From: Candidatus Aminicenantes bacterium | Lineage (GTDB): Bacteria; Acidobacteriota; Aminicenantia; Aminicenantales; UBA4085 | Length of the DNA stretch: 64,000 nt | NCBI GenBank assembly: GCA_963729855.1 | Contig: CAVSPT010000005.1 | Coordinates: forward strand, 439,661-503,660 | Direction of reading: 5' to 3' | Part shown: one piece after another, positions 1 through 64,000 of the stretch | Layout of the letters: the number at the start of each line of letters is the position of its first letter | Numbering within the stretch: position 1 is the stretch's first letter | Notes under the pieces: generated by a model | The model's database searches: none | The model's input: only the letters and a program-made list of their open reading frames with translations | What the model was told of the DNA's origin: nothing | Translations under genes and position numbers: made by a program

Positions 1-617
1 GCAGCGTCATCCTGCGCACGGCCAAGGACCCCAGGACCGCCGTCCAGCGCTACGCCCAGATGTACGGGATCTCGCTGGAGAACGGCCGGAGCGGCATCAT
101 CTACCATTCCTTCGGCATCATCGGGGCCAACTGCGACAGCTTCGCCAAGTCGGCCTTCTTCCACAAGCAGCTGGAATTCGTTCAGCCCGATCTGGTCATC
201 ATCTCCCTGGGCACGAACGACGGCTCGACCCCCTATTTTAAAAAAGAGGACTTCACGGCCAAGTACGACGCCCTCCTCCAAAAAATCCGGGAGATTTGCC
301 CGCATTCGGCCGTTCTGCTGACGACCGCGCCCGATTCGTATTTTCCCCGCCTGCGCCGGCGCACGGCCGGACCCAACTTCAACATGGCTTCCGAGCGGGA
401 GGCCGTCCTGGAGCTGGCCGCCCGAGGCCATTGCGCGGTCTGGGACCTTTATTCCATCATGGGCGGGGACGGTTCGATGAACATCTGGAGGGAAAGCGCC
501 CTGGCCAACCTGGACAACATCCACTTTACCAAGGAGGGCTATGAGCGACAGGGGCGCCTGCTCCTCGAGGCCCTGATGAAGGGATACGGATCCAATGCCG
601 CCCCTCGATCCCGCTAG
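1..617 (+). CDS. SGNH/GDSL-family hydrolase or acyltransferase (AlgJ/PatB-like), 5'-partial
   Basis: The reading frame is open from base 3 with no stop, so the gene starts upstream of the window. 'DLVIISLGTNDG' matches SGNH block III (GxND). Directly followed by an MBOAT gene. Confidence 0.75.
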   Translation, partial: SVILRTAKDPRTAVQRYAQMYGISLENGRSGIIYHSFGIIGANCDSFAKSAFFHKQLEFVQPDLVIISLGTNDGSTPYFKKEDFTAKYDALLQKIREICPHSAVLLTTAPDSYFPRLRRRTAGPNFNMASEREAVLELAARGHCAVWDLYSIMGGDGSMNIWRESALANLDNIHFTKEGYERQGRLLLEALMKGYGSNAAPRSR

Positions 618-2073
618 AATCCTGACCGTTTTCGTCTTCGATCCGAAGGACCCCCTGGGATTCGTCAGCGGAACGTTCCTGCTCCTGGCGCTCGTTTTGC
701 TGACGGTCTATCCCTTCGGCGCCCGCACCCGCCGGGGCCGGGTCCTGACGCTCCTCTTCTTCTCGCTGTTCTTCTACTACAAGACGGGCGGCGGATTCGT
801 CGCCCTTCTCGTCCTGTCGACGTTGATCGATTACGGCATCGGACGCGCGCTGGGGGCGGCCCGGACCAGGGGCGCGGGCCGGGCGCTCCTCTGGGGAGGG
901 ATCGCGGCCAACCTGGCCGTGCTGGCGGCCTTCAGATACGCGCACTGGACGCCGGGCGGCGCGGCGTCCCTGGCCGTCCCGGTGGGCATTTCGTATTACG
1001 TTTTCCAGAAAATCAGCTATCTCGCCGACGTCTATCGAAAGAAGTCGGAGCCGGTGAGGCGGGCGGACGAATTCCTGCTCTATGTGGTTTTTTTCCCCCG
1101 CGTCGCGGCCGGGCCGATCGTCCGGGCCGGCGAGTTCATGCCCCAGCTCGATCAGCCCTACAGGCCCGACCGCTTCGACGTCGGTGAGGCGGTCTTTCTC
1201 ATCCTGACGGGGTTGTTCAAGAAAGCCGTCATCGCCGATTTCATCGGCATCAGCTTCGTCGACCGCGTCTTCGCTTCGCCGGCCCTTTACTCCGGATTGG
1301 AGAACCTGCTGGCGGTCTATGGTTACGCCATCCAGATCTACTGCGACTTTTCCGGTTATACGGACATCGCCCTGGGGATCGGCCGCCTGCTGGGATTCCG
1401 CCTCCCGCCCAATTTCAAGTCGCCCTACAAGGCGGCGACGATCAGCGAGTTCTGGTCGCGCTGGCACATGACCCTTTCGCGCTGGCTGATGGACTACCTG
1501 TTCTGGCCCATCGCCCTGCGCCTGTCGGCGATCGTCAGGTCCGAGCGCTGGGCCGGGATCCGGACAGACCGGATCATTCCGGTGGCCGCGGCCATGGCCA
1601 CCTTCCTCGTCTGCGGCCTCTGGCACGGGATGGCCTGGGGTTTCATCGTCTGGGGAGCCCTCCACGGCGCGGCCGTATCGCTGGAGCGTCTATGGCGCCT
1701 GCCCCAAAAGGTCCAAAAGACCCCGAGGCGGCGGGCCATCGGACGCCTTCTCACTTTCCACTATGTCTGCCTGGGTTGGATCTTCTTCCGTTCCGGCCGC
1801 CTGGACACGGCCGGAGCGATCCTGGCCCAGATCTTCGGCCATTTCAAAGCCGGCCTGCTGTTCCAGCTCATCGGCGGCTATACGCTCGTCGTCGGCATGA
1901 TCATCCTGGGATTCAGCTTCCATTTCCTGCCGCGGGGGCTTAAATATTCGGTCAAGCGGCTGACCGTGGAGGCCTCCTGGCCGGTCCAGGCCTTCCTGCT
2001 GGCAGCCATGATCTGGCTGGTTTTTCAGTTCCGCGCCGCCGACATCCAGCCGTTCATCTACTTCCGCTTCTGA
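595..2073 (+). CDS. MBOAT-family membrane-bound O-acyltransferase (AlgI/DltB/PatA-like)
   Basis: ATG at 595. Multi-pass hydrophobic protein with an MBOAT core ('YYVFQKISYLADVYR', 'FFPRVAAGPIVRAGEF', conserved His region 'WHMTLSRWLMDY'). Overlaps the SGNH gene by 23 nt. Confidence 0.88.
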   Translation: MPPLDPARILTVFVFDPKDPLGFVSGTFLLLALVLLTVYPFGARTRRGRVLTLLFFSLFFYYKTGGGFVALLVLSTLIDYGIGRALGAARTRGAGRALLWGGIAANLAVLAAFRYAHWTPGGAASLAVPVGISYYVFQKISYLADVYRKKSEPVRRADEFLLYVVFFPRVAAGPIVRAGEFMPQLDQPYRPDRFDVGEAVFLILTGLFKKAVIADFIGISFVDRVFASPALYSGLENLLAVYGYAIQIYCDFSGYTDIALGIGRLLGFRLPPNFKSPYKAATISEFWSRWHMTLSRWLMDYLFWPIALRLSAIVRSERWAGIRTDRIIPVAAAMATFLVCGLWHGMAWGFIVWGALHGAAVSLERLWRLPQKVQKTPRRRAIGRLLTFHYVCLGWIFFRSGRLDTAGAILAQIFGHFKAGLLFQLIGGYTLVVGMIILGFSFHFLPRGLKYSVKRLTVEASWPVQAFLLAAMIWLVFQFRAADIQPFIYFRF

Positions 2074-2094
2074 ATCTTGCCGCTCTTTTGCGGT

Positions 2095-2123
2095 TTGACT
2101 CCGCTCCGGCCCGATGATATAAA
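2095..2123 (+). promoter_or_regulatory. Sigma70-like promoter candidate for mltD-like gene (TTGACT-17-TATAAA)
   Basis: Read directly: ttgact (2095-2100), 17-nt spacer, tataaa (2118-2123), ATG at 2133. Confidence 0.4.
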
Positions 2124-2132
2124 AACGGTTCA

Positions 2133-3587
2133 ATGACCTTTACCAAGATCCGGTCGATCGGGATCGTGAGTATTCTGGCCGTTCTCATCGGCTGCTCGCA
2201 CTCGGCCGGACCCAAGACCGAACCGCCTCCCGTTCGCGTCGAGGCGCCGTCCGCCCAGCCCTCCCCGGTCGAGACGAAGCCCCAGGATCAGCCCAAGACC
2301 ATCATTCCGGAGGAAGAAAAGAAAGCCGCCGCCGCCGCCGAAGCCGCGGAAAGGACCGCGCCCGTCAAGACCGAAGGCAGCGGGCCGGGCGCGCTCCTCG
2401 AGGAAGCGCTCACGGCCTACCAGGAGGCCAAGACCTGCCGCGAGAGCGGCGACCTGGACGGCGCGATCAAGGGCCTGGACGAGGCTTACAACCTGATGCT
2501 CAAGGCCAAGATCGCGGCCGACTCTCCTCTCCTGCAGGAAAGAAATGATCTGCGCATCCTGATCGCCCAGCGCATTCAAGAGATCTATGCCTGCCGGACG
2601 AATCCCGTGTCCAACGGCGGCAACGCCATCGCCCTGGTCGAGAACAAGTGGGTCCAGGATGAGATCAAGAGCTTCCAGACGACCGAACGGGCTTCGTTCC
2701 TGGAAGCCTACAAGCGTTCCGGGCTCTACCGGGGGATGATCGCCGCCGAATTCCGGAAGCTGGGCCTCCCCGAGGAGCTGTCCTGGCTGCCTGTGATCGA
2801 GAGCGGGTTCACCGCCCGGGCCCTCTCCCGGGCGCGGGCCCTGGGGATGTGGCAGTTCATCGCTTCGACCGGATACCGCTACGGCCTCAACCGCGACCGC
2901 TGGGTGGATGAGCGCATGGACCCGGAGAAGGCCACCCGGGCCGCGGGCAAGTTCCTCAGCGATCTGCATACGGCTTTCGGCGATTGGGCCACCGCCCTGG
3001 CCGCCTATAATTGCGGCGAATTCGCCGTCCAGAACGTCATCAACATCCAGCACATCAATTATCTGGACGATTTCTGGGACCTGTTCTCGCGGCTCCCCTT
3101 CGAGACGGCCCGTTTCGTGCCCCGCTTCATGGCCATCGTCCTCCTGGCCAGGAATCCCGGGAAATACGGCTTCACGCTTCCCGCGCCTTACGCGCCGCTC
3201 AAGTACGAGACGATCAAGTTCAACCGGCCCATCAAGCTGACGACGCTCTCGGCCGCCCTGGGCTTGGACGAAGCGGAACTGGCTTTCCTCAATCCCGAGC
3301 TTCGCTTCGATTCGACTCCCGACACCGAGTACGACCTCAAGGTCCCCTTGGGTCTGGGAGAGAAAGCCCTTCAAGCCGTGGACAACCTGCCCAAATACGT
3401 CCCCCCCGAGGTGAGCTACTCCTGGCACCTGATCAAACCGGGAGACACCCTCTGGGGCATCGCCCGCCAGTACGGAACGTCCGTCGACATACTCCTCAAG
3501 CTCAACGGCATGCAGAGCAATTCGCTGCTCATCCCCGGCCGGAAGCTCAAAGTCCCCGGCAAGGGCGGGATGCCCGGGGATTACTGA
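2133..3587 (+). CDS. mltD: Membrane-bound lytic murein transglycosylase D-like lipoprotein (SLT domain plus C-terminal LysM)
   Basis: Signal peptide with lipobox (LIGC). SLT catalytic region 'ESGFTARALSRARALGMWQF...AAYNCGE'. C-terminal LysM 'GDTLWGIARQYGTSVDILLKLNG'. Confidence 0.85.
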   Translation: MTFTKIRSIGIVSILAVLIGCSHSAGPKTEPPPVRVEAPSAQPSPVETKPQDQPKTIIPEEEKKAAAAAEAAERTAPVKTEGSGPGALLEEALTAYQEAKTCRESGDLDGAIKGLDEAYNLMLKAKIAADSPLLQERNDLRILIAQRIQEIYACRTNPVSNGGNAIALVENKWVQDEIKSFQTTERASFLEAYKRSGLYRGMIAAEFRKLGLPEELSWLPVIESGFTARALSRARALGMWQFIASTGYRYGLNRDRWVDERMDPEKATRAAGKFLSDLHTAFGDWATALAAYNCGEFAVQNVINIQHINYLDDFWDLFSRLPFETARFVPRFMAIVLLARNPGKYGFTLPAPYAPLKYETIKFNRPIKLTTLSAALGLDEAELAFLNPELRFDSTPDTEYDLKVPLGLGEKALQAVDNLPKYVPPEVSYSWHLIKPGDTLWGIARQYGTSVDILLKLNGMQSNSLLIPGRKLKVPGKGGMPGDY

Positions 3588-3627
3588 AGCTCCTGAGAAG
3601 GACGTTCATTGAACCCCGCCAAGGGGT

Positions 3628-4314
3628 CTAGGCGTACGGGCGGGCGCACAAATCAAGCGCCCGGCCGGTTTTTTTGCTATTCTTGCGGGCCTGCTGTTTC
3701 CAGCCCCAATTGCCCCCCATGAAATAGAGCCACTTCGGCATCAGCGGCTTGCCCATGAAGGCCGCGGCTTCGGGCGGAATGCTCCGTCCGTCCGCCAGCG
3801 CGGCCGCCGCCCGATCGAGCGCCCGCAGGACGTTGCCCAGCAGGCCCTTCGGTTTCTCCGGCATCGGCCGGCCGGCCGCGCCGCCCATCCCCATGGCCAA
3901 ACCGCCGGCCCATTCAAAACCGTTGAGATCGGCGAAGCGGCGCATGATATCGAGGGCCGGCCGATTCTGCCGGGTTTCCGGAAAGCCGCACTGGACCAGG
4001 GCGGCCAAGCGGGGCCGGGAGGCCCCGGATTTTTCTTTTCGCCCGGCGGCGATCCGATCGAGCGTCCGGATCACGGGCGCGGGCAGATGGTCCACGTACA
4101 AAGGGAAGGCGAAAATCAGAAGGTCCGCGGACAGGGCCGCGGCGATCAGGGCTTCGTCCTTTTCGGGCGCGTCGAGGGCGCCATAGATCGAGTGGATTTC
4201 GGCGTTCATGCCGCGGGACGAGAGCCCGTCTAAAAGGCGCCGGCCCAGCCCCCGCGAGGCGCTTTGATGTCCCCTGGGGCTTCCGACGAGCAGGACGGCT
4301 TTGGGGGCGGACAT
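3628..4314 (-). CDS. NAD(P)H-dependent FMN reductase / flavodoxin-fold oxidoreductase
   Basis: Real ATG at 4314 (the track's first codon is TTG at 4320). 'KAVLLVGSPRG...LLIFAFPLYVDHLPAPV' is typical of the NADPH-dependent FMN reductase family. Confidence 0.7.
   Translation of the reverse strand: MSAPKAVLLVGSPRGHQSASRGLGRRLLDGLSSRGMNAEIHSIYGALDAPEKDEALIAAALSADLLIFAFPLYVDHLPAPVIRTLDRIAAGRKEKSGASRPRLAALVQCGFPETRQNRPALDIMRRFADLNGFEWAGGLAMGMGGAAGRPMPEKPKGLLGNVLRALDRAAAALADGRSIPPEAAAFMGKPLMPKWLYFMGGNWGWKQQARKNSKKTGRALDLCARPYA
3641..3676 (+). terminator. Candidate intrinsic terminator after mltD-like gene
   Basis: cgggcgc-loop-gcgcccg stem followed by gccgg and a T7 tract. It overlaps the 3' end of the convergent flavodoxin-like ORF, so this is uncertain. 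Confidence 0.35.
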
Positions 4315-4316
4315 GG

Positions 4317-4880
4317 TCAATTCTCCTTCCCGGCCAGGAGCGGTTCGAGCCGACCCTCCCAGGGGGCGCTTTCATCGCCCGGGCGCAGGACAAACGAAAG
4401 GGCCCGGGCGTGCATGTTGATCGAATTGCGGTGAACCAGCTCGCCGAAGATCCGTTCGCTTTCTGCGTCCGCGGCGGGAAGGACCCCGATGGCGGCCAGC
4501 CGCGCCTCCGTCCCGTAGCGCATGGGATGATGGACCTCCGCGCCGATCTTCACGAAGAACGGCAGGAGAACAGGGATGCTCCGGTCGAGCGCCTTCTTGA
4601 GATGAAAGCCGTATCCCCCGTAGGTGATCGGCGTGATCCACAGCACGATATCGGCCTTGGCCAGATGGGGCAGGATGTTCGCCATCGCGTCATGCTGGAA
4701 GCACAGTCCCGGTGTCTTCGTCCAACAGGCGAAACAGCCGCGACAAGGCTTGATGTCCATTCCGGTCAAGTCGAATGCGGCGGCCGGGATTTTCCGTGCG
4801 GCCAGCCAAGCCTCGGCCCGGCCGGCGACGGCGCCGAATGGATCCGTCGGCCCGCCTCCGTTCAAAATCAGCGCGTTCAT
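4317..4880 (-). CDS. Iron-sulfur flavoprotein-like flavodoxin-family reductase
   Basis: ATG at 4880 with GGAGG 8 nt upstream. 'MNALILNGGG' flavodoxin_2 N-terminus. Cys motif 'CRGCFACW...C' is the Isf-type 4Fe-4S motif. 4-nt overlap with the TetR stop. Confidence 0.75.
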   Translation of the reverse strand: MNALILNGGGPTDPFGAVAGRAEAWLAARKIPAAAFDLTGMDIKPCRGCFACWTKTPGLCFQHDAMANILPHLAKADIVLWITPITYGGYGFHLKKALDRSIPVLLPFFVKIGAEVHHPMRYGTEARLAAIGVLPAADAESERIFGELVHRNSINMHARALSFVLRPGDESAPWEGRLEPLLAGKEN

Positions 4881-5569
4881 TTTTTCTCCTTCCGGCCGGG
4901 CGCGGAGCCGGCCTTCGGGGCCTTGGGGGCCCCCGCAGGGACGACGATCCCCTTCTCGCGTATGAGGCGGGCCCATTCCCTGTCGTTGGCGGCGCTCTCG
5001 CAGTCGGAGATCCCCGCGACCTCGGCGAACATCAGGATGTTGCCCATATCCTTGAGCGACCGGATGATCGTCTCCGTCTTCGGATCGGGGAGCTGGCCGT
5101 AGACGACGGCCGCGGCCAGGCCCAGCGTGAAGAACCAGATCGTCTCCAGGAGCCGCTCCAGCGAGGCATCCGGCATCAGCCGGAGGAGGGCGTCGTCCTT
5201 CATCCGGGCCAGGACGGAGCCATGGAAAGCCTCCAGAATGTCCTGGTTATGATGGCGGGAGAGGAAGAGGGCCTGGAAAAGGCGGCCCTCATCCCGGGCA
5301 AATTCGACGATCCCGACTCCGATGTTGAGAAAGGGGACGTCCGAATAAGGGCGCCGGGTCCGCTCGTCCATCAGGCCGCGGGCCGCTTCGAACACGGCCC
5401 GCGTCAAGCCGTCCATCGACCGGAAGGCCTTGTAGACCGGGGCGACCGAGGATTTCAAGCGGGCGGCGACGGCCCGGGCGGACAATCCGTCCAGCCCGCG
5501 GGCGCGGACCACGGCCACGGCCGCCTCCAAGACGACGTTTTTCTGAAACGCGATCGCTTTCGGTGCCAT
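4877..5569 (-). CDS. TetR/AcrR family transcriptional regulator
   Basis: N-terminal HTH 'LEAAVAVVRARGLDGLSARAVAARLKSSVAPVYKAF'. ATG at 5569 (track begins at TTG 5575). First gene of a three-gene operon with the two reductases. Confidence 0.85.
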   Translation of the reverse strand: MAPKAIAFQKNVVLEAAVAVVRARGLDGLSARAVAARLKSSVAPVYKAFRSMDGLTRAVFEAARGLMDERTRRPYSDVPFLNIGVGIVEFARDEGRLFQALFLSRHHNQDILEAFHGSVLARMKDDALLRLMPDASLERLLETIWFFTLGLAAAVVYGQLPDPKTETIIRSLKDMGNILMFAEVAGISDCESAANDREWARLIREKGIVVPAGAPKAPKAGSAPGRKEKK

Positions 5570-5595
5570 TTTCAATTCTCAATTACACCAGTTAT

Positions 5596-5609
5596 ATAAC
5601 TTATGTTAT
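5596..5609. promoter_or_regulatory. Perfect inverted repeat ATAAC-TTAT-GTTAT in the AT-rich region upstream of tetR (candidate operator)
   Basis: Seen directly in the roughly 60-bp AT-rich segment immediately 5' of the TetR start. Confidence 0.3.
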
Positions 5610-5848
5610 TTTTAAAGTCAAGCGTTTTTATCGGGCCAAGGGGAGCCGGCGGAATCCTGTTTCGTTTTGCCGGGCGTTCATCAATTTGAGGGCCGACGGC
5701 GATCCGGTTCGAAACCCGTGCGAGGACGAAGAGGGCGCGGTCCCGACTCGACGAGTCCGGAGCGGAGGTCGGTGTGCCGTTCTTCCGTCGCTCGGAAGAA
5801 CGATCGGTGTTTCGACCCGGTTCGCCGCGAGCCCTCCTCCGTCCGCCT

Positions 5849-6619
5849 CTATGTCCGGTGGGCCAGCATGGGCGACGCCTGGCTGGTCGGCATGACGATC
5901 ATTTCGGCGATGGTCACATGGGCAGGCCGGGAGGCGCAGTAAACGACCGCGTCGGCCACATCCTCCCCGCTGAGCGGAGTGATGCCCTTGTAGACGGCGG
6001 CCGCCCGGTCGCTTTCGCCGTGAAACCGGACCAGGCTGAACTCGGTCTCGACCATGCCGGGATCGACGGTGCTGACGCGGACCGGAGTCGTCACCAGGTC
6101 CATGCGCAGGCTGCGGGACAGGGCGTTGACGGCGAATTTCGTGGCACAATAGACGTTGCCGCCGGGATAGACGTCGTGTCCGGCGATCGAGCCGATGTTG
6201 ATGACGTGGCCCCTCCCCCGCCCGACCATGCCCGGCAGGACGGCCCGGCTGACATAAAGCAGGCCCTTGACGTTCGTGTCGATCATCTCCTCCCAGTCGC
6301 TGAGGAGGCCCTCGTGGAGCTTGTCCAGGCCCCGGCTCAGGCCGGCGTTGTTGACCAGGATGTCGATGGCCGCCCACTCCGCCGGCAGCCCGGCCACGGC
6401 CTTGGCCACGTCGGGCTGGCGGCGGACGTCGAGCTCGAAATGGCGGACGGGCACGCCGTACTCCTTCTTGATCTCGGCCGCCAAGGCGGCCAGGCGATCG
6501 CCGCGGCGAGCGGCCATGAGGATGCGGGAACCCTCGCGGGCGAAGGCCTTGGCGCAGGCCCGGCCGATGCCGGAGCTGGCCCCGGTGACGAAAACGATTC
6601 GATCGCGCAGGGACGGCAT
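5849..6619 (-). CDS. SDR-family NADP-dependent oxidoreductase (YdfG-like short-chain dehydrogenase)
   Basis: 'VFVTGASSGIG' Rossmann motif, 'NNAG', catalytic 'YCATK'. ATG at 6619. Confidence 0.9.
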   Translation of the reverse strand: MPSLRDRIVFVTGASSGIGRACAKAFAREGSRILMAARRGDRLAALAAEIKKEYGVPVRHFELDVRRQPDVAKAVAGLPAEWAAIDILVNNAGLSRGLDKLHEGLLSDWEEMIDTNVKGLLYVSRAVLPGMVGRGRGHVINIGSIAGHDVYPGGNVYCATKFAVNALSRSLRMDLVTTPVRVSTVDPGMVETEFSLVRFHGESDRAAAVYKGITPLSGEDVADAVVYCASRPAHVTIAEMIVMPTSQASPMLAHRT

Positions 6620-6774
6620 GATGACCTCCGGATGATGGGATTCGAACGAAAGAGCATGATGACATATTCGAGGCGTTATTGGAATGGACCGCGCTTTCCA
6701 CGGCGCCCCGAGTCTCTCCAAAGGAACGAAACGCCCCCTTGTCTAAGTTATAATAGAGGTCTATGGAGAAGCCC

Positions 6775-7593
6775 ATGAGACGAATCGCTGTGTTTTTTCT
6801 CGTTCTGTTGACCGTCTTCCTGACCAGCTGCGGTCCCATCGAGCTGGCCAGCCTCTGGAGAAAGACCGACGTGACCATCGACGGCCGGGCCGAAGATTGG
6901 CAGGGCGCCTTGTACTCCATCGAAGACAAGCCGGTCTTCGTCGGCGTGCGAAACGACGCGGACAACATCTTCATCTGCCTCCAGGTCGCCGATCCGCGGA
7001 CCTTGTCGCCGATCATGCGCAGCGGATTCGTCACCTGGTTCGATCCCTCGGGCGGAAACGGCCGCGTCCTGGGGATCAAATTCCCGATCGGCATGACGAT
7101 CGAGCCGGGCGAGGTCAATCCCGAGGGCCCGCGTGACCGCGGCGGGTCCGGGCTCCCCCCGGTCATGAACCGCGACCTGGTCGAAATCCTGGGGCCGGAA
7201 AAGGACTCCGTCCAGCGCCTGAAAAAGGACGAGCTCAAGGGAATCGAAGTGGCCCTGGAAAGCAGCAACGGCTTTTTCGTCTACGAGCTCAAGATCCCCA
7301 TGGTCAAAAGCCCGGACACCCCGTTCGCCGTCGGCGCCGCCCCCGGAAGGACGATCGGCATCACCTTCGAAACGCTCGCGGCGGACCGGAACAGGCCGGG
7401 AGGCGGCGGAGACATGGCGCCCGCCGGCGGCGGCATGGGAGGCTATGGCGGCCGCGGGGGCATGGGCGGAATGGGCGGCGGCTACGGCGGTCGGGGAGGC
7501 CGGGGCGGCCGGGGCGGCGGGGATTACGGCGGCAAGAATTCCGAGCCTCTCAAGCTGAAGCTCAAGGTCAGCCTGGCCAAACAGCCTTCCTGA
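6775..7593 (+). CDS. Lipoprotein with CBM9/DOMON-like N-domain and Gly/Tyr/Arg/Met-rich low-complexity C-terminal tail (paralog 1)
   Basis: Signal peptide with lipobox 'LTSC'. GGAG 6 nt upstream of ATG 6775 (alternative ATG at 6763). The tail 'GGMGGYGGRGGMGGMGGGYGGRGGRGGRGGGDYGG' ends in 'LKLKLKVSLAKQPS'. Confidence 0.7.
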   Translation: MRRIAVFFLVLLTVFLTSCGPIELASLWRKTDVTIDGRAEDWQGALYSIEDKPVFVGVRNDADNIFICLQVADPRTLSPIMRSGFVTWFDPSGGNGRVLGIKFPIGMTIEPGEVNPEGPRDRGGSGLPPVMNRDLVEILGPEKDSVQRLKKDELKGIEVALESSNGFFVYELKIPMVKSPDTPFAVGAAPGRTIGITFETLAADRNRPGGGGDMAPAGGGMGGYGGRGGMGGMGGGYGGRGGRGGRGGGDYGGKNSEPLKLKLKVSLAKQPS

Positions 7594-7619
7594 TCGGCCC
7601 GACGTCCTCCGGGAATGTC

Positions 7620-8402
7620 ATGAAGCGCGCGTTCGTCATCGTCTCGGCCGCAGTCCTGACGCTCCTGTCCGCCGCCTGCGGCCCGGTCGACATTCAGAGC
7701 CGCTGGCGGACGTCCGAGATCAAGATCGACGGCCGGGCGGACGACTGGGCGGGCTCCCTGCGACGGATCGAACGCTCGCCGGTCTCGGTCGGAGTCGCCA
7801 ACGACGATCGATATGTCTATATCTGCCTTCAGGTCGAGGATCCGCGGGTCGTCGCCCCGCTCCTGCGCCGGGGGCTTGTCGTCTGGTTCGATCCGGCCGG
7901 CGGTCAGGACCGCGTCCTGGGCCTGAAATTTCCGATCGGACTGCGCCGGGACGACGGCCGGGACCGGACCGACGCGACGGGCGGCCGCGCGGCCGGGCAC
8001 GGGCCGCGGATCGACCAGGAGGACGTCGAGATCCTCGGCCCGGGGCGGGACGAATCCGTGATGCTGAAGAAGGACGATCTTAAAGGCATCGAGCTGGCCC
8101 AGGAAAACGACAACGGCCTGTTCGTCTATGAGATCAAAATCCCGCTGGCCAAAAGCGGGGACGCCCCTTACGCGGTTGGGAGCACCCCCGGGCGGTCGCT
8201 GGGGGTCGGCTTCGAGCCGTCCGCCGACGCCCTCCGGCGCGGGATGCGGGGAATTTCCGGGGGCTATGGTCCCGGCTACGGCGGCCGCGGCGGAATGATG
8301 GGCCCCGGCGGCATGATGGGCCGGGGCATGGGCCGCGGCTACGACGGAGGCGGCGAGCTCAAGATCTGGATGAAGGTCGCCCTGGCTCAACCTGCCCGTT
8401 GA
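7620..8402 (+). CDS. Lipoprotein paralog 2 (about 50% identical to 6775..7593) with GGYG/RGG-like tail
   Basis: Signal peptide with lipobox 'LSAAC'. Shares the same 'IDGRA(E/D)DW...YICLQVEDPR...WFDPAGG...LGLKFPIG' core and the conserved C-terminal 'LKIWMKVALAQPAR'. Confidence 0.7.
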   Translation: MKRAFVIVSAAVLTLLSAACGPVDIQSRWRTSEIKIDGRADDWAGSLRRIERSPVSVGVANDDRYVYICLQVEDPRVVAPLLRRGLVVWFDPAGGQDRVLGLKFPIGLRRDDGRDRTDATGGRAAGHGPRIDQEDVEILGPGRDESVMLKKDDLKGIELAQENDNGLFVYEIKIPLAKSGDAPYAVGSTPGRSLGVGFEPSADALRRGMRGISGGYGPGYGGRGGMMGPGGMMGRGMGRGYDGGGELKIWMKVALAQPAR

Positions 8403-10815
8403 TTTCCGCGGGCGGTTTTTTCCTCCTCCGAAATTTCCGGACCAGCAGGACCAGCGTAAGAAGCGGCCCGTAGAAGGCCGTGGCCGCGGCGGCGAAGCCG
8501 ATGTTTCGGCCCTTGACGATCTCCATCCCCCAGCCGAACTGGTCCTCGCTGACCAGGTAGGTCCAAGTCGAGGAAGGCCCTTTCAATCGCTCCAGGTCGA
8601 GCGGCGAGACGTCCTCTTTACGGGCGAGCGCGGCCATCTCGGCGGCGACCGCCTCGCCGATCCGGCCTTCCAATTCCAGGAATTCGGCGGTCGCCGCTTT
8701 TCGGAATTCGTCGATCGGCGTTTTCCCGCCCAGGCTGACCAGATGAATGCTTTCCCGGGTGTCCTGGATCCAGGCCAAATGGTCGGACCAAAAGCGGTCC
8801 AGATAATGGAGGGTCGCCCTCCGCTCCCAATCCGCCAGGCGGCCGGCCCCGAAGCGCCTCACGGCCTCGGCAAAGAGCCCGGGTTCCCGTTCGGCGAAGA
8901 GGCCCGGCGGCGGGCCGCCGTCCGCGCCCGTCAAGATCTCGTCGCGCTTCGTTTGAATCAGTCCCCTCTGCAGCTCGATGAGCGATGAGTATTTATAGAG
9001 CGAGCGGCGGATGTCGAAGTTCTGGCCCTCGATGATCCGCTGGGCGTGCTCGATCTCGCGCTGGAGATGGCCGGCGGGAACGGCGTCCGCTCCCGGGCCC
9101 GGGCGGTGCCGGCGGAGAAGCATCCCGGTCAAACCGTAGCGCTCGAAAAGATCGTCCTCCAGGCTGATGAAAAAGCGCGTCGAGCCCGGATCGCCCTGGC
9201 GTCCGGCGCGCCCGCGCAGCTGCCGGTCGATGCGCAGACTCTCGTGCCGGTTGGTGCCGATTACATAGAGTCCGCCCAGGGACAAGGCCCGTTCCCGCTC
9301 GCCTTCGTCCGCTCCGCCCAGCTTGATGTCCGTGCCCCGCCCGGCCATGTTGGTGGAGATCGTGACCGCGCCGGGCCGCCCGGCCTCGGCGACGATTGCG
9401 GCTTCGAGCCCGTCGTTGCGGGCGTTCAGGATCTGAACGACGACGCCGGCGGCCCGCAGGTCCGCCGCCAGCTCCTCAGACTCCCTGACGCTGGCCGTAC
9501 CGACCAGGATGGGCCGCCCCCCGGCATGGACGCCGGTGATCTCCCGGAACAAAGCCCTGCGCTTGGCCGGACGGCTGGTGAAGACCTCGTCCGGAAGGTC
9601 GCGGCGCGCAGTGGGCCTATGCGGCGGGACGATCGTCGTTTCCAGGCCGTAGAATTCCTTGAATTCCTGGGCCGCCGAGCGGGCCGTGGCCGTCATGCCG
9701 CAGAGCTCCGGATAAAGGCAGAAGAAATGCTGCAGGGTGATCGAACCCAGGATGCGGCCCTCGGTCTTCCGGGTCAGCCCCTCCTTGGCCTCCACGGCGG
9801 CCTGCAGGCCGTCCGGCCAATGGCGCTTGTCCACGACCCGGCCGGTGAATTCGTCGACGATCTCGATCCGCCCGCGGCGGACGATATAGTCGATGTCGCG
9901 GCGCAGGAGGGCCTCGGCGTGCAGGGCGCAATACACCGCCTCGAGCAGGCCCAGGTTCTCCGCGGCGTAAAGATCGCGGACGCCGAGAAACTCTTCGGTC
10001 CTGTCCGCGCCGGCCTCGGTCAGGAAGACGTTGCGGTGTTCATCGTCGGTTTCGTAGTCGCGGGCCGGAGCCAGGTCCCCGGCCAGCGCGGCCATCCGGC
10101 GGGCGTCCCAAGCGGCGCGGTCCTCGGCCCCGGAAATGACCAGGGGGATGCGGGCCTCGTCGACGAGGATCGAATCGGCCTCGTCGACCAAGGCGAAATG
10201 GAAAGGACGGTGGACGAGCGAGGCGGGATCGTCGGCGATCCGGTCGCGCAAGAAATCGAAGCCCGCCTCCTTGGCCGTGGCATAGGTCACGTCGGCCCGA
10301 TAGGCCACGCGCTTTTCGGCCGGGGCCATTCCTTCCTGAACGCAGCCGACGCTGAGGCCGAGGCCCTCGAAAACCGGCCCCATCCAGCGGGCGTCTCGGC
10401 GGGCCAGGTAATCATTGAAGGTCAGGACGTGAGCGCCCCGGCCGGCCAGGGCGTGAAGGGAGGCCGGGAAGACGGCGGCCAGGGTTTTGCCCTCGCCGGT
10501 CGGCAATTCGGCGACGCGGCGGCGGGCCATGGCCAAGGCGGCGATCATCTGGACGTCGAAGGGATCGAGCCGCAGGGCCCGGCGGGCGGCCTCGCGGACC
10601 AGGGCGAAAACTTCGATCTCCCAATCGGGCGCGCGCGGTGAGGCGCCGTCCGCGCCGCGCATGTCCGCCCCGAGCGATCGGGCCCGTTCGCGGATTTCGG
10701 AGTCGGAGAGATCCGCCCGATCGCGCCGCTTGATCTCGTCGACCATGGCGGCGTATCCCCGAAGATCGTTTTCGACGGGGTTTCCCGTCGCCCGGCGAAA
10801 GAATTTAAAAGACAT
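8359..10815 (-). CDS. secA: SecA-family preprotein translocase ATPase paralog (SecA2-like, 818 aa) with C-terminal hydrophobic helix
   Basis: Walker A 'LPTGEGKTLAAV', DEAD-like 'ALVDEADSILVDEARIPLVISG', 'ISTNMAGRGTDIKLGG'. ATG at 10815 with GGAGG upstream. C-terminus 'IGFAAAATAFYGPLLTLVLLVRKFRRRKK' replaces the usual Zn-finger tail. 44-nt convergent overlap with 7620..8402. Confidence 0.85.
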   Translation of the reverse strand: MSFKFFRRATGNPVENDLRGYAAMVDEIKRRDRADLSDSEIRERARSLGADMRGADGASPRAPDWEIEVFALVREAARRALRLDPFDVQMIAALAMARRRVAELPTGEGKTLAAVFPASLHALAGRGAHVLTFNDYLARRDARWMGPVFEGLGLSVGCVQEGMAPAEKRVAYRADVTYATAKEAGFDFLRDRIADDPASLVHRPFHFALVDEADSILVDEARIPLVISGAEDRAAWDARRMAALAGDLAPARDYETDDEHRNVFLTEAGADRTEEFLGVRDLYAAENLGLLEAVYCALHAEALLRRDIDYIVRRGRIEIVDEFTGRVVDKRHWPDGLQAAVEAKEGLTRKTEGRILGSITLQHFFCLYPELCGMTATARSAAQEFKEFYGLETTIVPPHRPTARRDLPDEVFTSRPAKRRALFREITGVHAGGRPILVGTASVRESEELAADLRAAGVVVQILNARNDGLEAAIVAEAGRPGAVTISTNMAGRGTDIKLGGADEGERERALSLGGLYVIGTNRHESLRIDRQLRGRAGRQGDPGSTRFFISLEDDLFERYGLTGMLLRRHRPGPGADAVPAGHLQREIEHAQRIIEGQNFDIRRSLYKYSSLIELQRGLIQTKRDEILTGADGGPPPGLFAEREPGLFAEAVRRFGAGRLADWERRATLHYLDRFWSDHLAWIQDTRESIHLVSLGGKTPIDEFRKAATAEFLELEGRIGEAVAAEMAALARKEDVSPLDLERLKGPSSTWTYLVSEDQFGWGMEIVKGRNIGFAAAATAFYGPLLTLVLLVRKFRRRKKPPAEINGQVEPGRPSSRS

Positions 10816-11160
10816 GATGAAGACCTCCTGGCGGGAAGGAACGAGAGGGATCGGAAAGAGGAGGTCAGGTCCGAGGGGGGGCGCGGAGGGAATGCGCGCT
10901 GCAGGCGTAAAGCCCAGGCCGGGCGGATGGAGCGGCCATGGCTGTCCGTATCGGGCCGGCGCCGATGAGAAAAGACAGGGACAGCAACAGAGGCCCGATC
11001 AGCAGAGGGAAAAACACCGCCAGCGGGATGAAGGCCAGGACAAAGAAGCCCCAGCCCGCAAGCGCCGGCCGGCGAAATTCGAGGACCATCGGTCGTCCGT
11101 TCATGATCACGCGGCTCGAGGAGAAGATAGGTTCCCGGCCCGTTGAAGTCAACCCGCCGT

Positions 11161-12159
11161 CTACATTTTCCGGAAATCCGGCTCCGGGGCGGGCTTATTG
11201 CCGAGGATCTTGTCGATCCGGGCCAAAAGGGCTCCATCCAGGAGCCGGGCGGCATCCAGGGCTTTCATGTTTTCGACGACCTGTTCGGGTTTGGACGCGC
11301 CGGTCATGACGGTGCTGACGTGCTTGTTCTTCAGACACCAGGCGATGGCCAGCTGGGGCAGGGTGATCCTCAGCTCCCGGGCCAGGCTCGCCAGCTTCTT
11401 GATCTTGGCGATCTTCACCTGGGCCTCCGGGCCCTCGAACCGCTTGCGCAGCCACTGGTAATTGCGCAGGGCCAGCCGCGAACCGGCCGGAATGCCCTTG
11501 GCGTACTTGCCGGTCAGGAACCCGCTGTTGAGCGGACTCCAGACGGTCGCGCCCATCCCGAAATCACGGTACAGGCCGGCGTATTCCCGCTCGACCCGCT
11601 CCCGGACGAACATGTTGTACTGGGGCTGCTCCATGGCCGGAGGGATGAGATGCTCGCGGCGGGCGATGCCATGGGCCTCCCGGATCTGCTCGGCGCTCCA
11701 TTCGCTCGTCCCCCAATAGAACGCTTTGCCCTGGTTGACGACGTGGGTCATGGCCCGGACGGTCTCCTCGACGGGGGTCTCCTTGTCGGGGCGATGGCAG
11801 AAGAGAAGGTCGACATAGTCCATCTGCAGGCGGCGGAGCGAGGCGTCCGTACCCTCGACGATATGCTTGCGGGAGAGGCCGGTGTCGTTGGGGCCGTCCC
11901 CGCCCCAGAAGATCTTGGTCGAGACGACCAGGTCGGAGCGCTTCCACCCGAAATTCCGGAGGATGCCCCCCATCATGCTCTCGGCCCGGCCGGCGGCATA
12001 GACTTCGGCGGTGTCGAAGAAATTGACCCCGGCTTCATAGGCCGCCTTCAGGCAGGCCGCGCCGACTTCTTCGTCGATCTGGTCGCCGAACGTGATCCAA
12101 GTGCCGATGGACAGGGCCGAGACCTTGAGTCCGGATGATCCGAGATTCCTATATTCCAT
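11161..12159 (-). CDS. Aldo/keto reductase (Kv-beta/YajO-like subfamily)
   Basis: 'MEYRNLGSSGLKVSALSIGTW', AKR catalytic tetrad context, 'FDTAEVYA'. ATG at 12159 with GGAG upstream. The longer track ORF carries a spurious N-terminal extension. Confidence 0.9.
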   Translation of the reverse strand: MEYRNLGSSGLKVSALSIGTWITFGDQIDEEVGAACLKAAYEAGVNFFDTAEVYAAGRAESMMGGILRNFGWKRSDLVVSTKIFWGGDGPNDTGLSRKHIVEGTDASLRRLQMDYVDLLFCHRPDKETPVEETVRAMTHVVNQGKAFYWGTSEWSAEQIREAHGIARREHLIPPAMEQPQYNMFVRERVEREYAGLYRDFGMGATVWSPLNSGFLTGKYAKGIPAGSRLALRNYQWLRKRFEGPEAQVKIAKIKKLASLARELRITLPQLAIAWCLKNKHVSTVMTGASKPEQVVENMKALDAARLLDGALLARIDKILGNKPAPEPDFRKM

Positions 12160-12305
12160 GGTCCTTCTCCTCAGGGCGGCCGCCCGTCTACTGTATATGA
12201 AAAGCGCCGCGGGCGGTAGCCGGGAAGGAGCCGGGAATCCGCGTTCGAGGAAGACGGCCGGCGGCCGGGAGGGGGTCCGCCGCGGACGCCCAAAAATAGG
12301 CCGCG

Positions 12306-15300
12306 CTATCCGCAGATGACGCGGAACGGACAATCGTCGCAGGCGCGCTCGCGCCGCAGCGCGGGGTCGAAGGGGACGGCCGGATCGGCGATCTCCGCCA
12401 GGAGGCGGCCGATGATCTCTCCCATCAAGGCGACCCGGCGAAGCCGTTCGGCTTCGCGCTCCGCCCGGGCGGCCGCGATTTCGCCGGGACCGGATTTCGG
12501 GTCGGCGATCGTCCGATCCCAATCGCGAAACACTTGATCGCCCGTATAGGCCGAGTATTCGATCCGCGGGCTGAGACGATTCCGGCCCACCATGACGAAC
12601 GTCCCATGGATCCTCTCCGGAGCCGGGAATGGGGGAACGGGGCCCGATTCCCCGGCCGCGGCGGCCCCCGGCCCTTTCCCCAGTTCGGCCGACGTCAGGG
12701 CGCGCGACAGGATGAGGCCGTAGAGCGGCAGCTGGAGGCTCAGGACATATTTCGTCCAGGAGGCCCTGTCCTCGAGTTCCAGCTTGCGGAAATCGATGCC
12801 CAGGTAGGTCGTTTTGGCCGAGGTCTTGTAGTCGAGGACGTAATACTCGCCGCCGCGCATCTCCGTGCGGTCGATCTTCGCGGTCAGCTTGAAACCCCGA
12901 TAGTCGGCGCCGGTCCTCTTCTCCAGCCCCAGAATGCGAAGCTCCTTTCCCTCCTTCTCCAGGGCCTCGATGATCGGCACCTGATAATCGGTCAGGAACT
13001 CCTTCAAATGGCTCTTCATCTGGATCTTCATCAGATAAAGCGTGCCGCTCAAGCCGCCGCCGAAATCCCTCCGGAACCGGCGGTCGATGAGGGCCGCCAT
13101 CCGGGACAAACTCAGGTCCGCGGCCCGCACCACGCGCCCGGCGAACCGGACGAAATAGTCCTCCAGGATGGAGTGGACGAGCGTGCCGATGTCCTTCTTC
13201 TCCATCCCCTCGCCGACGTCCTCCTTCTCCCGCAGGCCCAGGACGTAGGTGTCATAGAATTGGAGCGGGCATTTGAGGTAGCTGTCGAGGGCCGTCGCCG
13301 AATACGTGAAGTTCCGCAGGAACCCGGCGACTTCGGCGCTCTTTTCCACCGCCGCGGGCCGGGCCGACCGGAGGGCCACTTCGTAGCGCACCGTTCGGAT
13401 GAATTTCCCGGCCCGCTTCTCCGCGCTCCGCTTCTGTTTCTCCCAGATGGCCTTTTCCACGAAGCGGCTGCGCTCTTTATCGTTGTTCTCGACAAAGATC
13501 ATCTGGACCCGCCGGGCCCCGCGGACGAGCGTGTCGAGATAATATTCCATGCGCCGCTCGTTGTCCCGGTAGGTCGGCAGGCCCATGGCCCGCCGCGCGG
13601 CGAAGGGCAGCAGCGAATCGGCCCGCTTGGAAGCCGGCAGGACGTCCTCGTTCATGTCCAGGATGAAGACGTCCTCGAAGGGCAGGCCGCGCGTCTCCCA
13701 GAAGCCCAGCACCTGCAGGCCGTGAAGCGGCGTTCCCTCGAAGGGCACCGTTCCGGCCGAAACGACCTTCCGGAAAAGGTTAAAGTAGCTTCCCGGATCG
13801 GCGAAGGCCGTGGCCCCCAGGAGCGACCGGCCGAGAGAGCCGAGCTGGGCCATGAAGGCTTCGGCGTAGGGGTGGAAGAAATAATGCCGGCGGGCGGCGC
13901 TGTTTTCATAGATGAAATCGAGAGCCGCGGCGAGCTTGGCCGCGAAATCGGCGACGTCGCGGATCGTCCGGAACGGGCGGATGAGCGCGGCGTGGATCGA
14001 CCGCAGCTGATCCATGAAGGCGGCCGCGTCGGGCGCGCCGTCGAGGCCCGTCGTCCGCTCCTGGACCGCCCGCCGGACGGCCGCATCGTTTTCCAGCTCC
14101 TCGAGCGCCCAGAAGGCCCTGGCGCGGCGGGCCGTCAGCTCCTCCTCGACGGCATGGAAGAGGATGCGGGTGAAATCGGCCCGCTCGTCGCGGCCGGCGA
14201 AATGGATGTTTTTCGTATAGGGATGCAGGACGAAGCGCAGATAATGCGGGGCGTAGACGCGGCCCTCCTCGTCCATCGACTGGACGAGCTCCAGCAGCTT
14301 GTCGAAGAAGCTGTAGATCGGCGTGCGGGACAGCGGATAGCCGAGAGAGATGTTGAACTCCTCGGCTTTCAGGGCGGACAGGGTCTGTTGGTGGAGGGGG
14401 AAAAGCGTTTCGGACGCCGGCAGAACGATGACCACGCGCTCATGGAGCCGGGCCCGGTCGGCCAGGAGCGGCGCCAGGACCCGGTTGAGAGCGAAGACCT
14501 GTCCGTGCGCGTCCGGGCTCTTGATGATTTCGATCTCCGTTGGCGGCGGCTCCGCGGCTCCGCCGCCCAGCCCCGCCTTCATGGCCCGGGCCCGCGTCTC
14601 CGGGTCATCGATCCCGAGCCGATCCAGCGTCCCTTCGATTCCCTTGCCTTCCAGGAGCAGGAGATCGAACTTCTCCCAATTCCGCATCGTCCGGATGAGC
14701 CGGGCCTCGGCCCCGGTCAGGGTGAAGAATCCGGCGAAAATGATCCGCTCGATATCTTCGAAAATCTCCGGCCCGACGGCTTCGGATACGGCCCGCAGCC
14801 GCGACGAGCAGGTGGAAAAGCCCCGGGCGGCCAAAATCCCATAAAACTCATCGTAGAAAACGGAGACGGACTGGAGGCGCTTCCGCGCGGCCTCGGGGAC
14901 GGACGTTTCGCCCCAGACATCGGCTTTCAGAAGCTCGTCCCGGGTCACGGCGGCGGCCTGCAGCTCCTCCAGGTCCCGAAAAAGCTTGGTCCCCAGAGGA
15001 AAGAATTGGTCGGCGGTCAGGAAATGCTCCCGGCCCAGCCGGCCGATCGAGCCGCGGTGGATCTCGAACAGGAGGGCCACGGCGTCGAGGGCGTCGATCG
15101 TCCGGTCCCTGCGCCCCATCCGTTCGCCGTAGACCTGGTCGATGAACGTCTCGATCGAACCGGTCCGCGGCGGGATAAAGCCGCTTTTTTCGCGCTCCGC
15201 AAGTGTCTTGCGCAGGTAATACGAGGGGCGGCGCTCGGGGAAAACGACCCACTGTCTGGAATAGTCCTTTCCCTCCGGATGGAGGCGCCCGGCCACGGCG

Positions 15301-15341
15301 GCGATCAGCCCCGCCCTGGGGGAAACGAATTCCAGGCTCAT
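12306..15341 (-). CDS. addB: AddB/RexB-like PD-(D/E)XK nuclease subunit of a two-subunit helicase-nuclease (no Walker A at N-terminus)
   Basis: C-terminal RecB-nuclease motif 'VLDYKTS'. Terminal Cys cluster 'CDDCPFRVIC' plus upstream 'YLKCP' (AddB-type Fe-S staple). Its ATG overlaps the addA stop as ATGA at 15338-15341. Confidence 0.8.
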   Translation of the reverse strand: MSLEFVSPRAGLIAAVAGRLHPEGKDYSRQWVVFPERRPSYYLRKTLAEREKSGFIPPRTGSIETFIDQVYGERMGRRDRTIDALDAVALLFEIHRGSIGRLGREHFLTADQFFPLGTKLFRDLEELQAAAVTRDELLKADVWGETSVPEAARKRLQSVSVFYDEFYGILAARGFSTCSSRLRAVSEAVGPEIFEDIERIIFAGFFTLTGAEARLIRTMRNWEKFDLLLLEGKGIEGTLDRLGIDDPETRARAMKAGLGGGAAEPPPTEIEIIKSPDAHGQVFALNRVLAPLLADRARLHERVVIVLPASETLFPLHQQTLSALKAEEFNISLGYPLSRTPIYSFFDKLLELVQSMDEEGRVYAPHYLRFVLHPYTKNIHFAGRDERADFTRILFHAVEEELTARRARAFWALEELENDAAVRRAVQERTTGLDGAPDAAAFMDQLRSIHAALIRPFRTIRDVADFAAKLAAALDFIYENSAARRHYFFHPYAEAFMAQLGSLGRSLLGATAFADPGSYFNLFRKVVSAGTVPFEGTPLHGLQVLGFWETRGLPFEDVFILDMNEDVLPASKRADSLLPFAARRAMGLPTYRDNERRMEYYLDTLVRGARRVQMIFVENNDKERSRFVEKAIWEKQKRSAEKRAGKFIRTVRYEVALRSARPAAVEKSAEVAGFLRNFTYSATALDSYLKCPLQFYDTYVLGLREKEDVGEGMEKKDIGTLVHSILEDYFVRFAGRVVRAADLSLSRMAALIDRRFRRDFGGGLSGTLYLMKIQMKSHLKEFLTDYQVPIIEALEKEGKELRILGLEKRTGADYRGFKLTAKIDRTEMRGGEYYVLDYKTSAKTTYLGIDFRKLELEDRASWTKYVLSLQLPLYGLILSRALTSAELGKGPGAAAAGESGPVPPFPAPERIHGTFVMVGRNRLSPRIEYSAYTGDQVFRDWDRTIADPKSGPGEIAAARAEREAERLRRVALMGEIIGRLLAEIADPAVPFDPALRRERACDDCPFRVICG

Positions 15342-18300
15342 TCCACCGTCTCCCATGTCCGGCGGTCCACGTAGGCCAGGATCCCGCGGACGGACCGCCG
15401 GGGGAAGACGTCCCGGGCGATCCGGATATATTCGCGCACTTGGGCCCGGTCGGATTCCTCGAGGCGGGAGCGGACGCCTTCGCGCGCGAAGCCGGCCCCG
15501 CCGGCCCCTTCAGCGCCGGTCTTGAAATCGATGATGGCGACGGCATCCGGATCGACCACGACGCGGTCCATCCGATAGGCCCGTCCCTCCGCATCGCAGA
15601 AGGTCAGCTCGCGCATTACCCGCCGATCGGGGCGGGGCTCGAAATATCGGGCGATCGGAGACCCGCTCAGATTGCGGGCCAAGGTCCGGGTGACTTCGGC
15701 ACACAGCCCGGCCTCCGGATCGGCCGGTCGGACGGCTTCCGCCGCCGAAGCCAAAGCCTCCTGCCATCCCCCCGTCACGAACTCCAGTCCGGCCAGAATG
15801 CGGTGGGCCAGCTCGCCGCGCCGGCGGTTCCGGTCATTGAGCGAGTCGCGGGAATTGGGGGGAAGTTCGAACGGTCCGGCGGGACGCATGGTCGGGGCCG
15901 GTTCGCTCTCGATTTTTTTCCTGCGGCTTCGGAGGGGAGGTTTTTCAGGGGCCGAGCGATAGACGATTGTTCCGCCGGAGCTCCCGGCCGGCGTCCCCCC
16001 CGCCTCCACCGGAAACGGGCCGGGTCCATCCAGCAGATTGAAGGGGAACTCGGAATTCTTCCCCTGGACCCCGACGATGTAGAGTTCGGCCTCGGCCCGG
16101 GTCAGGGCGACATAGAGCGTGTTCAGCCGGTTGACCTCGTCTTTGCGCTTGGCCGCCTCGTAGATGTCCTTGAGCCGGGAGTCGGCCTCGGCCAGGGCCT
16201 TGTTGATTTTGTAGACGCGGATCCCGCCCGCACCGCCGGGCTCTCCCGTTCCGGCCTCCGCCTCCCCGGCATCGAGATAAAAATCCGGAGCGATCCATTT
16301 TTCGCCGTAGAGCAGCAGGATGACCACGGGAAAGCCCAGGCCCTTAGCCTTGTGGATGGTCATGATCTTGATCGCCTCGATCTCCGAGGGGACGTCGATC
16401 GTCCAGCCCTCGCCGGCGGCGTCGCTCGTGAAATCCAGGAATTCCCGGAGATCGTTGTGGCCCCGACTTTCGAAATTTTTGATTGTTTCGAGGAACTTGA
16501 CCAGGGCCGCCTCCTCGCCGGGGAAGCTCCGGAAAAGGTCGAAGGCCCGGTAGATCGAGACGGCCAGGTCGTAGAGCGGATAAAAGCCGACGGCCTTGAA
16601 CAAGGGCTCGAAGAACCGACCCCAGGCGTCCTTGAATCGACGGCGAAAGGCCGTGTAGACCGGGGCGCCCGCGCGCCGGGCGCCGAAAAGGAAGCGGCGA
16701 AGATCCGCGGAGGCGATCCCGCCGCCGGAGGGTCCGGCGAAAACGTCGCCCAGCAGGAAGGCCGCGAAAGACAGATCATCGGGCGGGGAATCCAGAAAGC
16801 GCAGGAGGGCCAGGATCTCGCCGATGATCTTCCGCCCGCGGATGTCCAGGCTGCTGAAGGGGATGAAGGGGACCCCTTGACGGTCCGGATTCTTCGGGTC
16901 CGGCATCTCGTTCAGCCAAGCCGCCACGTCGACGACGGATTCGTTCTTGTAGGTCAGGACGGCGATGTCGGAATAGGCGCACCCGCGCCGGACGAGCCCG
17001 GCGATGAGGGACTGGATTTTCGCTTTTTCCGGCCGCTCGTCGGCGGCGGCCGGGTCCGCCGGCTCCCCGGATCCGCCGTTTTCATCCCGGCCGTCCTCCT
17101 CCGCCGCCTCGTTCCCGAAAAGGACATACTCGACGTATCCCGCGCCCTTGTTGTTCTCGACGACGTCCTGATGGAATTCGTTCAGCCCGCTCAGCTTCTC
17201 CGTCTCCGTGGACTCCGATTCGGTCTGGAAAACCTTTTTAACGAAATCGAGGATCTTCTCGCCGCTTCGGAAATTCTCCCTCAGCTCGCGGACCCGGATT
17301 TCGGCCGAGGCGAACCGCTCCCCGCCTTCCTCCAGCCTTTTCATGATCCGGTAATCGGCGTCCCGGAAGCCGTAGATCGCCTGCTTGGTGTCGCCGACGA
17401 CGAACAGGCTTCCGCCCTTGCTCAGCGACTCTTCGATGAGCGGACGAAGATTGGTCCATTGGATGGGCGAGGTGTCCTGAAACTCGTCGATCAGATAATG
17501 GTCGATGCGGTCGCCGAGCCGGAAATAGATGTCGGGAACGATCCCGGCGTCCATGTATCGGGCCAGCTGCTTGTTCATGTCCTCGATGAAGACGATCCCC
17601 TGCTGGCGCTTGACCCGGTCGAGCGTTCCGGCCAGCGCCCTGTAGGCCTTCAAATAGGGGGAAAAGAAATCCCGGGCGTAGAGTCCGCCGTATCCGCGGA
17701 CGGATTTTTCCAGCGCCCTCCAGCGGGCCTCGATACGGTCGTAGGCGTCCGCGCCGGCCCCCGCTTTTCCGCGGCCGGCCGGTTTCCTGACGGGCACGGT
17801 CTTGAAGCTGACCGCGGCCAGTCCGCTGAAGCGCTTCTCCCGGACGGCCGGGAGAACCCGGGAAAAATAGTGGCTGCGGGCGTTCTTCTCCAGCCCGCAG
17901 GCCTCGACCGCGCGTTCAAGCTCGTCCGTTTGGGCCGTGATCTTCTTGATGACCCGGGCATAGGCCTTGTCCAGCTTGTCGATGACCAGGTCCCCGCGCT
18001 GGGCGGCCAGGCGGCCGTAAAAGGAGGTCATCTTCTCCAGGATCGGCCCGGACGGGTCCCAGGCGTACGACGCGTCGGCCTCCTGATAGAGGGCCAAGCG
18101 GGCGAGGATGTCGCGGAAGATCGCCGCTTCGCCGGTCCTGTCCCGGATCGTGCGCAGATAGCGGTGGAAGGCGTAATCGATGAGCTCGGCGTGTTCGAGG
18201 ACGATCTCGAAATCGGGCGGAAAACCAAGGTCGACCGCCGAGGCCTTGAAGACCGTGGCCATGAAGCCGTCGATCGTCTCGACCTGGAAATCGGTGTATT

Positions 18301-18625
18301 CGGCCAGGATCCGCTCGACGGCCGCCTCCGCCCGCCGGGGCAGGATTTTCGCCCCGATGTCGATCTCCTCCCGGAGCTGGCCGATCCGCCTTTCGTCCCC
18401 GAACGAGGCGTCCTTGAGCCAGCCCAGTATCCGCTCCTTCATCTCCCGGGCGGCGTTCTTGGTGAAGGTGATGGCCAGGACGTTCCGCAGATTCGGGCCG
18501 GGAATCGTGCCCGGCCCGCCCGCCGGCTCGAGGACGAACTTCAGGAACCGCAACGACAGGGCGTGCGTCTTCCCCGATCCGGCGGAGGCTTTGAGGAGGA
18601 CGTTCTCGGGTTGAAGCCGGTTCAT
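15338..18625 (-). CDS. addA: AddA/RexA-like UvrD-family helicase with C-terminal nuclease domain
   Basis: Walker A 'ASAGSGKTHAL', 'VLAITFTKNAAREM', UvrD motifs. C-terminal 'IIDFKTG' nuclease motif. ATG at 18625. Confidence 0.85.
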   Translation of the reverse strand: MNRLQPENVLLKASAGSGKTHALSLRFLKFVLEPAGGPGTIPGPNLRNVLAITFTKNAAREMKERILGWLKDASFGDERRIGQLREEIDIGAKILPRRAEAAVERILAEYTDFQVETIDGFMATVFKASAVDLGFPPDFEIVLEHAELIDYAFHRYLRTIRDRTGEAAIFRDILARLALYQEADASYAWDPSGPILEKMTSFYGRLAAQRGDLVIDKLDKAYARVIKKITAQTDELERAVEACGLEKNARSHYFSRVLPAVREKRFSGLAAVSFKTVPVRKPAGRGKAGAGADAYDRIEARWRALEKSVRGYGGLYARDFFSPYLKAYRALAGTLDRVKRQQGIVFIEDMNKQLARYMDAGIVPDIYFRLGDRIDHYLIDEFQDTSPIQWTNLRPLIEESLSKGGSLFVVGDTKQAIYGFRDADYRIMKRLEEGGERFASAEIRVRELRENFRSGEKILDFVKKVFQTESESTETEKLSGLNEFHQDVVENNKGAGYVEYVLFGNEAAEEDGRDENGGSGEPADPAAADERPEKAKIQSLIAGLVRRGCAYSDIAVLTYKNESVVDVAAWLNEMPDPKNPDRQGVPFIPFSSLDIRGRKIIGEILALLRFLDSPPDDLSFAAFLLGDVFAGPSGGGIASADLRRFLFGARRAGAPVYTAFRRRFKDAWGRFFEPLFKAVGFYPLYDLAVSIYRAFDLFRSFPGEEAALVKFLETIKNFESRGHNDLREFLDFTSDAAGEGWTIDVPSEIEAIKIMTIHKAKGLGFPVVILLLYGEKWIAPDFYLDAGEAEAGTGEPGGAGGIRVYKINKALAEADSRLKDIYEAAKRKDEVNRLNTLYVALTRAEAELYIVGVQGKNSEFPFNLLDGPGPFPVEAGGTPAGSSGGTIVYRSAPEKPPLRSRRKKIESEPAPTMRPAGPFELPPNSRDSLNDRNRRRGELAHRILAGLEFVTGGWQEALASAAEAVRPADPEAGLCAEVTRTLARNLSGSPIARYFEPRPDRRVMRELTFCDAEGRAYRMDRVVVDPDAVAIIDFKTGAEGAGGAGFAREGVRSRLEESDRAQVREYIRIARDVFPRRSVRGILAYVDRRTWETVE

Positions 18626-18755
18626 GCCCTTCGAATCATAGCATGTTCAAGGAAGGGAAAAAATCCGGTCATTTACACCGCGCGAGGCGCTTTGGCATAA
18701 TAATCACCGATCCGTTTCCGGATCGAAGGTCTCCATCGGAGGGAAAGGAAAGACG

Positions 18756-19421
18756 ATGCCCGAACCGGAACCCGACCATCCCCTCAAAACGGTCCTCTCC
18801 ATCCTCATCGCCCTGGCCGCCACGACCGGCGCGCTGATCTCCTGGCACGCCTCGCGCGTCGGGAGCGACGCCTCCGGCGCCGACGGCCGGGCCATCGGCG
18901 CGGCCCTCGACGAGGCCGCGACCGAACTGAACATCGGTTTCGACGTCTTCGGCTTCCAAACCGCGGCCCGCCAATTCCAGCTCCACCGGGACAACGCCAA
19001 GGCCATCAAGGACGAAGCCTACCGCAATCCGGACGTCCCCGACCGCTGGCTGGACGAATGGCAGGGCGAGAGCGTGCGGGCCAAGGCCCGGGCCTCTCAG
19101 CTCAACCTCGATTTCCTGAAAACCGTCAATGGCCGTTTGACCTTTGACCCCGAGAAATACCAAGCGGTCGTCCGGGCCCAGGCTGAAAGCGAGAAGCCCC
19201 TCGACCCGGCGCCCTTCACGGCCCGGGCCGAGGCTAAAAGAAGCGAGGCCCTGCTCCTCATTTCGCTCAACGCCTTGTTCACGGCGGCCATCTTTTTCTT
19301 CACCTTCGGGCTTAAAACCGACCTGGGATTCAAGGGCCTCTGGACGGCCCTGGGGATCCTGTTGTATTTGGCCGGAACGGGGATCGCCGTTTGGCGGATC
19401 TTTTTCGCGGCGGCCTCATGA
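18756..19421 (+). CDS. Hypothetical membrane protein (N-terminal TM plus two C-terminal TMs)
   Basis: ATG at 18756 with a GGAGGGAAAGGAAAG ribosome-binding site. Hydrophobic segments. No recognisable catalytic motif. Confidence 0.55.
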   Translation: MPEPEPDHPLKTVLSILIALAATTGALISWHASRVGSDASGADGRAIGAALDEAATELNIGFDVFGFQTAARQFQLHRDNAKAIKDEAYRNPDVPDRWLDEWQGESVRAKARASQLNLDFLKTVNGRLTFDPEKYQAVVRAQAESEKPLDPAPFTARAEAKRSEALLLISLNALFTAAIFFFTFGLKTDLGFKGLWTALGILLYLAGTGIAVWRIFFAAAS

Positions 19422-21139
19422 AGACATCCTGGATCCACGACGATCACCATTTCAAAACGACGGTCACGCTCCTGCTGGCCGGCCTGACCTTCCTGACCAG
19501 CTTCATCGTCATCGTCAATGTCCGGGCCTCCGGCCGAGGGGCGGCGGCGACGCGCGACGGCCGCATGCTGGGGATCCGCTACCTGACCCACTTGGGACGA
19601 TCCTTGTGGGACGCGGCCGTCGAAAAAGACTTGGTCAACAGCTATCAGGAAGTCAGCGGCCTGCTGATGGAGGCCCAGGTCTACGAGAAAATGGCCGGCG
19701 GCGGAACGAACGCCGCTTATTACAAGATGATGCGGGAAAGCCTGGCCAAGACCCAGGCCCTGCTTCTGACCCAGGGCGAAGTCACCAAGCCAGCCTATTT
19801 CACTCCCGGCTACGGGCTTTTCAACTACTTCCAGTATATTCTGGACCACGTGACCGTCCCGGCCACGGAAATTTTCGAGCACCAGGAACAGAAGTGGGCG
19901 GAAGGCGCCTTCTGGACTTCAAAAGCCGATGCCTATTCGGCCGGGCTGGCCGTCATGGCCGTGGCCGCCTTCCTGTTGACCCTCTCGCTCGTGCTGACCG
20001 CCCATATCCGCTTCGTGATGGCCGGTGTCGGAGCGGCCCTGGTCACGGCCATCCTGGCCGTCTCGGCCTTTACGACGATGCAGCAATGGCACGGGCACAC
20101 CGACGAATCGATCGGGCTTTATGCCAAGGCATCCGGCAGCGCCCTGACCGCCCAGCTGGTCATCAACCTGAACGGGGATACCAAGCTCGCCTCGTCCTAT
20201 GCCCGGGCGGCCCGGACGGACATCGACAAAGTCCTGTCCGCCGACCCGGCTTATATGACGGCCGTTCTGCTCGGCGCGCGGGTCCATTCCGTGTTGGGTG
20301 AAGCCCAATATTTCGCGGGCGCGGCGGACGGGGGCCGGTCCGAGCTGGAGAAAGCGGCCGCCGATCTGGACCGGGCCATCGCCGGGGGGAAAACCGAGGG
20401 CTATACGTTCTGGTCCAAGGGGTACGTGAATTTTCTGCTGGGGCGGCAGGCGGCCGCGGCCGCGGCCATGAACCGGGCGCTGGCGCTCCTGCCCGACCAG
20501 AAATTTACGCTCGGTTTGGTCAAGGCCGTGGCCCTTCTCTATGCCGGGCAGATTCAAGAGGCCCGGGATCTCGTCGAGGAGGCCGTCGAATTCGCCCTGA
20601 AGAAGCCCCTCGGCGCGGATGCTATGAACGTCCGCACGATCATAAAAAACCTGGTCCGCTTCAACGAGCTCCATCCGGCCGAAGGCCTGCCGGATACGAT
20701 CACACGGTTGAAGGAAGCGGCGGTCTGCCTGGCCGTGCTGAACAAGGCCCGTCCGGCCGGAGTCAAATCCGAGATCTCTTCGCCCCGCTTCGTCGCCCTG
20801 GTCTATGACGGCGCCGGCGCCATCATCGACACGCCGGCAGCCGAGGAATACAAACGGGGCACGGGCCGGGCCCCCTTCCTCTTCGAGCTTAAGGGGATGG
20901 AAAAAGGCCAGTCCATCGTCCGCAAGGTCTACCGGCGCGCGCCCGGCCAGGTCTTCTGGATGGAAGACCTCTGGCTGGGACGGTCCGAGCACTGGGAGGG
21001 TCCCGCCGAGGCCCGCCTGATGGGATCGGTCGAAAACCAGATCCCGGAAGCGGGCGAGTTTCTCGCCAGCGGCGACTACCGCCTGGAGATCTATATCGAC
21101 GGAAATCTGAAAGCGGCGGGGACGTTCAAGGTTCTCTAG
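19418..21139 (+). CDS. Hypothetical multi-pass membrane protein with C-terminal helical-repeat (TPR-like) region
   Basis: ATGA overlap with the upstream gene stop (19418-19421). TM segments near residues 20-45 and 190-250. The Ala-rich helical repeats fit a TPR-like fold. Confidence 0.55.
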   Translation: MKTSWIHDDHHFKTTVTLLLAGLTFLTSFIVIVNVRASGRGAAATRDGRMLGIRYLTHLGRSLWDAAVEKDLVNSYQEVSGLLMEAQVYEKMAGGGTNAAYYKMMRESLAKTQALLLTQGEVTKPAYFTPGYGLFNYFQYILDHVTVPATEIFEHQEQKWAEGAFWTSKADAYSAGLAVMAVAAFLLTLSLVLTAHIRFVMAGVGAALVTAILAVSAFTTMQQWHGHTDESIGLYAKASGSALTAQLVINLNGDTKLASSYARAARTDIDKVLSADPAYMTAVLLGARVHSVLGEAQYFAGAADGGRSELEKAAADLDRAIAGGKTEGYTFWSKGYVNFLLGRQAAAAAAMNRALALLPDQKFTLGLVKAVALLYAGQIQEARDLVEEAVEFALKKPLGADAMNVRTIIKNLVRFNELHPAEGLPDTITRLKEAAVCLAVLNKARPAGVKSEISSPRFVALVYDGAGAIIDTPAAEEYKRGTGRAPFLFELKGMEKGQSIVRKVYRRAPGQVFWMEDLWLGRSEHWEGPAEARLMGSVENQIPEAGEFLASGDYRLEIYIDGNLKAAGTFKVL

Positions 21140-21626
21140 CCGGGACGTCGGTCTCCATCTTTTGGGCGAATTTTTCGATTTCGTCCGCGCGCAGCTTGGT
21201 CACACCGGCCGTGATTCCGGAGGCCTTTTTGACCATCGCTTTCTCCAGGAAATTCATCTTGTTGAAATCGAACTCTCCGCCGAAGAGCCCGGTGGCGGCG
21301 GCCTGGGCGATCAACTCGTCCGGGTAACTCTCCTTGAATTCCTTCTCGGCCTTCTCCCCTTCCTCCATGCAGCAGAGGAAAAGCCCCAGCTTCTTGGTCT
21401 TGAGCAGGCCGGCCCGGTGGTCGAGGTAGCGGCGGACGGATTTTTGGATATGCCCGGCGTGGATCGAGCCGCCGACGATCACGGCGTCATAGTTGCCCGG
21501 ATCGGGATTGTCGTCCTTTTTCAGGTCCACGGACATGACGCGCCCGTCCAGCCGGGCCGCCAGAAGGTCGACGCAGTTGCGGACGAAGCCGTGATTGGAG
21601 GCATAAACGATGAGCGTAGTTACCAT
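21126..21626 (-). CDS. Flavodoxin-domain protein (HemG-like)
   Basis: 'MVTTLIVYASNHG' flavodoxin N-terminus. ATG at 21626 with AAGGAG upstream. The track's extra N-terminal extension is rejected. Confidence 0.7.
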   Translation of the reverse strand: MVTTLIVYASNHGFVRNCVDLLAARLDGRVMSVDLKKDDNPDPGNYDAVIVGGSIHAGHIQKSVRRYLDHRAGLLKTKKLGLFLCCMEEGEKAEKEFKESYPDELIAQAAATGLFGGEFDFNKMNFLEKAMVKKASGITAGVTKLRADEIEKFAQKMETDVPAREP

Positions 21627-21842
21627 GGCAAACTCCTTGCGGCGGGCGAATAACCCGCCCGAAAAGGGCCTTATTGTACGACATCGGGGGACTTTTGTTA
21701 AGACATCGCGGCCGGGATTTTCTTGGCCGGGGAGGGAGAAATGACCGGCGGGAGGGACGGTCGGGGGTGCGCCGGAAAATCGTTTCGTGCTATATTGATC
21801 CCGAAAACCGAAGGCGGATCGGACCGGCAAGGAGGAGAGACG

Positions 21843-22499
21843 ATGAAAACGATCAAAAGACGCGCCTTCATCAGAACGGCGGCGTTCGCTTGTCCTTTCC
21901 TGGCCGCCGGCGGCGGGGCGCTTTTACGGGCCCAGCGGACACAGGAAGAGAAGGGGCTCACGGTCCTCAATGACAAATGCAACGGGTGCGGCGATTGCGT
22001 CTCGGTCTGTCCGGTGGAAGCCATCACCCTGAAGAACGAAAAGGCCGTGATCAACGTCGAAGAATGCATCGAATGCGATGCCTGCATCGACGAGTGCCCC
22101 CTGGAAGCGATCCTCTACAAGAAGGACCTCGAGGCCTACAAGAAAGACCATCCGGACCAACCCGATCCGGCCCGCAAAAACGAGCCCGCCAAGAAGGATG
22201 ACCGGCCGTCGCTTTTTAATCCCCAATTCGACAACGCCGGCGTATGGGTCATGACCGGAACGTTTGCCGATGGTTCGACGTCGTCCGAACCGATCCGCTT
22301 CGTCGGCACGGCGGCGTCCGGCGTCCTCAGGTCCGCGCAGTCGAATGAAGAGCAGGGCTCGTACAAGATCGAAGGGATTCAAGTCGAAATCCGGCTCCCC
22401 GACGGACAGATCGCCAAGGGCCGCGTCGTCTCGGGCGATCGCCTGGAAGGGACGCTTCCCGGCGGCCTGGGCCAATGGCGGGCGGAGAGGAAGCGGTAA
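21843..22499 (+). CDS. Tat-signal 2x[4Fe-4S] ferredoxin-domain protein with C-terminal extension of unknown function
   Basis: Twin-arginine motif 'KRRAFIRTAAFA'. 'CNGCGDCVSVCP' and 'CIECDACIDECP'. ATG at 21843 with GGAGAG upstream. Confidence 0.7.
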   Translation: MKTIKRRAFIRTAAFACPFLAAGGGALLRAQRTQEEKGLTVLNDKCNGCGDCVSVCPVEAITLKNEKAVINVEECIECDACIDECPLEAILYKKDLEAYKKDHPDQPDPARKNEPAKKDDRPSLFNPQFDNAGVWVMTGTFADGSTSSEPIRFVGTAASGVLRSAQSNEEQGSYKIEGIQVEIRLPDGQIAKGRVVSGDRLEGTLPGGLGQWRAERKR

Positions 22500-22564
22500 C
22501 GGGCGGAATGAAACGGCGGGTGCCGAATCCGCTATAAATCCGGCCATCCTATGCGGAGGGTCTC

Positions 22565-25099
22565 TTGCCGAAAAATGATCCAAAGACTCTGATTTTTCTG
22601 GCCATTTTTACTCTTGCCGCCGCCCCCGGCGCCGCCGAATGGCCGATGCTTAAACATTACGACCAGGCCCACATCGCCCGGATCGCCCTGCCCATCGGCG
22701 GCATCGGGACGGGAACGGTCGCCCTGGGCGGACGCGGCGACCTCCGGGATTGGGAGATCATGAACCGCCCGGCCAAGGGCTTCGCCCCCGGCGCCCCGTT
22801 TTTCGTCGTCTGGGTCAAGCCGGCCTCGGGCCCGGCCAAGATGCGGGCCCTCCAGGGACCGGTCGACCTCAATCAGTACGAAGGGCCGAGCGGCGTCAAG
22901 AACGCCACCAACCCCAACCTTCCCGCGTTCCGGGAAGCCTCGTTCGATGCCTCCTACCCCTTCGGCATCGTCAACCTGTCCGACCCGGCCATGCCCGTCC
23001 GGGTCCGCATCAAAGGCTGGAACCCTCTCATCCCCACGGACGCGGACGCCAGCGGCATTCCCATCGCCGTCCTGACCTACGAGATCGTCAACACCACCGA
23101 CCAGGACCTGACCGTCTCCGTCTGCGGAACCATCCAGAACTTCATCGGCCGCGACGGCGTCAAAGTCGTGCCTTCGAAAAACCGCAACTTCTTCCGCAAG
23201 GGGAAGACCGTCCAGGGCCTGTTCATGAAATCGGAAACGGCCCCCTCGGATGCCGAGACCTGGGGGACCATGGCCCTGACCGTTCCCCTGTCCGAGGACG
23301 TGACCTATCGCACATCCTGGCTCGAGGCGGGCTGGGGCACGTCCCTCCTCGATTTCTGGGATGACCTCCAGGATGACGGCCGTCTCTCCGAGCGCGAAGC
23401 CAAGAGCGACGAGCCCCGGGCCTCGCTGGCCGTCCAGGCCCGAATCCCGGCCCGCGGGGTCCGGGCCTTCCCCTTCTATATCACCTGGAGCTTCCCCAAC
23501 CGCGTGGCCTGGGCCTCCAAGCCCATGCGCAACTACTACGCCCTGGCCTATCCTCAGGCCTGGGACGCGGCGGACAAGACCGTCCCCCGCCTGCCCGCGC
23601 TTGAAGCCGAAACGGCGGCCTTCGTCGCCGCGTTTCTCGGCAGCGACCTGCCCGAGGCGGTCAGGGAAGCGGCGCTTTTCAACCTCAGCACGCTGCGCAC
23701 CCAGACCTGCTTCCGCACCGAGGACGGCAAGTTCTACGCCTGGGAGGGCTGCGGCGACAATGACGGCTGCTGCTGGGGCTCCTGCACCCATGTCTGGAAC
23801 TATGAGCAGTCGACGGCCTTCCTGTTCGGGGAGCTCAGCCGGTCCATGCGCGCCGTCGAATTCGGATCGCAGACGGAGGAGGACGGCCTGATGAGCTTCC
23901 GGGTCAAGCTCCCCCTGACCGAACCCCATTGGGGCAAGGCCGCGGCCGACGGCCAGATGGGCTGCATCATGAAGATGGACCGCGACTGGCAGCTTTCGGG
24001 CGACACGGCGTTCCTCCGGTCGCTCTGGCCGCGGGTCAGGAAGGCCCTGGAATTCTGCTGGATCCCCGGCGGCTGGGACGCCGACAAGGACGGGGTCATG
24101 GAAGGCTGCCAGCACAACACCATGGACGTCGAATACTACGGCCCGAACCCGCAGATGGGTCTCTGGTACCTGGGCGCCCTGCGGGCGGCCGAGGAGATGG
24201 CCCGCGGCGTGGGCGACACAGCCTTCGCCGGGACGTGCCGGGCGCTGTTCGACAAGGGCAGCCGCTGGGTCGATGAAAACCTCTTCAACGGGCGCTATTA
24301 CATCCACAAAGTCGTGCCGCCCAAGCGGAAGGAGGACATCGCCCCGCCGCTCCTCGTGGGGATGGGCGCGGCCGACGTCAGCCATCCCGATTACCAGCTG
24401 GCCAACGGCTGCCTGGTCGACCAGCTCGTCGGGCAGTTCATGGCCCATGTCTGCGGTCTGGGCTATTTGATCAAGCCGGAGAACGCCCGGACGACTCTGC
24501 AAAGCATCGTCCGCTACAATCGTCGGGATTCGATGCAGGACCACTTCAACTGCATGCGCACGTTCGCCCTGGGCGACGAAGCGGCCCTGCTCATGGCCAG
24601 CTACCCCGACGGGCGGCCGGCCAATCCCTTCCCCTATTTCACCGAAGTCATGACCGGGTTCGAATACACGGCGGCTATCGGCATGCTCTACGAGGGCCTG
24701 ACGGCCGAAGGCCTGCGCTCGATCGCCGACGTCCGGGCCCGCTACGACGGGCTGAAGCGCAACCCGTACGACGAAGCCGAATGCGGCCACCATTACGGCC
24801 GGGCCATGATCGCCTGGGCCGCGGCCCTGGCCCTGACGGGATTCCATTACTCGGGCGTGGCCCAATCGCTGGAATTCGCCCCGGTTGAGGGGCGTTTCTT
24901 CTGGTCCAACGGCCGGGCCTACGGAACGGCATTACTGAAAAAGACGGGCGGCCGGCTGACGGTGGCCGTGAGCGCTCTGAAGGGCGAGATCGCTTTCAAG
25001 AGCTTTAGCGCGGCGGGTTACGGAACGAGGTCGTTTGCCCGGCTTCAGACGGTCAAGCCGGGGACGGAGGCGACGTTCGACATGGAAGCGAAAAAATAG
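22565..25099 (+). CDS. GH116-family glycoside hydrolase (GBA2-like beta-glucosidase/glucosylceramidase), secreted
   Basis: GBA2 N-terminal domain signature 'IALPIGGIGTGTVALGGRGDLRDWEIMNRP'. Signal peptide. TTG start at 22565 with GGAGGG upstream. Confidence 0.8.
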   Translation: MPKNDPKTLIFLAIFTLAAAPGAAEWPMLKHYDQAHIARIALPIGGIGTGTVALGGRGDLRDWEIMNRPAKGFAPGAPFFVVWVKPASGPAKMRALQGPVDLNQYEGPSGVKNATNPNLPAFREASFDASYPFGIVNLSDPAMPVRVRIKGWNPLIPTDADASGIPIAVLTYEIVNTTDQDLTVSVCGTIQNFIGRDGVKVVPSKNRNFFRKGKTVQGLFMKSETAPSDAETWGTMALTVPLSEDVTYRTSWLEAGWGTSLLDFWDDLQDDGRLSEREAKSDEPRASLAVQARIPARGVRAFPFYITWSFPNRVAWASKPMRNYYALAYPQAWDAADKTVPRLPALEAETAAFVAAFLGSDLPEAVREAALFNLSTLRTQTCFRTEDGKFYAWEGCGDNDGCCWGSCTHVWNYEQSTAFLFGELSRSMRAVEFGSQTEEDGLMSFRVKLPLTEPHWGKAAADGQMGCIMKMDRDWQLSGDTAFLRSLWPRVRKALEFCWIPGGWDADKDGVMEGCQHNTMDVEYYGPNPQMGLWYLGALRAAEEMARGVGDTAFAGTCRALFDKGSRWVDENLFNGRYYIHKVVPPKRKEDIAPPLLVGMGAADVSHPDYQLANGCLVDQLVGQFMAHVCGLGYLIKPENARTTLQSIVRYNRRDSMQDHFNCMRTFALGDEAALLMASYPDGRPANPFPYFTEVMTGFEYTAAIGMLYEGLTAEGLRSIADVRARYDGLKRNPYDEAECGHHYGRAMIAWAAALALTGFHYSGVAQSLEFAPVEGRFFWSNGRAYGTALLKKTGGRLTVAVSALKGEIAFKSFSAAGYGTRSFARLQTVKPGTEATFDMEAKK

Positions 25100-25168
25100 C
25101 CCGGAGGCGCCCCCTCAACGCTCATGTTCGGGTCTCCGAAATGATAGAATGGAGGCAGGAGGCGCACC

Positions 25169-25645
25169 ATGCCCAAAGCTCTGGTTTGTTATTACAGCCG
25201 TTCCCATAACACCGAGAAGATGGCCGTCCGGATCGCCGAAGTCTTGAACCAAAAAGGCCTGCCGGCCGACTTGAAAAAAGCGGAGGACGTCCGGCCCGCA
25301 GAGCTCCTGACCTACGATTGTCTCGTCTTCGGCTCCCCGACGTATTACGGGACGATGGCCTGGCCGCTCAAGAAGCTCATCGACGAGAGCGTCAAGCACC
25401 ACGGCAAGCTCAAGGGCAAGGTCGGCGGCGCCTTCACCTCCTCCGGCAACCTGGCCGGAGGCAACGAGACGACGGTTCTGGACATCCTCAAGGCCCTGAT
25501 GATCCACGGCATGATCGTCCAGGGCGACCACCAAGGCGACCATTACGGCCCGGTGGCCGTAGGGCGGCCCGATGAACGCTCGCTCAAGAGCTGCGAAAAA
25601 TACGCCGCGCGGTTGGCCGTTCTGACCAAGAAATTGTTCGTCTGA
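25169..25645 (+). CDS. Flavodoxin-family protein (WrbA/NAD(P)H-quinone reductase-like)
   Basis: 'ALVCYYSRSHNTEKMA...LVFGSPTYYG' flavodoxin fold. GGAGG ribosome-binding site. Confidence 0.7.
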   Translation: MPKALVCYYSRSHNTEKMAVRIAEVLNQKGLPADLKKAEDVRPAELLTYDCLVFGSPTYYGTMAWPLKKLIDESVKHHGKLKGKVGGAFTSSGNLAGGNETTVLDILKALMIHGMIVQGDHQGDHYGPVAVGRPDERSLKSCEKYAARLAVLTKKLFV

Positions 25646-25662
25646 GCCCAGTCCGCTGATCC

Positions 25663-26718
25663 TCATTCCAGGTAATAGCCGACCGAGAAAAAGCTGACCC
25701 AATGGCGAAGGGAAAAGGGCGCCGTCGTGCCCATCCCCGTCTTCTTGAGAGGCAGGACGCCTTCGCTGTAGGTGTCCGAGAAGCGGATGAGCGAGCCGCG
25801 GATTTTTTTGTGAAGGGCTCGGTCGATGATTTTTTCGGCCGCCAGGAGGCCGAAGGGAACGGAATACTTGCCGCACCAGTACGTGTTGCGATAGTCGAGA
25901 TAGGTGGTCCCCCACAGCTCCTTGGTCAGGCTTTCGATCCCGGCCGCCTGCTGGGGACCCTCGAGATAGGTCTTGATCAGGCGGCGATCGACGGCCAGGG
26001 CCTGTTCCCAGGCCTTTTCGCCTTCGCCGTACGGCGAGTTCTTGAAATCCTGGCCGTAGTGATTGCCGTCCGAGGAGATGAGAAAGAAAATGTCCCGGCC
26101 GGCGGCCAGTCCTTTTTCCTTCATATACGCGGCGATCGCCTCGGCCAGCTTCCCGGAAATCTCGTCCATCCGGGCGAAGGGCATCGGGGCGACCATGATG
26201 GGCGTGATCTTGACCTCCGGATTGAAGTACTGAAGGAACGGCAGGAGAGCTTCGATCGAATGCTCGATCGTGTGGGCCTGGTTGTTCGTGATGAAGACGG
26301 ACGCGTCCAAGCGGCCTTTGAGAAACTCGCGCAGGCCGGAGATCGGGATGGGCTTGTTCAGCCCCGGCCAGAGCTTGAATTCGTCGAAGATGAGAACGCC
26401 GTTCAGGTTGGGAAAGACCGACCGGACGGTGCCGTGGGTCACTCCGAAGATGACGACTTCCTTGGCCCGCAGCATCTTGAACAGCGGATAGTAAAGGCGC
26501 CCGGCGTAGAGGTAATCGTCATGGGGCGAGATGGCCGCGACTAGGCCGTCGGACGAAAAGGTTTCCTTTTCGATCCCCTGAAGGTAGTCGACGAGCGTGC
26601 GCATGCCGGCCGGGTTCCAGCAAAACCCGACGTCGTCCTTGACCGGCCGGACATCCTGGCCGGAGGGGGCGGCGGAGGCCAGGACGATGGCCGCCAGAAT
26701 GATGAGACTTATTTTCAT
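25663..26718 (-). CDS. Memo1/LigB-superfamily protein (AmmeMemoRadiSam system protein B-like), with signal peptide
   Basis: 'AISPHDDYLYAG...VVIFGVTHG' resembles the Memo 'PHAGY...GPSH' core. N-terminal signal peptide. ATG at 26718 with GGAGGG upstream. Confidence 0.5.
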   Translation of the reverse strand: MKISLIILAAIVLASAAPSGQDVRPVKDDVGFCWNPAGMRTLVDYLQGIEKETFSSDGLVAAISPHDDYLYAGRLYYPLFKMLRAKEVVIFGVTHGTVRSVFPNLNGVLIFDEFKLWPGLNKPIPISGLREFLKGRLDASVFITNNQAHTIEHSIEALLPFLQYFNPEVKITPIMVAPMPFARMDEISGKLAEAIAAYMKEKGLAAGRDIFFLISSDGNHYGQDFKNSPYGEGEKAWEQALAVDRRLIKTYLEGPQQAAGIESLTKELWGTTYLDYRNTYWCGKYSVPFGLLAAEKIIDRALHKKIRGSLIRFSDTYSEGVLPLKKTGMGTTAPFSLRHWVSFFSVGYYLE

Positions 26719-26734
26719 GGTCGTCCCTCCCGCT

Positions 26735-28327
26735 TCAATAAATCCAGTTTTTGGGAGCATCCGGCGCTCTCTTGAAGATATGGTCGGCCATGGCCCCCGT
26801 CAATTCGTCGCTTGTGAACGGGCTCCAGCCGTGGCCGCCCCGGTCGCCGTAGCGGAACTCGCCCCCATACGGCGGGTTGACCGCCTTCTCCAGCGTTTCC
26901 TGAAGAAGATAGCAGGCTTCGTTGAGGTAGAAATTGTCCATGCGGCCGCAATAGACGTGGATCTTGCCGGCCAACTTCGGTCCTATCGCCGCCCAGTTCT
27001 TTTCCAGATAACGGCGGAGATCATACCGCTCCCCGGCCCAGGCCGCGACGGCCTTGTCGATCACTCCGCTGACCGGGTCCCAGAGGGGCCGGGGATAGCC
27101 GTCCTCGGCCACGGGCGCGAACACGGCATTCCAGACGGCCCATTGTCCGCCCGATCGATAGCGGTCGCCGACGGCCTCCTCGTAAAGGCATTCCTGGTCC
27201 ATGGTGGTGGACAGGTTGCCGTGGGTGTCCCGCTCCGCTCCCCGCGGGACCCGCGTCCACTCGTGGTCGATGGAATAGGCGTTGGCGTCCTCGTAGAGAT
27301 TGACGATCTGGTATTTGCGGAAATCGACGGGATCGGGGAAAAACGACCACGTCCCGCCGAACACGTCGGGATAGAAAACCTGGTCGGCCAGCGAAATCCA
27401 GCCGCCGGTCGAGCCGCCCGTGAGGAGGCGGGCCCATGGTCGGGGGATCGCCCGGAACGTCTTCTCGAGGTGCGGGATCAGCTCGGTCACGATGGCGTCG
27501 CCATAGGGCCCGACGTTGGCCGAATTGACTCCGTAGGCATCGTCATAGTACGGGCAGGCTTGTTCGACGGTCACCTGGATGAAGCGCGGCCTTTCGTCCG
27601 CGTTCCAGATTTTGAAAGCGGCGTTGCCGGGGTCTTCGCTGAACCGCCCGACGTTGCCGCGCGGAAAATGGCCCTGGTCGTAAAGGACGGGGTAGCGGAC
27701 ATCCGGATGCTCATCGTAACCCTTCGGCAACAGGACGTTGGCCCCGATCTCCATGGGCCGGCCCCAGAACGCGCTCAGCAGGCGGCTCCGGATCCGGATG
27801 TGTTTGAGATGGGCGGTGTCCTTGTAAGGCGGAAGGGGCGGCAGGATATGGTTCAAGACGAGCGCCGGAGACGGCGGCAGGCCCGCCCCGATGCGCACCT
27901 TGACCGGGTCGCTGTAGAGGTTGCCGGGTGAGCGGCGCCAGTTCTGGCCCTCGCCCTGGTCCATGTGCAGCTGTACCGTTTTGCCGTCCGCCCGTTTGAA
28001 CGTCGTATAGACATTGAGCCAGGCTTGGACGAAATAATCGCCCTCGGGAATTTCGCTCAGCCGCCGGATGGGATAGCCGAAGGCCGCATCGTCGATCGCG
28101 GCCGGGGCGGCCGGCCGGAGGCCGTCCACGTTGAGGCCGAAGACGGGCGTTCCGTTCATGCCCGGGTTGAAACGTTCCGTCCGCGAGAGCAGGAGCAACA
28201 AGCGGCCGGAGACGGGTTCGGCCCGGACGGCCGGGTCCAGCGACACGGTCAACCGGACGGGTGCGGCGGCAGGGGCGGCGGAGATCAAAAAAAACAAGGC
28301 GAGCAGAGGCAGAATTCGGATCTTCAT
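26735..28327 (-). CDS. Secreted alpha/beta-hydrolase esterase (esterase D / enterochelin-esterase-like fold)
   Basis: 'LLTGGSTGGW' GxSxG nucleophile elbow. Signal peptide 'MKIRILPLLALFFLISAAPAAA'. Confidence 0.65.
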   Translation of the reverse strand: MKIRILPLLALFFLISAAPAAAPVRLTVSLDPAVRAEPVSGRLLLLLSRTERFNPGMNGTPVFGLNVDGLRPAAPAAIDDAAFGYPIRRLSEIPEGDYFVQAWLNVYTTFKRADGKTVQLHMDQGEGQNWRRSPGNLYSDPVKVRIGAGLPPSPALVLNHILPPLPPYKDTAHLKHIRIRSRLLSAFWGRPMEIGANVLLPKGYDEHPDVRYPVLYDQGHFPRGNVGRFSEDPGNAAFKIWNADERPRFIQVTVEQACPYYDDAYGVNSANVGPYGDAIVTELIPHLEKTFRAIPRPWARLLTGGSTGGWISLADQVFYPDVFGGTWSFFPDPVDFRKYQIVNLYEDANAYSIDHEWTRVPRGAERDTHGNLSTTMDQECLYEEAVGDRYRSGGQWAVWNAVFAPVAEDGYPRPLWDPVSGVIDKAVAAWAGERYDLRRYLEKNWAAIGPKLAGKIHVYCGRMDNFYLNEACYLLQETLEKAVNPPYGGEFRYGDRGGHGWSPFTSDELTGAMADHIFKRAPDAPKNWIY

Positions 28328-28416
28328 CGTTCGACGGGGGCTCATCATGCCCGAAAGCATACTTCGGTTGAGCGTTCGGCGTCAAAAGTCTACAATGAAT
28401 CGACAAGGAGAACGCC

Positions 28417-29118
28417 ATGGACCGACGAAAATTCGTCAAGACGCTGGCCGGCGCCCCGCCGATCCCCGGCGGGGAAACGGACCCGCCGTCCGGGCTTCAA
28501 GCCATCACACTCCTGCCGCCGGAAAGGGACGGCGGCCGGTCCGTGTTGGCTTCCCTTTGGGAAAGACGGACGCAACGGGAGATCGGCCCGGAACCGCTCC
28601 CGCCGCAAGTGCTCTCCAACCTGCTGTGGGCGGCGTTCGGCGTGAATCGCCGGGAAGGTGGTCTGGGGGGCAAGCCCGGTCGGACGGCCGCCTCGGCCAG
28701 CAATTCGCAGGAAATCGACCTCTACGTGGCCCTGCCGGAGGGCGTCTATTCATATGAGGCGGGCCCGCATCGGCTGGCGCCGGTCGCGGCCGGAGATTTC
28801 CGGTCAAGATCATGGTGGGCCAGCGCGGAAACGGCCCCGGTCAATATCTTTTTCATTGCCGACCTCGCCCGGTACGTCAAGGAAGGGCAGCCCGATCCCC
28901 ATATCGACGATCCGGAAGTCCAGAAATCCTACTTCTACCTGGCCGCGGGCTCGATCGCGGAGAACATCTACCTCTTCGCCGCTTCGCTGGATTTGGCCGC
29001 CTGGCTCCACAATTGTGACAGGACCCACACGCCCGCGGATTTCAAGCTTCGGCCTGAACAGCGGGTGCTCTTCGCCCAAACGGTCGGGTATCCCCGTCGC
29101 GGAAAACGGGCCGGTTGA
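28417..29118 (+). CDS. Tat-signal nitroreductase-superfamily (SagB/ThcOx-like) dehydrogenase
   Basis: 'RRKFVKTLAG' twin-arginine motif, nitroreductase-like core. AAGGAG ribosome-binding site. Confidence 0.6.
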   Translation: MDRRKFVKTLAGAPPIPGGETDPPSGLQAITLLPPERDGGRSVLASLWERRTQREIGPEPLPPQVLSNLLWAAFGVNRREGGLGGKPGRTAASASNSQEIDLYVALPEGVYSYEAGPHRLAPVAAGDFRSRSWWASAETAPVNIFFIADLARYVKEGQPDPHIDDPEVQKSYFYLAAGSIAENIYLFAASLDLAAWLHNCDRTHTPADFKLRPEQRVLFAQTVGYPRRGKRAG

Positions 29119-29242
29119 CGGATTTTCACGGCGCACATCCATCCTCCCCTGTCTAAGGTCGCAGCGCACGGACGTTGTCGGGGGAATGCCGATATTTTGT
29201 CAAGACTCCGTGTCTTCCGCCGACGAACGGATTCCTCCCGAT

Positions 29243-29271
29243 TTGTCAAAAAGCGGACTTTCGATTATAAA
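29243..29271 (+). promoter_or_regulatory. Sigma70-like promoter candidate (TTGTCA-17-TATAAA) for 29287 gene
   Basis: Read directly in the 170-bp intergenic region. Confidence 0.4.
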
Positions 29272-29286
29272 AGTGGCGGAGAAAGA

Positions 29287-32010
29287 AACATGACCTCGAC
29301 CTCCCGCCGCCTGCCCGCCCGCTTTTCGCCGGCCGCCGCCTCACTCGTCGTTCTGATCGGCGCCTCGGTTTTTCTCTGGCCCGCCCAAAAAGCCGCCGAC
29401 CGCCCGGCCGCTCCCGTCGTTTCGGCCGAGTCCGGACGCCTGCCCAGCGGACAGATCGTGACGCCCGCCGGGCGGCAGGTCGAGCTTCCCGAGCTGAGGC
29501 CGCACGTCCTGGCCATGAGCCCGGACGGCCGGCTGCTGGTCACTTCGGGCCGCTCGCACGAGATCGTCTCCATCGACCCCGTCGAGGGGCGCATTCTCCA
29601 GCGCATCGCCCTCCCGCCGGAGCCGCCCGAAGCGGCCGAGCCGGAAGCCTCCTCGGACAACATCCTCAAACCCGACGAAAAGGGCGAGCTCAGCTACACT
29701 GGCCTGGCCTTCTCTCCCGACGGCCGCCGCCTCTACCTCAGCAACGTCAACGGCAGCATCAAGGTTTTCGGCGTCGCTCCCGACGGGAGGATCACCGGAA
29801 AATTCTCGTTCCTGCTGCCGCCGGCCAACGCGCCGCGCCGGAAAGAGGAGATTCCTTCGGGCATCGCCGTCTCTCCCGACGGCGCCAAGCTCTACATCGT
29901 CCTCAATCTCTCCGGGCGGCTGGGCGAATTCTCCGCCGCCGACGGCCGCCTTCGGCGGACGATCGATGTCGGCTTCGCCCCCTACGACGTCGTCCTCGCC
30001 GGCAGCCGGGCGTTCGTCAGCAACTGGGGCGGCCGCCGGCCCCGGCGCGGCGACGCGACCGGCCCGGCCGGCCGCGGCACATTGGTCAAGGTGGACCCCA
30101 AAACCGGCATCGCCGACAGCGGCTCGGTCAGCGTCATCGACCTCGACTCCTGGCGGCCCGTTTCCGAACACCCGGTCCAATTGCACTCCTCGGCCCTGGC
30201 CGTCTCGCCCGACCGCCGCTACGTCGTCTGCGCCAACGCCGCCAGCGACACGCTCAGCGTCATCGACGTGCGCGGCGACGCGGTGATCGAGACGATCTCG
30301 GCCAAGGCCGGCCCGGCCGACCTCTTCGGCGCCTCGCCCTCGGCCGTGGCCTTCGACCCGCAGGGCCGCTATCTCTATGTCGCCAACGGCACCCAGAACG
30401 CCGTGGCGGTCATCCGCTTCGATCCGGACCATAAAAAAAGCTGCTTCCTCGGCCTCATCCCGACGGGGTGGTGGCCCGGAGCGATCCTCTACGACGCTCG
30501 GCGCGGCCAGCTCTGCGTGGCCAACATCAAGGGCCTGGCCCGGGAGAAGCGCCTGGACAAGCGCACCGGCGCGCCCGGCTTCAACACCCACCTCTACCTC
30601 GGGTCGCTTTCGCTCATCCCCGTTCCCTCCGAGGCCGACCTTCCGGCCATGACCCGGACGGTCTGGACGAATTTCTTCCGGGAGCGCGTTGCCGAGTCCC
30701 TGCTTCCGCCCCGGCCGGGGCGGCCGGCCCGGGCCGTTCCCGAGAGGATCGGGGAGCCCAGCCTGATCAAGCACGTCGTTTACATCATCAAGGAGAACCG
30801 GTCCTACGACCAGGTCCTGGGCGACGTCCGGGAAGGCGACGGCGATCCGGCCCTGACCCTCTTCGGCGAGGCCGTCACGCCCAACCAGCACAAGCTGGTC
30901 CGGGAATTCGTCCTCCTCGACAACACCTACTGCAACGGCATCCTCAGCGCCGACGGCCACCAATGGTCGACCACGGCCTTCGCCACGGACTACATGGAAA
31001 AATCCTTCGGCGGCTGGCCGCGCAGCTACCCCGACGGCATGGGCCCCGACGAGGTCGACGCCCTGGCCTACGCCCCGACCGGATTTCTCTGGGACAACGC
31101 CCTACGCCGCGGCAAGACGCTCCGCGACTACGGCGAGTTCACCATGGCCGACGTCCGCTGGGCCGATCGCCGGCGCAAGGACGAGATCGGCTGGCTGGAC
31201 GGCTGGCGGGAATACAATCAGCCCAGGGGCGAGATCCTGATCGGCAGCGTCCCGGCCGTCGAGACTTTGCGCCCCTACATCGCCGAGAAGACCGTCGGCT
31301 GGTCGATGGAGATCCCCGACCAATTCCGGGCCGGCTATTTCATAAAGGAATTGAAGGAGTTCGAGAAAACGGGGAATTTCCCCGACCTGGTGATCATCTG
31401 CCTGCCCAACGACCACACCACGGGGACCAAGGAGGGCACGCCCAAGCCGGCCTCCCACGCCGCCGACAACGACCTGGCCTTCGGACGGATCGTCGAGGCC
31501 GTCAGCCGGAGCCGCTTCTGGAAGGATACGGCCGTCTTCGCCATCGAGGACGACCCGCAGGACGGCTGGGACCATGTCAGCGGCTTCCGAACCACGGCCT
31601 ACCTCGCCTCCCCCTACGCCAAGCGCGGCCGGACGGTCAGCGCCTTCTACAACACCGTCAGCCTGCTTCGGACGATCGAGCAGATCCTGGGCCTGCCGCC
31701 GATGAACCAGTTCGACGCCTCCGCGTCGCCCATGACCGAGGCCTTCACCGACCAGCCGGATTTCACCCCGTTCCAGGCCGTTCCCAACCGGATCCCCTTG
31801 GACGCGATGAATCCCCCGCCGGCCTCGATCAGGGACCCGCTGCTGCGCCGGCAGGCACGGATATCGGCGAGCCTGGACTTCCGCCATGTCGACGCCTGCC
31901 CCGAGGATGTCCTGAACCGCATCCTCTGGCACGCGGTCAAGGGGCCGGGCGTTCCCTATCCGGAATGGGCCGTCCGTCCGCATCCGGACGCCGGGGACCA
32001 TGACGATTAA
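29287..32010 (+). CDS. Secreted beta-propeller (YVTN/lactonase-like repeats) fused to phosphoesterase-family domain (phospholipase C/AcpA-like)
   Basis: N-terminal repeats 'SPDGRRLYLSN', 'SPDGAKLYIV', 'SPDRRYVVCAN', 'DPQGRYLYVANG'. C-terminal Pfam-phosphoesterase hallmark 'VVYIIKENRSYDQVLG'. Signal peptide. Confidence 0.75.
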   Translation, partial: NMTSTSRRLPARFSPAAASLVVLIGASVFLWPAQKAADRPAAPVVSAESGRLPSGQIVTPAGRQVELPELRPHVLAMSPDGRLLVTSGRSHEIVSIDPVEGRILQRIALPPEPPEAAEPEASSDNILKPDEKGELSYTGLAFSPDGRRLYLSNVNGSIKVFGVAPDGRITGKFSFLLPPANAPRRKEEIPSGIAVSPDGAKLYIVLNLSGRLGEFSAADGRLRRTIDVGFAPYDVVLAGSRAFVSNWGGRRPRRGDATGPAGRGTLVKVDPKTGIADSGSVSVIDLDSWRPVSEHPVQLHSSALAVSPDRRYVVCANAASDTLSVIDVRGDAVIETISAKAGPADLFGASPSAVAFDPQGRYLYVANGTQNAVAVIRFDPDHKKSCFLGLIPTGWWPGAILYDARRGQLCVANIKGLAREKRLDKRTGAPGFNTHLYLGSLSLIPVPSEADLPAMTRTVWTNFFRERVAESLLPPRPGRPARAVPERIGEPSLIKHVVYIIKENRSYDQVLGDVREGDGDPALTLFGEAVTPNQHKLVREFVLLDNTYCNGILSADGHQWSTTAFATDYMEKSFGGWPRSYPDGMGPDEVDALAYAPTGFLWDNALRRGKTLRDYGEFTMADVRWADRRRKDEIGWLDGWREYNQPRGEILIGSVPAVETLRPYIAEKTVGWSMEIPDQFRAGYFIKELKEFEKTGNFPDLVIICLPNDHTTGTKEGTPKPASHAADNDLAFGRIVEAVSRSRFWKDTAVFAIEDDPQDGWDHVSGFRTTAYLASPYAKRGRTVSAFYNTVSLLRTIEQILGLPPMNQFDASASPMTEAFTDQPDFTPFQAVPNRIPLDAMNPPPASIRDPLLRRQARISASLDFRHVDACPEDVLNRILWHAVKGPGVPYPEWAVRPHPDAGDHDD

Positions 32011-33247
32011 ACCGCCCGTCCGGCGCTTCACCGCGCGCGAGGTCCTCAAGTACGTCGGACCGGGGCTCCTCGTCACCATCGGCTTCATCGATCCCGGCAA
32101 TTGGGCCGCCAACATCGCCGCCGGGTCGATTTACGGCTACAAGCTCCTCTGGGTCCTGACCCTGGCCACGGTTTTCCTGGTCGTCCTGCAGCACAACGCC
32201 GCCCACCTCGGCATCGCCACAGGGCTGTGCCTGTCCGAGGCCGTGACGGCCTATTTCCCGAGGACCGGAGGCCGGGTCATCCTCGGCACGGCCGTGGCCG
32301 CCGCCGTCTGCACGGCCCTGGCCGAGATCCTCGGCGCCGCGATCGCCCTGCAGATGCTGTTCCAGATCCCGCTCAAGATCGGCGCTTGTCTGACCTCGGT
32401 CTTCGTCCTGGTGATGCTGGCCACAAACTCCTACCGCTACCTGGAGCGCTGGCTGGTCGGCTTCGTCTCGCTCATCGGTCTGGCTTTCCTCTATGAGCTG
32501 TTCCTCCCCCGAGTGCCCTGGGGGCAGGCCGCGCCCGGCTGGGTCATCCCCGCCTTTCCGGCCGGGGCCATGCCCATCATCATGAGCATCCTGGGGGCGG
32601 TCGTCATGCCCCACAACCTCTTCCTTCACTCCGAAATCATCCAGAGCCGGGAATGGAACCGGGCCGACGAGAAGACGATCCGCCACCAGCTCAAGTTCGA
32701 GCTGTTCGACACGCTCTTTTCCATGGGCATCGGCTGGGTCATCAACAGCGCCATGGTCATCGTCGCCGCGGCGACCTTCTTCTCGCGGAAGATCGCCGTC
32801 AGCGACCTGGCCCAGGCCCGGGCCATGCTCGAGCCCCTGCTGGGCCGGAGCGCCCAATTGGTCTTCGCCCTGGCCCTGCTGTTCGCCGGGCTGGCCTCGG
32901 GAGTGACGGCCGGAATGAGCGGCGGGACGATCATGTCCGGGATCTTCGGGCGTCCCTACGATCTCAAGGAAAGCGTTTCACGGGCCGGCGTCGCCGTCAC
33001 CATCCTGGGCGGACTGGCCTTCATCTTCGTCCTGACGGACACCTTCAAGGGCCTTCTGCTGTCCCAGATGCTGTTGAGCATCCAGCTGCCGATCACGATT
33101 TTCACCATGATCGTCCTGACCTCGTCGAAAAAGGTCATGGGCCCCTTCGTCAATTCGAAAGGCGACCGGACCGTCCTCGGCCTGATCGGAACGGTCGTCG
33201 CGGGACTGAACGTCGTCCTGCTCTTGACCCTTTTGGGAATCCTCTGA
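32000..33247 (+). CDS. mntH: Nramp-family divalent metal (Mn2+/Fe2+) transporter
   Basis: 'GPGLLVTIGFIDPGNWAANIAAG' Nramp signature, 11-12 TM helices. Overlaps the upstream gene by 11 nt. Confidence 0.9.
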   Translation: MTIKPPVRRFTAREVLKYVGPGLLVTIGFIDPGNWAANIAAGSIYGYKLLWVLTLATVFLVVLQHNAAHLGIATGLCLSEAVTAYFPRTGGRVILGTAVAAAVCTALAEILGAAIALQMLFQIPLKIGACLTSVFVLVMLATNSYRYLERWLVGFVSLIGLAFLYELFLPRVPWGQAAPGWVIPAFPAGAMPIIMSILGAVVMPHNLFLHSEIIQSREWNRADEKTIRHQLKFELFDTLFSMGIGWVINSAMVIVAAATFFSRKIAVSDLAQARAMLEPLLGRSAQLVFALALLFAGLASGVTAGMSGGTIMSGIFGRPYDLKESVSRAGVAVTILGGLAFIFVLTDTFKGLLLSQMLLSIQLPITIFTMIVLTSSKKVMGPFVNSKGDRTVLGLIGTVVAGLNVVLLLTLLGIL

Positions 33248-33251
33248 GGTC

Positions 33252-34526
33252 CTATCGCTTTTCGTAGGATTCCAATACGGCCTGGTAGACCATGGCCTTG
33301 AACTTGGCCTGTAAATCGATCGTCCCGGCCGGCAGCAGCTGGGTCATCAGCACGCAGACCATCTTTTCCGCCGGATCGACCCAACCCATCGTGTAATAAG
33401 CGCCGCCCCAGCCGAACGCCCCCACCGTCCCCGGCTGGCCGTTCCGCCCCAGCCGGTCCGTGACCCAGAAGCCCAGTCCGAAGGCCTGGTTCTTGTAGAG
33501 CGCCCCGGCATGGTCGGCGAGCATCAGCTCGACGGTCTTGGGGCTGAGGAGCCGCGCGCCCTGGAGCTCGCCTCCGTTGAGCAGCATCTGCAGAAATCGG
33601 GCGTAATCCTCGGCCGTGGACAGCAGGCCGGCGCCGCCGGAACAGCAGAGGCGCGGGCCCTTGACGTAGAAATTGTCCTTGGCGTCCTCGATGAGCTTGA
33701 GGCCGCCCTCCTCCGCGGCCCCGTAGACGGGCGTGAACCGGCCGAGCTTGGATTCGGGCAGGAAGAAACAGGTGTCGGCCATGCCCAGCGGCCCGGTGAT
33801 CCGGCCGGCCACGAAATCGGCCAGGCTCAGACCGGAGGCGACTTCGACGACGGCGCCGAGGATGTCGGTGTTATATCCATAGACGAATTTCTCTCCGGGC
33901 TGGACATCCAAGGGCAGGGTCGCCAGCTTCCGGACGACGTCGCCGATGGGGACGCTCTTGTCCGCCAGAAACCATCCGCTCAGCCCGGCCGCTTTATATT
34001 CGCCCGCCGCCGGCCCTTCCCCATAGGAGATGCCCGCCGTGTGGGTCAGCAGGTCGCGCAGGGTGATCGGCCGCTTGAGGGGAACAAGCGAATAGCCCTC
34101 GGCGTCTTTTTCCTCGGACTGCACGGCGACCCTGGCCTTGGCGAACTCCGGGAAGTATTTGGAGACGGGATCGTCGATGAGGAGCTTGCCCTCCTCCTGA
34201 AGAATCATGATCGCCGTCGACGTCACGGCCTTGGACTGGGAGGCGATGCGGAAGATGGCGTTGACGGGCATGGCCGTCCTCCGGACGGGATCGAGCTCGC
34301 CCAAAGCCTTCTTATAGGCGACGCGGCCGTCGCGCAGGATCATCGCCACCATTCCGACGGTCTGGCCTTTGTCTATGGATTCCTGCATGACGCGGGTCAG
34401 GCGCTCCAGGCGCTCGGCGGACAGGCCGGCATCGCCGGGCTTGACGGTCGGCAGCTGGGCGGCGGAGAGAAACAAGGCGGCGCAAAGAACGAGCGCAGGG
34501 GTCGTGTAGATTTTTTGGAGAGTCAT
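33252..34526 (-). CDS. Beta-lactamase-family serine hydrolase (class C-like / esterase), secreted
   Basis: 'FRIASQSKAVT' SxxK motif, signal peptide, AAGGAG ribosome-binding site. Confidence 0.75.
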   Translation of the reverse strand: MTLQKIYTTPALVLCAALFLSAAQLPTVKPGDAGLSAERLERLTRVMQESIDKGQTVGMVAMILRDGRVAYKKALGELDPVRRTAMPVNAIFRIASQSKAVTSTAIMILQEEGKLLIDDPVSKYFPEFAKARVAVQSEEKDAEGYSLVPLKRPITLRDLLTHTAGISYGEGPAAGEYKAAGLSGWFLADKSVPIGDVVRKLATLPLDVQPGEKFVYGYNTDILGAVVEVASGLSLADFVAGRITGPLGMADTCFFLPESKLGRFTPVYGAAEEGGLKLIEDAKDNFYVKGPRLCCSGGAGLLSTAEDYARFLQMLLNGGELQGARLLSPKTVELMLADHAGALYKNQAFGLGFWVTDRLGRNGQPGTVGAFGWGGAYYTMGWVDPAEKMVCVLMTQLLPAGTIDLQAKFKAMVYQAVLESYEKR

Positions 34527-34705
34527 GGGAGCTCCTTGAAAGGGATGCCGTCTGACCCTGCTTTTATATCAGAATCCGAATGGAATTTCTTCCTCCTCGA
34601 TGGAAAAGCCGATATAATCGGGTCGGCCCGTCCCGCCCGGCCCGGGAGCGCAACGCTTCCGGCGCCGGCCCGATGGAGTCTCAATCGGCGTCCGGGAGAT
34701 CGTCC

Positions 34706-37000
34706 ATGCCGCGCAAATTGTTTTCCGTCCTCGCCCTCCTTCAAATCCTGGCCTGCGCCGTCCTCGCCGGCCAAACGCCGTCGCCGATCCCGCTCGACAA
34801 GGGCTGGAAATTTCGGCCCGGCGACGATCCGGCCTATGCCAAGCCGGGATTCGACGATTCGAAATGGGTCTCCCTCAAGGTCGATCAGGTCTGGGAGGAG
34901 CAGGGCTATGAAAAGCTCGACGGTTTCGCCTGGTACCGTCTGAGGATCGTGATCCCCTCTCAACTCAAGAATTCCGCGGCGCTTAAAGACGGACTCCGGA
35001 TCTGTCTGGGCAAGATCAACAATTTCGATCAATCCTACCTCAACGGCAGGATCTTCGGCATCAACGGCGCGGCCGTTCCGGGCTCGACGCCGGTCGACAA
35101 CGCCTATACCAAAGCCGATCCGGCCCTGTGGAACGTGGAACGGGTTTATGTCCTGCCGATCGATGACCCGCGCATCCGTTGGGACGCGGAGAACGTCCTG
35201 GCCGTCCGCGTTTTTGACGAAGGCGGCCAGGGCGGAATGTGGTCGGGCGGGCAGAACGCCCGCCCGGTCGAAATATCCGATGACCTGGTCGGAGACCAGG
35301 CCGGGCGTCCGTTCCTTATCCGGGACGGGACGGTGACGAAATCATATTCCCTCAAGAATCTGTCCGGCTCACGCACGCTCAAAGGCATCCTCACCGTCCG
35401 GGCCGTCGGCACGCTGACCAAGGCCGAGATTTCGAAGACAACCGAGGCCGTCTCGCTCCCCCCCAACGCCTCGCGGGACTTCAAATGGACCATCACCGGC
35501 CTGGATCAAGCCGCGCTCATCCGCTATGAATTCGCCTTCGACGGCTTCGCCGAAAAATGGGCCTCTATGGAGGAAAGCCCGTATGTGCTCACGCCTCGGC
35601 CGCCGGCCGAGCCCCGCATCAACGGGCCCCTCGTCTACGGCGCCCGGCCCGGGCATCCGTTCCTCTACGCCATTCCGGCGACGGGGGCGCGTCCCATGAC
35701 CTATGGGGCCTCGGGGCTGCCCGCGGGCCTGTCTCTCGATCCGTCGAGCGGGATCATCACCGGCCGGGCCGGGACTAAGGGCGAGTATTCCGTCGTCTTG
35801 AGCGCCAAAAACGTCCGAGGCCGCACCGAGCGGACGCTCAAGATCGTTATCGGCGAAACGATCGCCCTGACCCCGCCCATGGGCTGGAACTCCTGGAACT
35901 GCTGGGGCCTGAGCGTGGACGAGGAGAAGGTCGTCGCCAGCGGCAAGGTGTTCAAGGACAAGGGCCTGCTCGACCACGGCTGGTCCTACATCAATATCGA
36001 CGACGGCTGGGAGATCAAGGGCGACTCCCCCGCGGCCAAGCGCAACGCCCAGGGCGACATCATCACCAGCGACAAGTTCACGGACATGAAGCGGCTGGGC
36101 GACCGGATTCATGCCCTCGGCCTCAAGTTCGGCATCTACAGCTCGCCCGGCCCCCTGACCTGCGGCGGCTACACGGCGACGTACGGATACGAGGCCAACG
36201 ACGCCCGGTCCTACGGCGCCTGGGGCGTCGATTATCTCAAGTACGACTGGTGCTCCTACGACACGATCTCCAAAGGCCAGACCCGGGAGGAATTGCAGAA
36301 GCCCTATCTTGTCATGCGCCGGGAATTGGACAAGACCGGCCGGGACATCGTCTTCAGCCTCTGCCAGTACGGCATGGGCAAGGTCTGGGAATGGGGGGCG
36401 GGCGTGGGCGGAAACCTGTGGCGGACGACGGACGACATCACCGACACCTGGGACAGCCTGCGCGGCATCGGCTTCTCGCAGATCGAGAACGCCCCGTTCG
36501 CCGGCCCGGGGCATTGGAACGACCCGGACATGCTGGTCGTGGGCTGGGTCGGCTGGGGGCCGAGCCTCCATCCCTCGCACCTCACGCCCGACGAGCAATA
36601 CACTCACATCAGCTTGTGGAGCCTGCTCTCGGCCCCCCTTCTCATCGGCTGCGATCTGACCCGGCTCGACGATTTCACCCTCAATCTCCTGACCAACGAC
36701 GAGGTCCTGGCCCTGGACCAGGATCCCTTGGGCCGGGCGGCCGTGCCGAAAGTGAAGGCCGGGGACATCCAGGTCTGGGTCAAGGAGCTCCACGACGGGA
36801 GCCGGGCCGTCGGGCTCTTCAACCTGGGAGCGGATTCCGCCGCTTACAATCTGAGCCTTAGAAGCTTGGGTTTGGAAGACCGGACCGCGGTCCGCGATCT
36901 CTGGCGGCAGAAGGATCTGGGATCGGCCGAGGCCGGGATGGTCGCCTGCCGGATCCCGGCCCATGGCGTCGTCCTTCTCAAGCTGAGCCGGACGCGCTGA
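34706..37000 (+). CDS. GH27 alpha-galactosidase with N-terminal beta-sandwich and putative Ig-like domain, secreted
   Basis: 'LTPPMGWNSWNCWG' GH27 N-terminal signature. 'DYLKYDWC' nucleophile region. 'GASGLPAGLSLDPSSGIITG' putative-Ig domain. ATG at 34706 after GGGAG. Confidence 0.85.
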   Translation: MPRKLFSVLALLQILACAVLAGQTPSPIPLDKGWKFRPGDDPAYAKPGFDDSKWVSLKVDQVWEEQGYEKLDGFAWYRLRIVIPSQLKNSAALKDGLRICLGKINNFDQSYLNGRIFGINGAAVPGSTPVDNAYTKADPALWNVERVYVLPIDDPRIRWDAENVLAVRVFDEGGQGGMWSGGQNARPVEISDDLVGDQAGRPFLIRDGTVTKSYSLKNLSGSRTLKGILTVRAVGTLTKAEISKTTEAVSLPPNASRDFKWTITGLDQAALIRYEFAFDGFAEKWASMEESPYVLTPRPPAEPRINGPLVYGARPGHPFLYAIPATGARPMTYGASGLPAGLSLDPSSGIITGRAGTKGEYSVVLSAKNVRGRTERTLKIVIGETIALTPPMGWNSWNCWGLSVDEEKVVASGKVFKDKGLLDHGWSYINIDDGWEIKGDSPAAKRNAQGDIITSDKFTDMKRLGDRIHALGLKFGIYSSPGPLTCGGYTATYGYEANDARSYGAWGVDYLKYDWCSYDTISKGQTREELQKPYLVMRRELDKTGRDIVFSLCQYGMGKVWEWGAGVGGNLWRTTDDITDTWDSLRGIGFSQIENAPFAGPGHWNDPDMLVVGWVGWGPSLHPSHLTPDEQYTHISLWSLLSAPLLIGCDLTRLDDFTLNLLTNDEVLALDQDPLGRAAVPKVKAGDIQVWVKELHDGSRAVGLFNLGADSAAYNLSLRSLGLEDRTAVRDLWRQKDLGSAEAGMVACRIPAHGVVLLKLSRTR

Positions 37001-37030
37001 TCATTCCGCTTCGCCGGCCGGCCGGCGGGC

Positions 37031-38470
37031 TTAGAAGCCGAGGGCGGACCGCGCGGCAAAATTCGAGAGCAGGGACGGCAGCACGCCCAGGACGAGACAG
37101 ACCAGGGCGGACACCGCCAGGACGAAACCCACCGGGAGCGACGACTCGAGCGTCGCCTTGCCCGCGGGGTCCTCCATGAACATGGCCCGGCCGATGCGGA
37201 AATAATAAAACAGGGAGATGACGGAATTGACGGCCCCGGCCACGGCCAAGACGATCAGCCCCTTGTCGATGGCGGCCAGAAAAAGGAAATACTTGCCCAT
37301 GAATCCCGCCGTCGGCGGGATGCCGGCCAGCGAGAGCAGGACGATGACGATGCCCGCCGCGGCCGCCGGCGACTTGCGGGCCAGGCCGCGCAGGCCGTCG
37401 ACGTCTTCGCCGAACCCCTTCCCCCGGCGGACGAGCAGGATCAGGCCGAAGGCGGCGGCGTTCATGAAGACATAGACGAAGACGTAGAAGAGGACCGCGG
37501 CCCGGGCCTGTTCGCCCCAGGCGGCCAGGCCGATGACGATGTACCCGGAATGGGCGATCGAGGAATAGGCCATCATCCGCTTCAGATTCTTCTGGGTCAA
37601 AGCGGCCAGGTTGCCCCAGAACATGGTCAGGATGGCCAAATAAACAAAAAGGACGCTCCACTGGGCCTGGAAGCCGGCGAAGATCCCGGACATGGCCCGG
37701 ATGAGGACGGCGAAAACGGCGGCCTTGGGGGCCGTCGACAGAAACATGGACATGGGCGTCGGGGCGCCCTCATAGACGTCCGGGGCCCACATATGGAAGG
37801 GGACCATGGCCGCCTTAAAGAACAAGCCGGAGAAGAAGAGGACCATCCCGGTCAGGACAAAATGGGAATCGGCCGCGGCCAGACCGCGGGCGATGGCCGC
37901 ATAATTCGTCTCGCCGGTCAGGCCGAAGATCAGGGCCATGCCCAGCAGCATCAGGCCCGAGCTCAGCGTCCCGAGGAAGAAGTATTTGATGCCGGCCTCG
38001 GAAGAGCGGCGGTCCTTTTTGAACAGTCCGGCCAGGATGTACGACGTGACGGCGAAAAGCTCGAAGGCGACGTAGGTCGAGATCAAATCGACGGTCGAGG
38101 CCGAGACCGTCATGCCGATCATGGCCAGCGGAAGGAGGATGTAGATCTCGCCCGGCTCATAGCGCTCGACGCCGAAGAAGCGGAAGGACAGGACGACCGT
38201 CAGCCCTCCGGCCGCCAGGACGGCCAGCTTGACGAAGACGGCGAAGGGATCGACGAGCAGGCTTCCGGCGTAGAAGGCCCCTCCGCTCAAGGGCGCCCGG
38301 AGAAGCGCCGCCCCGGCCGCCGCCATCCCGGCCAGCGAAACCCAGCCGGCCGCCCGGGGACCGCGGCGTCCGCCGAAGAGGTGGACGAACAGGGCCGCCG
38401 CCGCCGCGGCCAGCAAGACGATCTCCGGGGCCAGAGGCTTGAGCCCGGAAGCGAACGCCGACATATCCAT
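37031..38470 (-). CDS. nuoN: NADH-quinone oxidoreductase subunit N
   Basis: Polytopic antiporter-like subunit. Final gene of the operon. ATG at 38470 overlaps the nuoM stop. Confidence 0.9.
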   Translation of the reverse strand: MDMSAFASGLKPLAPEIVLLAAAAAALFVHLFGGRRGPRAAGWVSLAGMAAAGAALLRAPLSGGAFYAGSLLVDPFAVFVKLAVLAAGGLTVVLSFRFFGVERYEPGEIYILLPLAMIGMTVSASTVDLISTYVAFELFAVTSYILAGLFKKDRRSSEAGIKYFFLGTLSSGLMLLGMALIFGLTGETNYAAIARGLAAADSHFVLTGMVLFFSGLFFKAAMVPFHMWAPDVYEGAPTPMSMFLSTAPKAAVFAVLIRAMSGIFAGFQAQWSVLFVYLAILTMFWGNLAALTQKNLKRMMAYSSIAHSGYIVIGLAAWGEQARAAVLFYVFVYVFMNAAAFGLILLVRRGKGFGEDVDGLRGLARKSPAAAAGIVIVLLSLAGIPPTAGFMGKYFLFLAAIDKGLIVLAVAGAVNSVISLFYYFRIGRAMFMEDPAGKATLESSLPVGFVLAVSALVCLVLGVLPSLLSNFAARSALGF

Positions 38471-40056
38471 CAACGGGCCTCGCCTTTGGCGGCCGGCCGC
38501 GGAGCGGCCCCCGCCGCGCCCGCCAACGGCTTATATTCAGGGACGGGGGCGGAGATCTCTTTTTCATAGAAGCCCGGATTGACGATGCGGATGACCTTCT
38601 CGACCGGTTTGTCCAGGACGTCGAGGATCGGTTTGGGGAAGATGCCGATGCCGAAGGCCAGAAAGACGAGGGGCAGGAAAAGGGCAAGCTCCCTCAAGCT
38701 GAGGTCCTTGAGGGACTCATTGGCCGGGTTCTGGAGCCTGCCGAACATGACCCGCTGGTAGAGCCACAGCATGTACCCGGCGCCGAGGATGATGCCGGTC
38801 GCGGCGACCGCCATCCAGACCGCGTTCACCGGGAAGACCCCCATCAGGATCATGAATTCGCCGATGAAGCCGTTCAGGCCGGGCAGGCCGATCGAAGACA
38901 TGGTCATGATCAGGAAGACCGCCGCGTAGACGGGCATCCGCGATGACAGGCCCCCGAACTCGGAGATCAGGCGGGTATGGCGCCTCTCGTAGAGGACGCC
39001 GACGATGAGAAAGAGGGCGCCGGTGGAGACGCCGTGGTTGATCATCTGCAGGACGGCCCCCTTGACGGCCAGGGGCGTCAGGGCGAACAGTCCGAGCATG
39101 ACGAACCCCATGTGCGACACCGAGGAGTAGGCGATCAGCCTCTTCATGTCCTTCTGCATGAGCGAAACGAGCGCGCCGTAGACGATGGAAATGAGGGCCA
39201 GGACGGCCACCAGCGGCACGAAGCGGCGGGCCGCTTCCGGGAAGAGCGGCAGGGAGAAGCGGACGAAGCCGTAGGTCCCCATCTTCAGCAGGACGCCGGC
39301 CAGGATGACGGAGCCGGCCGTGGGCGCCTCGACATGGGCGTCGGGAAGCCAGGTGTGGAAAGGAAACATCGGGACCTTGATGGCGAAGCCGAGAAAAAAG
39401 GCCAGGAAGACCCAAGCCTGCAGGGCGGCCGGCAGGATCGACCCCGTGGCCAGCATGGCCGTCCAATCGAAGGTGCGGTAGCGGGAGTAAAGGACCAGGA
39501 TGCCGACCAGCATCATGACCGAGCCGAAGAGCGTGTATAAAAAGAACTTGATGGCGGCATAGAGCCGGCGTTCGCCGCCGTAGATGCCGATCAGGAAATA
39601 CATCGGAACGAGGACGATCTCCCAGAAGACGTAGAACAGGATGAGGTCGAGCGAGACGAAGACCCCGATCATTCCGACTTCGAGAAGAAGCAGGAAGACG
39701 TAATATTCCTTCATCCTCGCCTTGACCGCGTTCCACGAGCTGAGGATGGCGATGAAGCTCAGGAGCGACGTCAGCAGGACGAGGAGAAGGGAAATCCCGT
39801 CGATTCCCATCAGGTATTGGACGCGCACAGATTTGATCCAGGGGGCCCGCTCGACGAACTGCATCTCGCCGGAACCGGCCTGGAAGCCCGTCAGCAGATA
39901 AAGCGTGGCCAGGAATTCCAGTCCGGCGACGGTGTTGGCCGCCAGCTTGACCGCCTTCTCTTTCCGCCCAGGCAGAACGAGAATGAGGATGAGCCCGGCC
40001 AGCGGGAAGAAGGTGATGAAGCTGAGAATCGGAATGCCGAAAATGGTCATGTTCAT
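38470..40056 (-). CDS. nuoM: NADH-quinone oxidoreductase subunit M
   Basis: NuoM/ND4 signatures 'FYVFWE', 'MYFLIG'. Start ATG at 40056 or 40050. Confidence 0.9.
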   Translation of the reverse strand: MNMTIFGIPILSFITFFPLAGLILILVLPGRKEKAVKLAANTVAGLEFLATLYLLTGFQAGSGEMQFVERAPWIKSVRVQYLMGIDGISLLLVLLTSLLSFIAILSSWNAVKARMKEYYVFLLLLEVGMIGVFVSLDLILFYVFWEIVLVPMYFLIGIYGGERRLYAAIKFFLYTLFGSVMMLVGILVLYSRYRTFDWTAMLATGSILPAALQAWVFLAFFLGFAIKVPMFPFHTWLPDAHVEAPTAGSVILAGVLLKMGTYGFVRFSLPLFPEAARRFVPLVAVLALISIVYGALVSLMQKDMKRLIAYSSVSHMGFVMLGLFALTPLAVKGAVLQMINHGVSTGALFLIVGVLYERRHTRLISEFGGLSSRMPVYAAVFLIMTMSSIGLPGLNGFIGEFMILMGVFPVNAVWMAVAATGIILGAGYMLWLYQRVMFGRLQNPANESLKDLSLRELALFLPLVFLAFGIGIFPKPILDVLDKPVEKVIRIVNPGFYEKEISAPVPEYKPLAGAAGAAPRPAAKGEAR

Positions 40057-40060
40057 GATC

Positions 40061-42058
40061 CTAGAAAATCGCCACGACCAGCGCCAGGATGACGGCGATG
40101 CCGAACACCAAGGCCATGGCATAGTTGTAGACATACCCGGTCTGGAGCCGCTTCAGGACCCGCGAAAACGTCCGGCCGGCGGCGCCGACTCCGTTGACCG
40201 CGCCGTCCACGACCCCGCCGTCGAAGCGAATGGAGACGTTGGAGATCATCCGGGTCAGGAAGGCGGCCCCGTTGACGATCCCGTCGATGATATGGGCGTC
40301 GATCCAGCCGCCGGCCCGGCCCAGGGCCATGGCCCCGGCGATGAAGACGCCGTCGTAGAGCTCATCGACGTAATATTTGCGGGTCAAGATCCGATAGGCC
40401 AGCTTCAGCCTGGCGGCCAGGCGGCGGGCCGGTTCCCCCTCCCGCTTGACGTAGATCCACCAAGCCAGGCCGATGCCTCCGGCCGCGACCGCGGCCGATA
40501 CGGCCATCAGGATGTATTCCGTCCTGGCGGCCAGCGGAAATTCGCGCGTTCCGGTGCTGGCTTCGAGGAAGCGGCCGAACCAATTTCCCCCGCCCAACGC
40601 GGCCGGCAGGCCGATGTAACCGCCCACGATGGACAGCCCGGCCAGGACGATGAGCGGCCGGATCATCACCGGCGGCGACTCATGGAGGTGATGCACCGCT
40701 TCGGACTCGATCCGCTCCCGGCCGTGGAACGTCAGAAAAACGAGGCGGAACATGTAAAACGCGGTCAATGCCGCGCCCAGCAGGCCGAGGGCGTAGACGA
40801 GGCGGTGGCCGGACACCCAAGCCGCGGCCAGGATCTCGTCCTTGGAGAAGAATCCGGCCAGCCCCGGGATTCCGGCGATGGCCAGCGCCCCGGCCAGGAA
40901 GACCCTGTAGGTCTTGGGGATATGCGCCCTCAAGCCCCCCATTTTGCGCATGTCCTGCTCGCCGGACAGGGCATGGATGACGCTGCCCGCGGCCAGGAAG
41001 AGGAGGCTCTTGAAGAAGGCGTGGGTCATGAGGTGGAAGACGCCGGCCGAATAGGCGCCGACGCCCAGGCCAAGGAACATATAGCCGATCTGGCTGATGG
41101 TCGAGTAGGCCAGGACCCTTTTAATGTCGTTCTGGACGAGGCCCATGCTGGCCGCATAGACCGCGGTGAACGCGCCGACCAGGGCCACGACCGTCAGGGC
41201 CGTGCCGGAGAAGGAGAAGAGCGCGTGCATGCGGGCGACCATGTAGACGCCGGCCGTGACCATCGTCGCGGCATGGATGAGGGCCGAGACCGGAGTCGGG
41301 CCCTCCATAGCGTCGGGCAGCCAGGTGTAGAGCGGGATCTGGGCCGACTTGCCCGTTGCGCCCAGGAACAGAAAGAGGGCGGCGGCGGTGGCCAGGCCCT
41401 TGCTCAGCGCCCCGCCCTCGACCAGGGCGGTGATCTTGGCCGTGTCGATCGTGCCCAAGGCGGCGACGAGCAGTCCGGCGCCCAGGAGGAACCCGAAATC
41501 GCCGACCCGGTTGGTGATGAAAGCCTTCTTGCCGGCATTCACCGCGGAGTCCTTGGTGAACCAGAAGCCGATCAGCAGATAGGAGCACAGCCCCACGCCT
41601 TCCCAGCCGATGAAGATCACGGCCAAGTTGGCGCCCAGCACCAGGATGAGCATGGCGAACGTGAACAGGTTGAGGTAGGCGAAGAACCGGGCGTAGCTCT
41701 TCTCGTGGGCCATGTAGCCGATGGAGTAGATGTGGATGAGCAGGCCGACGCCGGTGACGACCAGGGTCATCACGGCGGTCAGGGAATCGTAGCGGAAGGC
41801 CAGGTCGATGGAGAACGAAGCGGCCTTCCCTCCGAAAAGGGGCACCAGGCCGGACGGGATCCAGGTGAAGAGCTTTTCGACCAGGACGGCCTCGGGCCGG
41901 CCCAGAAGTCCGATGAAGGAAGCGGCCGCGGCGGCGAAGCTCAGGCCGGCCATGCCGACGGCGATGCCGTGGATCGTCCGCCTGGAAAAATATTTCACGC
42001 CCAGCAGGCCGTTGAGGAGCACCCCAACGAGCGGAAAAACGGGAATCAGCGCGAACAT
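40061..42058 (-). CDS. nuoL: NADH-quinone oxidoreductase subunit L
   Basis: NuoL/ND5 'GWEGVGLCSYLLIGFW', about 16 TM helices. Confidence 0.9.
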   Translation of the reverse strand: MFALIPVFPLVGVLLNGLLGVKYFSRRTIHGIAVGMAGLSFAAAAASFIGLLGRPEAVLVEKLFTWIPSGLVPLFGGKAASFSIDLAFRYDSLTAVMTLVVTGVGLLIHIYSIGYMAHEKSYARFFAYLNLFTFAMLILVLGANLAVIFIGWEGVGLCSYLLIGFWFTKDSAVNAGKKAFITNRVGDFGFLLGAGLLVAALGTIDTAKITALVEGGALSKGLATAAALFLFLGATGKSAQIPLYTWLPDAMEGPTPVSALIHAATMVTAGVYMVARMHALFSFSGTALTVVALVGAFTAVYAASMGLVQNDIKRVLAYSTISQIGYMFLGLGVGAYSAGVFHLMTHAFFKSLLFLAAGSVIHALSGEQDMRKMGGLRAHIPKTYRVFLAGALAIAGIPGLAGFFSKDEILAAAWVSGHRLVYALGLLGAALTAFYMFRLVFLTFHGRERIESEAVHHLHESPPVMIRPLIVLAGLSIVGGYIGLPAALGGGNWFGRFLEASTGTREFPLAARTEYILMAVSAAVAAGGIGLAWWIYVKREGEPARRLAARLKLAYRILTRKYYVDELYDGVFIAGAMALGRAGGWIDAHIIDGIVNGAAFLTRMISNVSIRFDGGVVDGAVNGVGAAGRTFSRVLKRLQTGYVYNYAMALVFGIAVILALVVAIF

Positions 42059-42061
42059 GGA

Positions 42062-42364
42062 TCAGCCTTTCAAGTCGTTGAGCTCGTCGATGTCGTAGCT
42101 GCGTTTATTGCGGAAATAGGCCAGGACCAGGGCGAAGCCGACGGCGGCCTCGGCCACGGCCATGATGACGACGAAGAGGGCGAAGATCTGTCCCTTGGGC
42201 GAATGAAGGTGCCGGCCCAGGCCGGCCAGGATGACGTTGACCCCGTTGAGCAGGAGCTCGAGCGACATCAGCATGATGACCAGGTTCTTGCGGAAGAGGA
42301 CGCCGAACAGGCCGAGGAAGAAGAGGATCAGGCCCAGACCGATGACGGCGTTAATCGGGATCAT
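42062..42364 (-). CDS. nuoK: NADH-quinone oxidoreductase subunit K
   Basis: 100-aa, 3-TM ND4L-like protein 'LMSLELLLNGVNV'. Confidence 0.9.
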   Translation of the reverse strand: MIPINAVIGLGLILFFLGLFGVLFRKNLVIMLMSLELLLNGVNVILAGLGRHLHSPKGQIFALFVVIMAVAEAAVGFALVLAYFRNKRSYDIDELNDLKG

Positions 42365-42857
42365 GGAGGAGCTTCCTTCGGGCGATGATGACGGCCCCGA
42401 TGAGCACGGCCAGGAGGAGGATCGAGGCCAGCTCGAAGGGGACGAGGTACGTGGAGAAGAGCATCTCGGACAGCGCCTTCAAATCGGCCGCCTGTTCGTG
42501 GCCGGCGGCCGGGACGTACCGGTATTTCAGGAGGACGGCGGCGATCTCGCCCAGCAGGAGGGCGGGAACGGCGAAGATGAAGATCTTGGGGAAGAGCTTG
42601 CGCCGCTCCCTGACGACCTCGTCGAGATTGACGATGATGATGACGAAAATATAGAGGACGACGATGCCGCCGCCGTAGACCAGGATCTGGATGGCGCCGA
42701 GGTATTCGGCTTCCAGGGTGAAAAAGACCCCGGCCACGGACAAGACGGTGAAGGCCAGGTAAAGGACGCTGTGCATGGCGCTCTTCTGCAGGATGACCAG
42801 GAGGGCCGAGACCACGGCCAGGGCGGCGAAGAAAGCGAAAATGGCCAGACTGATCAT
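42351..42857 (-). CDS. nuoJ: NADH-quinone oxidoreductase subunit J
   Basis: ATG at 42857. ND6-like hydrophobic protein. Confidence 0.8.
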   Translation of the reverse strand: MISLAIFAFFAALAVVSALLVILQKSAMHSVLYLAFTVLSVAGVFFTLEAEYLGAIQILVYGGGIVVLYIFVIIIVNLDEVVRERRKLFPKIFIFAVPALLLGEIAAVLLKYRYVPAAGHEQAADLKALSEMLFSTYLVPFELASILLLAVLIGAVIIARRKLLHDPD

Positions 42858-43330
42858 GGGCGGCAGCCTCCGCACAGGTGCTGATGGAGATCCTCGCCTT
42901 GAACGTACATGGCGGGCAGGTCGAAATGGAGAGCGGCCTTGTCGACCGCCGTCATGCGGAACTCCCGGGAAAACCGGATGGCCGCGGTCGGACAGACTTC
43001 GACGCACAGGCCGCAGAAGGTGCAGCGCTCCAGGGTCCAGTCGAATTTCGTCGGGCGCATGGTCCTGGCTCCCTCGGCCTTCAGGCCTTCGATGTCGAAG
43101 CAGCCCGTCGGGCAGATCCGCTGGCAGGCCTTGCAGGCCACGCACAGCGGCCCGCCCTGTTCGTCGCGATAGAGGCGGAGCAGGCCGCGGAAACGGGCCC
43201 CCGGCTCCCGGACCTGCTCCGGGTACTGGACGGTGACCTTGCGGCTGAAATAATGGCGCAGGGTGACGGACAGGCCGAGGAGCATGTCGGTCAGGAAGAA
43301 TTTCCTGAGGAAACGGCCGATCGATCTCAT
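42854..43330 (-). CDS. nuoI: NADH-quinone oxidoreductase subunit I (2x[4Fe-4S])
   Basis: 'CVACKACQRICP' and 'CTFCGLCVEVCP'. ATG at 43330. Confidence 0.9.
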   Translation of the reverse strand: MRSIGRFLRKFFLTDMLLGLSVTLRHYFSRKVTVQYPEQVREPGARFRGLLRLYRDEQGGPLCVACKACQRICPTGCFDIEGLKAEGARTMRPTKFDWTLERCTFCGLCVEVCPTAAIRFSREFRMTAVDKAALHFDLPAMYVQGEDLHQHLCGGCRP

Positions 43331-44355
43331 AGCACGGACCCCACCAGGGCGACCACGAGGAGGTTGACGAGCGACAGGGGAATGAGCCATTTCCAGACCA
43401 GCTGGATGAGCGAATCGAAGCGGTAGCGCGGGAACGTGCCCCGGATCCAGACGTAGCAATAGAGAAAGAACATGATCTTGATCAGGTACCAGACGAAGCC
43501 GGGGAGAAGATGGAGAACCCGCAGGGCCCGGACGTTGGGAAACGGCGGGAGCCAGCCGCCGAAGAAGAGGACGACCACGAGCGAGGAGACCAGGACCATG
43601 TGGGCATATTCGGCCACGTAGAAGTAGGCGAATTTAAAGCCCGAATATTCGGTGTGGTAGCCGGCCACCAGCTCGGATTCGGCCTCCGGCAGGTCGAAGG
43701 GGGCGCGGTTGGTCTCGGCGATGGCCGAGATCCAGAAGACGACGAAGGAAACGGGCAGGAGGAAGCCGTACCAGACGTGCGACGATTCCTGGCGGCGGAC
43801 GATCTCGACCAGGTCCATGGAGCGGGAAACGAAGGCGACGGAAAGGACGGTCAGTCCGACCGGGATCTCGTAGCTCAGGATCTGGATGACCGAGCGCAGG
43901 GCGCCCATCAGGGGATATTTGGAGTTGGAGGCCCAGCCGCCGAAGATGACGCCGAAAACCGAGATGGAGGACAGACCCAGGATGAGGAGCAGGCCGACCG
44001 GGCTCTCGGCCACCCAGAGCTTGAGCTCGTAAGTCCCGATGCGGATCGGTTCGCCGAGGGGCAGGAAGCAGAAGGACAGAAGGGTCGAAAACATCACCAG
44101 GACGGGAGCGATGTTGAAGAGGAACGTGTCGGCCCGGCTCTGGATGATGTCTTCCTTGAAGAACAGCTTGACCGCGTCGGCGAAGGGCTGGAGGATGCCC
44201 TGCCAGCCGACCCGGTTGGGACCGATGCGGCCCTGGATCCAGGCCACGACCCGGCGCTCCAGCCAGATCATGACGATGACCATGACCATGGGGTAGACGA
44301 TGATGGCCAGGATCTTGACCACGGGGATGAGGAAATCGGCGACGAAGGGCGTCAT
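43327..44355 (-). CDS. nuoH: NADH-quinone oxidoreductase subunit H
   Basis: ND1-like 'GPNRVGWQGILQPFADAVKLF'. ATGA overlap with the nuoD stop. Confidence 0.9.
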   Translation of the reverse strand: MTPFVADFLIPVVKILAIIVYPMVMVIVMIWLERRVVAWIQGRIGPNRVGWQGILQPFADAVKLFFKEDIIQSRADTFLFNIAPVLVMFSTLLSFCFLPLGEPIRIGTYELKLWVAESPVGLLLILGLSSISVFGVIFGGWASNSKYPLMGALRSVIQILSYEIPVGLTVLSVAFVSRSMDLVEIVRRQESSHVWYGFLLPVSFVVFWISAIAETNRAPFDLPEAESELVAGYHTEYSGFKFAYFYVAEYAHMVLVSSLVVVLFFGGWLPPFPNVRALRVLHLLPGFVWYLIKIMFFLYCYVWIRGTFPRYRFDSLIQLVWKWLIPLSLVNLLVVALVGSVL

Positions 44356-45446
44356 TTGTCGATTTCCCCCAGGACGATGTCCAGCGAGCCGAGGATGGCC
44401 ACAACGTCGGCGAAGAGGCTGCCCTTGCACATCAGCTCCAGCGACTGGAGATTGATGAACGAGGGCGATTTCATCTTGACCCGTTCGGGCTTGTCCGTGC
44501 CGTTGGAGCGGATGAAGAAACCCAGCTCGCCCTTGGGCGCCTCGATGGAGTGGAAGATCTCGCCGGGGGCGATCTTGAAGACGCGCGGCACCTTGGCCCG
44601 GAACTCCCCGTCCGGCAGGCGGTCCAGGGCCTGGCGGACGATGGACAGGCTCTGCCCGATCTCGGCCAGGCGGACGCGATAACGGTCATAGAGGTCGCCG
44701 TTCTTGCCCAAGGGCACGCTGAATTCGAAATCCCCGTACGAGCTGTAGGGGTGGCGTTTGCGGACATCCCAATCGACGCCGGACGCGCGCAGGGCCGGCC
44801 CGGTCAGCCCGTAGGCCACGGCGTCGGCCGCCGAGATGGTCCCTATCCCGACCGTGCGCTGGAGCCAGATGCGGTTCTCGTTGAGGAGGCGCTCGATGTC
44901 CTTCAGCACGGCCGGCAGGCCGGCCATGATTTTGCGGATGCGGGCGACAGGACCGGGGGTCAGGTCGTAGGGCACGCCGCCCAGCCGCAGGGCGTGGACG
45001 GTCAGGCGGCCTCCGGCGTAGTCCTCGAAGAAATCGAGGATGTTCTCCCGGGCCTCGAACCCGTAAAGCAGGACGGTCATGGCCCCGATGTCATTGGCCA
45101 TGAAACCGACCCAGGCCAGGTGCGATGCCAGGCGCTGGAGCTCGGTCAGGATGACCCGGATGTATTGGCCGCGCTTGGGCACCTCGACGCCGGCCAGCTT
45201 CTCCGCGGCCAGGGCGAAGGCCAGATTGTTGGAGACCGAAGCGAGGTAGTCAAGGCGGTCGGTAAGCGGGACGATCTGATGATAGGTCTGGCTTTCCCAG
45301 AGCTTTTCCATGCCCCGGTGCAGGTAGCCGACGATGGGCTCGATGCCCCGGACGACCTCGTTGTCGACCCGCAGCTTGAGGCGGAGCACTCCGTGGGTGG
45401 AGGGGTGCTGCGGCCCCATGTTGAGCTCGATCTCTTTAAAGGCCAC
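44352..45446 (-). CDS. nuoD: NADH-quinone oxidoreductase subunit D (49-kDa subunit)
   Basis: 'ELNMGPQHPSTHGVLRL'. GTG start at 45446 (alternative ATG at 45419). Confidence 0.9.
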   Translation of the reverse strand: MAFKEIELNMGPQHPSTHGVLRLKLRVDNEVVRGIEPIVGYLHRGMEKLWESQTYHQIVPLTDRLDYLASVSNNLAFALAAEKLAGVEVPKRGQYIRVILTELQRLASHLAWVGFMANDIGAMTVLLYGFEARENILDFFEDYAGGRLTVHALRLGGVPYDLTPGPVARIRKIMAGLPAVLKDIERLLNENRIWLQRTVGIGTISAADAVAYGLTGPALRASGVDWDVRKRHPYSSYGDFEFSVPLGKNGDLYDRYRVRLAEIGQSLSIVRQALDRLPDGEFRAKVPRVFKIAPGEIFHSIEAPKGELGFFIRSNGTDKPERVKMKSPSFINLQSLELMCKGSLFADVVAILGSLDIVLGEIDK

Positions 45447-45945
45447 GCTTCGTCCCGTGGAGCGGAAAATCTTTGCGAAGGGGATATCCCTCGAAATCGT
45501 CGGGCAGATAAATCCGCTTCAGGTCGGGATGGCCGGCGAAGCGGATCCCGAACATGTCGTAGGCCTCGCGCTCGGCCCAATCCGCCGACTTATAGATCGG
45601 CTGGGCGGAGTCGATCTCCTCGCCTTCGGCCGCGTCGACGGACAGGCGGACGCGCAGTCCGGCCGGGAACCCGTAGAGCTGGTAGAGAACCTCGAAGCGC
45701 GGTCCCGCCGGACCGGGCTCGGCGGAACCCTTTTTCAGCCGGTCCAGGGCGATGATGTCCAGGAGGGCGTTGAAACCCTGCTCCTCTTTAAGAAAGGCCA
45801 ATGCTGCGCGCAGGCCGGACAGGCGCAGCTTGACGATCAATCCGTCCGCGGCCAAGGACGTCTCCAAAACGGCGGCGCCCAGCCGCCCGCGCAGGGCGTC
45901 GGCGACGTCCTGGAGACGGCGATCGTTATCCTGCGCGGCGGGCAT
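45436..45945 (-). CDS. nuoC: NADH-quinone oxidoreductase subunit C (30-kDa subunit)
   Basis: '[42 protein letters not shown]'. Confidence 0.9.
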
Positions 45946-46429
45946 GGGGTTTGAGGATTTCCCGGGTCGGATGCATATGGGCGATCTGGTCCTGTAAAGT
46001 CATCAAGCCGTGAAGAAGGCCCTGCGGCGTGGGGGGGCAGCCGGCGACGAAGACGTCCACCGGGATGACCTTGTCCACGCCCTGCAGAACGGAGTACGTC
46101 GGAAAGGGACCGCCTCCTATGGCGCAGTTGCCCATGGCCACGACCCACTTCGGGTCGGGCATCTGTTCCCAAAGGCGGCGGACGACCGGGGCCATCTTGT
46201 TGGTCACCGTGCCGGCGACGATGAACAGGTCGGCCTGGCGCGGAGAGGCCCGGAAGAGCTCCATGCCGAAGCGGCTGATATCGTAGCGGGCCGCGGCCGT
46301 GGCGATCATCTCGATGGCGCAGCAGGCCAGGCCGGAGCCGAAGGGCCAAAGCGAATTCTTCATGGCCCAGGTGATGAACCGGTCGGCCTTGGCCAGCAGA
46401 AAGGGTTCTTTGAGGCCCGGGTCAGTCAT
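45926..46429 (-). CDS. nuoB: NADH-quinone oxidoreductase subunit B (PSST/N2 cluster)
   Basis: 'GLACCAIEM', '[10 protein letters not shown]', 'GCPP'. ATG at 46429 after GGAGG. Confidence 0.9.
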
Positions 46430-46793
46430 CGTTCCTCCGGAATTCGAGCGCGCCCGCCTTCCATGCGTAGACGTACCCGAGAAGCAGGATGGCGATGAAG
46501 ATGGCCGCTTCAACCACGCCGAACAGCTTCAGCCTGTCGTGGACGATGGCCCAGGGGAAGAGAAAGAACGTTTCGACCTCGAAGACGATGAAGGCCAGCG
46601 TAAGCAGGTAAAAGCGAATGGAATAGGATTCGCGGGCTGTCGGCGTGGCCGGGTCCACGCCGCACTCATAGGGAACATGCTTGTCGCCGACGTTGCTCCT
46701 CCGGTAGCGGATGAGAGAGATGCCCAGCAGAAGGCCGACGGAAAAAATCACCGAAATGACAAAAAAAAGAAAAAAATACCAATCGTTCTGCAT
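46422..46793 (-). CDS. nuoA: NADH-quinone oxidoreductase subunit A
   Basis: ND3-like 'YECGVDP', '[12 protein letters not shown]'. ATG at 46793. Confidence 0.9.
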
Positions 46794-46852
46794 GTTCGTG
46801 CGCGCAATTATACACGAATGGTCTTTCAAAATAAACGGAGAAAAGCCCGCCC

Positions 46853-47878
46853 TCATACCCCGGCCATGGCGCCGTGTGAGGACTGGAAAGCCCGCCAGCG
46901 CTTGATGCGCAGGACGGCGCGGAGGCACGAAAACAGGCAGGCGGCGGCGATGATGCCCAGGATCAAGGCCAGGCTCCAGTCCCTTATGGCGGCGAGCTTG
47001 GCCGGCCCGGCCGCCCCTCCGGTCATGGCCGCCCAGGAGGCGCGGATTCCCTCGGCATGCGCGCCGAGGGTCTGAACGATCATGATCAGCACCGCCGCGT
47101 CGATCACCGCCCGCGCGCCGACGCGCAGCCGAGTGAGATTCGGACGGATCAGATTGATCAGGGCCAGGACCGCGCCGGCGGCGATGAGGACGGCGATGGG
47201 GACGAAATAGCGCGACTGGAAATCAAGCCAGAGCGCCGAGGAGGGAAGATCCTTGAGGGCGCCGTCAAGGGACAGGACGATCGGGAAGTGGAACCTTCCC
47301 AGCCACCAGCCCAGGACGAGCAGGCTGGCGACGAGATCGGCGATGGAGGAGCTCCGGGGAGCCCTGATCATATCGCGGACGGCCGGCAGGCGGCGGGGAT
47401 TCCAATCCCCGCGGCCGGCGGATTGGCGCTGGAAGCGCTCCCCGACGGCGAATCCGAGGGTGATCATGGCGAACAGGGTCAGGGCCGTCGTCCAGAGATG
47501 TCCCAGCCCCTGGAACAGCAGGGCCCCGGAGTGGGCGGCCCGGTACGAAGGGACGAAGATCATGAGCCCGGCCCAAATCAGAAACCAGGGAACCAAATAG
47601 ATCCCGGCGGCCACTTTGAGGACGAATTCATAGATGGGATAAAGCTGGGGCCCGATGAGGTGCCGCTGGGGAAGGAAGCGTCCGGCCACGGTGAAGGGGC
47701 TCCCCCGCCGTTTGAGCAGGGCGGAGAGATCCTCCTCGTTTAAAACCCGGCCAAGCTCCTTCCCGCGCTCCTCGATCTGCAGGCGGATGTCTTCGGCAAG
47801 CTCGGCGATGACGTCGATTTTCTGGTCCTTGGGCAGCCAGAAACGGACGGCGTTCAGATAGCGTTCAACGAGATCCAT
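46853..47878 (-). CDS. PadR-associated membrane protein (HAAS/DUF1700-like putative sensor)
   Basis: N-terminal 'MDLVERYLNAVRFWLPKDQKIDVIAELAEDIRLQIEE' helix typical of PadR-partner proteins, followed by several TM helices. Overlaps padR by 14 nt. Confidence 0.6.
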   Translation of the reverse strand: MDLVERYLNAVRFWLPKDQKIDVIAELAEDIRLQIEERGKELGRVLNEEDLSALLKRRGSPFTVAGRFLPQRHLIGPQLYPIYEFVLKVAAGIYLVPWFLIWAGLMIFVPSYRAAHSGALLFQGLGHLWTTALTLFAMITLGFAVGERFQRQSAGRGDWNPRRLPAVRDMIRAPRSSSIADLVASLLVLGWWLGRFHFPIVLSLDGALKDLPSSALWLDFQSRYFVPIAVLIAAGAVLALINLIRPNLTRLRVGARAVIDAAVLIMIVQTLGAHAEGIRASWAAMTGGAAGPAKLAAIRDWSLALILGIIAAACLFSCLRAVLRIKRWRAFQSSHGAMAGV

Positions 47879-48212
47879 GGCGCGTCTCCTTCATGATATC
47901 GTTCAGGGAAGCCGTGATCGTCTCCCACTCCGCGGACAATTGCCTGAAGATCCGCTGTCCTTCGGCGGACAGGCGATAGAAGCGCTTGGGCCTCTTGTCC
48001 TCGTCCCGCCATTCGCTGACCAGCAGCCCCTGGCTTTCCAGCCGCCGCAGGAGCGGATACAGCGTCCCTTCATCGACGACCATTCCCATTTCGGCCAGGG
48101 CCTTGCGCAGGGTGTAGCCGTACTGTTCACTCCGAAGCTCGGCCAGGACCGCCAGCGGGACGCACCCGCGGCGAAGCTCGAGGCGTAGGTTTTCGAACTG
48201 ATCGTTGGTCAT
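47865..48212 (-). CDS. PadR-family transcriptional regulator
   Basis: Winged HTH 'CVPLAVLAELRSEQYGYTLRKALAEMGMVVDEGTLYPLLRRLESQGLL'. Confidence 0.85.
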   Translation of the reverse strand: MTNDQFENLRLELRRGCVPLAVLAELRSEQYGYTLRKALAEMGMVVDEGTLYPLLRRLESQGLLVSEWRDEDKRPKRFYRLSAEGQRIFRQLSAEWETITASLNDIMKETRHGSR

Positions 48213-48230
48213 GGCGGCGGCCTTTCCTTT

Positions 48231-48276
48231 TATACAGTGTCACGTATAGTGTATGTTACACAGTATAGACTGTCAA
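48231..48276. repeat. Cluster of short direct/inverted repeats (TATACAGTGT ... GTATAGTGTAT ... ACACAGTATAGACTGTC) immediately upstream of padR
   Basis: Read directly. AT-rich. Candidate PadR operator and boundary of the low-GC island. Confidence 0.35.
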
Positions 48277-48368
48277 GTCTTTTTTTCGATCCCCATCATC
48301 TCGAATAGCCGGGCGCGCGTTCGCTCCTGCGCTGCGAGAAATACGCCGAGCGGCAGCAAAAAAACCAT

Positions 48369-48396
48369 TTGACAATATCGCGCACTGTGTTATATT
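48369..48396 (+). promoter_or_regulatory. Strong sigma70-like promoter (TTGACA-16-TATATT) for gdhA
   Basis: Read directly. Followed by a roughly 190-nt leader before ATG 48590. Confidence 0.5.
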
Positions 48397-48523
48397 TTCG
48401 AGAAAATTGTGAATGGCTTTGTTAAGTTATACAGATGAAGCGAGAAGATTTCTCTCCGGGGAGAAATGACCGAGGGGCCGGAACCTAAAAAGTGGCGGGG
48501 ATGAAAGAAAGCAGGGCCCCTGA

Positions 48524-49942
<1,419 letters not shown>

Positions 49943-49970
49943 TTCATCAAGCGCGATCCCGTCGCAAAAA

Positions 49971-50002
49971 GGGTGCCCGTCGCGAGACGGGCACCCTTTT
50001 TC
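49971..50002 (+). terminator. Rho-independent terminator after gdhA
   Basis: gggtgcccgtc-gcga-gacgggcaccc perfect 11-bp stem followed by tttttc. An upstream A-run makes it potentially bidirectional. Confidence 0.75.
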
Positions 50003-50106
50003 ATTTCAGAATCGGTCTTCGCTTCATCATTGAGAAAGCACGCCGCTTCATACTCCGACGGCCGGCTCGGTCGGATGGCCGGCAGGCCCTGACCCGGTTC
50101 AGGCCC

Positions 50107-50136
50107 TTGACCACGGGCCGGAGCGGGAGCTAATAT
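50107..50136 (+). promoter_or_regulatory. Sigma70-like promoter candidate (TTGACC-18-TAATAT) for comDE-like genes
   Basis: Read directly. Confidence 0.3.
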
Positions 50137-50222
50137 TCTATTCTAAGATGACAGCGATGCCGAGGTTAAGGGCCGGTTCCTCATAGAGGGCAGAAAACCA
50201 AATTCATAGAGGCCGTTGGGTG

Positions 50223-50762
50223 ATGATTAGCGCCAGATCGGTTTTGGACGAACTGAAGGCTTGCCATGTGACGTTCTGTGTCGGTTTGGCGGAAACGGCA
50301 TTGGCCGCTCTGGCCGCCCTTCTCGAGAACGATCAGTCGGTGCGGTTCGTTCCCGTGACCCGGGAAGGGGAAGCATTTGCTCTGGCTTCCGGATTGTGGA
50401 TCGGCGGACAGAACGCGGTCATCTTGGTGCAAAATACAGGATTGCTGGAGAGCGGAGATGCGCTCCGCGGAACGGCTCAACGCATGCGGGTCCCGGTCCT
50501 TTGCCTGATCGCGTATCGCGGCCACTCGCATTTGCTCGGGCAAAAAAAGCATAACGGGTCTGAGCCGCGGAATCCCGACGAGTTCAGCCGTCCCGACTTG
50601 GATTCGGCGGCTCTCGTCACGGAGCCCACATTGAATGCCTGGGGCATTCCCTTTGAATTCCTGGACTCCGATGCCGATCTCCCGAAAATATCACGAGCTT
50701 TCGACCGCGCCCAAAGGGAATCTCGGCCGGTCGCCCTCCTGGTCACGAACACGATGGTTTAA
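50223..50762 (+). CDS. Sulfopyruvate/phosphonopyruvate decarboxylase alpha-subunit-like (TPP enzyme N-terminal pyrimidine-binding half)
   Basis: About 180 aa: 'HVTFCVGLAETALAALAALLENDQSVRFVPVTREGEAFALASGLWIGGQNAVILVQNTG' fits a TPP enzyme N-terminal domain. Partnered immediately with the beta half. Confidence 0.65.
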   Translation: MISARSVLDELKACHVTFCVGLAETALAALAALLENDQSVRFVPVTREGEAFALASGLWIGGQNAVILVQNTGLLESGDALRGTAQRMRVPVLCLIAYRGHSHLLGQKKHNGSEPRNPDEFSRPDLDSAALVTEPTLNAWGIPFEFLDSDADLPKISRAFDRAQRESRPVALLVTNTMV

Positions 50763-50780
50763 TGATTCCTGGCGGAGACG

Positions 50781-51371
50781 ATGCTAACCAAGGAACAGCT
50801 GCTTAAGCCCCTGGCCCAGCTCCGAAGCACGGCCGTTGTCGTGACCTGCATGAGCGTAACGCGCCCCTGGGGACGCTATTCGTCGAGCGAGCTGGATTTT
50901 GCCTCGGCTGACAGCGCCATGGGTCATACGGCCGATCTGGCTCTGGGGATCGCTCTGGCCCAGCCGCAGCGCAAGGTCATCTGCTTAAATGGCGATGGAA
51001 GCATGTTGATGACCTTGGGAACGCTGGCCACGGTCGTCGCCGCGCGAGCCACGAACTTCGCCCTCTTCATCGTCCAGAATGATTCTTACGAGCTGACCGG
51101 ACATCAGCCGATTCCGGCGGCGGGGCGCATTGATTTTGCCCGGCTGGCGCGAGGCGCGGGTTTCGAACACGTCTATGATTTTGAAAATGCGGATGATTAT
51201 GAAAGGCGATTGCCGGCCGTTCTTGCGGAGGAAGGACCGGTGTTTGCGGCGGTTCGAGTCGAAAAAGGCGCGGAAGGCCCCATCAGCCGAAGCGCAAAGG
51301 AACCGTCTCGGTACCTTCAAGTCTCGCTCGCTGAATCAGCCCATCGTCTCAGGAAGATGTTGATATCGTAG
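50781..51371 (+). CDS. Sulfopyruvate/phosphonopyruvate decarboxylase beta-subunit-like (TPP-binding C-terminal half)
   Basis: 'ICLNGDGSMLM' GDG-x24-N thiamine-diphosphate motif. GGAG ribosome-binding site. Gene starts 19 nt after the alpha stop. Confidence 0.65.
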   Translation: MLTKEQLLKPLAQLRSTAVVVTCMSVTRPWGRYSSSELDFASADSAMGHTADLALGIALAQPQRKVICLNGDGSMLMTLGTLATVVAARATNFALFIVQNDSYELTGHQPIPAAGRIDFARLARGAGFEHVYDFENADDYERRLPAVLAEEGPVFAAVRVEKGAEGPISRSAKEPSRYLQVSLAESAHRLRKMLIS

Positions 51372-51509
51372 CCAAGCCGGCGGACCGCCCCCGCTCATCG
51401 CGCCGCCCGCCGTATGAGGTTCAAATCCTGCGGCCGAAATTATCGAAAACGATCGAAAGCCGAAAAGACCAGATCAATCATCGGGCCCAGGTCAAATCCC
51501 GGCTCCAAG

Positions 51510-51539
51510 TTGACGGATTTTTGGATTTTCCCATATAAT
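51510..51539 (+). promoter_or_regulatory. Sigma70-like promoter (TTGACG-18-TATAAT) upstream of the Cys-rich response regulator
   Basis: Read directly. Perfect -10 hexamer. Confidence 0.5.
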
Positions 51540-51660
51540 GGACAGCCGGAATGAAGATCTACTGAATACGGTGGGGCATTCCGGGGGGATTTCTTATGTT
51601 GCGCGGAGAGAGCATATTCGATAAACAAAGGAAAGCAGGGAGATCGACGTCCATTCCATA

Positions 51661-52371
51661 ATGCCGTCGGAGCCAATCATCATGGAGAAAAAGATAGGAT
51701 CCTTTATCCAGGTCTATTGTCCGGAAATCATGGACATGATCAACCCGGGAGAATGGACGGATTGCCCTTATTATCGAGGCCAGAAGCTCGACATGTCGAA
51801 TACCGAGGAGGCGTTGAAGCAGATCTTCCGCTGCCATGTCCAATGCGACTGCAAGATTCAATATCAGTATTACGAGGAGGGGAAGCTGGTGAAGAAGGTT
51901 CTCGATTCCGTGGAGGACCAGGAAAGCCTCCGCCGGATCCTTCTTCTGGTGAGCAAACCGACCGAGAAGCCGAATAAAAAAACGAAAATCCTGATCGTTG
52001 ACGACGACGCGGATTTCCTCGAAATGCACTCCGTTGTCCTGAAAAACAAGGGATACGAAGTCATCACGGCCCCGAGTGCAAAAAAATGCGAGCAGGCCCT
52101 GGAGAAAGGCCGGCCCGACCTCGTGATCCTGGACGTCATGATGGAGCAGTTCGACGCCGGATTTGAACTGAGCAAGAAGATCAAGAAGAAGTATGACGGC
52201 CTGCCGGTGATGCTCCTCACGTCCATCGGGCAACAAACAGGGCTGGACTTCTCCTCCAACGCCGAGGTCTTAAGAACGACCGGCGCCGACGCTCTTCTCG
52301 ACAAGCCGGTCAGTCCCGAGGTGTTCATCGCCGAAATTGAGAGGTTGACCGCGCCCATGAAGAAGCGGTAA
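51661..52371 (+). CDS. Response regulator with N-terminal Cys-rich domain and C-terminal receiver (REC) domain
   Basis: C-terminal 'KILIVDDDADFLEMH...DLVILDVMM...KPV' REC with phospho-acceptor Asp. N-terminal about 90 aa with C20, C35, C58, H59, C62, C64 ('YCPE','DCPYY','RCHVQCDC'). Alternative ATG at 51682 has the better ribosome-binding site. Confidence 0.7.
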   Translation: MPSEPIIMEKKIGSFIQVYCPEIMDMINPGEWTDCPYYRGQKLDMSNTEEALKQIFRCHVQCDCKIQYQYYEEGKLVKKVLDSVEDQESLRRILLLVSKPTEKPNKKTKILIVDDDADFLEMHSVVLKNKGYEVITAPSAKKCEQALEKGRPDLVILDVMMEQFDAGFELSKKIKKKYDGLPVMLLTSIGQQTGLDFSSNAEVLRTTGADALLDKPVSPEVFIAEIERLTAPMKKR

Positions 52372-52387
52372 GAGACCCGCGGCTTCC

Positions 52388-54475
52388 ATGGACATCCTCA
52401 GCATCTCCAACGCCAAGTGCCGCAAGTGCTACCGGTGCGTACGGGAGTGCCCGACCAATGCCCTGAAAATCGACCAGGGGGTGGTCAAGAGAATCTGGAG
52501 CCGCTGCATTCTCTGCGGGCTCTGCTACCGGCACTGCCCCCACGCGGCCGTGAACGCCCATACCGGAATCAAGCGCGTCCTCGATCTGCTCGAGTCGGGG
52601 CAGAAAGTCGTCGCCTGCCTGGACCCCACTTTTCCGGCGGTCTTGGACAGGGGCACGCCGGGCCAGCTTGTGACCGCGTTGAAAAAACTCGGTTTTCACG
52701 AAGTCTGGGAGGCCGCGGTCGGGGGCGACTTGGTGGCCGAACCCTACCGTTCCTGGCTCGCCCAAAATAGGGAATCTAGCTGGATTTCTTCATTCTGCCC
52801 GTCGCTCGTCTTTTACATTCAAAAATTCGCCCCCTCTCTGAGCAGCCAGCTCGTGCCGATCGTTTCTCCGATGATTGCCTGCGGCCGAGCGGTTAAACAG
52901 CTCTTGGGTGCCGACACGAAAGTGGTTTTTATCGGTCCGTGCATCTCTCGAATCTGGGAGCGCATGGACCGGAGCGGAAGGGAAGCCATCGATTATGTAT
53001 TGGTCTATCGGGACATCACCAACACTCTCAGGGCGAGAGGAATCGACCGCGAAGAACAAGAACCGTCAGAATTTGACGGGCCCCGGAGCAGCCTGGGAAG
53101 GGTCCTGAGCTTTTCGGGGGGGATGAGCAAGTGCGCCGGGTTCGAGCAGGACCTCCTGAATCTGGACTATGTGGTTGAGGCCGGAGCCCCAGAAGCCATG
53201 CGGGCCTTGAAGCAGCTCCAGGAAGGAAAGATCCGCGCGCGGTTTCTCGACTTGCTGTTGTGCCGTGGCTGCATCAACGGTCCCGTAACGGACATGCAAA
53301 TCTCGGGTCCCAGTCGAAAGCAGATTGTCGTGGATTTCATTAAAGCCCAGGATCTGGTCGAGCCGGCGAAAAAAAAGGAAGGCCTCGGGGAGCCCTCTCA
53401 TTTGAATCTCACACGGAGCTTTCGACCCCATGATGCGTCCCTGCCGGATCCCACGGACGCGGAGGTCGAGGCCGTTCTGGCTCAACTCGGGAAATCCTAC
53501 CCCGACCAAAACCTGGACTGCGGGGCCTGCGGCTACAGCTCCTGCCGGGAGAAGGCCAAGGCCATCGTCCTGGGATTGGCTGAGATGGAAATGTGCCACC
53601 ATTTTCTTTTGGAACGCCTCCAGAGCCTCTATTCGCAGCTGGAAAAGTCTCACCGCCAGCTCAAGAGCTCCCATGAGCAATTGGAGGGGGCCCAACGGCA
53701 GTTGATCCAGACGGAGAAAATGGCCTCCCTCGGACAGTTGGCGGCGGGCGTGGCCCATGAGCTGAACAACCCCATCGGCACGATCATGATGTTCAGCCGG
53801 ATGATCCAGAAGGAAATGGCCCAGGATCAAAAATGGCAGAAGGATATCACCATCGTCGTCCAGGAAGCGGACCGGGCGGCTAAGATCATCAAGGACCTGC
53901 TGAGCTTCGCCAGGGAAACGAAGGTCAAGCCAGGGCAGGTGAGCATCAATCCGGTCATCCAAGAAACCCTATCGCTTCTTGTCAAGCAATCTCTCTTTCA
54001 CAATATCGAAGTGGTTGTCCTCTTGGACCCGACGCTGCCGACGACGTTTGCCGATCCGGACCTCCTGAAGCAGGTATTTTTCAACATCATCCTGAACGGC
54101 GCCCAGGCTATGGAAGGGAAAGGGACGTTGACCATCCAAACTCAGAACATCGATAACGGCAGGACCATCGAAATCCGGATCCAAGACACCGGCAAGGGAA
54201 TCCCCGAGAAACACATCCCCAAGCTCTTCGACCCGTTCTTCACGACCAAGGAGAAGGGAACGGGGCTGGGCCTGGCCCTTGTTTACAGCATCGTTTCCAA
54301 ACACAAGGGATCGATCGCCGTAGAAAGCGAGCTGGAGAAAGGCGCCACGTTCCTCATCCGGCTGCCCATCCTGAGCCAGGAAGACTGGCTGAAGCGTGAA
54401 GGCCAGGTCGAAGACTTAGGGACCGGGCTCGAAGGAAAATACAATGAAAGCCCAAGCAAAGATCTTATTGGTTGA
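52388..54475 (+). CDS. Histidine kinase with N-terminal [FeFe]-hydrogenase-like (HydS-type sensory) domain: 2x[4Fe-4S] ferredoxin + H-domain-like + Cx2Cx4Cx16C + HisKA + HATPase_c
   Basis: 'CRKCYRCVRECP', 'CILCGLCYRHCP'. H-cluster motif analogues 'SSFCPS' (TSCCP), 'GPCISRIWE' (MPCxxKxxE), 'LLLCRGCINGP' (MACxGGCxxG). 'CGACGYSSC-x16-C'. H-box 'AHELNNPIG'. HATPase 'DTGKGIPEKH...GTGLGLALV'. Confidence 0.8.
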   Translation: MDILSISNAKCRKCYRCVRECPTNALKIDQGVVKRIWSRCILCGLCYRHCPHAAVNAHTGIKRVLDLLESGQKVVACLDPTFPAVLDRGTPGQLVTALKKLGFHEVWEAAVGGDLVAEPYRSWLAQNRESSWISSFCPSLVFYIQKFAPSLSSQLVPIVSPMIACGRAVKQLLGADTKVVFIGPCISRIWERMDRSGREAIDYVLVYRDITNTLRARGIDREEQEPSEFDGPRSSLGRVLSFSGGMSKCAGFEQDLLNLDYVVEAGAPEAMRALKQLQEGKIRARFLDLLLCRGCINGPVTDMQISGPSRKQIVVDFIKAQDLVEPAKKKEGLGEPSHLNLTRSFRPHDASLPDPTDAEVEAVLAQLGKSYPDQNLDCGACGYSSCREKAKAIVLGLAEMEMCHHFLLERLQSLYSQLEKSHRQLKSSHEQLEGAQRQLIQTEKMASLGQLAAGVAHELNNPIGTIMMFSRMIQKEMAQDQKWQKDITIVVQEADRAAKIIKDLLSFARETKVKPGQVSINPVIQETLSLLVKQSLFHNIEVVVLLDPTLPTTFADPDLLKQVFFNIILNGAQAMEGKGTLTIQTQNIDNGRTIEIRIQDTGKGIPEKHIPKLFDPFFTTKEKGTGLGLALVYSIVSKHKGSIAVESELEKGATFLIRLPILSQEDWLKREGQVEDLGTGLEGKYNESPSKDLIG

Positions 54476-54845
54476 TGACGACCCCGATTTTCTGGAGATG
54501 CACAAGGCCGTTCTCCAGAGCCGGGGCTATGAGGTTTTCACCGCCGCGAGCGCCCAGGAAGGCCTGGGACGCGTCCGGGCGGAGATGCCGGACCTGATCA
54601 TCCTGGACCTCATGATGGAGAAGCATGACGCGGGATTTTCCTTCAGCAAGGCGGTCAAGACCGACCCGCTGTTCAGGACGATCCCCATCCTCATGGTGAC
54701 GTCGGTGGCCGAGGCCACCGGCTATCGCTTTTCGCTCGAGGAAGACGGGTATTGGATGAAAACGGACGATTTCCTGAATAAGCCCGTTCCGCCTGAAGTC
54801 CTCCTGGAAGCCGTCGATAAACTCCTGCAGAAGAAAAAAGAATGA
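54444..54845 (+). CDS. Stand-alone receiver-domain response regulator (CheY-like)
   Basis: 'ILLVDDDPDFLEMH...DLIILDLMM...KPV'. Overlaps the kinase stop. Confidence 0.8.
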   Translation: MKAQAKILLVDDDPDFLEMHKAVLQSRGYEVFTAASAQEGLGRVRAEMPDLIILDLMMEKHDAGFSFSKAVKTDPLFRTIPILMVTSVAEATGYRFSLEEDGYWMKTDDFLNKPVPPEVLLEAVDKLLQKKKE

Positions 54846-54846
54846 A

Positions 54847-56325
54847 ATGAATACACAAGGCCGAATTCTCGTCGTCGACGATGAAATGGGAATCCGCGAA
54901 GGCTGCCGGCGCGTCCTGGCGGAGGAAGGGTACGACATCGACCTGGCCGGAGACGGAAATGCCGGCCTGCAGAGGGCCCGGGAGAAATCCTATGACCTCG
55001 TCCTGGTCGACCTCATGATGCCGGGCATCGGCGGGCTGGACATGATCAATAAGATCCACGAGATCGATCCCGAGATCATCATGGTCGTGATCACGGGATT
55101 TGCCACCATCGAAACGGCGGTCGAGGCGACGAAGAGGGGGGCCTACGATTACCTTCCGAAACCCTTCACTCCGGAAACGCTGGCCGTCCTGGTCAAGAGG
55201 GGGCTCGAGAAGCGGGAGCTCCGATTGGAGGCCCAGAGGCTTCAGCAGGAACGGGAGCAGAGGCTCCTGGAGCTGGCCGGTGAAAAGAGCCGCCTCCGGA
55301 GCATCATCGGCTGCATGGCCGACGGCGTTCTGGTCACGAACCTCGAGGGTCACCTGGTCCTCTGGAACGCCTCCGCCGTGAACATGCTGAAACTCCGGGG
55401 AACGGACGAACCCGGGAAACCTCCGGGCCATTACATCAAGAATCAGCCTTTGATCGAATCCCTGGCAAAAATCATGAACTCGAAGGACGAAAGTGTCTCG
55501 ATGATCAGCCAGGAGATCCCCTCGGATGACGCGAAATCGGTCCTGATGGCCCAGATGGCCCCCGTCCGGGACGACCAGGGGAAGCTTCTCGGAGCCGTGA
55601 CGGTCCTGAGGGACATCACGAAGCTCAAGGAGATCGATAAGATCAAATCCCAGTTCGTCTCCATGGTGGCGCATGAGCTTCGCTCGCCCTTGGCGGCCAT
55701 CGAAGGCTGGCTGGGCCTCCTGCTGTCCGGCGAAGTCGAAGGGGACAAAGAACAAAAACGACAATGGCTGCGGCGGGCGAAAGAGCGGGCCCACTCTCTC
55801 CTGGCTCTCGTCCAGGACTTGCTGGAGATCAACAAGATCGAGGCCGGGAAGGTCGCCCTGAAGATGGAGTCCCTCCAGATGACCGACATCCTGGGCAAGA
55901 TCATCGACTTTCTCAAGCCCGAAGCGGACAAGAAAAATGTCTCCATCCAAATGAGATCTCCCGCGCCGATTCCGCTCCTCCGGGCCGACGTTCAGGACAT
56001 GGAAAAGCTCTTCACCAACCTGATCAGCAATGCCATCAAATACAACGTCGAGAAGGGTTCGATCACGATCGAAACGTCTTTGGATGCGAACTACGTCGGG
56101 ATTCACGTCCACGATACCGGGATCGGCATATCCCGGGACGACCTTCCGCGGATTTTCGACGATTTCTTCCGGGCCGAAAACAGCAAAACGGCTAAGATCA
56201 GCGGAACAGGACTGGGGTTGACGATCGCCAAGAAAATCGTGGACTCCCACTTCGGGCATATCGAAGTGAAGAGCGAGCCGGATAAGGGAAGCACCTTCTC
56301 CGTCTACCTGCCTTACCGGACATGA
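54847..56325 (+). CDS. Hybrid sensor: N-terminal receiver + PAS + HisKA + HATPase_c histidine kinase
   Basis: 'ILVVDDEMGIREG...DLVLVDLMMPG', PAS-like 'IGCMADGVLVTNLEGHLVLWN', 'VAHELRSPLAAI', 'GTGLGLTIAKKIV'. Confidence 0.8.
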   Translation: MNTQGRILVVDDEMGIREGCRRVLAEEGYDIDLAGDGNAGLQRAREKSYDLVLVDLMMPGIGGLDMINKIHEIDPEIIMVVITGFATIETAVEATKRGAYDYLPKPFTPETLAVLVKRGLEKRELRLEAQRLQQEREQRLLELAGEKSRLRSIIGCMADGVLVTNLEGHLVLWNASAVNMLKLRGTDEPGKPPGHYIKNQPLIESLAKIMNSKDESVSMISQEIPSDDAKSVLMAQMAPVRDDQGKLLGAVTVLRDITKLKEIDKIKSQFVSMVAHELRSPLAAIEGWLGLLLSGEVEGDKEQKRQWLRRAKERAHSLLALVQDLLEINKIEAGKVALKMESLQMTDILGKIIDFLKPEADKKNVSIQMRSPAPIPLLRADVQDMEKLFTNLISNAIKYNVEKGSITIETSLDANYVGIHVHDTGIGISRDDLPRIFDDFFRAENSKTAKISGTGLGLTIAKKIVDSHFGHIEVKSEPDKGSTFSVYLPYRT

Positions 56326-56347
56326 AAGAAGAGCAAAGAGAGCCGAG

Positions 56348-58612
56348 ATGAGTCTAAGCCGAACGCATCAACCCAACGAAATCCTCAGGAAGGAGCAGCT
56401 GGCTCCGGCGATCACGCTGTTCGAAGTCTATGCTCCGCTCGTCGCCCGAACCGTCCGGGCCGGCCAGTTTGTCGTCGTTCGGGCCGACGACTATGCGGAA
56501 CGGATTCCGCTCACGGTCGCCGACCGCAGCCTCGAAAACCAATCCATCACCCTGATCGTCCAAGTCGTCGGCCTCTCGACCAGGAAGATGGACACGCTCA
56601 AAGCCGGGGATGCGTTCCTCGACGTCGTCGGGCCCCTGGGGCAGCCGACGGAGATCAAGAAGGCCGGGACCGTGGTCTGTATCGGGGGAGGCGTCGGCGT
56701 CGCGCCCGTCTATCCCATCACCAAAGCTTTCAGAGCGGCGGGAAGCCGCATTCTGGCCATCATCGGCGCTAAGAACAAAGAGATGATCATCCTGGAAAAC
56801 GAGATGCGGGCCGTGAGCGACGAGCTTTACATCACGACGGACGACGGCACGGCCGGCCGCCGGGGGTTCGTCTCGGACGAACTCCAAAGGCTGATCACGG
56901 ACAAAGTGCCGATCGACCTGGTCATCGCCATCGGGCCCGGGATCATGATGAAAGTCATATCCGACATCACCAGGAAACACGGGATCCCGACGATCATCAG
57001 CCTGAACTCGCTGATGGTGGACGGGACCGGCATGTGCGGCAGCTGCCGGATCACCGTGGGGAACGAGACGAAGTTTGTCTGTGTCGACGGGCCCGAGTTC
57101 GACGCCCACCAGGTGGATTTCCAGGAGCTCCTCAAGAGGTCGGAAATGTACAAGCGAGAGGAGCACCGGGCCATGTGGGATCATGCCTGCCGGCTCCTGG
57201 CCGCCGAGAAGGCGCTCGGCAAGGCCAAACGTCGGGAGCCCATGCCCAAACAGGACCCCAAGCTCCGGGTTCAAAATTTCAACGAGGTCGCCCTGGGCTA
57301 CACCAAGGAGCAGGCCATTCGTGAAGCCTCGCGGTGCTTGAGTTGTAAAAAGTCGCCCTGCGTGGCCGGATGCCCGGTCGACATCGATATCCCGGGCTTC
57401 ATCGAACTCGTCCGGAAGGGCGACCTCATCGCGGCCAGTCATAAGATCAAAGAGAAGAACAGCCTCCCCGCCATCTGCGGACGGGTCTGCCCCCAGGAAG
57501 AGCAATGCGAGGTCGCCTGCGTCCTGTCCAAAAAAGGGCAGCCCATCGCCATCGGTCGGCTGGAACGGTACGTGGCCGATTATGAATTCCAGCAGGGGGA
57601 CGTCCGGATGCCGAAAAATCTGAGCCCGACGGGGAAAAAGGTCGCCGTCATCGGGGCCGGGCCGGCCGGTTTGTCGGCGGCCAGCGAACTTGCCAAAATG
57701 GGGCACAGCGTCATCGTCTTCGAGGCCCTCCACAAGCCGGGCGGCGTTCTCGTTTACGGGATTCCCGAGTTCCGTCTTCCCAAGTGGATCGTCCAGCGCG
57801 AATGCGAATACATCGGCAGGCTGGGGGCCGAAATCCGGGTGAGCCAGGTCGCCGGAAAATCCTTCACCATCGACGACCTTTTGAGCAACGGCTATGATGC
57901 CGTCTTCATCGGGACCGGGGCGGGCCTGCCGTACTTCATGAAAATCCCCGGGGAGAACCTGAACGGGGTGTACTCGGCCAACGAGTTCCTGTCCCGGGTG
58001 AACCTCATGAAGGCCTATCTTTTCCCGGAATTCCAGACCCCCGTCCATTATGGGCAGAAGATCGCCGTCGTGGGAGGCGGGAACGTGGCCATGGATTCCG
58101 CCCGGACCTCGCTCCGCTTGGGAGCCGAAAAAGTCTACCTGATCTACCGCCGGGCGAGAGAACAAATGCCGGCCCGCGAGGAGGAGATCGAGAACGCTTT
58201 CGAGGAAGGCGTCGAACCGCGCCTGCTGACCAATCCCATTCGGATCCTGGGAAACGAAAAAGGCTGGGTGAAGGGGATCGAATGCATCCAGATGGAGCTC
58301 GGAGAAGCGGATGGATCAGGCCGGAGACGGCCAATTCCCAAAAAGGGCTCTGAGCACATTATTGATGTCGACATGGTGATCATGGCCATCGGCCAGGGCC
58401 CCAATCCCCTCTTGACGTCGACGACCGCCGGCTTGGCGCTGACAAAGACGGGGAACATCATTGCCGACGAAACGACGGGCAAGACCTCGAAGAAAGGAGT
58501 GTTCGCCGGCGGCGACATCGTCACCGGCGCGGCCACGGTCATCCTGGCCATGGGGGCGGGCAAAAAGGCGGCCCAATCGATCGACGTCTATTTAAGGACT
58601 GGAGAGTGGTGA
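56348..58612 (+). CDS. Fused NfnA-NfnB-like flavoprotein: PyrK/SudB-like FAD + [2Fe-2S] domain fused to GltD/SudA-like 2x[4Fe-4S] FAD/NAD(P)H oxidoreductase
   Basis: N-terminal half 'GGGVGVAPV', 'CGSCRI...C.DGPEF'. C-terminal half 'CLSCKKSPCVAGCP', 'CGRVCPQEEQCEVAC', 'VAVIGAGPAGLSAA', 'GVFAGGDIVTG'. Confidence 0.8.
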   Translation: MSLSRTHQPNEILRKEQLAPAITLFEVYAPLVARTVRAGQFVVVRADDYAERIPLTVADRSLENQSITLIVQVVGLSTRKMDTLKAGDAFLDVVGPLGQPTEIKKAGTVVCIGGGVGVAPVYPITKAFRAAGSRILAIIGAKNKEMIILENEMRAVSDELYITTDDGTAGRRGFVSDELQRLITDKVPIDLVIAIGPGIMMKVISDITRKHGIPTIISLNSLMVDGTGMCGSCRITVGNETKFVCVDGPEFDAHQVDFQELLKRSEMYKREEHRAMWDHACRLLAAEKALGKAKRREPMPKQDPKLRVQNFNEVALGYTKEQAIREASRCLSCKKSPCVAGCPVDIDIPGFIELVRKGDLIAASHKIKEKNSLPAICGRVCPQEEQCEVACVLSKKGQPIAIGRLERYVADYEFQQGDVRMPKNLSPTGKKVAVIGAGPAGLSAASELAKMGHSVIVFEALHKPGGVLVYGIPEFRLPKWIVQRECEYIGRLGAEIRVSQVAGKSFTIDDLLSNGYDAVFIGTGAGLPYFMKIPGENLNGVYSANEFLSRVNLMKAYLFPEFQTPVHYGQKIAVVGGGNVAMDSARTSLRLGAEKVYLIYRRAREQMPAREEEIENAFEEGVEPRLLTNPIRILGNEKGWVKGIECIQMELGEADGSGRRRPIPKKGSEHIIDVDMVIMAIGQGPNPLLTSTTAGLALTKTGNIIADETTGKTSKKGVFAGGDIVTGAATVILAMGAGKKAAQSIDVYLRTGEW

Positions 58613-58944
58613 GCCCCCTGTTGGCACAACGTCGTCTCCGTCAACCGCCCGGCGTCTGGCTTTCAGCCGCCAGAGCAAACTGTTCAAAGACGCGCGCCCG
58701 GGATGTCTAAAGCGACTTCAATCGGCTGAGCCGGGGCCTGCGCCGGCTCATGGCCGGCAGCCGCAAATTCGGCCTGTCCTCCATCACCCGCGACGACATC
58801 AGCGGCCTCCCCTGCGTCCTCGACGTCGACAAGGACGAGGTGGAAAAGATCCCCAAGGGCCGAGGACGCGGGATCCGACCGACGGAAAAGGGTGCTTTTC
58901 GGGCGCCGCGGGGGCTTGTGGTAAAATAGTTACAAGGACCGACG

Positions 58945-59886
58945 ATGTTCTCAAGACCGCGGCTTGCCGTTGCCGTCCTTCTCTTGGGCCTGGCCGTCGC
59001 CGCGCGCCCGGCCGCGGCCCAGGAAAAAAGCGGGGAACTCACCCACCAGATCTCCGTGCGCGCGATCTCCCTCGCCGTCACCGTCCAGGACAGGTCCGGG
59101 CGGTACGTCAACGACCTGGGCCGGGAGGATTTCACGGTCCTCGAGAACGGCCAGAAGAAGGAGATCACCTATTTCAAATACGATTTCGAGGCCCCCCTGA
59201 GCCTGGCCGTCCTCCTCGACGTCAGCGGAAGCATGGCCCTCCAGGACAAGCTCAAGGACTGCCGGGAGGCTCTGAAGGCTTTGATCACCGGACGTCTCGG
59301 TCCGCGCGACGAGGTCGCGCTCCTCATCTTCGCCGACGGGCAGGTCGAGGTCGCGGCGCCGTTCTCGACCGATAAGACCCGCTTCCTGGCCGTTTTGGAC
59401 AGGACCGAGGCCTTCGGGCAGACGGCCCTGAACGACGCCGTGACCGCATCGTCGGAATTCGCCAACCGGGGGCATAACGAGAAGAGGACCCTCCTCCTGC
59501 TGACGGACGGAATCGAGAACGACAGCCGGACGACCCCGGACCAGGCCCTCCAGATCGCCCGGCGCGTGGACGTCCCCATCTACACGGTCGGATATAAAAT
59601 CCCCCTGAGCGAACGGCTCCTCCTGGAGCATAAGCGGCGCGCGGGGACGACGCCGGCCGGAATCATCGACGATTTGCAGAAGTTCTCCCGGACCACGGGC
59701 GGGAAAGCGTTCCTCTCGAATTCCCCGCCGGAGCTGAAGGGGGCGCTGGACGAGATCCGGCGCGAGGTGAGCCACCAATACCTTTTGGGGTATACTTCCT
59801 ATAAGGATCCGGGGGGCGAGTATAGAGAAATCAGCGTCCTGACCTCCAACAAGGGATATCGAGTCAGGACGCGCCAAGGATATTGA
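58945..59886 (+). CDS. Secreted von Willebrand factor A (VWA) domain protein
   Basis: MIDAS 'LLDVSGSM', signal peptide, AAGGA ribosome-binding site. Confidence 0.75.
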   Translation: MFSRPRLAVAVLLLGLAVAARPAAAQEKSGELTHQISVRAISLAVTVQDRSGRYVNDLGREDFTVLENGQKKEITYFKYDFEAPLSLAVLLDVSGSMALQDKLKDCREALKALITGRLGPRDEVALLIFADGQVEVAAPFSTDKTRFLAVLDRTEAFGQTALNDAVTASSEFANRGHNEKRTLLLLTDGIENDSRTTPDQALQIARRVDVPIYTVGYKIPLSERLLLEHKRRAGTTPAGIIDDLQKFSRTTGGKAFLSNSPPELKGALDEIRREVSHQYLLGYTSYKDPGGEYREISVLTSNKGYRVRTRQGY

Positions 59887-59907
59887 GGGAACTCAAAGGA
59901 GGTCCAC

Positions 59908-60543
59908 ATGAGGAACAGCAGGAGAGCGGCTCTGGTCCTGGCCGTCGCCCTGGTCGGCCTGGTCCTGGCCCCGGCCTGCGCGACCAAGACGATGGTCAAC
60001 GAGCAGATCGCCGGCCTGGACAAGAAGGTCGAGGGCGTGGAGACGTCGGTCGAGGAAAACCAGAAAAGGCTCAAGGAGCACGACGAACGGCTGGCCACCA
60101 TCGGTTCGCTGATCAGCCAGCAAGAGGCCCAATTCAAGGCCGTCGACGGGAAGATCGAAGACGTCCGGAAAGTCGCCCAGGGCAAGCTCCTCTACCAGGA
60201 GACGATCCGGAACAAGGACGCCCATTTCAAGTTCGACAGCTACGAACTGAGCCCGGAGATCAAGTCCGCCCTGGACGCCTTTGTCGAAAAGCTCATCGCC
60301 GAAAACAAAGGAGTCTACCTCGAGATCCAGGGCCACACCGACTCGGTCGGGCCGGAGGAATGGAACCTGATCCTGGGGAACAAACGGGCCGGGGCGGTCC
60401 TCGAATACCTCTACAAGCAGCACCACATCCCGCTCCACCGCATGCAGGTCATCAGTTTCGGGAGCGCCAATCCGGTGGGCGACAACAAGACGGCCGAGGG
60501 ACGGGCCCAGAACCGGAGAGTGGAGGTCCTCGTTTACGAATGA
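59908..60543 (+). CDS. OmpA-family lipoprotein (coiled-coil N-terminal region plus OmpA-like peptidoglycan-binding domain)
   Basis: Lipobox 'LAPAC'. OmpA C-terminal 'IQGHTDSVGPEEWNLILGNKRAGAV...RRVEVLVYE'. AAAGGAGG ribosome-binding site. Confidence 0.8.
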   Translation: MRNSRRAALVLAVALVGLVLAPACATKTMVNEQIAGLDKKVEGVETSVEENQKRLKEHDERLATIGSLISQQEAQFKAVDGKIEDVRKVAQGKLLYQETIRNKDAHFKFDSYELSPEIKSALDAFVEKLIAENKGVYLEIQGHTDSVGPEEWNLILGNKRAGAVLEYLYKQHHIPLHRMQVISFGSANPVGDNKTAEGRAQNRRVEVLVYE

Positions 60544-60610
60544 CCTGAGATTTTGAAGCTTGGAGGGGGGCCTGTCCGGAGGGGGGCGATCCCCCTGCTC
60601 CCGTGCGCCG

Positions 60611-63394
60611 TCAAGTTTCTACGCCGCACCTCTTGCCGGGGTCGGACAGGAAGCCCAGGCCGATCTCGCTGTCGGCATCGATAACGACGCACATCTCACA
60701 GCCGCCGCAGGCCGCGGGCACGTCGATGACCCTCAGGACGCCGGCCAAGTGCTCGTACTCGGGCAGGAGGCCGGGCAAAGAGTTCGGGGACTGGAGGAAG
60801 AAATCCCGGGCGAAAATAATCCCCTCCTCGTCCGGGTAGAGGGCCAGGTAATAGATCCGGGACTCGACCAGGTCCTGGAAGAAATGCGTCCCGAAGGACA
60901 GGTCGGGGACGTAATTGCCGACCTTGCGGGCGATCTCGATCAGCATGGCCGAGTTGTTGATGTCCGAATAGGTGACGTTGACGCCCAGCTTGATGTCCCC
61001 CCGGCTCCCCCACCGGCCCGGGCCCATGAGGACGAAGGAGCGGCGGGGCAGCATGGCGTTGAGCCGGCTGACCGCTTCTCCGATGGCGACCATGTCGCCG
61101 TGCGAGGCCACGGCCGCGTATTCGTCGGGGTCGATATAGACGATGGTCTTGATCCCCCCGACCCGGGCATTGGTCAGGAATTTGTTGGCCGAGAAGAGCT
61201 TGCGTTTTTCCGGGATCCAGCTGGGGACGACGACCGGCACTTCATCGCCCAGGCGGCTCTGGGGGCGGCACTGGAGGATGTGGAGCATGGTCCCGTCATG
61301 GGCGAACTCGACGTCCATGGGGATGCCGAAAGCCTCCTGCAGGACGCGCATGATCTCGCGCATCTGCTTGAGGAAGGGGGTATTTTCGATCAGCCCGGCG
61401 AAGTTGACGACCAGGACGTCGCGGTCAAGCCGGCTCATGGCCCGGCTGGCTTTACGAACCGTGCTCCCGTCGTAGACGGAGAAGAGGCGGTCCCAAAGAG
61501 GAAATCCCTCCCCGACGTCCTGCAGGATGTCCTCGATCGGGTGGGTTTCGAAACGGCGGGTCTCGATGTTGATGACGTCGATGCTCTTCTGGGAGTAATG
61601 GAGGATCTGCTCGGGGGTGGCATTGACGCGGATTCCCGGCTGGCCGGGGCTGACGAGCATGGGATAGTCGTTGCTCAGGCGGTCGACGGCCCGCGTGCCC
61701 AGGCCGGTCACCAGGCGCAGGACGCCGTCCTCGCGCTTGATGCGAGGCGACCAGCGGAATTCGTTGTTTCCGAAGGCCACCCCGGCGAAGGCCGGAAAGA
61801 AATACTTCCCCACCCTTTTCCCGACGACGCGCTGAATGAGGACGCCCATCTCTTCGTAATAGTCGAGCAGGCCGCGTTCGGACCGGTACTGGATGGCGTC
61901 GGGGTTGAAAATGGAGGCGTAGACCTCGGCCACGGCGTCGCCCAGGGCGGCCAGCCGCTCCTCCTTGGTCCCGACATTGGCCAGGAAAAGGCTGCGGTAC
62001 TTCCCGGAAAAGGCCGAGCCGCGGCTGTCCTCGAGCAGGCTCGAGGAGCGGACGATGAGCGGCCCCTCGCCGGCGTCCTCCAGGATGAGCTTGAGCTGGA
62101 CCATCATCTCCGGGGAGAAGAAGGACTGCTTGCAGACCTGTTCGAGATAGGGGTAGTTGTGGCGGATCTCCTCGATGGGCGAGAATTTGAAGCTCTGCAA
62201 ATCCTCGAGGAAATTGTAATGGATAAAGTCCATCAGCCCGTCCGAAGTGACGAACCAGGATTCGGGCACACGGAACTCCCCGATGACCGGATCACCCAAC
62301 GCTTTCTTCCTCAGGATATGCTCGCCCAGGATCATGCCCGCCGACTTCCCCCCCAGCCGGCCGGTTCCCTGGCCGGGGCCCGTGACCCGGGAAAGGACGC
62401 GGTGGAAATCGTGGACAGTCATGTGATCGCGGGCAATGCGGATGAACTGGAGCCGGTCGCTGAGGAAACGGCGGATCAGAGCGATACGGGCCTGAAGATC
62501 GTCCGATTGGGACAGGGCCTGTTCGTCCTCGCGCGTCGAGCGGCAGAAACGGTTGACGATCTCCTTGATCTCGAGCAGGCTGATCTCCCGTTTCTCCATG
62601 GCCACCATGAAGAAATTGAGCTTGTCCTGGCGGGCCCACTGCTTGATCAAGGCGGTCAGGTCGCGGTCGGTCAAGGCCAGGGAGGCGATCCAAAGGGCCT
62701 CCTCAAAGACCTTCTCCAGTGAAGCCACGCTATGCTTGGGCAAAGGCTGGTTTTCGTCACGGCCGGCCGTCAGGTCGCCGCCGTATAATTCCGGGGAGAA
62801 GTGATAGAGAAGGCCCTGCACGCCCGGCACGCCCTGCCAGTGCAGGTGGTTCATAAGCCGCCGCAGGATGCGCTTATAGAGCAGGGGGTCGGTTTCGCGA
62901 AGCAGGTCAAGAATGACCTCCCAATCGGCCTTTCGTTTGCCCGGGGCCTCGACACGGACGTTGGAGCCGTAAGCCGGAGGGACGCCTTCCCAATCCTCGA
63001 TGAGCCGCCCCAGTCGGTTGGCGATGAGCTCAATGAGCTTCTTCTCCTCGAGCGTAAAGGGGTCCTCGCGCCGGGGCGAAGCGTTCTCGAAATAGCAGAC
63101 TTCCAGAGTGCCGACCGTGACGCCGCGCGTCCGCAGCGGAACGCGCTGGATCCATTTGGTCTCGACGAACCCGGGGGAGAAAAAAACGGCCTGGCGATAC
63201 TTGATCCGGGCCCGGCACAGGTCCGGATACTGCCAGCCCGAGGGAATGGTATCGACGATTTTCTGGAGGATTTTCTCCGAGGACAGCCCCGGGGTCCCGA
63301 GGAGGGCGACGATCGCCTGAAGGCACTCCAGTTCCTTGACCCGCTCGCGCAACGCGCCTCCCGGAAATTCGGCCTGCGTCCGGTCTTGGCTCAT
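60611..63394 (-). CDS. Large protein with central PEP/pyruvate-binding (PPDK_N / PEP-synthase N-terminal-like) domain, no recognisable phospho-His swivel motif
   Basis: 'LIVRSSSLLEDSRGSAFSGKYRSLFLANV' matches the PPDK_N core. I could not find a GG(R/K)TSHAAI-type motif. ATG at 63394 after GGGAGG. Confidence 0.6.
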   Translation of the reverse strand: MSQDRTQAEFPGGALRERVKELECLQAIVALLGTPGLSSEKILQKIVDTIPSGWQYPDLCRARIKYRQAVFFSPGFVETKWIQRVPLRTRGVTVGTLEVCYFENASPRREDPFTLEEKKLIELIANRLGRLIEDWEGVPPAYGSNVRVEAPGKRKADWEVILDLLRETDPLLYKRILRRLMNHLHWQGVPGVQGLLYHFSPELYGGDLTAGRDENQPLPKHSVASLEKVFEEALWIASLALTDRDLTALIKQWARQDKLNFFMVAMEKREISLLEIKEIVNRFCRSTREDEQALSQSDDLQARIALIRRFLSDRLQFIRIARDHMTVHDFHRVLSRVTGPGQGTGRLGGKSAGMILGEHILRKKALGDPVIGEFRVPESWFVTSDGLMDFIHYNFLEDLQSFKFSPIEEIRHNYPYLEQVCKQSFFSPEMMVQLKLILEDAGEGPLIVRSSSLLEDSRGSAFSGKYRSLFLANVGTKEERLAALGDAVAEVYASIFNPDAIQYRSERGLLDYYEEMGVLIQRVVGKRVGKYFFPAFAGVAFGNNEFRWSPRIKREDGVLRLVTGLGTRAVDRLSNDYPMLVSPGQPGIRVNATPEQILHYSQKSIDVINIETRRFETHPIEDILQDVGEGFPLWDRLFSVYDGSTVRKASRAMSRLDRDVLVVNFAGLIENTPFLKQMREIMRVLQEAFGIPMDVEFAHDGTMLHILQCRPQSRLGDEVPVVVPSWIPEKRKLFSANKFLTNARVGGIKTIVYIDPDEYAAVASHGDMVAIGEAVSRLNAMLPRRSFVLMGPGRWGSRGDIKLGVNVTYSDINNSAMLIEIARKVGNYVPDLSFGTHFFQDLVESRIYYLALYPDEEGIIFARDFFLQSPNSLPGLLPEYEHLAGVLRVIDVPAACGGCEMCVVIDADSEIGLGFLSDPGKRCGVET

Positions 63395-63518
63395 GCCCGC
63401 CTCCCTGGGATCAAGGGACTCGTCTCAAAGGACTCTCACGACGAAAGCGGCACCCCGGGCCAAGCCTGGGGCCCCGGCCGCCGACAGGGCTATCCTATCA
63501 TGAACGCGGGGTGAAGGG

Positions 63519-63548
63519 AAAAAACCCGCCCCACTCCGCCGATGCGGG
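63519..63548 (-). terminator. Candidate intrinsic terminator after the 3'-terminal GDH gene
   Basis: On the minus strand a short GC stem (cccgc/gcggg) is followed by a U6 tract. Weak stem. Confidence 0.3.
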
Positions 63549-63589
63549 GTAGGGCAGGACAAAAAAAGTTCTACCGGGGACGGACGGAC

Positions 63590-64000
<411 letters not shown>

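What the first reader, a model, noticed from the sequence alone, without database searches (positions are those of the whole stretch)
51661..58612. Candidate redox/H2-responsive phosphorelay wired to a fused Nfn-like bifurcating flavoprotein
Five consecutive same-strand genes with short gaps or overlaps: a Cys-rich-domain response regulator, the hydrogenase-like histidine kinase, a single-domain receiver, a REC-PAS hybrid kinase, and a fused NfnAB-like (ferredoxin/NAD(P)H) oxidoreductase. Two kinases, three receivers and no DNA-binding output domain suggest a multi-step phosphorelay whose output is protein-protein or enzymatic rather than transcriptional. A sensor related to a metabolic redox enzyme sitting beside an NADPH/ferredoxin-linked enzyme would fit a dedicated redox-balancing circuit. 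I do not recognise this gene combination as a described system.
Basis: inference. Interest (0 to 1): 0.7.

Follow-up and report, generated by a model that had tools for sequence, protein, structure and literature searches.

The report
Hydrogenase-like kinase cascade with fused Nfn
Five co-oriented genes encode a histidine kinase whose sensor is a hydrogenase-like iron-sulfur domain, a second kinase, two small receiver proteins and a fused NfnAB transhydrogenase; the set recurs intact in many uncultured anaerobes and gives a testable route to how putative "sensory" [FeFe]-hydrogenases pass on their signal.

Summary
The five + strand genes, their domains and their tight spacing (16, -32, 1 and 22 nt) are real. 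The only correction is that g1 probably starts at 51682, not 51661.

The arrangement is not chance. The same five-gene cassette occurs in at least 8 independent related loci with unrelated flanks. All 3 loci reached from the Nfn gene alone also carry it.

The core triad (sensor-kinase, single receiver, receiver-kinase) persists down to 35-42% identity. It is found in an Armatimonadota genome and in many metagenome contigs. There it lies beside NfnAB or, more often, directly after HydCBA bifurcating hydrogenase genes, often with Rex and HydG.

The sensor has the group C (HydS) architecture, with the PAS domain replaced by a directly fused kinase. HydDB already lists a putative "C1, histidine kinase-linked" class.

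Family typing favours a two-tier kinase cascade, not a His-Asp-His-Asp relay: g2 (AtoS/ZraS-like) to the NtrC-type receiver of g4, then g4 (PhoR/WalK-like) to g3 and g1. No DNA-binding domain is present. The Cys4 domain of g1 matches no known fold.

H2 sensing, the phosphotransfer order and any action on Nfn are inferred. Verdict: a new variant of a known kind, of moderate to high interest.

The parts
51510..51539 (+). sigma-70-type promoter candidate for the cassette (TTGACG-18-TATAAT)
   Evidence: 11 of 12 consensus matches. TTGAC(G/C)-N17/18-TATA(A/C)T aligns at the same place upstream of g1 in L098, L097, L007, L002 and L004. No sigma-54 box nearby.
51682..52371 (+). g1: response regulator with an N-terminal Cys4 domain (the ORF can be read from 51661, but 51682 is the likely start)
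   Evidence: Pfam finds REC only. Homologues are 226-232 aa and cover 95-97% of the query. A GGAG lies before ATG 51682.
51682..51972 (+). g1 N-terminal domain of about 97 aa with four invariant Cys and one invariant His (C13, C28, C51, H52, C55 counted from M at 51682)
51988..52338 (+). g1 receiver domain (PhoB/DivK-like type)
52388..54475 (+). g2: sensor histidine kinase with a HydS-like (group C type) [FeFe]-hydrogenase sensor
   Evidence: Pfam. PDB matches to [FeFe]-hydrogenases over residues 4-250 and to ZraS/KinB kinase cores. Hundreds of homologues share the same architecture.
52388..52567 (+). g2 N-terminal 2x[4Fe-4S] ferredoxin-like module
   Evidence: Fer4 families. C11, C14, C17, C21, C40, C43, C46 and C50 are invariant in A3.
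52604..53284 (+). g2 H-domain. Motifs SSFCP, GPCISRIWE and LLLCRGCING; cluster Cys 137, 185, 292 and 295
   Evidence: Fe_hyd_lg_C profile positions 2-245 of 245. Residue-by-residue alignment to CpI and HydA. Conservation counts.
53510..53596 (+). g2 C-terminal Cx2Cx4Cx16C cluster motif (C378, C381, C386, C403). It runs into a Pro-free predicted helix that leads to H457
   Evidence: PF04060. Motif scan. All 99 clade members keep the four Cys. Same motif as in TmHydS and TamHydS (PMC8163306). Segment 404-456 has 0 Pro.
53729..54370 (+). g2 kinase core (HisKA with H457, plus HATPase_c), AtoS/ZraS-like
   Evidence: Pfam. PDB ZraS 9JFJ E=2e-41. NCBIfam AtoS 257 bits and ZraS 203 bits.
54444..54845 (+). 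g3: single-domain receiver whose start overlaps the end of g2 by 32 nt
   Evidence: Pfam REC only. The overlap is conserved in L007, L010, L097 and L098. PDB best hits are stand-alone receivers and PleD.
54847..56325 (+). g4: REC(NtrC-type)-PAS-HisKA-HATPase_c kinase
   Evidence: Pfam. Its REC is closest to NtrC4, NtrX and NtrC1 and to the sigma-54 regulators encoded next to HydS-kinases in L015 and L016. Its kinase core is PnpS/WalK/PhoR-like.
56348..58612 (+). g5: fused NfnA-NfnB (NADH-dependent ferredoxin:NADP+ oxidoreductase-like). NfnA part about 56375-57169, NfnB part about 57227-58609
   Evidence: PDB 4YLF_B E=4.9e-184, 5JCA_L 2e-154, 4YLF_A 1.9e-77. NCBIfam NF009414 scores 1077.6 bits against a cut-off of 1103. 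Homologues are 75-96% identical and 754 aa long.

Best explanation
The region is one operon encoding a two-tier two-component cascade, co-transcribed with a fused NfnAB transhydrogenase. It serves redox and H2 homeostasis in a fermentative Aminicenantes-type anaerobe.

Shown:
- The cassette is a conserved unit with its own conserved sigma-70-type promoter.
- g2 is a HydS-type sensor. It has two accessory [4Fe-4S] motifs, an H-domain with all four cluster cysteines but no proton-transfer cysteine, and the C-terminal Cx2Cx4Cx16C motif. A complete histidine kinase replaces the usual PAS domain.
- Both kinases and all three receivers keep their catalytic residues.
- g5 is a close homologue of structurally characterised NfnAB.

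Inferred mechanism:
1. H2, or the ferredoxin/H2 redox poise, sets the redox state of the H-domain cluster(s) and of the C-terminal [4Fe-4S].
2. That cluster's last cysteine sits on a Pro-free helix running about 54 residues into the phospho-accepting H457, so cluster reduction changes autophosphorylation.
3. The AtoS/ZraS-like g2 transfers phosphate to the NtrC-type receiver at the N-terminus of g4.
4. This, together with the g4 PAS input, switches the PhoR/WalK-like g4 kinase. g4 then phosphorylates the single-domain receiver g3 and, in this clade, the Cys4-domain receiver g1.
5. No member has a DNA-binding domain. Output is therefore through protein-protein contacts with an unidentified target, or through a regulator encoded elsewhere.
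6. Nfn is at least co-expressed with the module and may be its target. Physiologically, H2 pressure decides whether NADPH (for example from the adjacent NADP-GDH) can be disposed of via Nfn, ferredoxin and hydrogenase.
For: Domains and spacing.

Conserved cassette: L002, L004, L007, L008, L010/L011. The reciprocal test from Nfn gave 3 of 3 loci (L097-L099) with unrelated flanks.

Deep conservation of the triad beside bifurcating enzymes:
- L012: g2-g3-g4 followed by the fused Nfn, with a split NfnAB and an FDH-like cluster upstream.
- L014, Armatimonadota: HydG/E/F, NfnA, NfnB, then the triad.
- L021-L028 and L031: HydCBA then the triad, often followed by Rex, HydG and a TM1266-like gene.

Group C features: compared with PMC8163306.

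Kinase and receiver typing:
- g4 REC scores 111 and 103 bits against the NtrC-type regulators paired with HydS-kinases in L015 and L016. g1 and g3 score about 50 bits.
- PDB typing and NCBIfam typing agree.
- The single receiver co-occurs with the REC-kinase and never with the NtrC-type partner.

Promoter conservation.

NADP-GDH next to the cassette in the window and L098; a less similar GDH gene lies nearby in L007 and L002.
Against: - No experiment shows that any HK-fused HydS binds an H-cluster or responds to H2. The sensory role is still called putative even for PAS-type group C enzymes (PMC8924675, PMC8163306).
- In this clade the [2Fe] pocket is altered: K358 to R, C299 to F, A230 to D, and the last motif is one residue shorter (CxGC instead of CxGGC).
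- No hydE/F/G genes lie in this window.
- The phosphotransfer order rests on family resemblance and co-occurrence, not on specificity residues or assays.
- g3, not g4, is the gene translationally coupled to g2, which could equally mean that g2 phosphorylates g3.
- Most distant relatives of the triad sit beside HydABC, not Nfn. Nfn may therefore be merely a co-regulated passenger.
Confidence: 0.55

Rival explanations
1. Fe-S redox sensor rather than H2 sensor. The H-domain of this clade no longer carries the [2Fe] subcluster. Like Nar1-type proteins it holds only [4Fe-4S] clusters, and it reports ferredoxin/NAD(P)H poise, O2 or NO to the kinase. The downstream cascade is as in the best explanation.
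For: Pocket substitutions are fixed in 96-99 of 99 clade members: K358 to R, C299 to F, A230 to D, S232 to T. There is a one-residue deletion in the CxxxC loop. No maturase genes lie in the window. phmmer alignments to true hydrogenases fade after residue 250.
Against: All four cluster cysteines, including the bridging one, are invariant, as are P231, P324, E361 and the TmHydS-like M353 to G change. Relatives with the same CxGC motif lie directly beside hydE/G/F (L014, L016) or hydG (L026, L028, L031). Cassette-bearing contigs L008 and L010 also carry the start of a HydABC-type cluster and an M2e-type HydS.
Confidence: 0.25
2. True His-Asp-His-Asp phosphorelay. g2 phosphorylates the adjacent single receiver g3 (Spo0F-like). 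g3~P passes the phosphate to the DHp histidine of g4 (Spo0B-like use of a kinase), which passes it on to g1 or to g4's own receiver.
For: g3 overlaps g2 by 32 nt in every cassette, and a single receiver directly follows the sensor-kinase in the triad loci. There are two His and three Asp sites and no output domain.
Against: No Hpt or Spo0B-type domain is present. g4 keeps complete N, G1, F and G2 ATP-binding motifs. Where the sensor-kinase has a single partner, that partner is an NtrC-type receiver (L015, L016, L030), the same type as the g4 receiver. The g2 kinase core is AtoS/ZraS-like, while the g1 and g3 receivers are PhoB/DivK-like.
Confidence: 0.15
3. Coincidental adjacency. The signalling genes and Nfn are unrelated neighbours.
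For: None beyond the lack of direct functional data. In many distant loci the triad occurs without Nfn.
Against: At least 8 independent loci hold the identical five-gene order while their flanks differ completely. Nfn-first sampling gave 3 of 3. The Nfn link persists at 40-46% sensor-kinase identity and in a second phylum.
Confidence: 0.03

Closest known systems
Putative sensory [FeFe]-hydrogenases of group C (HydS; TmHydS of Thermotoga maritima, M2f subclass) and group D (TamHydS, M2e)
   Same: N-terminal 2x[4Fe-4S]. H-domain with four cluster cysteines. Loss of the proton-transfer cysteine. C-terminal Cx2Cx4Cx16C cluster. M353 to Gly as in TmHydS. Location beside bifurcating-enzyme genes (PMC8163306).
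   Different: There is no PAS domain; a complete HisKA-HATPase kinase follows the C-terminal cluster directly. The last H-cluster motif is CxGC, not CxGGC. This clade has K358 to R and C299 to F. The partner genes are two receivers, a second kinase and Nfn, not PP2C-type phosphatases or anti-sigma-like kinases.
HydDB class [FeFe] group C1, 'histidine kinase-linked (putative)' (PMC5037454)
   Same: A hydrogenase-like sensor linked to a histidine kinase, with a proposed H2-sensing role.
   Different: The class is defined only by sequence clustering, with 'undetermined role'. In the papers I could search, it comes with no description of the conserved sensor-kinase / receiver / receiver-kinase triad or of the Nfn-containing cassette. 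I could not run the HydDB classifier.
[NiFe] regulatory hydrogenase systems (HoxBC-HoxJ-HoxA of Cupriavidus necator; HupUV-HupT-HupR); from my own knowledge and HydDB class 2b
   Same: It works alike in principle: a slow, non-metabolic hydrogenase reports H2 to a histidine kinase that controls redox-enzyme genes through an NtrC-type receiver.
   Different: The metal site is unrelated ([NiFe] versus [FeFe]-type). There the sensor and kinase are separate proteins and the regulator binds DNA. Here the sensor is fused to the kinase, and the NtrC-type receiver drives a second kinase instead of an AAA+/HTH module.
NfnAB (T. maritima 4YLF, P. furiosus NfnI 5JCA) and the fused form named by NCBIfam NF009414
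   Same: Both subunit homologues are present with very strong similarity over their full lengths. Single-chain fusions are already a recognised family.
   Different: The score falls just under the NF009414 cut-off (1077.6 versus 1103 bits). The gene is embedded as the last gene of a signalling operon, which I did not find described.
Single-domain-receiver circuits such as DivJ/PleC-DivK-DivL-CckA (from my own knowledge)
   Same: A stand-alone receiver acts as the diffusible output or modulator between two kinases, with output by protein-protein contact.
   Different: There is no homology beyond the generic domains, and nothing here is tested.

Membership tests
[FeFe]-hydrogenase group C (HydS-type putative sensors) | H-domain with the four cysteines that hold the [4Fe-4S]H cluster and bridge to [2Fe]H | tested here: met
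   C137, C185, C292 and C295 align with CpI C300, C355, C499 and C503. C137, C292 and C295 are kept in all 99 clade members and C185 in 98 of 99.
[FeFe]-hydrogenase group C (HydS-type putative sensors) | [quoted passage not shown] | tested here: met
   Fer4 families at residues 5-58. Eight Cys are invariant in A3.
[FeFe]-hydrogenase group C (HydS-type putative sensors) | C-terminal Cx2Cx4Cx16C motif | tested here: met
   C378-x2-C381-x4-C386-x16-C403. Defined in PMC8163306.
[FeFe]-hydrogenase group C (HydS-type putative sensors) | Proton-transfer cysteine (CpI C299) absent | tested here: met
   SSFCP: Phe at that position, in 99 of 99 clade members.
[FeFe]-hydrogenase group C (HydS-type putative sensors) | PAS domain fused after the C-terminal cluster | tested here: not met
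   HisKA follows directly, with no PAS in g2. PAS-type relatives are about 574 aa.
[FeFe]-hydrogenase group C (HydS-type putative sensors) | Canonical third motif with Cx3C spacing (ExMxCxxGCxxG) | tested here: not met
   LLLCRGCING has Cx2C. Of the 150 nearest cluster representatives, 69 share Cx2C, and 40 of those 69 are kinase-fused.
[FeFe]-hydrogenase group C (HydS-type putative sensors) | Binds an H-cluster and reacts with H2 | not testable with these tools
   Needs maturation plus FTIR, EPR or electrochemistry. The only indirect support is relatives lying beside hydE/F/G.
HydDB [FeFe] group C1 (histidine kinase-linked) | Clusters with C1 reference sequences in the HydDB classifier | not tested
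   The classifier is not available here. Only the kinase link is shown.
NfnAB transhydrogenase | NfnA-type (FAD/NAD, [2Fe-2S]) and NfnB-type (2x[4Fe-4S], FAD, NADPH) modules, full length | tested here: met
   4YLF_A covers residues 10-273 and 4YLF_B covers 294-754 (E=1.9e-77 and 4.9e-184). Pfam DHODB_Fe-S_bind, Fer4_20 and Pyr_redox_2.
NfnAB transhydrogenase | Passes the curated cut-off of the fused-form model NF009414 | tested here: inconclusive
   1077.6 bits against a cut-off of 1103.
NfnAB transhydrogenase | Electron-bifurcating NADH/Fd:NADP+ activity | not testable with these tools
   Needs an enzyme assay.
Multi-step His-Asp-His-Asp phosphorelay | An Hpt or Spo0B-type histidine phosphotransfer module, or a hybrid kinase with a C-terminal receiver | tested here: not met
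   No Hpt family in any of the five proteins. The g4 receiver is N-terminal, and g4 has a complete ATP-binding core.
Canonical two-component proteins | Kinase H-box His and ATP-binding N, G1, F and G2 boxes; receiver acidic pocket, phospho-Asp, Thr/Ser and Lys | tested here: met
   g2 has H457, N570, D600/G602/G604 and G626-L629 invariant. The g4 motifs were read from the sequence. Receiver residues are conserved.
[NiFe] regulatory hydrogenase system (HoxBC/HoxJ/HoxA type) | Group 2b [NiFe] sensor subunits plus a DNA-binding NtrC-type regulator | tested here: not met
   No NiFe hydrogenase family in the cassette, and no AAA+ or HTH domain.

The most novel reading that the evidence does not exclude
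The sensor-kinase and the co-encoded Nfn form an electron-transfer pair. Nfn clamps the accessory clusters of g2 to the NAD(P)H/ferredoxin poise while the H-domain reads H2, so the kinase works as a comparator of H2 against the pyridine-nucleotide and ferredoxin pools. The DNA-binding-free receivers g3 and g1 then act directly on flavin-based electron-bifurcating enzymes (Nfn here, HydABC in other lineages). This would be post-translational two-component control of electron bifurcation. The Cys4 domain of g1 would be a new metal-binding effector fold.
Probability: 0.12. Interest if true: 0.85.

Novelty: new variant of a known kind. Interest (0 to 1): 0.6.

Why it matters
How putative sensory [FeFe]-hydrogenases pass on their signal is an open question. 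The TamHydS paper asks explicitly how signal transduction is achieved (PMC8163306), and reviews still call the sensory role putative (PMC8924675).

In this family the readout is built in. The sensor is fused to a kinase, so H2-dependent autophosphorylation can be assayed directly, and the conserved partner proteins are named by synteny.

The repeated placement of the module beside NfnAB or HydABC suggests that anaerobes regulate electron-bifurcating enzymes in response to H2. That bears on fermentation balance and interspecies H2 transfer in sediments, where Aminicenantes-type bacteria are abundant.

Tried and rejected
- Sigma-54 promoter search (TGGCAC-N5-TTGCW, up to 2 mismatches): 9 hits against 17 expected by chance, none near the cassette.
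- Intrinsic terminator after g5: none convincing.
- Rfam over 47.5-60.5 kb at E<=1: nothing.
- Literature searches for HK-fused HydS, for Nfn with a sensory hydrogenase, and for Aminicenantes with Nfn: only the HydDB class label and general group C/D papers. No description of the triad or the cassette. The library lacks most subscription-journal papers, so absence is weak evidence.
- DNA-binding role for the g1 N-domain: thought unlikely. It is acidic (pI 5.4) and shows no HTH-like match, but this is not excluded.
- My first regular expression for motif 2, and three proton-path positions, were mis-indexed. Those rows are not used.
- The Nfn homologue search returned only relatives at 75% identity or more, all 754-aa fusions. 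It could not show whether distant fused Nfn genes occur outside the cassette.
Full report
**Observation**

The window carries five + strand ORFs at 51661/51682-52371, 52388-54475, 54444-54845, 54847-56325 and 56348-58612.
- g1: an N-terminal region of about 100 aa without any family match, then a receiver (REC).
- g2: two [4Fe-4S] ferredoxin motifs, a full-length Fe_hyd_lg_C match (E=1e-40), PF04060 'FeS', HisKA and HATPase_c.
- g3: a receiver alone.
- g4: REC-PAS-HisKA-HATPase_c.
- g5: DHODB_Fe-S_bind/NAD_binding_1 followed by Fer4_20/Pyr_redox_2.

g5 matches T. maritima NfnB (4YLF_B, E=4.9e-184, residues 294-754) and NfnA (4YLF_A, E=1.9e-77, residues 10-273). It is therefore a true NfnA-NfnB fusion. 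It also scores 1077.6 bits on NCBIfam NF009414, the recognised fused form, just below the cut-off of 1103.

Gene spacing is 16, -32, 1 and 22 nt. No DNA-binding family is found in any of the five proteins.

There is one correction. g1 homologues are 226-232 aa, and a conserved GGAG precedes ATG 51682, so that is the likely start.

**Is it more than chance?**

Yes. Starting from g2, complete cassettes with the same order were found in these loci:
- L002 and L004, at 72-73% g2 identity.
- L007 at 67%, L008 at 60%, and L010/L011 at 58%.

The flanking genes differ between loci:
- L007: a NuoE-NuoF-FdhA-like-NfnA-NfnB cluster.
- L008 and L010: fumarase and HycI upstream. Downstream lie DRTGG, a kinase-like ATPase, an M2e-type HydS, a PHP-domain gene and the start of a NuoE-type gene, i.e. 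a HydABC-type cluster cut off by the end of the locus.

Starting independently from the fused Nfn, 3 of 3 sampled loci (L097, L098, L099) carry the same five genes. Their flanks are again unrelated: glycoside hydrolases in L097, GDH with a split TPP enzyme and a [NiFe] hydrogenase in L098, and a nitroreductase with GH95 in L099.

The 32-nt g2/g3 overlap is conserved in L007, L010, L097 and L098. A TTGAC(G/C)-N17/18-TATA(A/C)T promoter-like element aligns upstream of g1 in six loci.

**Taxon**

Named relatives are mostly 'Candidatus Aminicenantes bacterium' MAGs, with a few bins labelled Terriglobales or Eubacteriales. The g2 protein itself lies on a 1.38-Mb contig.

**Deeper conservation**

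An exhaustive search with the sensor part (residues 1-421) found 607 cluster representatives at E<1e-30. The Aminicenantes-type clade collapses to one representative, and the next relatives are at 41% identity or less.

The closest outgroup, P0241 (L012), has g2-g3-g4-fused Nfn without g1. This follows a NuoE-NuoF-FdhA-like-NfnA-NfnB cluster. P0244 comes from a closed Armatimonadota genome (UCH33399.1, L014). There the order is HydG/E, HydF, NfnA, NfnB, then sensor-kinase, REC, REC-PAS-kinase.

I then ran a metagenome scan with an alignment of kinase-fused sensors and a domain-architecture script. The triad [sensor-kinase][single REC][REC-(PAS)-kinase] appears in L017, L021-L028, L031 and L032.
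- In L021-L028 and L031 it directly follows NuoE-NuoF-HydA, that is, HydCBA.
- In L024, L026-L028 and L031 it is followed by Rex. L026 continues with FAD synthetase, HydG and a TM1266-like 'iron-only hydrogenase system regulator'.

Other partners also exist:
- An NtrC-type sigma-54 activator in L015, L016 and L030.
- A direct sensor-AAA+ fusion in L033 and L034.

So the triad is a widespread module attached to flavin-based bifurcating enzymes. The Nfn-bearing five-gene version is the Aminicenantes-type form.

**The sensor**

Residue-level alignment to CpI and HydA structures, together with conservation counts, gives this picture:
- All four cluster cysteines are present (C137, C185, C292, C295).
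- The proton-transfer cysteine is replaced (SSFCP, with Phe in 99 of 99 clade members).
- M353 is Gly, as reported for TmHydS, and M497 is Leu.
- The C-terminal motif is exactly Cx2Cx4Cx16C, as described for TmHydS and TamHydS (PMC8163306).

It differs from those proteins in four ways:
- There is no PAS domain.
- The last motif is one residue shorter (CRGC instead of CxGGC).
- K358 is Arg in 98 of 99 clade members.
- A230 is Asp.

Among the 150 nearest representatives, the Cx2C form goes with kinase fusion: 40 kinase-fused and 29 other, against 6 kinase-fused and 73 other for Cx3C.

C403, the last ligand of the C-terminal cluster, is followed by 53 residues without proline up to H457. The sequence therefore suggests a continuous signalling helix from cluster to phospho-acceptor.

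[quoted passage not shown] Reviews still treat the sensory function of group C as putative (PMC8924675, PMC11216029).

**Wiring**

Both kinases keep the H, N, G1, F and G2 motifs. All three receivers keep the acidic pocket, the phospho-Asp, Thr/Ser and Lys.

Family typing gives the following:
- The g2 kinase core is closest to AtoS and ZraS, the partners of NtrC-type regulators (ZraS 9JFJ E=2e-41).
- The g4 receiver is closest to NtrC4, NtrX and NtrC1. It scores 111 and 103 bits against the receivers of the sigma-54 regulators encoded next to sensor-kinases in L015 and L016. g1 and g3 score about 50 bits against them.
- The g4 kinase core is PnpS/WalK/PhoR-like.
- The g1 and g3 receivers are PhoB/PleD/DivK-like.
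- The single receiver is present wherever the REC-kinase is present, and absent where the partner is an NtrC-type regulator.

The most economical reading is g2 to g4-REC, then g4 kinase to g3 (and g1). This is a kinase cascade in which the NtrC-type receiver drives a kinase instead of an AAA+/HTH module.

A His-Asp-His-Asp relay through g3 is not excluded, because g3 is the gene translationally coupled to g2. But there is no Hpt or Spo0B-type module, and g4 has a complete ATP-binding core.

**Output**

None of the proteins has a DNA-binding family.

The g1 N-domain has these features:
- Four invariant Cys and one invariant His, within FIxVYCPE...WTxCP...QIFRCHVQC.
- It is acidic (pI 5.4).
- It is predicted as beta-beta-alpha-beta-beta-alpha at moderate confidence.
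- It occurs only in Aminicenantes-type loci.

It is best described as an uncharacterised, probably metal-binding, domain.

Output is therefore either by protein-protein contact, with Nfn an obvious but untested candidate, or through a regulator encoded elsewhere.

**Physiological sense (inference)**

The window and L098 place an NADP-specific glutamate dehydrogenase (NF006929, 766 bits, above its cut-off) and a split TPP decarboxylase just upstream. A less similar GDH gene lies near the cassette in L007 and L002, and the TPP decarboxylase genes recur in L002.

An 11-subunit nuoABCDHIJKLMN operon without nuoEFG lies on the other strand.

In an amino-acid fermenter, NADPH from GDH can be re-oxidised by Nfn to give NADH and reduced ferredoxin. 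These are then disposed of as H2, which is feasible only at low H2 pressure. An H2-responsive circuit co-expressed with Nfn fits this scheme.

**Comparison and novelty**

In working principle the closest systems are the [NiFe] regulatory hydrogenase circuits (HoxBC-HoxJ-HoxA, HupUV-HupT-HupR). In ancestry they are the group C/D HydS proteins.

The parts are all known families, and the sensor class has a database label. What I did not find described is:
- the conserved sensor-kinase / receiver / receiver-kinase triad;
- its systematic placement beside NfnAB or HydABC;
- the five-gene Nfn cassette with a Cys4-domain receiver.

I rate it a new variant of a known kind. Its main value is that it makes signal transduction by putative sensory [FeFe]-hydrogenases directly testable.

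**Limits**

- H-cluster binding, H2 responsiveness, the order of phosphotransfer and any action on Nfn are not shown.
- The literature library lacks many subscription-journal papers.
- No hydE/F/G genes lie in this 64-kb window.
- The rest of the genome could not be examined.

Noticed in passing
window 37031-48212, minus strand: An 11-gene complex I-type operon, nuoA-B-C-D-H-I-J-K-L-M-N, with no nuoE/F/G (the NADH-oxidising module). A PadR regulator (47865-48212) and a 341-aa ORF without any Pfam match (46853-47878) head it. Such 11-subunit forms are thought to take electrons from ferredoxin rather than NADH, which would fit the ferredoxin-centred neighbourhood.
   Followed up: partly
window 48590-49942 and 50220-51371: An NADP-specific glutamate dehydrogenase (above the NCBIfam cut-off) and a two-gene split TPP decarboxylase (sulfopyruvate/phosphonopyruvate decarboxylase-like, below cut-offs) lie just upstream of the cassette. 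The same genes flank the cassette in L098, and the decarboxylase genes recur on the opposite strand in L002. A less similar GDH gene (about 31% identity) lies near the cassette in L007 and L002.
   Followed up: partly
window 48000-58000: G+C falls to 0.53-0.60 across GDH, the decarboxylase genes and the cassette (lowest, 0.53-0.58, at 48-56 kb). Elsewhere in the window it is 0.63-0.68. This could reflect acquisition of the block or simply its amino-acid composition.
   Followed up: no
L033 7785-10298; L034 about 5110-7326: A HydS-like sensor (residues 1-414 equivalent) is fused directly to a sigma-54 AAA+ activator module. This would be a one-component version of the same sensing idea.
   Followed up: no
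L007 1-6941; L012 682-7557: A five-gene cluster, NuoE-NuoF-(Fer2/4Fe-4S/molybdopterin FdhA-like)-NfnA-NfnB, lies directly upstream of the cassette. It looks like a formate-dehydrogenase-type complex that includes a split NfnAB pair, a combination I do not recognise.
   Followed up: no
L026 3822-15215 (similar in L024, L027, L028, L031): The order is HydC-HydB-HydA, sensor-kinase, single REC, REC-kinase (no PAS), Rex, FAD synthetase, HydG, TM1266-like regulator. A second, non-kinase HydS-like gene lies on the opposite strand upstream.
   Followed up: partly
L098 10282-16295, minus strand: A soluble [NiFe] hydrogenase cluster (HoxH-like large subunit, small subunit, NuoG-like and NuoE/F-like subunits) with HypA and a cobW/HypB-like gene lies next to the cassette. 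Cassette-bearing organisms therefore combine several H2 enzymes.
   Followed up: no
g2 residues 288-299 (window 53249-53284) and the 150 nearest relatives: A one-residue deletion in the third H-cluster motif (CxGC instead of CxGGC) tracks with kinase fusion: 40 of 69 Cx2C proteins against 6 of 79 Cx3C proteins. The window protein also has Leu291, where 98 of 99 clade members have Phe.
   Followed up: partly
window 60611-63394, minus strand: A 927-aa protein with a PPDK_N (pyruvate phosphate dikinase AMP/ATP-binding) domain. PPDK_N proteins also lie downstream of the cassette in L007. The overlapping + strand ORFs 59883-60548 and 60560-62722 have no family match, and the one whose third-position G+C was measured (59883-60548, 0.34) is probably not a gene.
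   Followed up: no

Follow-up and report, generated by a model that had tools for sequence, protein, structure and literature searches.

Caulobacter FixT is reportedly a single-domain receiver that binds Fe-S and exerts feedback inhibition on the FixL kinase, and its four Cys are said to lie inside the receiver domain itself. The thioredoxin-like [2Fe-2S] ferredoxins (PF01257) are small modules of hydrogenases and complex I, represented by NuoE, HoxE and HndA, and are often associated with hydrogenases. In PhyR, which belongs to the alphaproteobacterial general stress response, phosphorylation of the C-terminal receiver frees the N-terminal domain for partner binding (PMC5964349, PMC4551977). 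Group C1 of the [FeFe] hydrogenases in HydDB is labelled 'histidine kinase-linked (putative)', with a role that is given as undetermined, possibly H2 sensing (PMC5037454).

Here we describe Cys-REC, a response regulator encoded in a 64,000-nt stretch of Candidatus Aminicenantes DNA, the whole of which we call the window. Cys-REC, like PhyR and CheV, carries its effector part first and its receiver last, and we propose a protein-protein output for it too; however, its N-terminal domain is neither sigma-like nor CheW-like (no Pfam match), being instead rich in Cys and His and probably metal-binding. Domain order alone is common to both, and partner switching is what we infer for Cys-REC. Like FixT, Cys-REC is a small member of the receiver family that has no DNA-binding domain; it also shares a four-Cys metal centre, which is putative here, and, as we propose, an action at the protein level on a two-component system that senses redox state or gas. 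In contrast to FixT, its Cys are placed in a separate N-terminal domain that also exists free, and no sequence relationship between the two was found. As in HydDB group C1 systems, the operon includes an [FeFe]-hydrogenase-like sensor kinase, assigned here by its Pfam domains. Our best reading makes the Cys4-His domain a new family of output domains within a known kind of protein.

An earlier note on this DNA described a response regulator of inverted architecture in the open reading frame 51661..52371 (+ strand, 236 aa), and this frame is real, with the receiver at its C-terminal end. It also held that the Cys-rich segment is translated, both candidate ATGs lying ahead of it. Translation of the segment is borne out by its dN/dS of 0.11–0.17, equal to or below that of the receiver, and the N-terminal domain is under purifying selection; the start itself, however, moves to 51682 (M8 of that frame), which is most likely the true one judging by the orthologues. 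All of these begin at the Met equivalent to M8, with in-frame stops just upstream and a kept GGAG 9–10 nt ahead of the ATG, from which we take the protein to be most likely 229 aa long. GGAG or GGGAG is found at equal distance in nearly all orthologous loci, and locus L010 has GAGG. Residue numbers below count from this Met unless stated otherwise.

Table 1 Features of the Cys-REC gene and its cassette, in window coordinates.
Feature	Position	Strand	Description or basis
Sigma-70-type promoter-like element	51510..51539	+	TTGACG-N18-TATAAT; 11/12 consensus positions (scan)
Shine-Dalgarno GGAG	51669..51672	+	9 nt before ATG 51682; read in sequence; orthologous loci
Cys-REC response regulator CDS, most likely extent	51682..52371	+	229 aa + stop; ORF, orthologue starts, Shine-Dalgarno
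N-terminal Cys4-His domain, aa 1–92	51682..51957	+	Alignments, AF2 secondary structure, pI, dN/dS
Invariant Cys13 codon	51718..51720	+	Motif VYC-P-E; alignments, 102-sequence count
Invariant Cys28 codon	51763..51765	+	Motif C-P-Y/F; alignments, 102-sequence count
Invariant Cys51-His52-x-x-Cys55 codons	51832..51846	+	Sequence, 102-sequence count
Variable Cys57 codon	51850-51852	+	Cys in 66/102
Variable Lys/Pro/Glu-rich linker, aa 93–101	51958..51984	+	Non-conserved in alignments
Receiver domain (REC)	51985..52368	+	DDD acidic pocket, phospho-acceptor Asp of 'LDVMME', Thr of 'LLTS', Lys of 'LDKP'
Histidine kinase, [FeFe]-hydrogenase-like sensor	52388..54475	+	2x Fer4, Fe_hyd_lg_C, PF04060 FeS, HisKA, HATPase (Pfam)
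REC-only protein RR2	54444..54845	+	Paralogue of fused REC; 32-nt overlap with kinase gene
REC-PAS-HisKA-HATPase kinase	54847..56325	+	Orthologue beside Cys domain in every clade examined
Fused NfnA+NfnB-like oxidoreductase	56348..58612	+	754 aa; NAD_binding_1, DHODB_Fe-S_bind, Fer4_20, Pyr_redox_2

The C-terminal half of the protein is, by its sequence, a canonical and phosphorylatable receiver. The Pfam model Response_reg (PF00072) covers aa 110–226 of the 236-aa frame and scores 68.2 bits there (cut-off 30.2), and the domain conforms to the (beta-alpha)5 CheY fold. The DDD pocket, the D of 'DVMME', the T of 'LLTS' and the K of 'LDKP' are invariant across 17 aligned orthologues. Response_reg is also the sole Pfam match above threshold in the open reading frame; NCBIfam matches are confined to the receiver part, far below their cut-offs, and leave the N-terminal part without a match. 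A DNA-binding output domain of the OmpR/PhoB, NarL, NtrC or LytTR classes was found in Cys-REC by neither Pfam nor NCBIfam.

Cys-REC heads a compact cassette of five genes that is widely conserved and has a probable promoter of its own. In 27 genome and 80 metagenome loci, as judged wherever the contig reaches far enough, Cys-REC is followed in turn by the [FeFe]-hydrogenase-like kinase, a REC-only protein, a REC-PAS kinase and the fused NfnAB-like oxidoreductase; the broken genome loci L023 and L028 are the exceptions. Within the window's clade the hydrogenase-like kinase gene always comes next after Cys-REC; in the window it begins 16 nt past the Cys-REC stop, the two genes being paired in an operon, in agreement with the adjacency reported earlier. 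Wherever a locus is long enough, the NfnAB-like oxidoreductase is its last cassette gene. A search for DNA-binding Pfam domains found none in any cassette gene. We also considered a NiFe hydrogenase beside the cassette in the window and discarded it, as the Oxidored_q6 gene at 45926-46513 is a member of a complex I cluster.

The near-consensus TTGACG-18-TATAAT that the earlier note placed upstream is present (Table 1), and its sequence and conservation indicate that it is probably a real promoter. In an alignment of five orthologous loci, TTGACG and TATA[AC]T are the sole invariant upstream blocks, the rest having diverged, and a promoter-like pair (TTGACG/TATACT or TTGAAA/TAAAAT, with a spacer of 17–18) is the best upstream match in most of 25 genome loci. 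Beyond these two hexamers and the Shine-Dalgarno sequence, the five-locus alignment holds nothing kept that could serve as a candidate operator. From the promoter-like element, a 5' UTR of ~140 nt is predicted; we considered a regulatory RNA there and rejected it, with Rfam matches at chance level and conservation of the UTR in close relatives only.

The 92 N-terminal residues form an undescribed, acidic domain, predicted to be alpha/beta, and our search of the literature found no description of either this domain or the five-gene cassette. The motif C-x14-C-x22-C-H-x2-C-x-C had been noticed in the translation (C20, C35, C58, H59, C62 and C64 in the numbering of the 236-aa frame), and all of it except the last Cys proves to be invariant. 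The core C13-x14-C28-x22-C51-H52-x2-C55 is found with fixed spacing in 102 distinct homologous sequences, which were collected with a pattern that demanded four Cys and the x14 spacing and gave latitude only to x22 (15–25) and to the His (H or Q); His52 is present in 102/102. Conservation of the Cys is also visible in alignments made independently of the search pattern. Position 57, the last Cys of 'CDC', is variable, with 66 Cys, 27 Thr and 9 Ser among the 102. Position 16 is a Cys, giving CPEC, in 40 of the 102 family members, and the window protein reads CPEI. A fifth Cys is found at position 16 or 57 in 92/102, as if these were alternative sites. The domain is acidic in each of the 31 members tested, with a pI of 4.5–6.8 and a net charge of -0.3 to -9.4; an acidic charge is in general no strict bar to nucleic-acid binding.

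That the N-terminal segment contains no domain one can name, as had been stated from the letters alone, holds across Pfam, NCBIfam and the PDB, none of which gives a significant match; phmmer and hmmsearch against PDB sequences returned nothing significant for this part. The accompanying suggestion of a Zn-ribbon or a small Fe-S or redox domain remains reasonable as a guess; the zinc-ribbon Pfam models stay below threshold and the ferredoxin profile test was negative, as set out below. In structure prediction, which the earlier note had recommended, AF2 models of the full-length protein (from a 6-sequence alignment) and of the N-terminal domain (from a 31-sequence alignment) gave secondary-structure elements, with low confidence, as beta 8–13, helix 41–55, beta hairpin 58–76 and helix 80–91, but no confident fold, the pLDDT of the domain being ~58, and ~50–60 across both models. 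An origin of the domain from the Nfn enzyme was likewise considered; the N-terminus of the L029 enzyme reads VYCPEIARAVRPGQF and that of the window's enzyme VYAPLVARTVRAGQF, blastp found nothing, and we attribute the likeness to chance.

With an invariant His inside the predicted helix 41–55, in a cassette that has two kinases and three receivers and no Hpt domain, His52 might be a phosphotransfer site in an unconventional, Hpt-like relay among the cassette receivers and kinases. We hold this to be very improbable: an Hpt profile gave no match, similarity to Spo0B-type domains is equally lacking, the predicted fold is alpha/beta and not a four-helix bundle, and His52 is flanked by invariant Cys, which is a setting typical of metal sites.

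The Cys pattern also bears on a likeness to zinc ribbons (L32, PF13240, PF08271), in that the stretch 'VYCPE[C/L]..MI.PGE...CPY' is reminiscent of a beta hairpin carrying two zinc knuckles. However, the first knuckle is without its second Cys in the window protein and most members and the second knuckle in all members; the window protein reads CPEI and CPYY, with one Cys per putative knuckle in place of the two CxxC knuckles of a zinc ribbon. Moreover, it is a helix lying 22 residues further on that supplies the other two invariant Cys of the domain. The zinc-ribbon Pfam models all score below their gathering thresholds, with a best E of 0.015 and sub-threshold matches in 10–13 of 31 members (Zn_Ribbon_1 in 10/31, at this best E; TFIIB-type in 5), and among PDB sequences the zinc ribbon of L32 is matched at E 0.8. 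These matches, together with the conserved promoter directly upstream and a cassette otherwise without a DNA-binding protein, would suit a novel zinc-ribbon-type DNA-binding domain; Cys-REC would then act as the cassette's transcription factor, regulating its own promoter and perhaps hydrogenase or redox genes. We consider this quite unlikely, as the acidity of the domain in 31/31 members argues against DNA binding, the kept upstream sequence offers no operator and a free 94-aa form would be unusual for a regulated DNA-binding output.

A thioredoxin-type fold also has points of contact with the domain. In the full-length model, which is of low confidence, the elements run beta-(CPxC)-short helix-beta-helix-(CxxxC)-beta-beta-helix, the order of a minimal thioredoxin fold, fitting thioredoxin and glutaredoxin; the second model differs at residues 14–37. 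Thioredoxin is among the best PDB sequence matches, at E 0.36 and thus far from significance, with C13 aligned to the active-site Cys and C51/C55 to Cys69/Cys73, and about half of the best 50 Foldseek matches are thioredoxins, all non-significant. Overall, neither sequence nor structure comparison revealed significant similarity to thioredoxin-fold proteins, and the Pfam models for thioredoxin, glutaredoxin and PF01257 did not match even at E up to 10.

The thioredoxin-like ferredoxins and the N-terminal domain alike are small and acidic, of ~100 aa. In both, one Cys closes the first strand, a second sits in the loop that follows and a C-x3-C precedes a beta hairpin and helix, the C-x14-C-x22-C-x3-C of the N-terminal domain comparing with C-x12-C-x32-C-x3-C in Aquifex Fd4 (1F37). 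However, Fd4 has 10 residues more in its middle spacing, the general ferredoxin pattern being C-x(4-12)-C-x(about 30-35)-C-x3-C, and the ferredoxins have no counterpart of the invariant His52. Using an Fd4 sequence confirmed against PDB 1F37 and a ferredoxin family alignment of 31 members built for hhalign, we obtained a probability of 0.6%, and local, greedy and forced global modes were all negative. On these grounds we reject demonstrable homology and retain the ferredoxin likeness only as an analogy of spacing and topology.

These likenesses bear on whether the Cys4-His domain could be a second input, that is, a redox sensor (resembling thioredoxin and glutaredoxin or the thioredoxin-like ferredoxins, with an Fe-S centre or a thiol-disulfide switch) that tunes phosphorylation or dephosphorylation of the receiver and makes Cys-REC a redox-gated phosphate sink or connector in a multi-kinase network. 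The element order, the Cys positions aligned with thioredoxin, the CPEC that part of the family has where thioredoxin has its CxxC, the thioredoxins among the non-significant Foldseek matches, the Cys spacing compared with Fd4, the alternative fifth Cys and a genomic context that is throughout one of the Fe-S and hydrogenase biochemistry of anaerobes are all consistent with such a sensor. Still, we think it rather unlikely, given the negative ferredoxin and Pfam comparisons, the non-significant matches, the low-confidence models and a window protein that lacks the second Cys of the CxxC. A further possibility, which we rate as distinctly improbable, is that a redox Fe-S module of the thioredoxin-like-ferredoxin type, or a thiol switch, couples the phosphorelay physically to the NfnAB-like oxidoreductase and hydrogenases, such that phosphorylation gates electron transfer or enzyme activity, or the redox state of the enzyme gates phosphotransfer. 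If true, a kinase cascade sensing H2 or redox state would control an electron-bifurcation-type enzyme post-translationally, without a transcription factor.

The N-terminal domain family is tiny, its members coming from Aminicenantes plus a small number of further uncultured lineages, and exists in two forms, either fused to a receiver or as a stand-alone protein of 94–95 aa encoded 9–13 nt upstream of a REC-only gene. By its sequence distribution, then, the domain behaves as an independent module. The clade with the stand-alone form takes in a Ca. Eisenbacteria MAG, and the fused receiver has its best match in the adjacent REC-only protein there (49–52% identity, compared with 36–37% to RR2), which indicates a gene fusion or fission event. 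The same clade has parts of the cassette, namely, in turn, REC-HK, the Cys protein, two REC proteins, an Nfn-like enzyme 65% identical to that of the window, and a kinase, the core of which is 47% identical to that of the hydrogenase-like kinase but which has a Cache-HAMP sensor. The same domain and receivers being wired to a Cache-HAMP kinase there shows a reusable signalling core with exchangeable sensors. More distant clades have REC-HK and Cys-REC side by side, and a cNMP-binding protein or a sigma-54 activator adjoins this pair; the final output could thus still be transcriptional, by way of another protein.

Taken together, we tentatively read the Cys4-His domain as a metal-binding effector or redox module that is controlled by the receiver and acts on proteins, not DNA, a reading drawn from sequence that we regard as plausible and slightly short of probable. 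From Cys/His conservation only, we infer that the four Cys, perhaps with the His, would hold a metal, either structural Zn or a redox-active Fe-S centre. Gene neighbourhood suggests that the cassette kinases phosphorylate the receiver, with the REC-kinase as the likely partner in every clade and the hydrogenase-like kinase as the presumed upstream H2 or redox sensor in the window's lineage. The Cys4-His domain would be the effector end, and phosphorylation of the receiver would switch its binding to a protein partner, for which either cassette kinase or the Nfn-like enzyme of the cassette is a candidate. Output would then be post-translational and independent of DNA binding, in the manner of the N-terminal protein-binding domain of PhyR or CheV.

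To our knowledge, the targets of putative sensory [FeFe]-hydrogenase kinases are largely unknown. Since hydrogenase-like and other kinases, along with a redox enzyme, always accompany Cys-REC, this protein may reveal where putative H2- or redox-sensing kinases send their signal, and its Cys4-His domain is the only signalling module of the cassette that is neither receiver nor kinase. Aminicenantes are an abundant uncultured lineage of sediments, and once its metal content, fold and partner are defined, the domain would provide a concrete, testable entry point to what such systems put out in these bacteria. The domain would enlarge the response-regulator repertoire by a new output or input family.

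The receiver is the only domain that Pfam recognises in Cys-REC, the window's response regulator, when the open reading frame is taken as it was originally drawn (51661..52371, + strand, 236 residues; Response_reg, residues 110–226, 68.2 bits against a cut-off of 30.2), and the rest of the frame contains no other significant Pfam domain. NCBIfam matches are limited to the receiver part and fall far below the family cut-offs, and the N-terminal ~100 residues have no match among PDB sequences, whether searched as a single sequence or as a family profile, in line with the earlier note, which could name no domain there. The start codon proposed in that note has to be moved: homologues in all database proteins and genome loci begin at the methionine equivalent to its M8 (MEKK...), most genome loci carry an in-frame stop a few codons 5′ of this position, and nearly all orthologous loci share a GGAG/GGGAG 9–10 nt ahead of the ATG, which places the predicted gene at 51682..52371, with a product of 229 residues whose numbering is used from here on. 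The promoter-like TTGACG-18-TATAAT element described in the same note was recovered by a promoter scan, and across orthologous loci the conservation upstream of this first cassette gene is confined to the two promoter hexamers and the Shine-Dalgarno sequence. The ~140-nt 5′ UTR that separates the start codon from the conserved promoter matches no Rfam family and is conserved in sequence only in the closest relative. GC content drops to 0.49 at 51400–52000 (promoter, UTR and N-domain coding sequence), compared with 0.63 for the whole window, and is also below average at ~48200–50200.

The Cys/His pattern first noted for the N-terminal segment reads exactly as quoted in the translation. Its last cysteine, C57 of 'CDC', is variable across the family. 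Among 102 distinct motif-region sequences drawn from genomes, metagenomes and protein matches, position 57 is occupied by Cys in 66, by Thr in 27 and by Ser in 9; 40 have a further Cys at position 16 (CPEC), and ten have Cys at neither position. His52 is found in 102/102, and the x22 spacing is constant despite a search pattern that left it free over 15–25; that pattern demanded four Cys and the x14 spacing, whose conservation is supported by the alignments and not by the search. Together, these data define a putative ligand set with the core C13-x14-C28-x22-C51-H52-x2-C55. We consider it very unlikely that His52, invariant as it is, serves in an unconventional phosphotransfer relay. The receiver is canonical, with its acidic pocket, phospho-acceptor Asp, Thr and Lys all invariant. 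Pairwise dN/dS against orthologues is 0.11–0.17 for residues 1–92 and 0.12–0.27 for the receiver, and the N-terminal segment is a genuine domain, under selection and autonomous. Very few proteins belong to its family: HMMER, run in full over 1.84 billion representatives, returned nine, of which one is a spurious repeat protein, and 38 came from a word-indexed search of 5.8 billion clusters. The source databases label the members 'response regulator', 'CheY-like chemotaxis protein' or 'hypothetical protein'.

AF2 predicted this domain with low confidence, both in the full-length model (block pLDDT 37–70, mostly 50–65) and in a domain-only model built from 31 sequences (mean pLDDT 58). Both runs have in common a strand (8–13), a helix (41–55) predicted to bear C51, H52 and C55, a beta hairpin (~58–76) and a second helix (80–91). 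Three leads to its nature, all weak, were examined: zinc ribbon, thioredoxin fold and thioredoxin-like [2Fe-2S] ferredoxin. Zinc-ribbon Pfam matches occur in 10–13 of the 31 members, all sub-threshold, the L32 zinc ribbon is reached in the PDB sequence search at E 0.8, and VYCPE[C/L]..MI.PGE...CPY resembles two knuckles, each without its second Cys. A zinc-ribbon transcription factor is an improbable reading. All 31 members tested are acidic (pI 4.5–6.8, net charge -0.3 to -9.4), a character common in small metalloproteins but unusual for DNA-binding domains, and Pfam finds no DNA-binding domain in any cassette gene of the window. The main rival, that the Cys4-His domain is itself a redox sensor modulating the receiver, is rather unlikely, though more probable than the transcription factor; FixT, reportedly an Fe-S-binding receiver, is conceptually close to it. 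The PDB sequence search has a thioredoxin among its best matches (E 0.36), about half of the top Foldseek matches are thioredoxins, all of these being non-significant, and the order of elements in the low-confidence full-length model corresponds to a minimal thioredoxin fold. Thioredoxin-like [2Fe-2S] ferredoxins have a ligand arrangement much like that of the four invariant Cys, but when the family profile of the domain was compared with a profile of those ferredoxins, for which Aquifex Fd4 had been verified against 1F37, the outcome was plainly negative (Prob 0.6%); homology is therefore unsupported, leaving an analogy of spacing and topology only.

The Cys4-His domain occurs in two architectures. 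It is fused to a C-terminal receiver in metagenome-assembled genomes labelled mostly Candidatus Aminicenantes, with one labelled Fischerbacteria and several bins under generic labels, and it is a free protein of 94–95 residues in a second clade that includes a Candidatus Eisenbacteria genome. The free-form gene ends 9–13 nt before a REC-only gene, and it is in the product of this REC-only gene that the fused receiver of the window finds its best match (49–52% identity, compared with 36–37% between the fused receiver and the other REC of its cassette). The two forms are a textbook fusion or fission pair, from which it follows that the Cys domain acts together with this receiver in particular. 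A protein (P0003) with the look of a stand-alone Cys domain represents no third architecture but an artefact of frameshifts in L001 (ERZ25039502 contig_237697), a close relative in which the cassette is present with nearly every gene frameshifted into fragments, probably by long-read assembly error.

Features of the window around Cys-REC
Feature	Coordinates	Strand	Remarks
Promoter-like TTGACG-18-TATAAT	51510-51539	+	promoter scan
5′ UTR	51540-51681	+	
GGAG	51669-51672	+	
Cys-REC	51682-52371	+	corrected start
Histidine kinase, [FeFe]-hydrogenase-like sensor	52388-54475	+	Pfam
REC-only	54444-54845	+	32-nt overlap with end of kinase gene
REC-PAS-HisKA-HATPase kinase	54847-56325	+	starts 1 nt after REC-only
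NfnA-like (NAD_binding_1, DHODB_Fe-S_bind) + NfnB-like (Fer4_20, Pyr_redox_2)	56348-58612	+	one 754-aa polypeptide
Glutamate dehydrogenase, then split TPP-dependent enzyme (TPP_enzyme_N 180 aa, TPP_enzyme_C 196 aa)	48590-51371	+	
Complex I-type cluster (NuoB-, NuoH-, NuoJ- and antiporter-like)	37031-46513	-	annotation provisional
Second glutamate/leucine dehydrogenase-family gene fragment	63590-63973	-	close to window end

Directly downstream of Cys-REC, after 16 nt, lies the hydrogenase-like kinase that the earlier note had placed there, a 695-residue protein in which Pfam finds two Fer4 motifs, Fe_hyd_lg_C, PF04060 'FeS', HisKA and HATPase_c. Its H-cluster-type motifs are SSFCP (for TSCCP), GPCISRIWE (for MPCxxKxxE) and CRGCINGP; the four cluster Cys are kept, and the proton-transfer Cys and the Lys are replaced. 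The five-gene order Cys-REC, hydrogenase-like kinase, REC-only, REC-PAS-kinase and fused Nfn-like oxidoreductase recurs in all 27 genome loci, two of which (L023 and L028) have a broken version in which the response regulator and kinase genes are truncated or merged, and, among 80 metagenome loci, on every contig of sufficient length. The packing of the genes (16 nt, 32-nt overlap, 1 nt and 22 nt), together with upstream conservation limited to the hexamers and Shine-Dalgarno sequence, makes a single operon most likely. The glutamate dehydrogenase/TPP block precedes the cassette in few related loci only; L010 has its TPP genes on the opposite strand, downstream of the cassette. In the high-GC complex I-type region, crude ORF picking took wrong-strand frames of 339–827 residues without Pfam matches.

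The clade with the stand-alone domain has the same parts in a different order: a REC-kinase (the orthologue of REC-PAS-kinase, without PAS), the Cys protein, a pair of REC-only proteins, an Nfn-like enzyme that shares 65% identity with the one in the window, and a kinase with a periplasmic Cache-HAMP sensor in place of the hydrogenase-like one, along with divergently transcribed [NiFe] hydrogenase genes (small subunit, large subunit, HycI). The two kinase cores are 47% identical, which indicates a sensor-domain swap on a conserved kinase. In more distant members REC-kinase and Cys-REC are still adjacent; a cNMP-binding protein or a sigma-54 activator adjoins them, and once a hydrogenase-like kinase. 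In L040 (10001–20708) and L041, of a distant clade, a cNMP-binding protein with a weak rubredoxin-like match precedes the pair, and an Mrp/complex-I-like cluster (NuoK, four antiporter-like subunits, NuoA/B/C/D-like) replaces the Nfn-like enzyme after it. The partners that stay with the Cys domain throughout are thus the REC-kinase and its own receiver, whereas sensor kinases can be exchanged. The Nfn-like fusion gene is always last in the signalling cassette, and in other lineages the enzyme is encoded beside a [NiFe] hydrogenase of two subunits, accompanied by HycI or HypAB.

Three receivers and two kinases in one cassette suggest a kinase cascade or branched phosphorelay. How the domains are organised and conserved, the fusion/fission pair, the fixed make-up of the cassette and its lack of DNA-binding domains are observed directly. 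As the most likely mechanism we tentatively favour a metal-binding effector: the Cys4(-His) site would bind metal, the cassette kinases, chiefly the REC-kinase, would phosphorylate the receiver, with H2 or redox input in Aminicenantes coming from the hydrogenase-like kinase, and the Cys4-His domain would bind a protein partner, either a kinase or the Nfn-like enzyme, under receiver control. PhyR-type partner switching offers a model for such control (PMC5964349, PMC4551977).

Cys-REC can be classed as a response regulator whose partner domain had not been described before. Response regulators of inverted architecture are already known, as are receiver proteins that bind metal. Kinases with hydrogenase-like sensors are listed in HydDB group C1, putative H2 sensors of undetermined role (PMC5037454), to which the kinase here may belong. 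The novelty lies in the family of Cys4-His domains and in the constant position that it occupies in a cassette lacking a transcription factor, neither of which was found in Pfam 2025, NCBIfam 2026, the PDB or the searched literature. The finding would carry far greater weight if the domain were a redox-active link from the phosphorelay to an Nfn-type enzyme.

What the first reader, a model, noticed from the sequence alone, without database searches (positions are those of the whole stretch)
52388..54475. Histidine kinase whose sensor module is a HydS-type sensory [FeFe]-hydrogenase-like domain
After two ferredoxin-type Cx2Cx2Cx3CP motifs, the N-terminal roughly 400 aa align to the H-domain of [FeFe] hydrogenases. 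All three H-cluster motifs are present in modified form. 'SSFCPS' replaces TSCCP, so the [4Fe-4S]H-ligating Cys is kept but the proton-relay Cys is Phe. 'GPCISRIWE' replaces MPCxxKxxE, with Lys changed to Arg. 'LLCRGCINGP' replaces MACxGGCxxG. This is followed by a Cx2Cx4Cx16C motif, the arrangement I recall being described for the extra [4Fe-4S] site of putative sensory HydS hydrogenases. Described HydS proteins then carry a PAS domain and signal to a separate kinase. Here the hydrogenase-like module is fused in one polypeptide to HisKA and HATPase_c. Loss of the proton-transfer Cys argues for a sensing role (H2, O2 or redox poise) rather than catalysis. No hydE/F/G maturase genes are visible in the window, so the site may carry only a [4Fe-4S] cluster, as in Nar1-type proteins.
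Basis: partly seen in the sequence, partly recalled or inferred. Interest (0 to 1): 0.8.

Follow-up and report, generated by a model that had tools for sequence, protein, structure and literature searches.

The report
Hydrogenase-like iron-sulfur sensor histidine kinase
This is a soluble bacterial signalling kinase whose sensor half is a slimmed-down [FeFe]-hydrogenase, most likely used to sense hydrogen or cellular reducing power. The design is common in sequence databases but has never been tested, and this copy has an unusual active-site pocket.

Summary
ORF 52388-54475 (+) encodes a 695-aa soluble protein with five parts: two ferredoxin-type [4Fe-4S] motifs, a full-length [FeFe]-hydrogenase H-domain (Pfam E 1e-40), a Cx2Cx4Cx16C cluster motif, HisKA and HATPase_c.

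The organism is a Candidatus Aminicenantes bacterium, and more than 100 orthologue clusters share the architecture. The fusion is not new as a sequence type. Among the 124 full-length 50%-identity representatives scanned, 44 are kinase fusions. One paper remarks on such a fusion in Elusimicrobia, and HydDB already has putative sensory group C classes. No member has been studied experimentally.

Two points are new.
- Direct fusions to kinase, sigma-54 activator or GGDEF domains carry Cx2C in the third H-cluster motif. PAS-type HydS proteins carry the classical Cx3C.
- This family has a remodelled diiron pocket: A230D, I268A/S, C299F, K358R, F417L (CpI numbering). It is invariant within the family and recurs in other lineages.

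Canonical relatives, and one Asp/Arg variant, sit inside hydABC/hydEFG operons. The Aminicenantes cassette is always followed by an NfnAB-like fusion.

Best reading: an H2 sensor kinase (about 0.5). Rival: a [4Fe-4S]-only redox sensor (about 0.3). It is a new variant of a known kind, of moderate interest.

The parts
51510..51539 (+). Promoter-like site TTGACG-18-TATAAT upstream of the five-gene cassette
   Evidence: 11 of 12 consensus matches. This is a consensus match only, not evidence of function.
51661..52371 (+). Response regulator, 236 aa: unknown N-terminal domain of about 105 aa plus a C-terminal receiver domain
   Evidence: Response_reg at residues 110-226. The N-terminal part has no match in Pfam, NCBIfam or PDB. 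The gene is conserved upstream of the kinase in L001, L004, L006 and L008.
52388..54475 (+). Hydrogenase-like sensor histidine kinase, 695 aa, soluble
   Evidence: No hydrophobic segment: maximum Kyte-Doolittle 19-residue mean is 1.46.
52403..52552 (+). Two ferredoxin-type Cx2Cx2Cx3CP motifs (residues 6-55), predicted to bind 2 x [4Fe-4S]
   Evidence: Pfam Fer4 families. All eight Cys are conserved (six in 101 of 101 orthologues, C11 in 94 with the rest gaps).
52604..53284 (+). H-domain (residues 73-299). Cluster ligands are C137, C185, C292 and C295. The pocket residues are D79, P80, T81, A109, F136, S160-P161-M162, G183, R188, E191, L240 and L290.
   Evidence: Fe_hyd_lg_C E 1e-40. Mapping to CpI. 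Family conservation. Fold match.
53510..53596 (+). C-terminal cluster motif C378-x2-C381-x4-C386-x16-C403 (Pfam FeS, PF04060)
   Evidence: The four Cys are invariant in 101 orthologues. The same motif is described for group C and D sensory hydrogenases.
53597..53815 (+). Predicted single continuous helix, residues 404-476. It runs from the last cluster ligand (C403) into the first helix of the kinase dimerisation domain, which carries H457.
   Evidence: AlphaFold2 secondary structure. pLDDT is below 50 over residues 435-456, so the continuity of the helix is a prediction.
53729..53917 (+). HisKA dimerisation and phospho-acceptor domain; H-box AHELNNP with H457
   Evidence: H457, E458 and N461-P462 are invariant.
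54053..54370 (+). HATPase_c catalytic domain with N box (566-575), G1 box (600-605), F box (614-621) and G2 box (624-629)
   Evidence: The closest solved kinase is ZraS, PDB 9jfj, E 2e-41.
54444..54845 (+). Stand-alone receiver protein, 133 aa; its start overlaps the kinase stop by 32 nt
   Evidence: Conserved in all orthologous loci and in the distant relatives L011, L014, L015, L094, L096 and L097.
54847..56325 (+). Receiver-PAS-HisKA-HATPase_c hybrid kinase, 492 aa
   Evidence: Conserved in the same loci.
56348..58612 (+). NfnA+NfnB-like fusion, 754 aa (FAD/NAD subunit plus GltD-like Fe-S flavoprotein)
   Evidence: Pfam. NCBIfam PRK12778 scores 1078 bits against a cutoff of 1103. It lies directly downstream of the cassette in 6 of 6 Aminicenantes loci and in the sister locus L011.

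Best explanation
**What it is.** A cytoplasmic sensor kinase of the lineage of putative sensory (group C-like) [FeFe]-hydrogenases. It most likely reports hydrogen.

**Shown**
- One polypeptide carries two ferredoxin-type cluster motifs, an H-domain with all four H-cluster cysteines, a fourth four-Cys motif, and a complete HisKA/HATPase_c kinase core with H457.
- It has no transmembrane segment.
- It lies in a tight five-gene cassette: regulator, kinase, receiver, receiver-PAS-kinase, NfnAB-like fusion.

**Inferred**
- The H-domain holds an H-cluster whose diiron site sits in an altered pocket. An Arg188/Asp79 pair replaces the usual Lys/Ala, and Phe136 replaces the proton-relay Cys.
- H2 binds and is split slowly because there is no proton relay. 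The cluster therefore dwells in a reduced state, as in TmHydS and TamHydS.
- The resulting change of charge or conformation passes through the C-terminal cluster domain. Its last ligand, C403, starts the long helix that runs into H457.
- This switches the dimeric kinase between autophosphorylation and phosphatase modes.
- Phosphoryl groups then go to the neighbouring receiver proteins and the hybrid kinase.
- In Aminicenantes the output probably adjusts electron-sink enzymes when H2 builds up. Candidates are the NfnAB-like NAD(P)H:ferredoxin enzyme and the nearby glutamate dehydrogenase.
For: - **Homology and ligands.** C137, C292 and C295 are invariant, and C185 is present in 100 of 101 orthologues.
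- **Literature description.** Loss of C299 and of E279, E282, R286 and S319, together with the Cx2Cx4Cx16C motif, matches the published description of sensory groups C and D. Their characterised members bind an H-cluster and turn over H2 slowly (PMC8163306; PMC10055695).
- **Relatives with the same cassette (kinase, receiver, hybrid kinase) lie inside hydrogenase and maturase operons.**
  - L094: hydB-hydA-REC-HK-REC-hybrid HK-hydG-hydF.
  - L015: hydC-hydB-hydA-HK-REC-hybrid HK, with HydA scoring 877 bits against a cutoff of 765.
  - L002: hydG-hydF-HK, with HydG scoring 415 bits against a cutoff of 312.
- **The Asp/Arg pocket is compatible with that linkage.** L097 (P0240; D230, A268, R358) reads rex-hydC-hydB-hydA-HK-REC-hybrid HK-hydE-hydG. 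HydE scores 295 against a cutoff of 255, and HydG 514 against 312.
- **The pocket is under strong constraint in the family.** D79 is in 98 of 101 sequences, F136 in 101, R188 in 100, E191 in 101 and L290 in 100.
- **A related Aminicenantes contig carries hydrogen genes near the cassette.** These are a [NiFe] hydrogenase gene, hypA, and a group D-type H-domain protein.
- **Kinase core.** It is complete, and a predicted helix links C403 to H457.
Against: [quoted passage not shown] It is kept in 129 of 145 representatives scored but is Arg here.
- **Four more cavity positions change with it** (A230D, I268A/S, S232T, F417L). No characterised hydrogenase with such a pocket was found.
- **No hyd genes nearby.** No hydA or hydEFG lies within 10 kb in any of the 7 loci of this clade. 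The constant neighbour is an NfnAB-like enzyme, not a hydrogenase.
- **NCBIfam hydrogenase models score below their cutoffs.** The best is TIGR04105 at 188 bits against a cutoff of 450.
[quoted passage not shown] The step from H-cluster to helix therefore remains a guess.
- **Untestable here.** Presence of hydEFG in this genome could not be checked.
Confidence: 0.5

Rival explanations
1. The H-domain has lost the diiron subcluster and keeps only its [4Fe-4S] cubane, in the manner of Nar1. The protein is then a chain of four [4Fe-4S] clusters that equilibrates with reduced ferredoxin or with the neighbouring NAD(P)H/ferredoxin enzymes. It reports cellular reducing power to the kinase rather than H2 itself.
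For: - **Coordinated remodelling of the diiron cavity.** D230 together with a non-Lys residue at 358 occurs in 10 of 16 Asp-bearing representatives, against 6 of 129 others (p 6e-8).
- **The same proteins tend to change three further cavity positions**:
  - a small residue at 268 (8/10 against 6/123, p 6e-8);
  - a non-aromatic residue at 417 (5/10 against 8/123);
  - a non-Ser residue at 232 (6/10 against 10/123).
- **Charge.** An added carboxylate next to an anionic cofactor, with Lys changed to Arg or His, would disfavour cyanide binding. An Asp-Arg pair could instead fill the empty site. This is inference.
- **Recurrence.** The pattern recurs in several branches of a neighbour-joining tree.
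- **Genomic partner.** In the Aminicenantes clade and its sister the partner is not a hydrogenase. It is an NfnAB-like fusion and, in L001, L006 and L011, a NuoE-NuoF-NuoG-like-NfnA-NfnB set in which a NuoG-like protein stands where HydA stands in L015, L094 and L097.
- **Two sensors in one locus.** In L096 a canonical sensor and an Asp/Arg variant sit side by side, which suggests different inputs.
Against: - L097 shows an Asp/Arg-pocket kinase as the only sensor inside a hydCBA-hydEG operon.
- The pocket is nearly invariant within the family rather than decaying.
- No prokaryotic H-domain without the diiron site was found in the literature searched.
- The Asp-Arg covariation can also be read as a new anchor for a longer cyanide-binding side chain.
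- At least one Aminicenantes genome has another H-domain protein that should need the maturases.
Confidence: 0.3
2. The clusters serve as sacrificial sensors of oxidants (O2, NO, peroxide). Damage to a cluster, rather than its reversible reduction, switches the kinase, as in the FNR and NreB types of sensor.
For: - There are twenty conserved cysteines in four cluster motifs.
- The cubane would be exposed if the diiron site is empty.
- Aminicenantes are described as anaerobic fermenters (PMC5459899).
- Fe-S proteins acting as gas and oxidative-stress sensors are mentioned in PMC13104023.
Against: - Nothing in the conserved neighbourhood is an oxidative-stress gene. The neighbours are redox-balance enzymes.
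- Relatives are embedded in hydrogenase operons.
- An elaborate four-cluster wire is not needed for a damage sensor.
Confidence: 0.08
3. The protein is mainly a working hydrogenase, and the kinase part merely tethers or regulates it.
For: TmHydS and TamHydS do show low H2 turnover in vitro.
Against: - The whole group A proton pathway is missing, and Phe occupies position 299.
- The kinase core is intact, and receivers are translationally coupled to it.
- No electron-partner subunit is encoded with it other than the Nfn-like gene.
Confidence: 0.02

Closest known systems
TmHydS of Thermotoga maritima (group C, subclass M2f, putative sensory [FeFe]-hydrogenase)
   Same: - N-terminal 2 x [4Fe-4S] domain.
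- H-domain that lacks C299 (Ala in TmHydS) and the proton pathway, with Gly at position 353.
- C-terminal Cx2Cx4Cx16C cluster.
   Different: - TmHydS ends in a PAS domain and has no kinase.
- PAS-type representatives keep Cx3C in motif 3, and nearly all keep the A-P-S and K358 cavity residues.
- The window protein has Cx2C and D-P-T/R188, and is fused directly to HisKA/HATPase_c.
- The sensor regions of the PAS-length representatives (about 560-590 aa) are about 28-37% identical to the window protein.
TamHydS of Thermoanaerobacter mathranii (group D, subclass M2e). One review says Greening's scheme, on which HydDB builds, folded group D into group C; HydDB has a class C1 'histidine kinase-linked'.
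   Same: - Same Fer4, H-domain and four-Cys layout.
- No PAS domain.
- Leu at position 497.
- Proposed sensor working with a histidine-kinase-like ATPase.
   Different: - In that type the kinase-like protein is a separate neighbouring gene.
- It keeps K358 and Cx3C, as does the 424-aa Aminicenantes example in L004.
- The window protein is only about 25% identical to that L004 protein.
Kinase-fused group C hydrogenases noted in groundwater Elusimicrobia (bioRxiv 10.1101/765248)
   Same: A hydrogenase H-domain is fused to a histidine-kinase ATPase domain and is proposed to take over the sensory role of PAS. It lies next to trimeric group A hydrogenases and Rex, as in loci L015, L094 and L097.
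   Different: - The paper gives only a passing remark, with no residue analysis and no experiments.
- The Aminicenantes family is not next to a group A hydrogenase, and it has the Asp/Arg/Phe pocket.
Regulatory [NiFe]-hydrogenase with its kinase (HoxBC-HoxJ / HupUV-HupT; HydDB group 2b)
   Same: It works alike: a slow, non-energy-conserving hydrogenase reports H2 to a histidine kinase and a two-component system (and my own knowledge of the Cupriavidus necator and Rhodobacter capsulatus systems).
   Different: The metal site and fold are unrelated. Sensor and kinase are separate proteins that form a complex, whereas here they are one chain.
Nar1 / NARFL (eukaryotic hydrogenase-like Fe-S assembly proteins)
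   Same: An H-domain fold with conserved cubane cysteines and no hydrogenase function. This is the model for the [4Fe-4S]-only reading. The comparison rests on my own knowledge and was not tested here.
   Different: Those proteins are eukaryotic, have no kinase, and have a different N-terminal cluster motif. By sequence the window protein groups with bacterial group C-like sensors.

Membership tests
[FeFe]-hydrogenase H-domain superfamily (Pfam PF02906) | Significant, full-length match to the H-domain profile and fold | tested here: met
   E 9.9e-41 over profile positions 2-245 of 245. Foldseek matches DdH, CpI, CbA5H and HydA with probability 1.00.
[FeFe]-hydrogenase H-domain superfamily (Pfam PF02906) | Four cysteines that hold the [4Fe-4S]H cubane and bridge to the diiron site (CpI C300, C355, C499, C503) | tested here: met
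   C137, C185, C292 and C295 align to them. They are conserved in 100-101 of 101 orthologues.
Bona fide [FeFe]-hydrogenase (classical motifs L1-L3) | L1 TSCCPxW, L2 MPCxxKxxE with K358, L3 ExMxCxxGCxxG with Cx3C spacing | tested here: not met
   L1 is SSFCPS, L2 is GPCISRIWE with Arg in place of Lys, and L3 is DLLLCRGCINGP with Cx2C. NCBIfam hydrogenase models score below their cutoffs: TIGR04105 gives 188 bits against 450.
Bona fide [FeFe]-hydrogenase (classical motifs L1-L3) | Binds the [2Fe] subcluster and turns over H2; hydE, hydF and hydG are present in the genome | not testable with these tools
   Only 64 kb of the genome is visible and it holds no hydEFG. The gene-position index does not hold this genome.
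Putative sensory [FeFe]-hydrogenases, groups C and D (HydS) | N-terminal two-cluster ferredoxin domain plus C-terminal Cx2Cx4Cx16C motif | tested here: met
   definition from PMC8163306.
Putative sensory [FeFe]-hydrogenases, groups C and D (HydS) | Proton-relay Cys299 and the rest of the group A proton pathway are absent | tested here: met
   F136, Y120, W123, N127 and V156 occupy positions 299, 279, 282, 286 and 319.
Putative sensory [FeFe]-hydrogenases, groups C and D (HydS) | Residues that hydrogen-bond the cyanide ligands are conserved (stated for TmHydS in PMC10055695) | tested here: not met
   K358 is Arg, A230 is Asp and S232 is Thr. By contrast, 123 of the 145 representatives scored at both positions keep Ala or Ser at 230 together with Lys at 358.
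Putative sensory [FeFe]-hydrogenases, groups C and D (HydS) | PAS domain after the C-terminal cluster (subclass M2f, group C in the strict sense) | tested here: not met
   No PAS match. A predicted helix runs from C403 straight into HisKA.
Putative sensory [FeFe]-hydrogenases, groups C and D (HydS) | Gene lies with hydrogenase structural or maturation genes | tested here: not met
   None lies within 10 kb in the window or in L001, L005, L006, L008 and L011. L004 has a [NiFe] hydrogenase gene and a group D-type gene nearby. The feature is met by the relatives L002, L015, L094, L096 and L097.
HydDB subgroup assignment (C1, C2 or C3) | Nearest-neighbour classification against the HydDB reference set | not testable with these tools
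   HydDB is not available here. Only its published class definitions were read.
HisKA-type (class I) sensor histidine kinases | H-box histidine in a HisKA domain, plus N, G1, F and G2 boxes in HATPase_c | tested here: met
   H457, N box 566-575, DTGKGI 600-605, FDPFFTTK 614-621 and GTGLGL 624-629. The match to ZraS has E 2e-41.
HisKA-type (class I) sensor histidine kinases | Cognate receiver proteins are encoded alongside | tested here: met
   Three receiver-domain genes lie in the same cassette, one of them overlapping the kinase stop codon.
Nar1/NARFL-type hydrogenase-like proteins | Cubane cysteines are kept, the diiron site is absent, and the organism has no maturases | not testable with these tools
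   Cofactor content and genome-wide hydEFG status are unknown. The sequence groups with bacterial group C-like sensors.

The most novel reading that the evidence does not exclude
A branch of kinase-fused hydrogenase-like sensors (Aminicenantes and a sister lineage) has plugged its diiron pocket with an Asp-Arg pair and a Phe. It keeps only [4Fe-4S] clusters and has been rewired from hydrogenase operons to Nfn-type NAD(P)H:ferredoxin enzymes. It would then be a hydrogenase turned into a sensor of ferredoxin or pyridine-nucleotide redox poise. [quoted passage not shown]
Probability: 0.3. Interest if true: 0.7.

Novelty: new variant of a known kind. Interest (0 to 1): 0.48.

Why it matters
How sensory [FeFe]-hydrogenases pass their signal on is an open question. 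The newest study of TamHydS concludes that the partners and the pathway still have to be identified (PMC13104023).

In kinase-fused members the sensor and the output are one chain. Autophosphorylation gives a direct read-out of what the H-domain detects and of which cluster matters.

This Aminicenantes family adds a natural experiment. It has an invariant Asp/Arg/Phe pocket and a Cx2C ligand spacing that no characterised hydrogenase was found to have. It is wired to an Nfn-like enzyme rather than to a hydrogenase.

Either outcome is useful:
- an H-cluster that tolerates Arg in place of the conserved cyanide-binding Lys; or
- a hydrogenase fold reused as a plain Fe-S redox sensor.

The canonical relatives found here (L094 and L015 types) would be the better first targets for the signalling question.

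Tried and rejected
- **Link between the variant pocket and loss of hydrogenase genes.** For a while I favoured the idea that the Asp/Arg pocket marks loss of the diiron site. Three of four canonical relatives lay beside hyd genes and none of eight variant loci did. Looking up three more independent variant lineages overturned that contrast. L097 is an Asp/Arg kinase inside rex-hydCBA...hydE-hydG, and L096 lies beside hydA. The idea is kept only as a rival.
- **Cx2C as a disqualifier.** Rejected, because Cx2C or CCxGC sensors sit between hydA and hydG-hydF (L094, L015, L002).
- **The window's own genome.** The look-up of encoding contigs does not hold it, so hydEFG could not be sought genome-wide.
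- **Genome-contig scan with the single protein.** It gave only 6 loci because the patterns were too specific.
- **Metagenome-contig scan with the family alignment.** It chose generic kinase motifs (LFDPFFTT, KGTGLGL..). It returned 78 matches confined to the kinase region and only 2 full-length relatives.
- **HydF search.** It showed HydF in 'Acidobacteria/Acidobacteriota' MAGs, but no hit was named Aminicenantes.
- **Literature.** No paper was found on hydEFG in Aminicenantes. Greening et al. 2016 is not held.
- **afdb50 fold library.** Not available.
- **The regulator's N-terminal domain.** No match anywhere.
Full report
**1. The observation**

ORF 52388-54475 on the plus strand starts with ATG and encodes 695 residues. 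Pfam finds five elements:

| Element | Residues | E-value |
|---|---|---|
| Fer4 (two ferredoxin-type motifs) | 6-55 | 9e-10 (Fer4 family) |
| Fe_hyd_lg_C (entire profile, positions 2-245 of 245) | 73-299 | 9.9e-41 |
| 'Putative Fe-S cluster' domain, PF04060 | 375-403 | 1e-9 |
| HisKA | 448-510 | 4e-13 |
| HATPase_c | 556-661 | 9e-26 |

HMMER alignments to CpI and to the HydA subunits of the bifurcating enzymes give the following correspondences:
- F136 = C299 and C137 = C300.
- G183 = M353, C185 = C355, R188 = K358 and E191 = E361.
- L290 = M497, C292 = C499 and C295 = C503.
- Positions 279, 282, 286 and 319 of the proton pathway are Tyr, Trp, Asn and Val.

The classical motif is Cx3C.

An AlphaFold2 model has mean pLDDT 72, and 80-94 over the first 250 residues. 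Its front half superposes on solved [FeFe]-hydrogenases and its back half on the kinase ZraS. There is no hydrophobic segment, so the protein is cytoplasmic.

**2. Organism and family**

The closest proteins carry the name Candidatus Aminicenantes. So do the genome contigs that encode 72-75% identical copies.

More than 100 clusters of 58-100% identity have the same length and architecture. Conservation in 101 full-length orthologues is as follows:

| Position | Conservation |
|---|---|
| Twenty cluster cysteines | 18 in all 101 sequences; C185 in 100; C11 in 94 with the rest gaps |
| F136 | 101 of 101 |
| R188 | 100 |
| E191 | 101 |
| D79 | 98 |
| T81 | 97 |
| L240 | 93 |
| L290 | 100 |

**3. 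What is already known**

- HydDB lists putative sensory group C [FeFe]-hydrogenases with three subclasses: C1 histidine kinase-linked, C2 chemotactic and C3 phosphatase-linked (PMC5037454).
- In the papers I could read, 'C1' means a monomeric hydrogenase next to a separate kinase-type gene.
- Groups C and D are described as lacking C299 and the proton pathway and as carrying a C-terminal Cx2Cx4Cx16C cluster. TmHydS adds a PAS domain. TamHydS has none and is flanked by a kinase-like ATPase (PMC8163306).
- JGI annotation already names members of the present family 'signal transduction histidine kinase/iron only hydrogenase large subunit-like protein'.

No paper I could find analyses or tests a fused member.

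**4. The wider superfamily**

A full HMMER scan with the sensor region (residues 60-415) found 2767 representative proteins at E below 1e-3. The best 150 were examined. They fall into two kinds by the third H-cluster motif.
- 62 have the classical Cx3C, with a median length of 574 aa. Of the 56 scanned with Pfam, 31 match the PAS family, only one has a kinase and only one a sigma-54 domain.
- 74 have Cx2C and 9 have CCxGC. Of 68 full-length ones, 43 carry HATPase_c (42 also HisKA), 12 are sigma-54 activators and 5 are GGDEF proteins.

Direct fusion of this sensor to an output domain is therefore common, and it goes with the shortened cysteine spacing. I did not find this link described.

**5. 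The pocket**

[quoted passage not shown] It lists A230, P231, S232, I268, S323, P354, F417 and V423 as forming the cavity (PMC10147833).

Among the representatives, 123 keep Ala or Ser at position 230 together with Lys at 358. The window family has Asp-Pro-Thr at 230-232, Ala or Ser at 268, Phe at 299, Arg at 358 and Leu at 417.

The association statistics are:

| Comparison | Asp/non-Lys group | Others | p |
|---|---|---|---|
| Asp at 230 going with a non-Lys residue at 358 | 10 of 16 | 6 of 129 | 6e-8 |
| Small residue at 268 | 8 of 10 | 6 of 123 | 6e-8 |
| Non-aromatic residue at 417 | 5 of 10 | 8 of 123 | 8e-4 |
| Non-Ser residue at 232 | 6 of 10 | 10 of 123 | 2e-4 |

In a neighbour-joining tree the window family groups with P0123 (Asp, Phe, His). 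The other Asp/Arg or Asp/His proteins are scattered, so the combination arose more than once. These tests ignore shared ancestry and the tree is crude, so the p-values overstate independence.

**6. Genomic context**

In the window the five genes are packed tightly:
- regulator 51661-52371;
- kinase 52388-54475;
- receiver 54444-54845, which overlaps the kinase by 32 nt;
- receiver-PAS-kinase 54847-56325;
- NfnA+NfnB-like fusion 56348-58612.

A promoter-like site lies at 51510-51539.

The same order is found in all five other Aminicenantes loci (L001, L004, L005, L006, L008). It is also found, without the upstream regulator, in the 46%-identical sister locus L011.

Flanking genes vary but are redox-balance enzymes:
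- glutamate dehydrogenases;
- glutamate synthase;
- NuoE-NuoF-NuoG-like-NfnA-NfnB sets (L001, L006, L011);
- in L004, a [NiFe] hydrogenase gene with hypA, and a 424-aa group D-type H-domain protein that keeps K358 and Cx3C.

No hydA, hydG or hydF lies within 10 kb of any of these seven loci. The 64-kb window has no hydrogenase or maturase gene.

**7. Relatives with the canonical pocket**

These tell a clear story.
- L094, from an Acidobacteriota MAG, reads hydB-hydA-receiver-kinase-receiver-hybrid kinase-hydG-hydF.
- L015 reads hydC-hydB-hydA-kinase-receiver-hybrid kinase. HydA passes the NCBIfam cutoff.
- L002 reads hydG-hydF-kinase.

The kinase-receiver-hybrid kinase cassette is therefore an old unit that normally sits with bifurcating-type [FeFe]-hydrogenases and their maturases. 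That is what one expects of an H2 sensor. It also shows that Cx2C is compatible with that role.

**8. Is the Asp/Arg pocket still a hydrogen site?**

I first thought not, because the variant loci then in hand lacked hyd genes. Three further look-ups corrected this.
- L097 (P0240; Asp230, Ala268, Arg358) is the only sensor in rex-hydC-hydB-hydA-kinase-receiver-hybrid kinase-hydE-hydG. HydE, HydG and HydA all score above their curated cutoffs.
- L096 has a canonical kinase directly after hydA and then, after the receiver and hybrid kinase, a second Asp/Arg kinase that is 39% identical.
- L098 is a Cx3C Asp/His protein followed by a SpoIIE-type phosphatase, with no hyd genes nearby.

The variant pocket is thus not tied to loss of hydrogenase linkage.

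The simplest reading is that Arg, anchored by the new Asp, takes over the cyanide contact of Lys, and that the site still holds an H-cluster with altered properties. The alternative is an Asp-Arg pair filling an empty site, leaving a plain [4Fe-4S] redox sensor. This remains possible. It fits the Aminicenantes context, where an Nfn-type enzyme and a NuoG-like protein stand where hydrogenase genes stand elsewhere.

I put the two readings at about 0.5 and 0.3.

**9. Mechanism: shown and inferred**

Shown:
- the ligand sets for four clusters;
- an intact kinase core with H457;
- three receiver domains in the operon;
- no DNA-binding output recognisable in the cassette.

Predicted: one helix runs from C403, the last ligand of the C-terminal cluster, through to H457. 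The middle of that helix has low confidence.

Inferred:
- The state of the H-domain is passed through the C-terminal cluster domain to this helix and changes the balance between kinase and phosphatase activity.
- Phosphoryl groups then flow to the stand-alone receiver, the regulator with the unknown N-terminal domain, and the hybrid kinase.

A caution applies. In TamHydS the C-terminal cluster is not reduced by H2, and its authors doubt that its redox state is the signal (PMC13104023). The cluster may be a structural hinge instead.

The physiological guess rests only on gene neighbourhood. It is that high H2 or over-reduction switches on an Nfn-type enzyme and glutamate dehydrogenase as an electron sink.

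**10. Verdict**

The architecture is a known, uncharacterised kind that is common in databases, so the novelty claimed for the fusion is overstated.

What is new is the variant: the Cx2C ligand spacing shared by direct-fusion sensors, and the invariant Asp/Arg/Phe pocket of this family with its Nfn-linked cassette.

It is of moderate interest. As a class, the fused sensors offer a direct way to test how sensory hydrogenases signal.

Noticed in passing
window 51661-51975 (+): The first ~105 residues of the response regulator upstream of the kinase match no Pfam, NCBIfam or PDB entry. The whole protein is nonetheless 64-72% identical in four orthologous loci. This may be an undescribed output domain of the cassette.
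   Followed up: partly
window 56348-58612 (+): NfnA-like and NfnB/GltD-like parts are fused into one 754-aa protein of the PRK12778 type (1078 bits against a cutoff of 1103). The gene always lies directly downstream of the kinase cassette in Aminicenantes loci and in the sister locus L011.
   Followed up: partly
window 37031-47900 (-): A nuo-like operon with NuoN, NuoM, NuoL, NuoH and NuoD. nuoD abuts nuoH, so nuoE, nuoF and nuoG are missing (the type without an NADH module). In related genomes, NuoE/NuoF/NuoG-like genes sit beside the sensor cassette instead (L001, L006, L011).
   Followed up: no
window 50220-50762 and 50781-51371 (+): A split thiamine-pyrophosphate enzyme resembling the sulfopyruvate/phosphonopyruvate decarboxylase alpha and beta parts. 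Both halves score below the curated cutoffs. It lies between the glutamate dehydrogenase gene and the cassette.
   Followed up: no
representatives P0123-P0271: Across the superfamily, H-domain sensors fused directly to kinase, sigma-54 activator or GGDEF domains have Cx2C or CCxGC in the third H-cluster motif. PAS-only HydS proteins keep Cx3C.
   Followed up: partly
L004 16443-20126: An Aminicenantes contig carries a 424-aa group D/M2e-type H-domain protein (TSTCP, TPCPAK, CPDGC). It is flanked by DRTGG, HATPase_c and PHP genes, lies 5 kb from the cassette, and has a [NiFe] hydrogenase gene 9 kb upstream.
   Followed up: partly
L096 5906-11980: Two hydrogenase-like kinases lie in one locus beside hydA. 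The first has the canonical Ala/Lys pocket. The second (P0141) has the Asp/Arg pocket and is 39% identical. This looks like a paired sensor arrangement.
   Followed up: no
L013 5295-5912 and L002 4900-5454: A Peptidase_M54 (archaemetzincin-like) gene directly follows the hydrogenase-like kinase in two unrelated contigs.
   Followed up: no
window 5628-7268 (-), 19391-21139 (+), 59883-60548 (+): Sizeable ORFs with no Pfam match. At 63% G+C some of them may be spurious.
   Followed up: no
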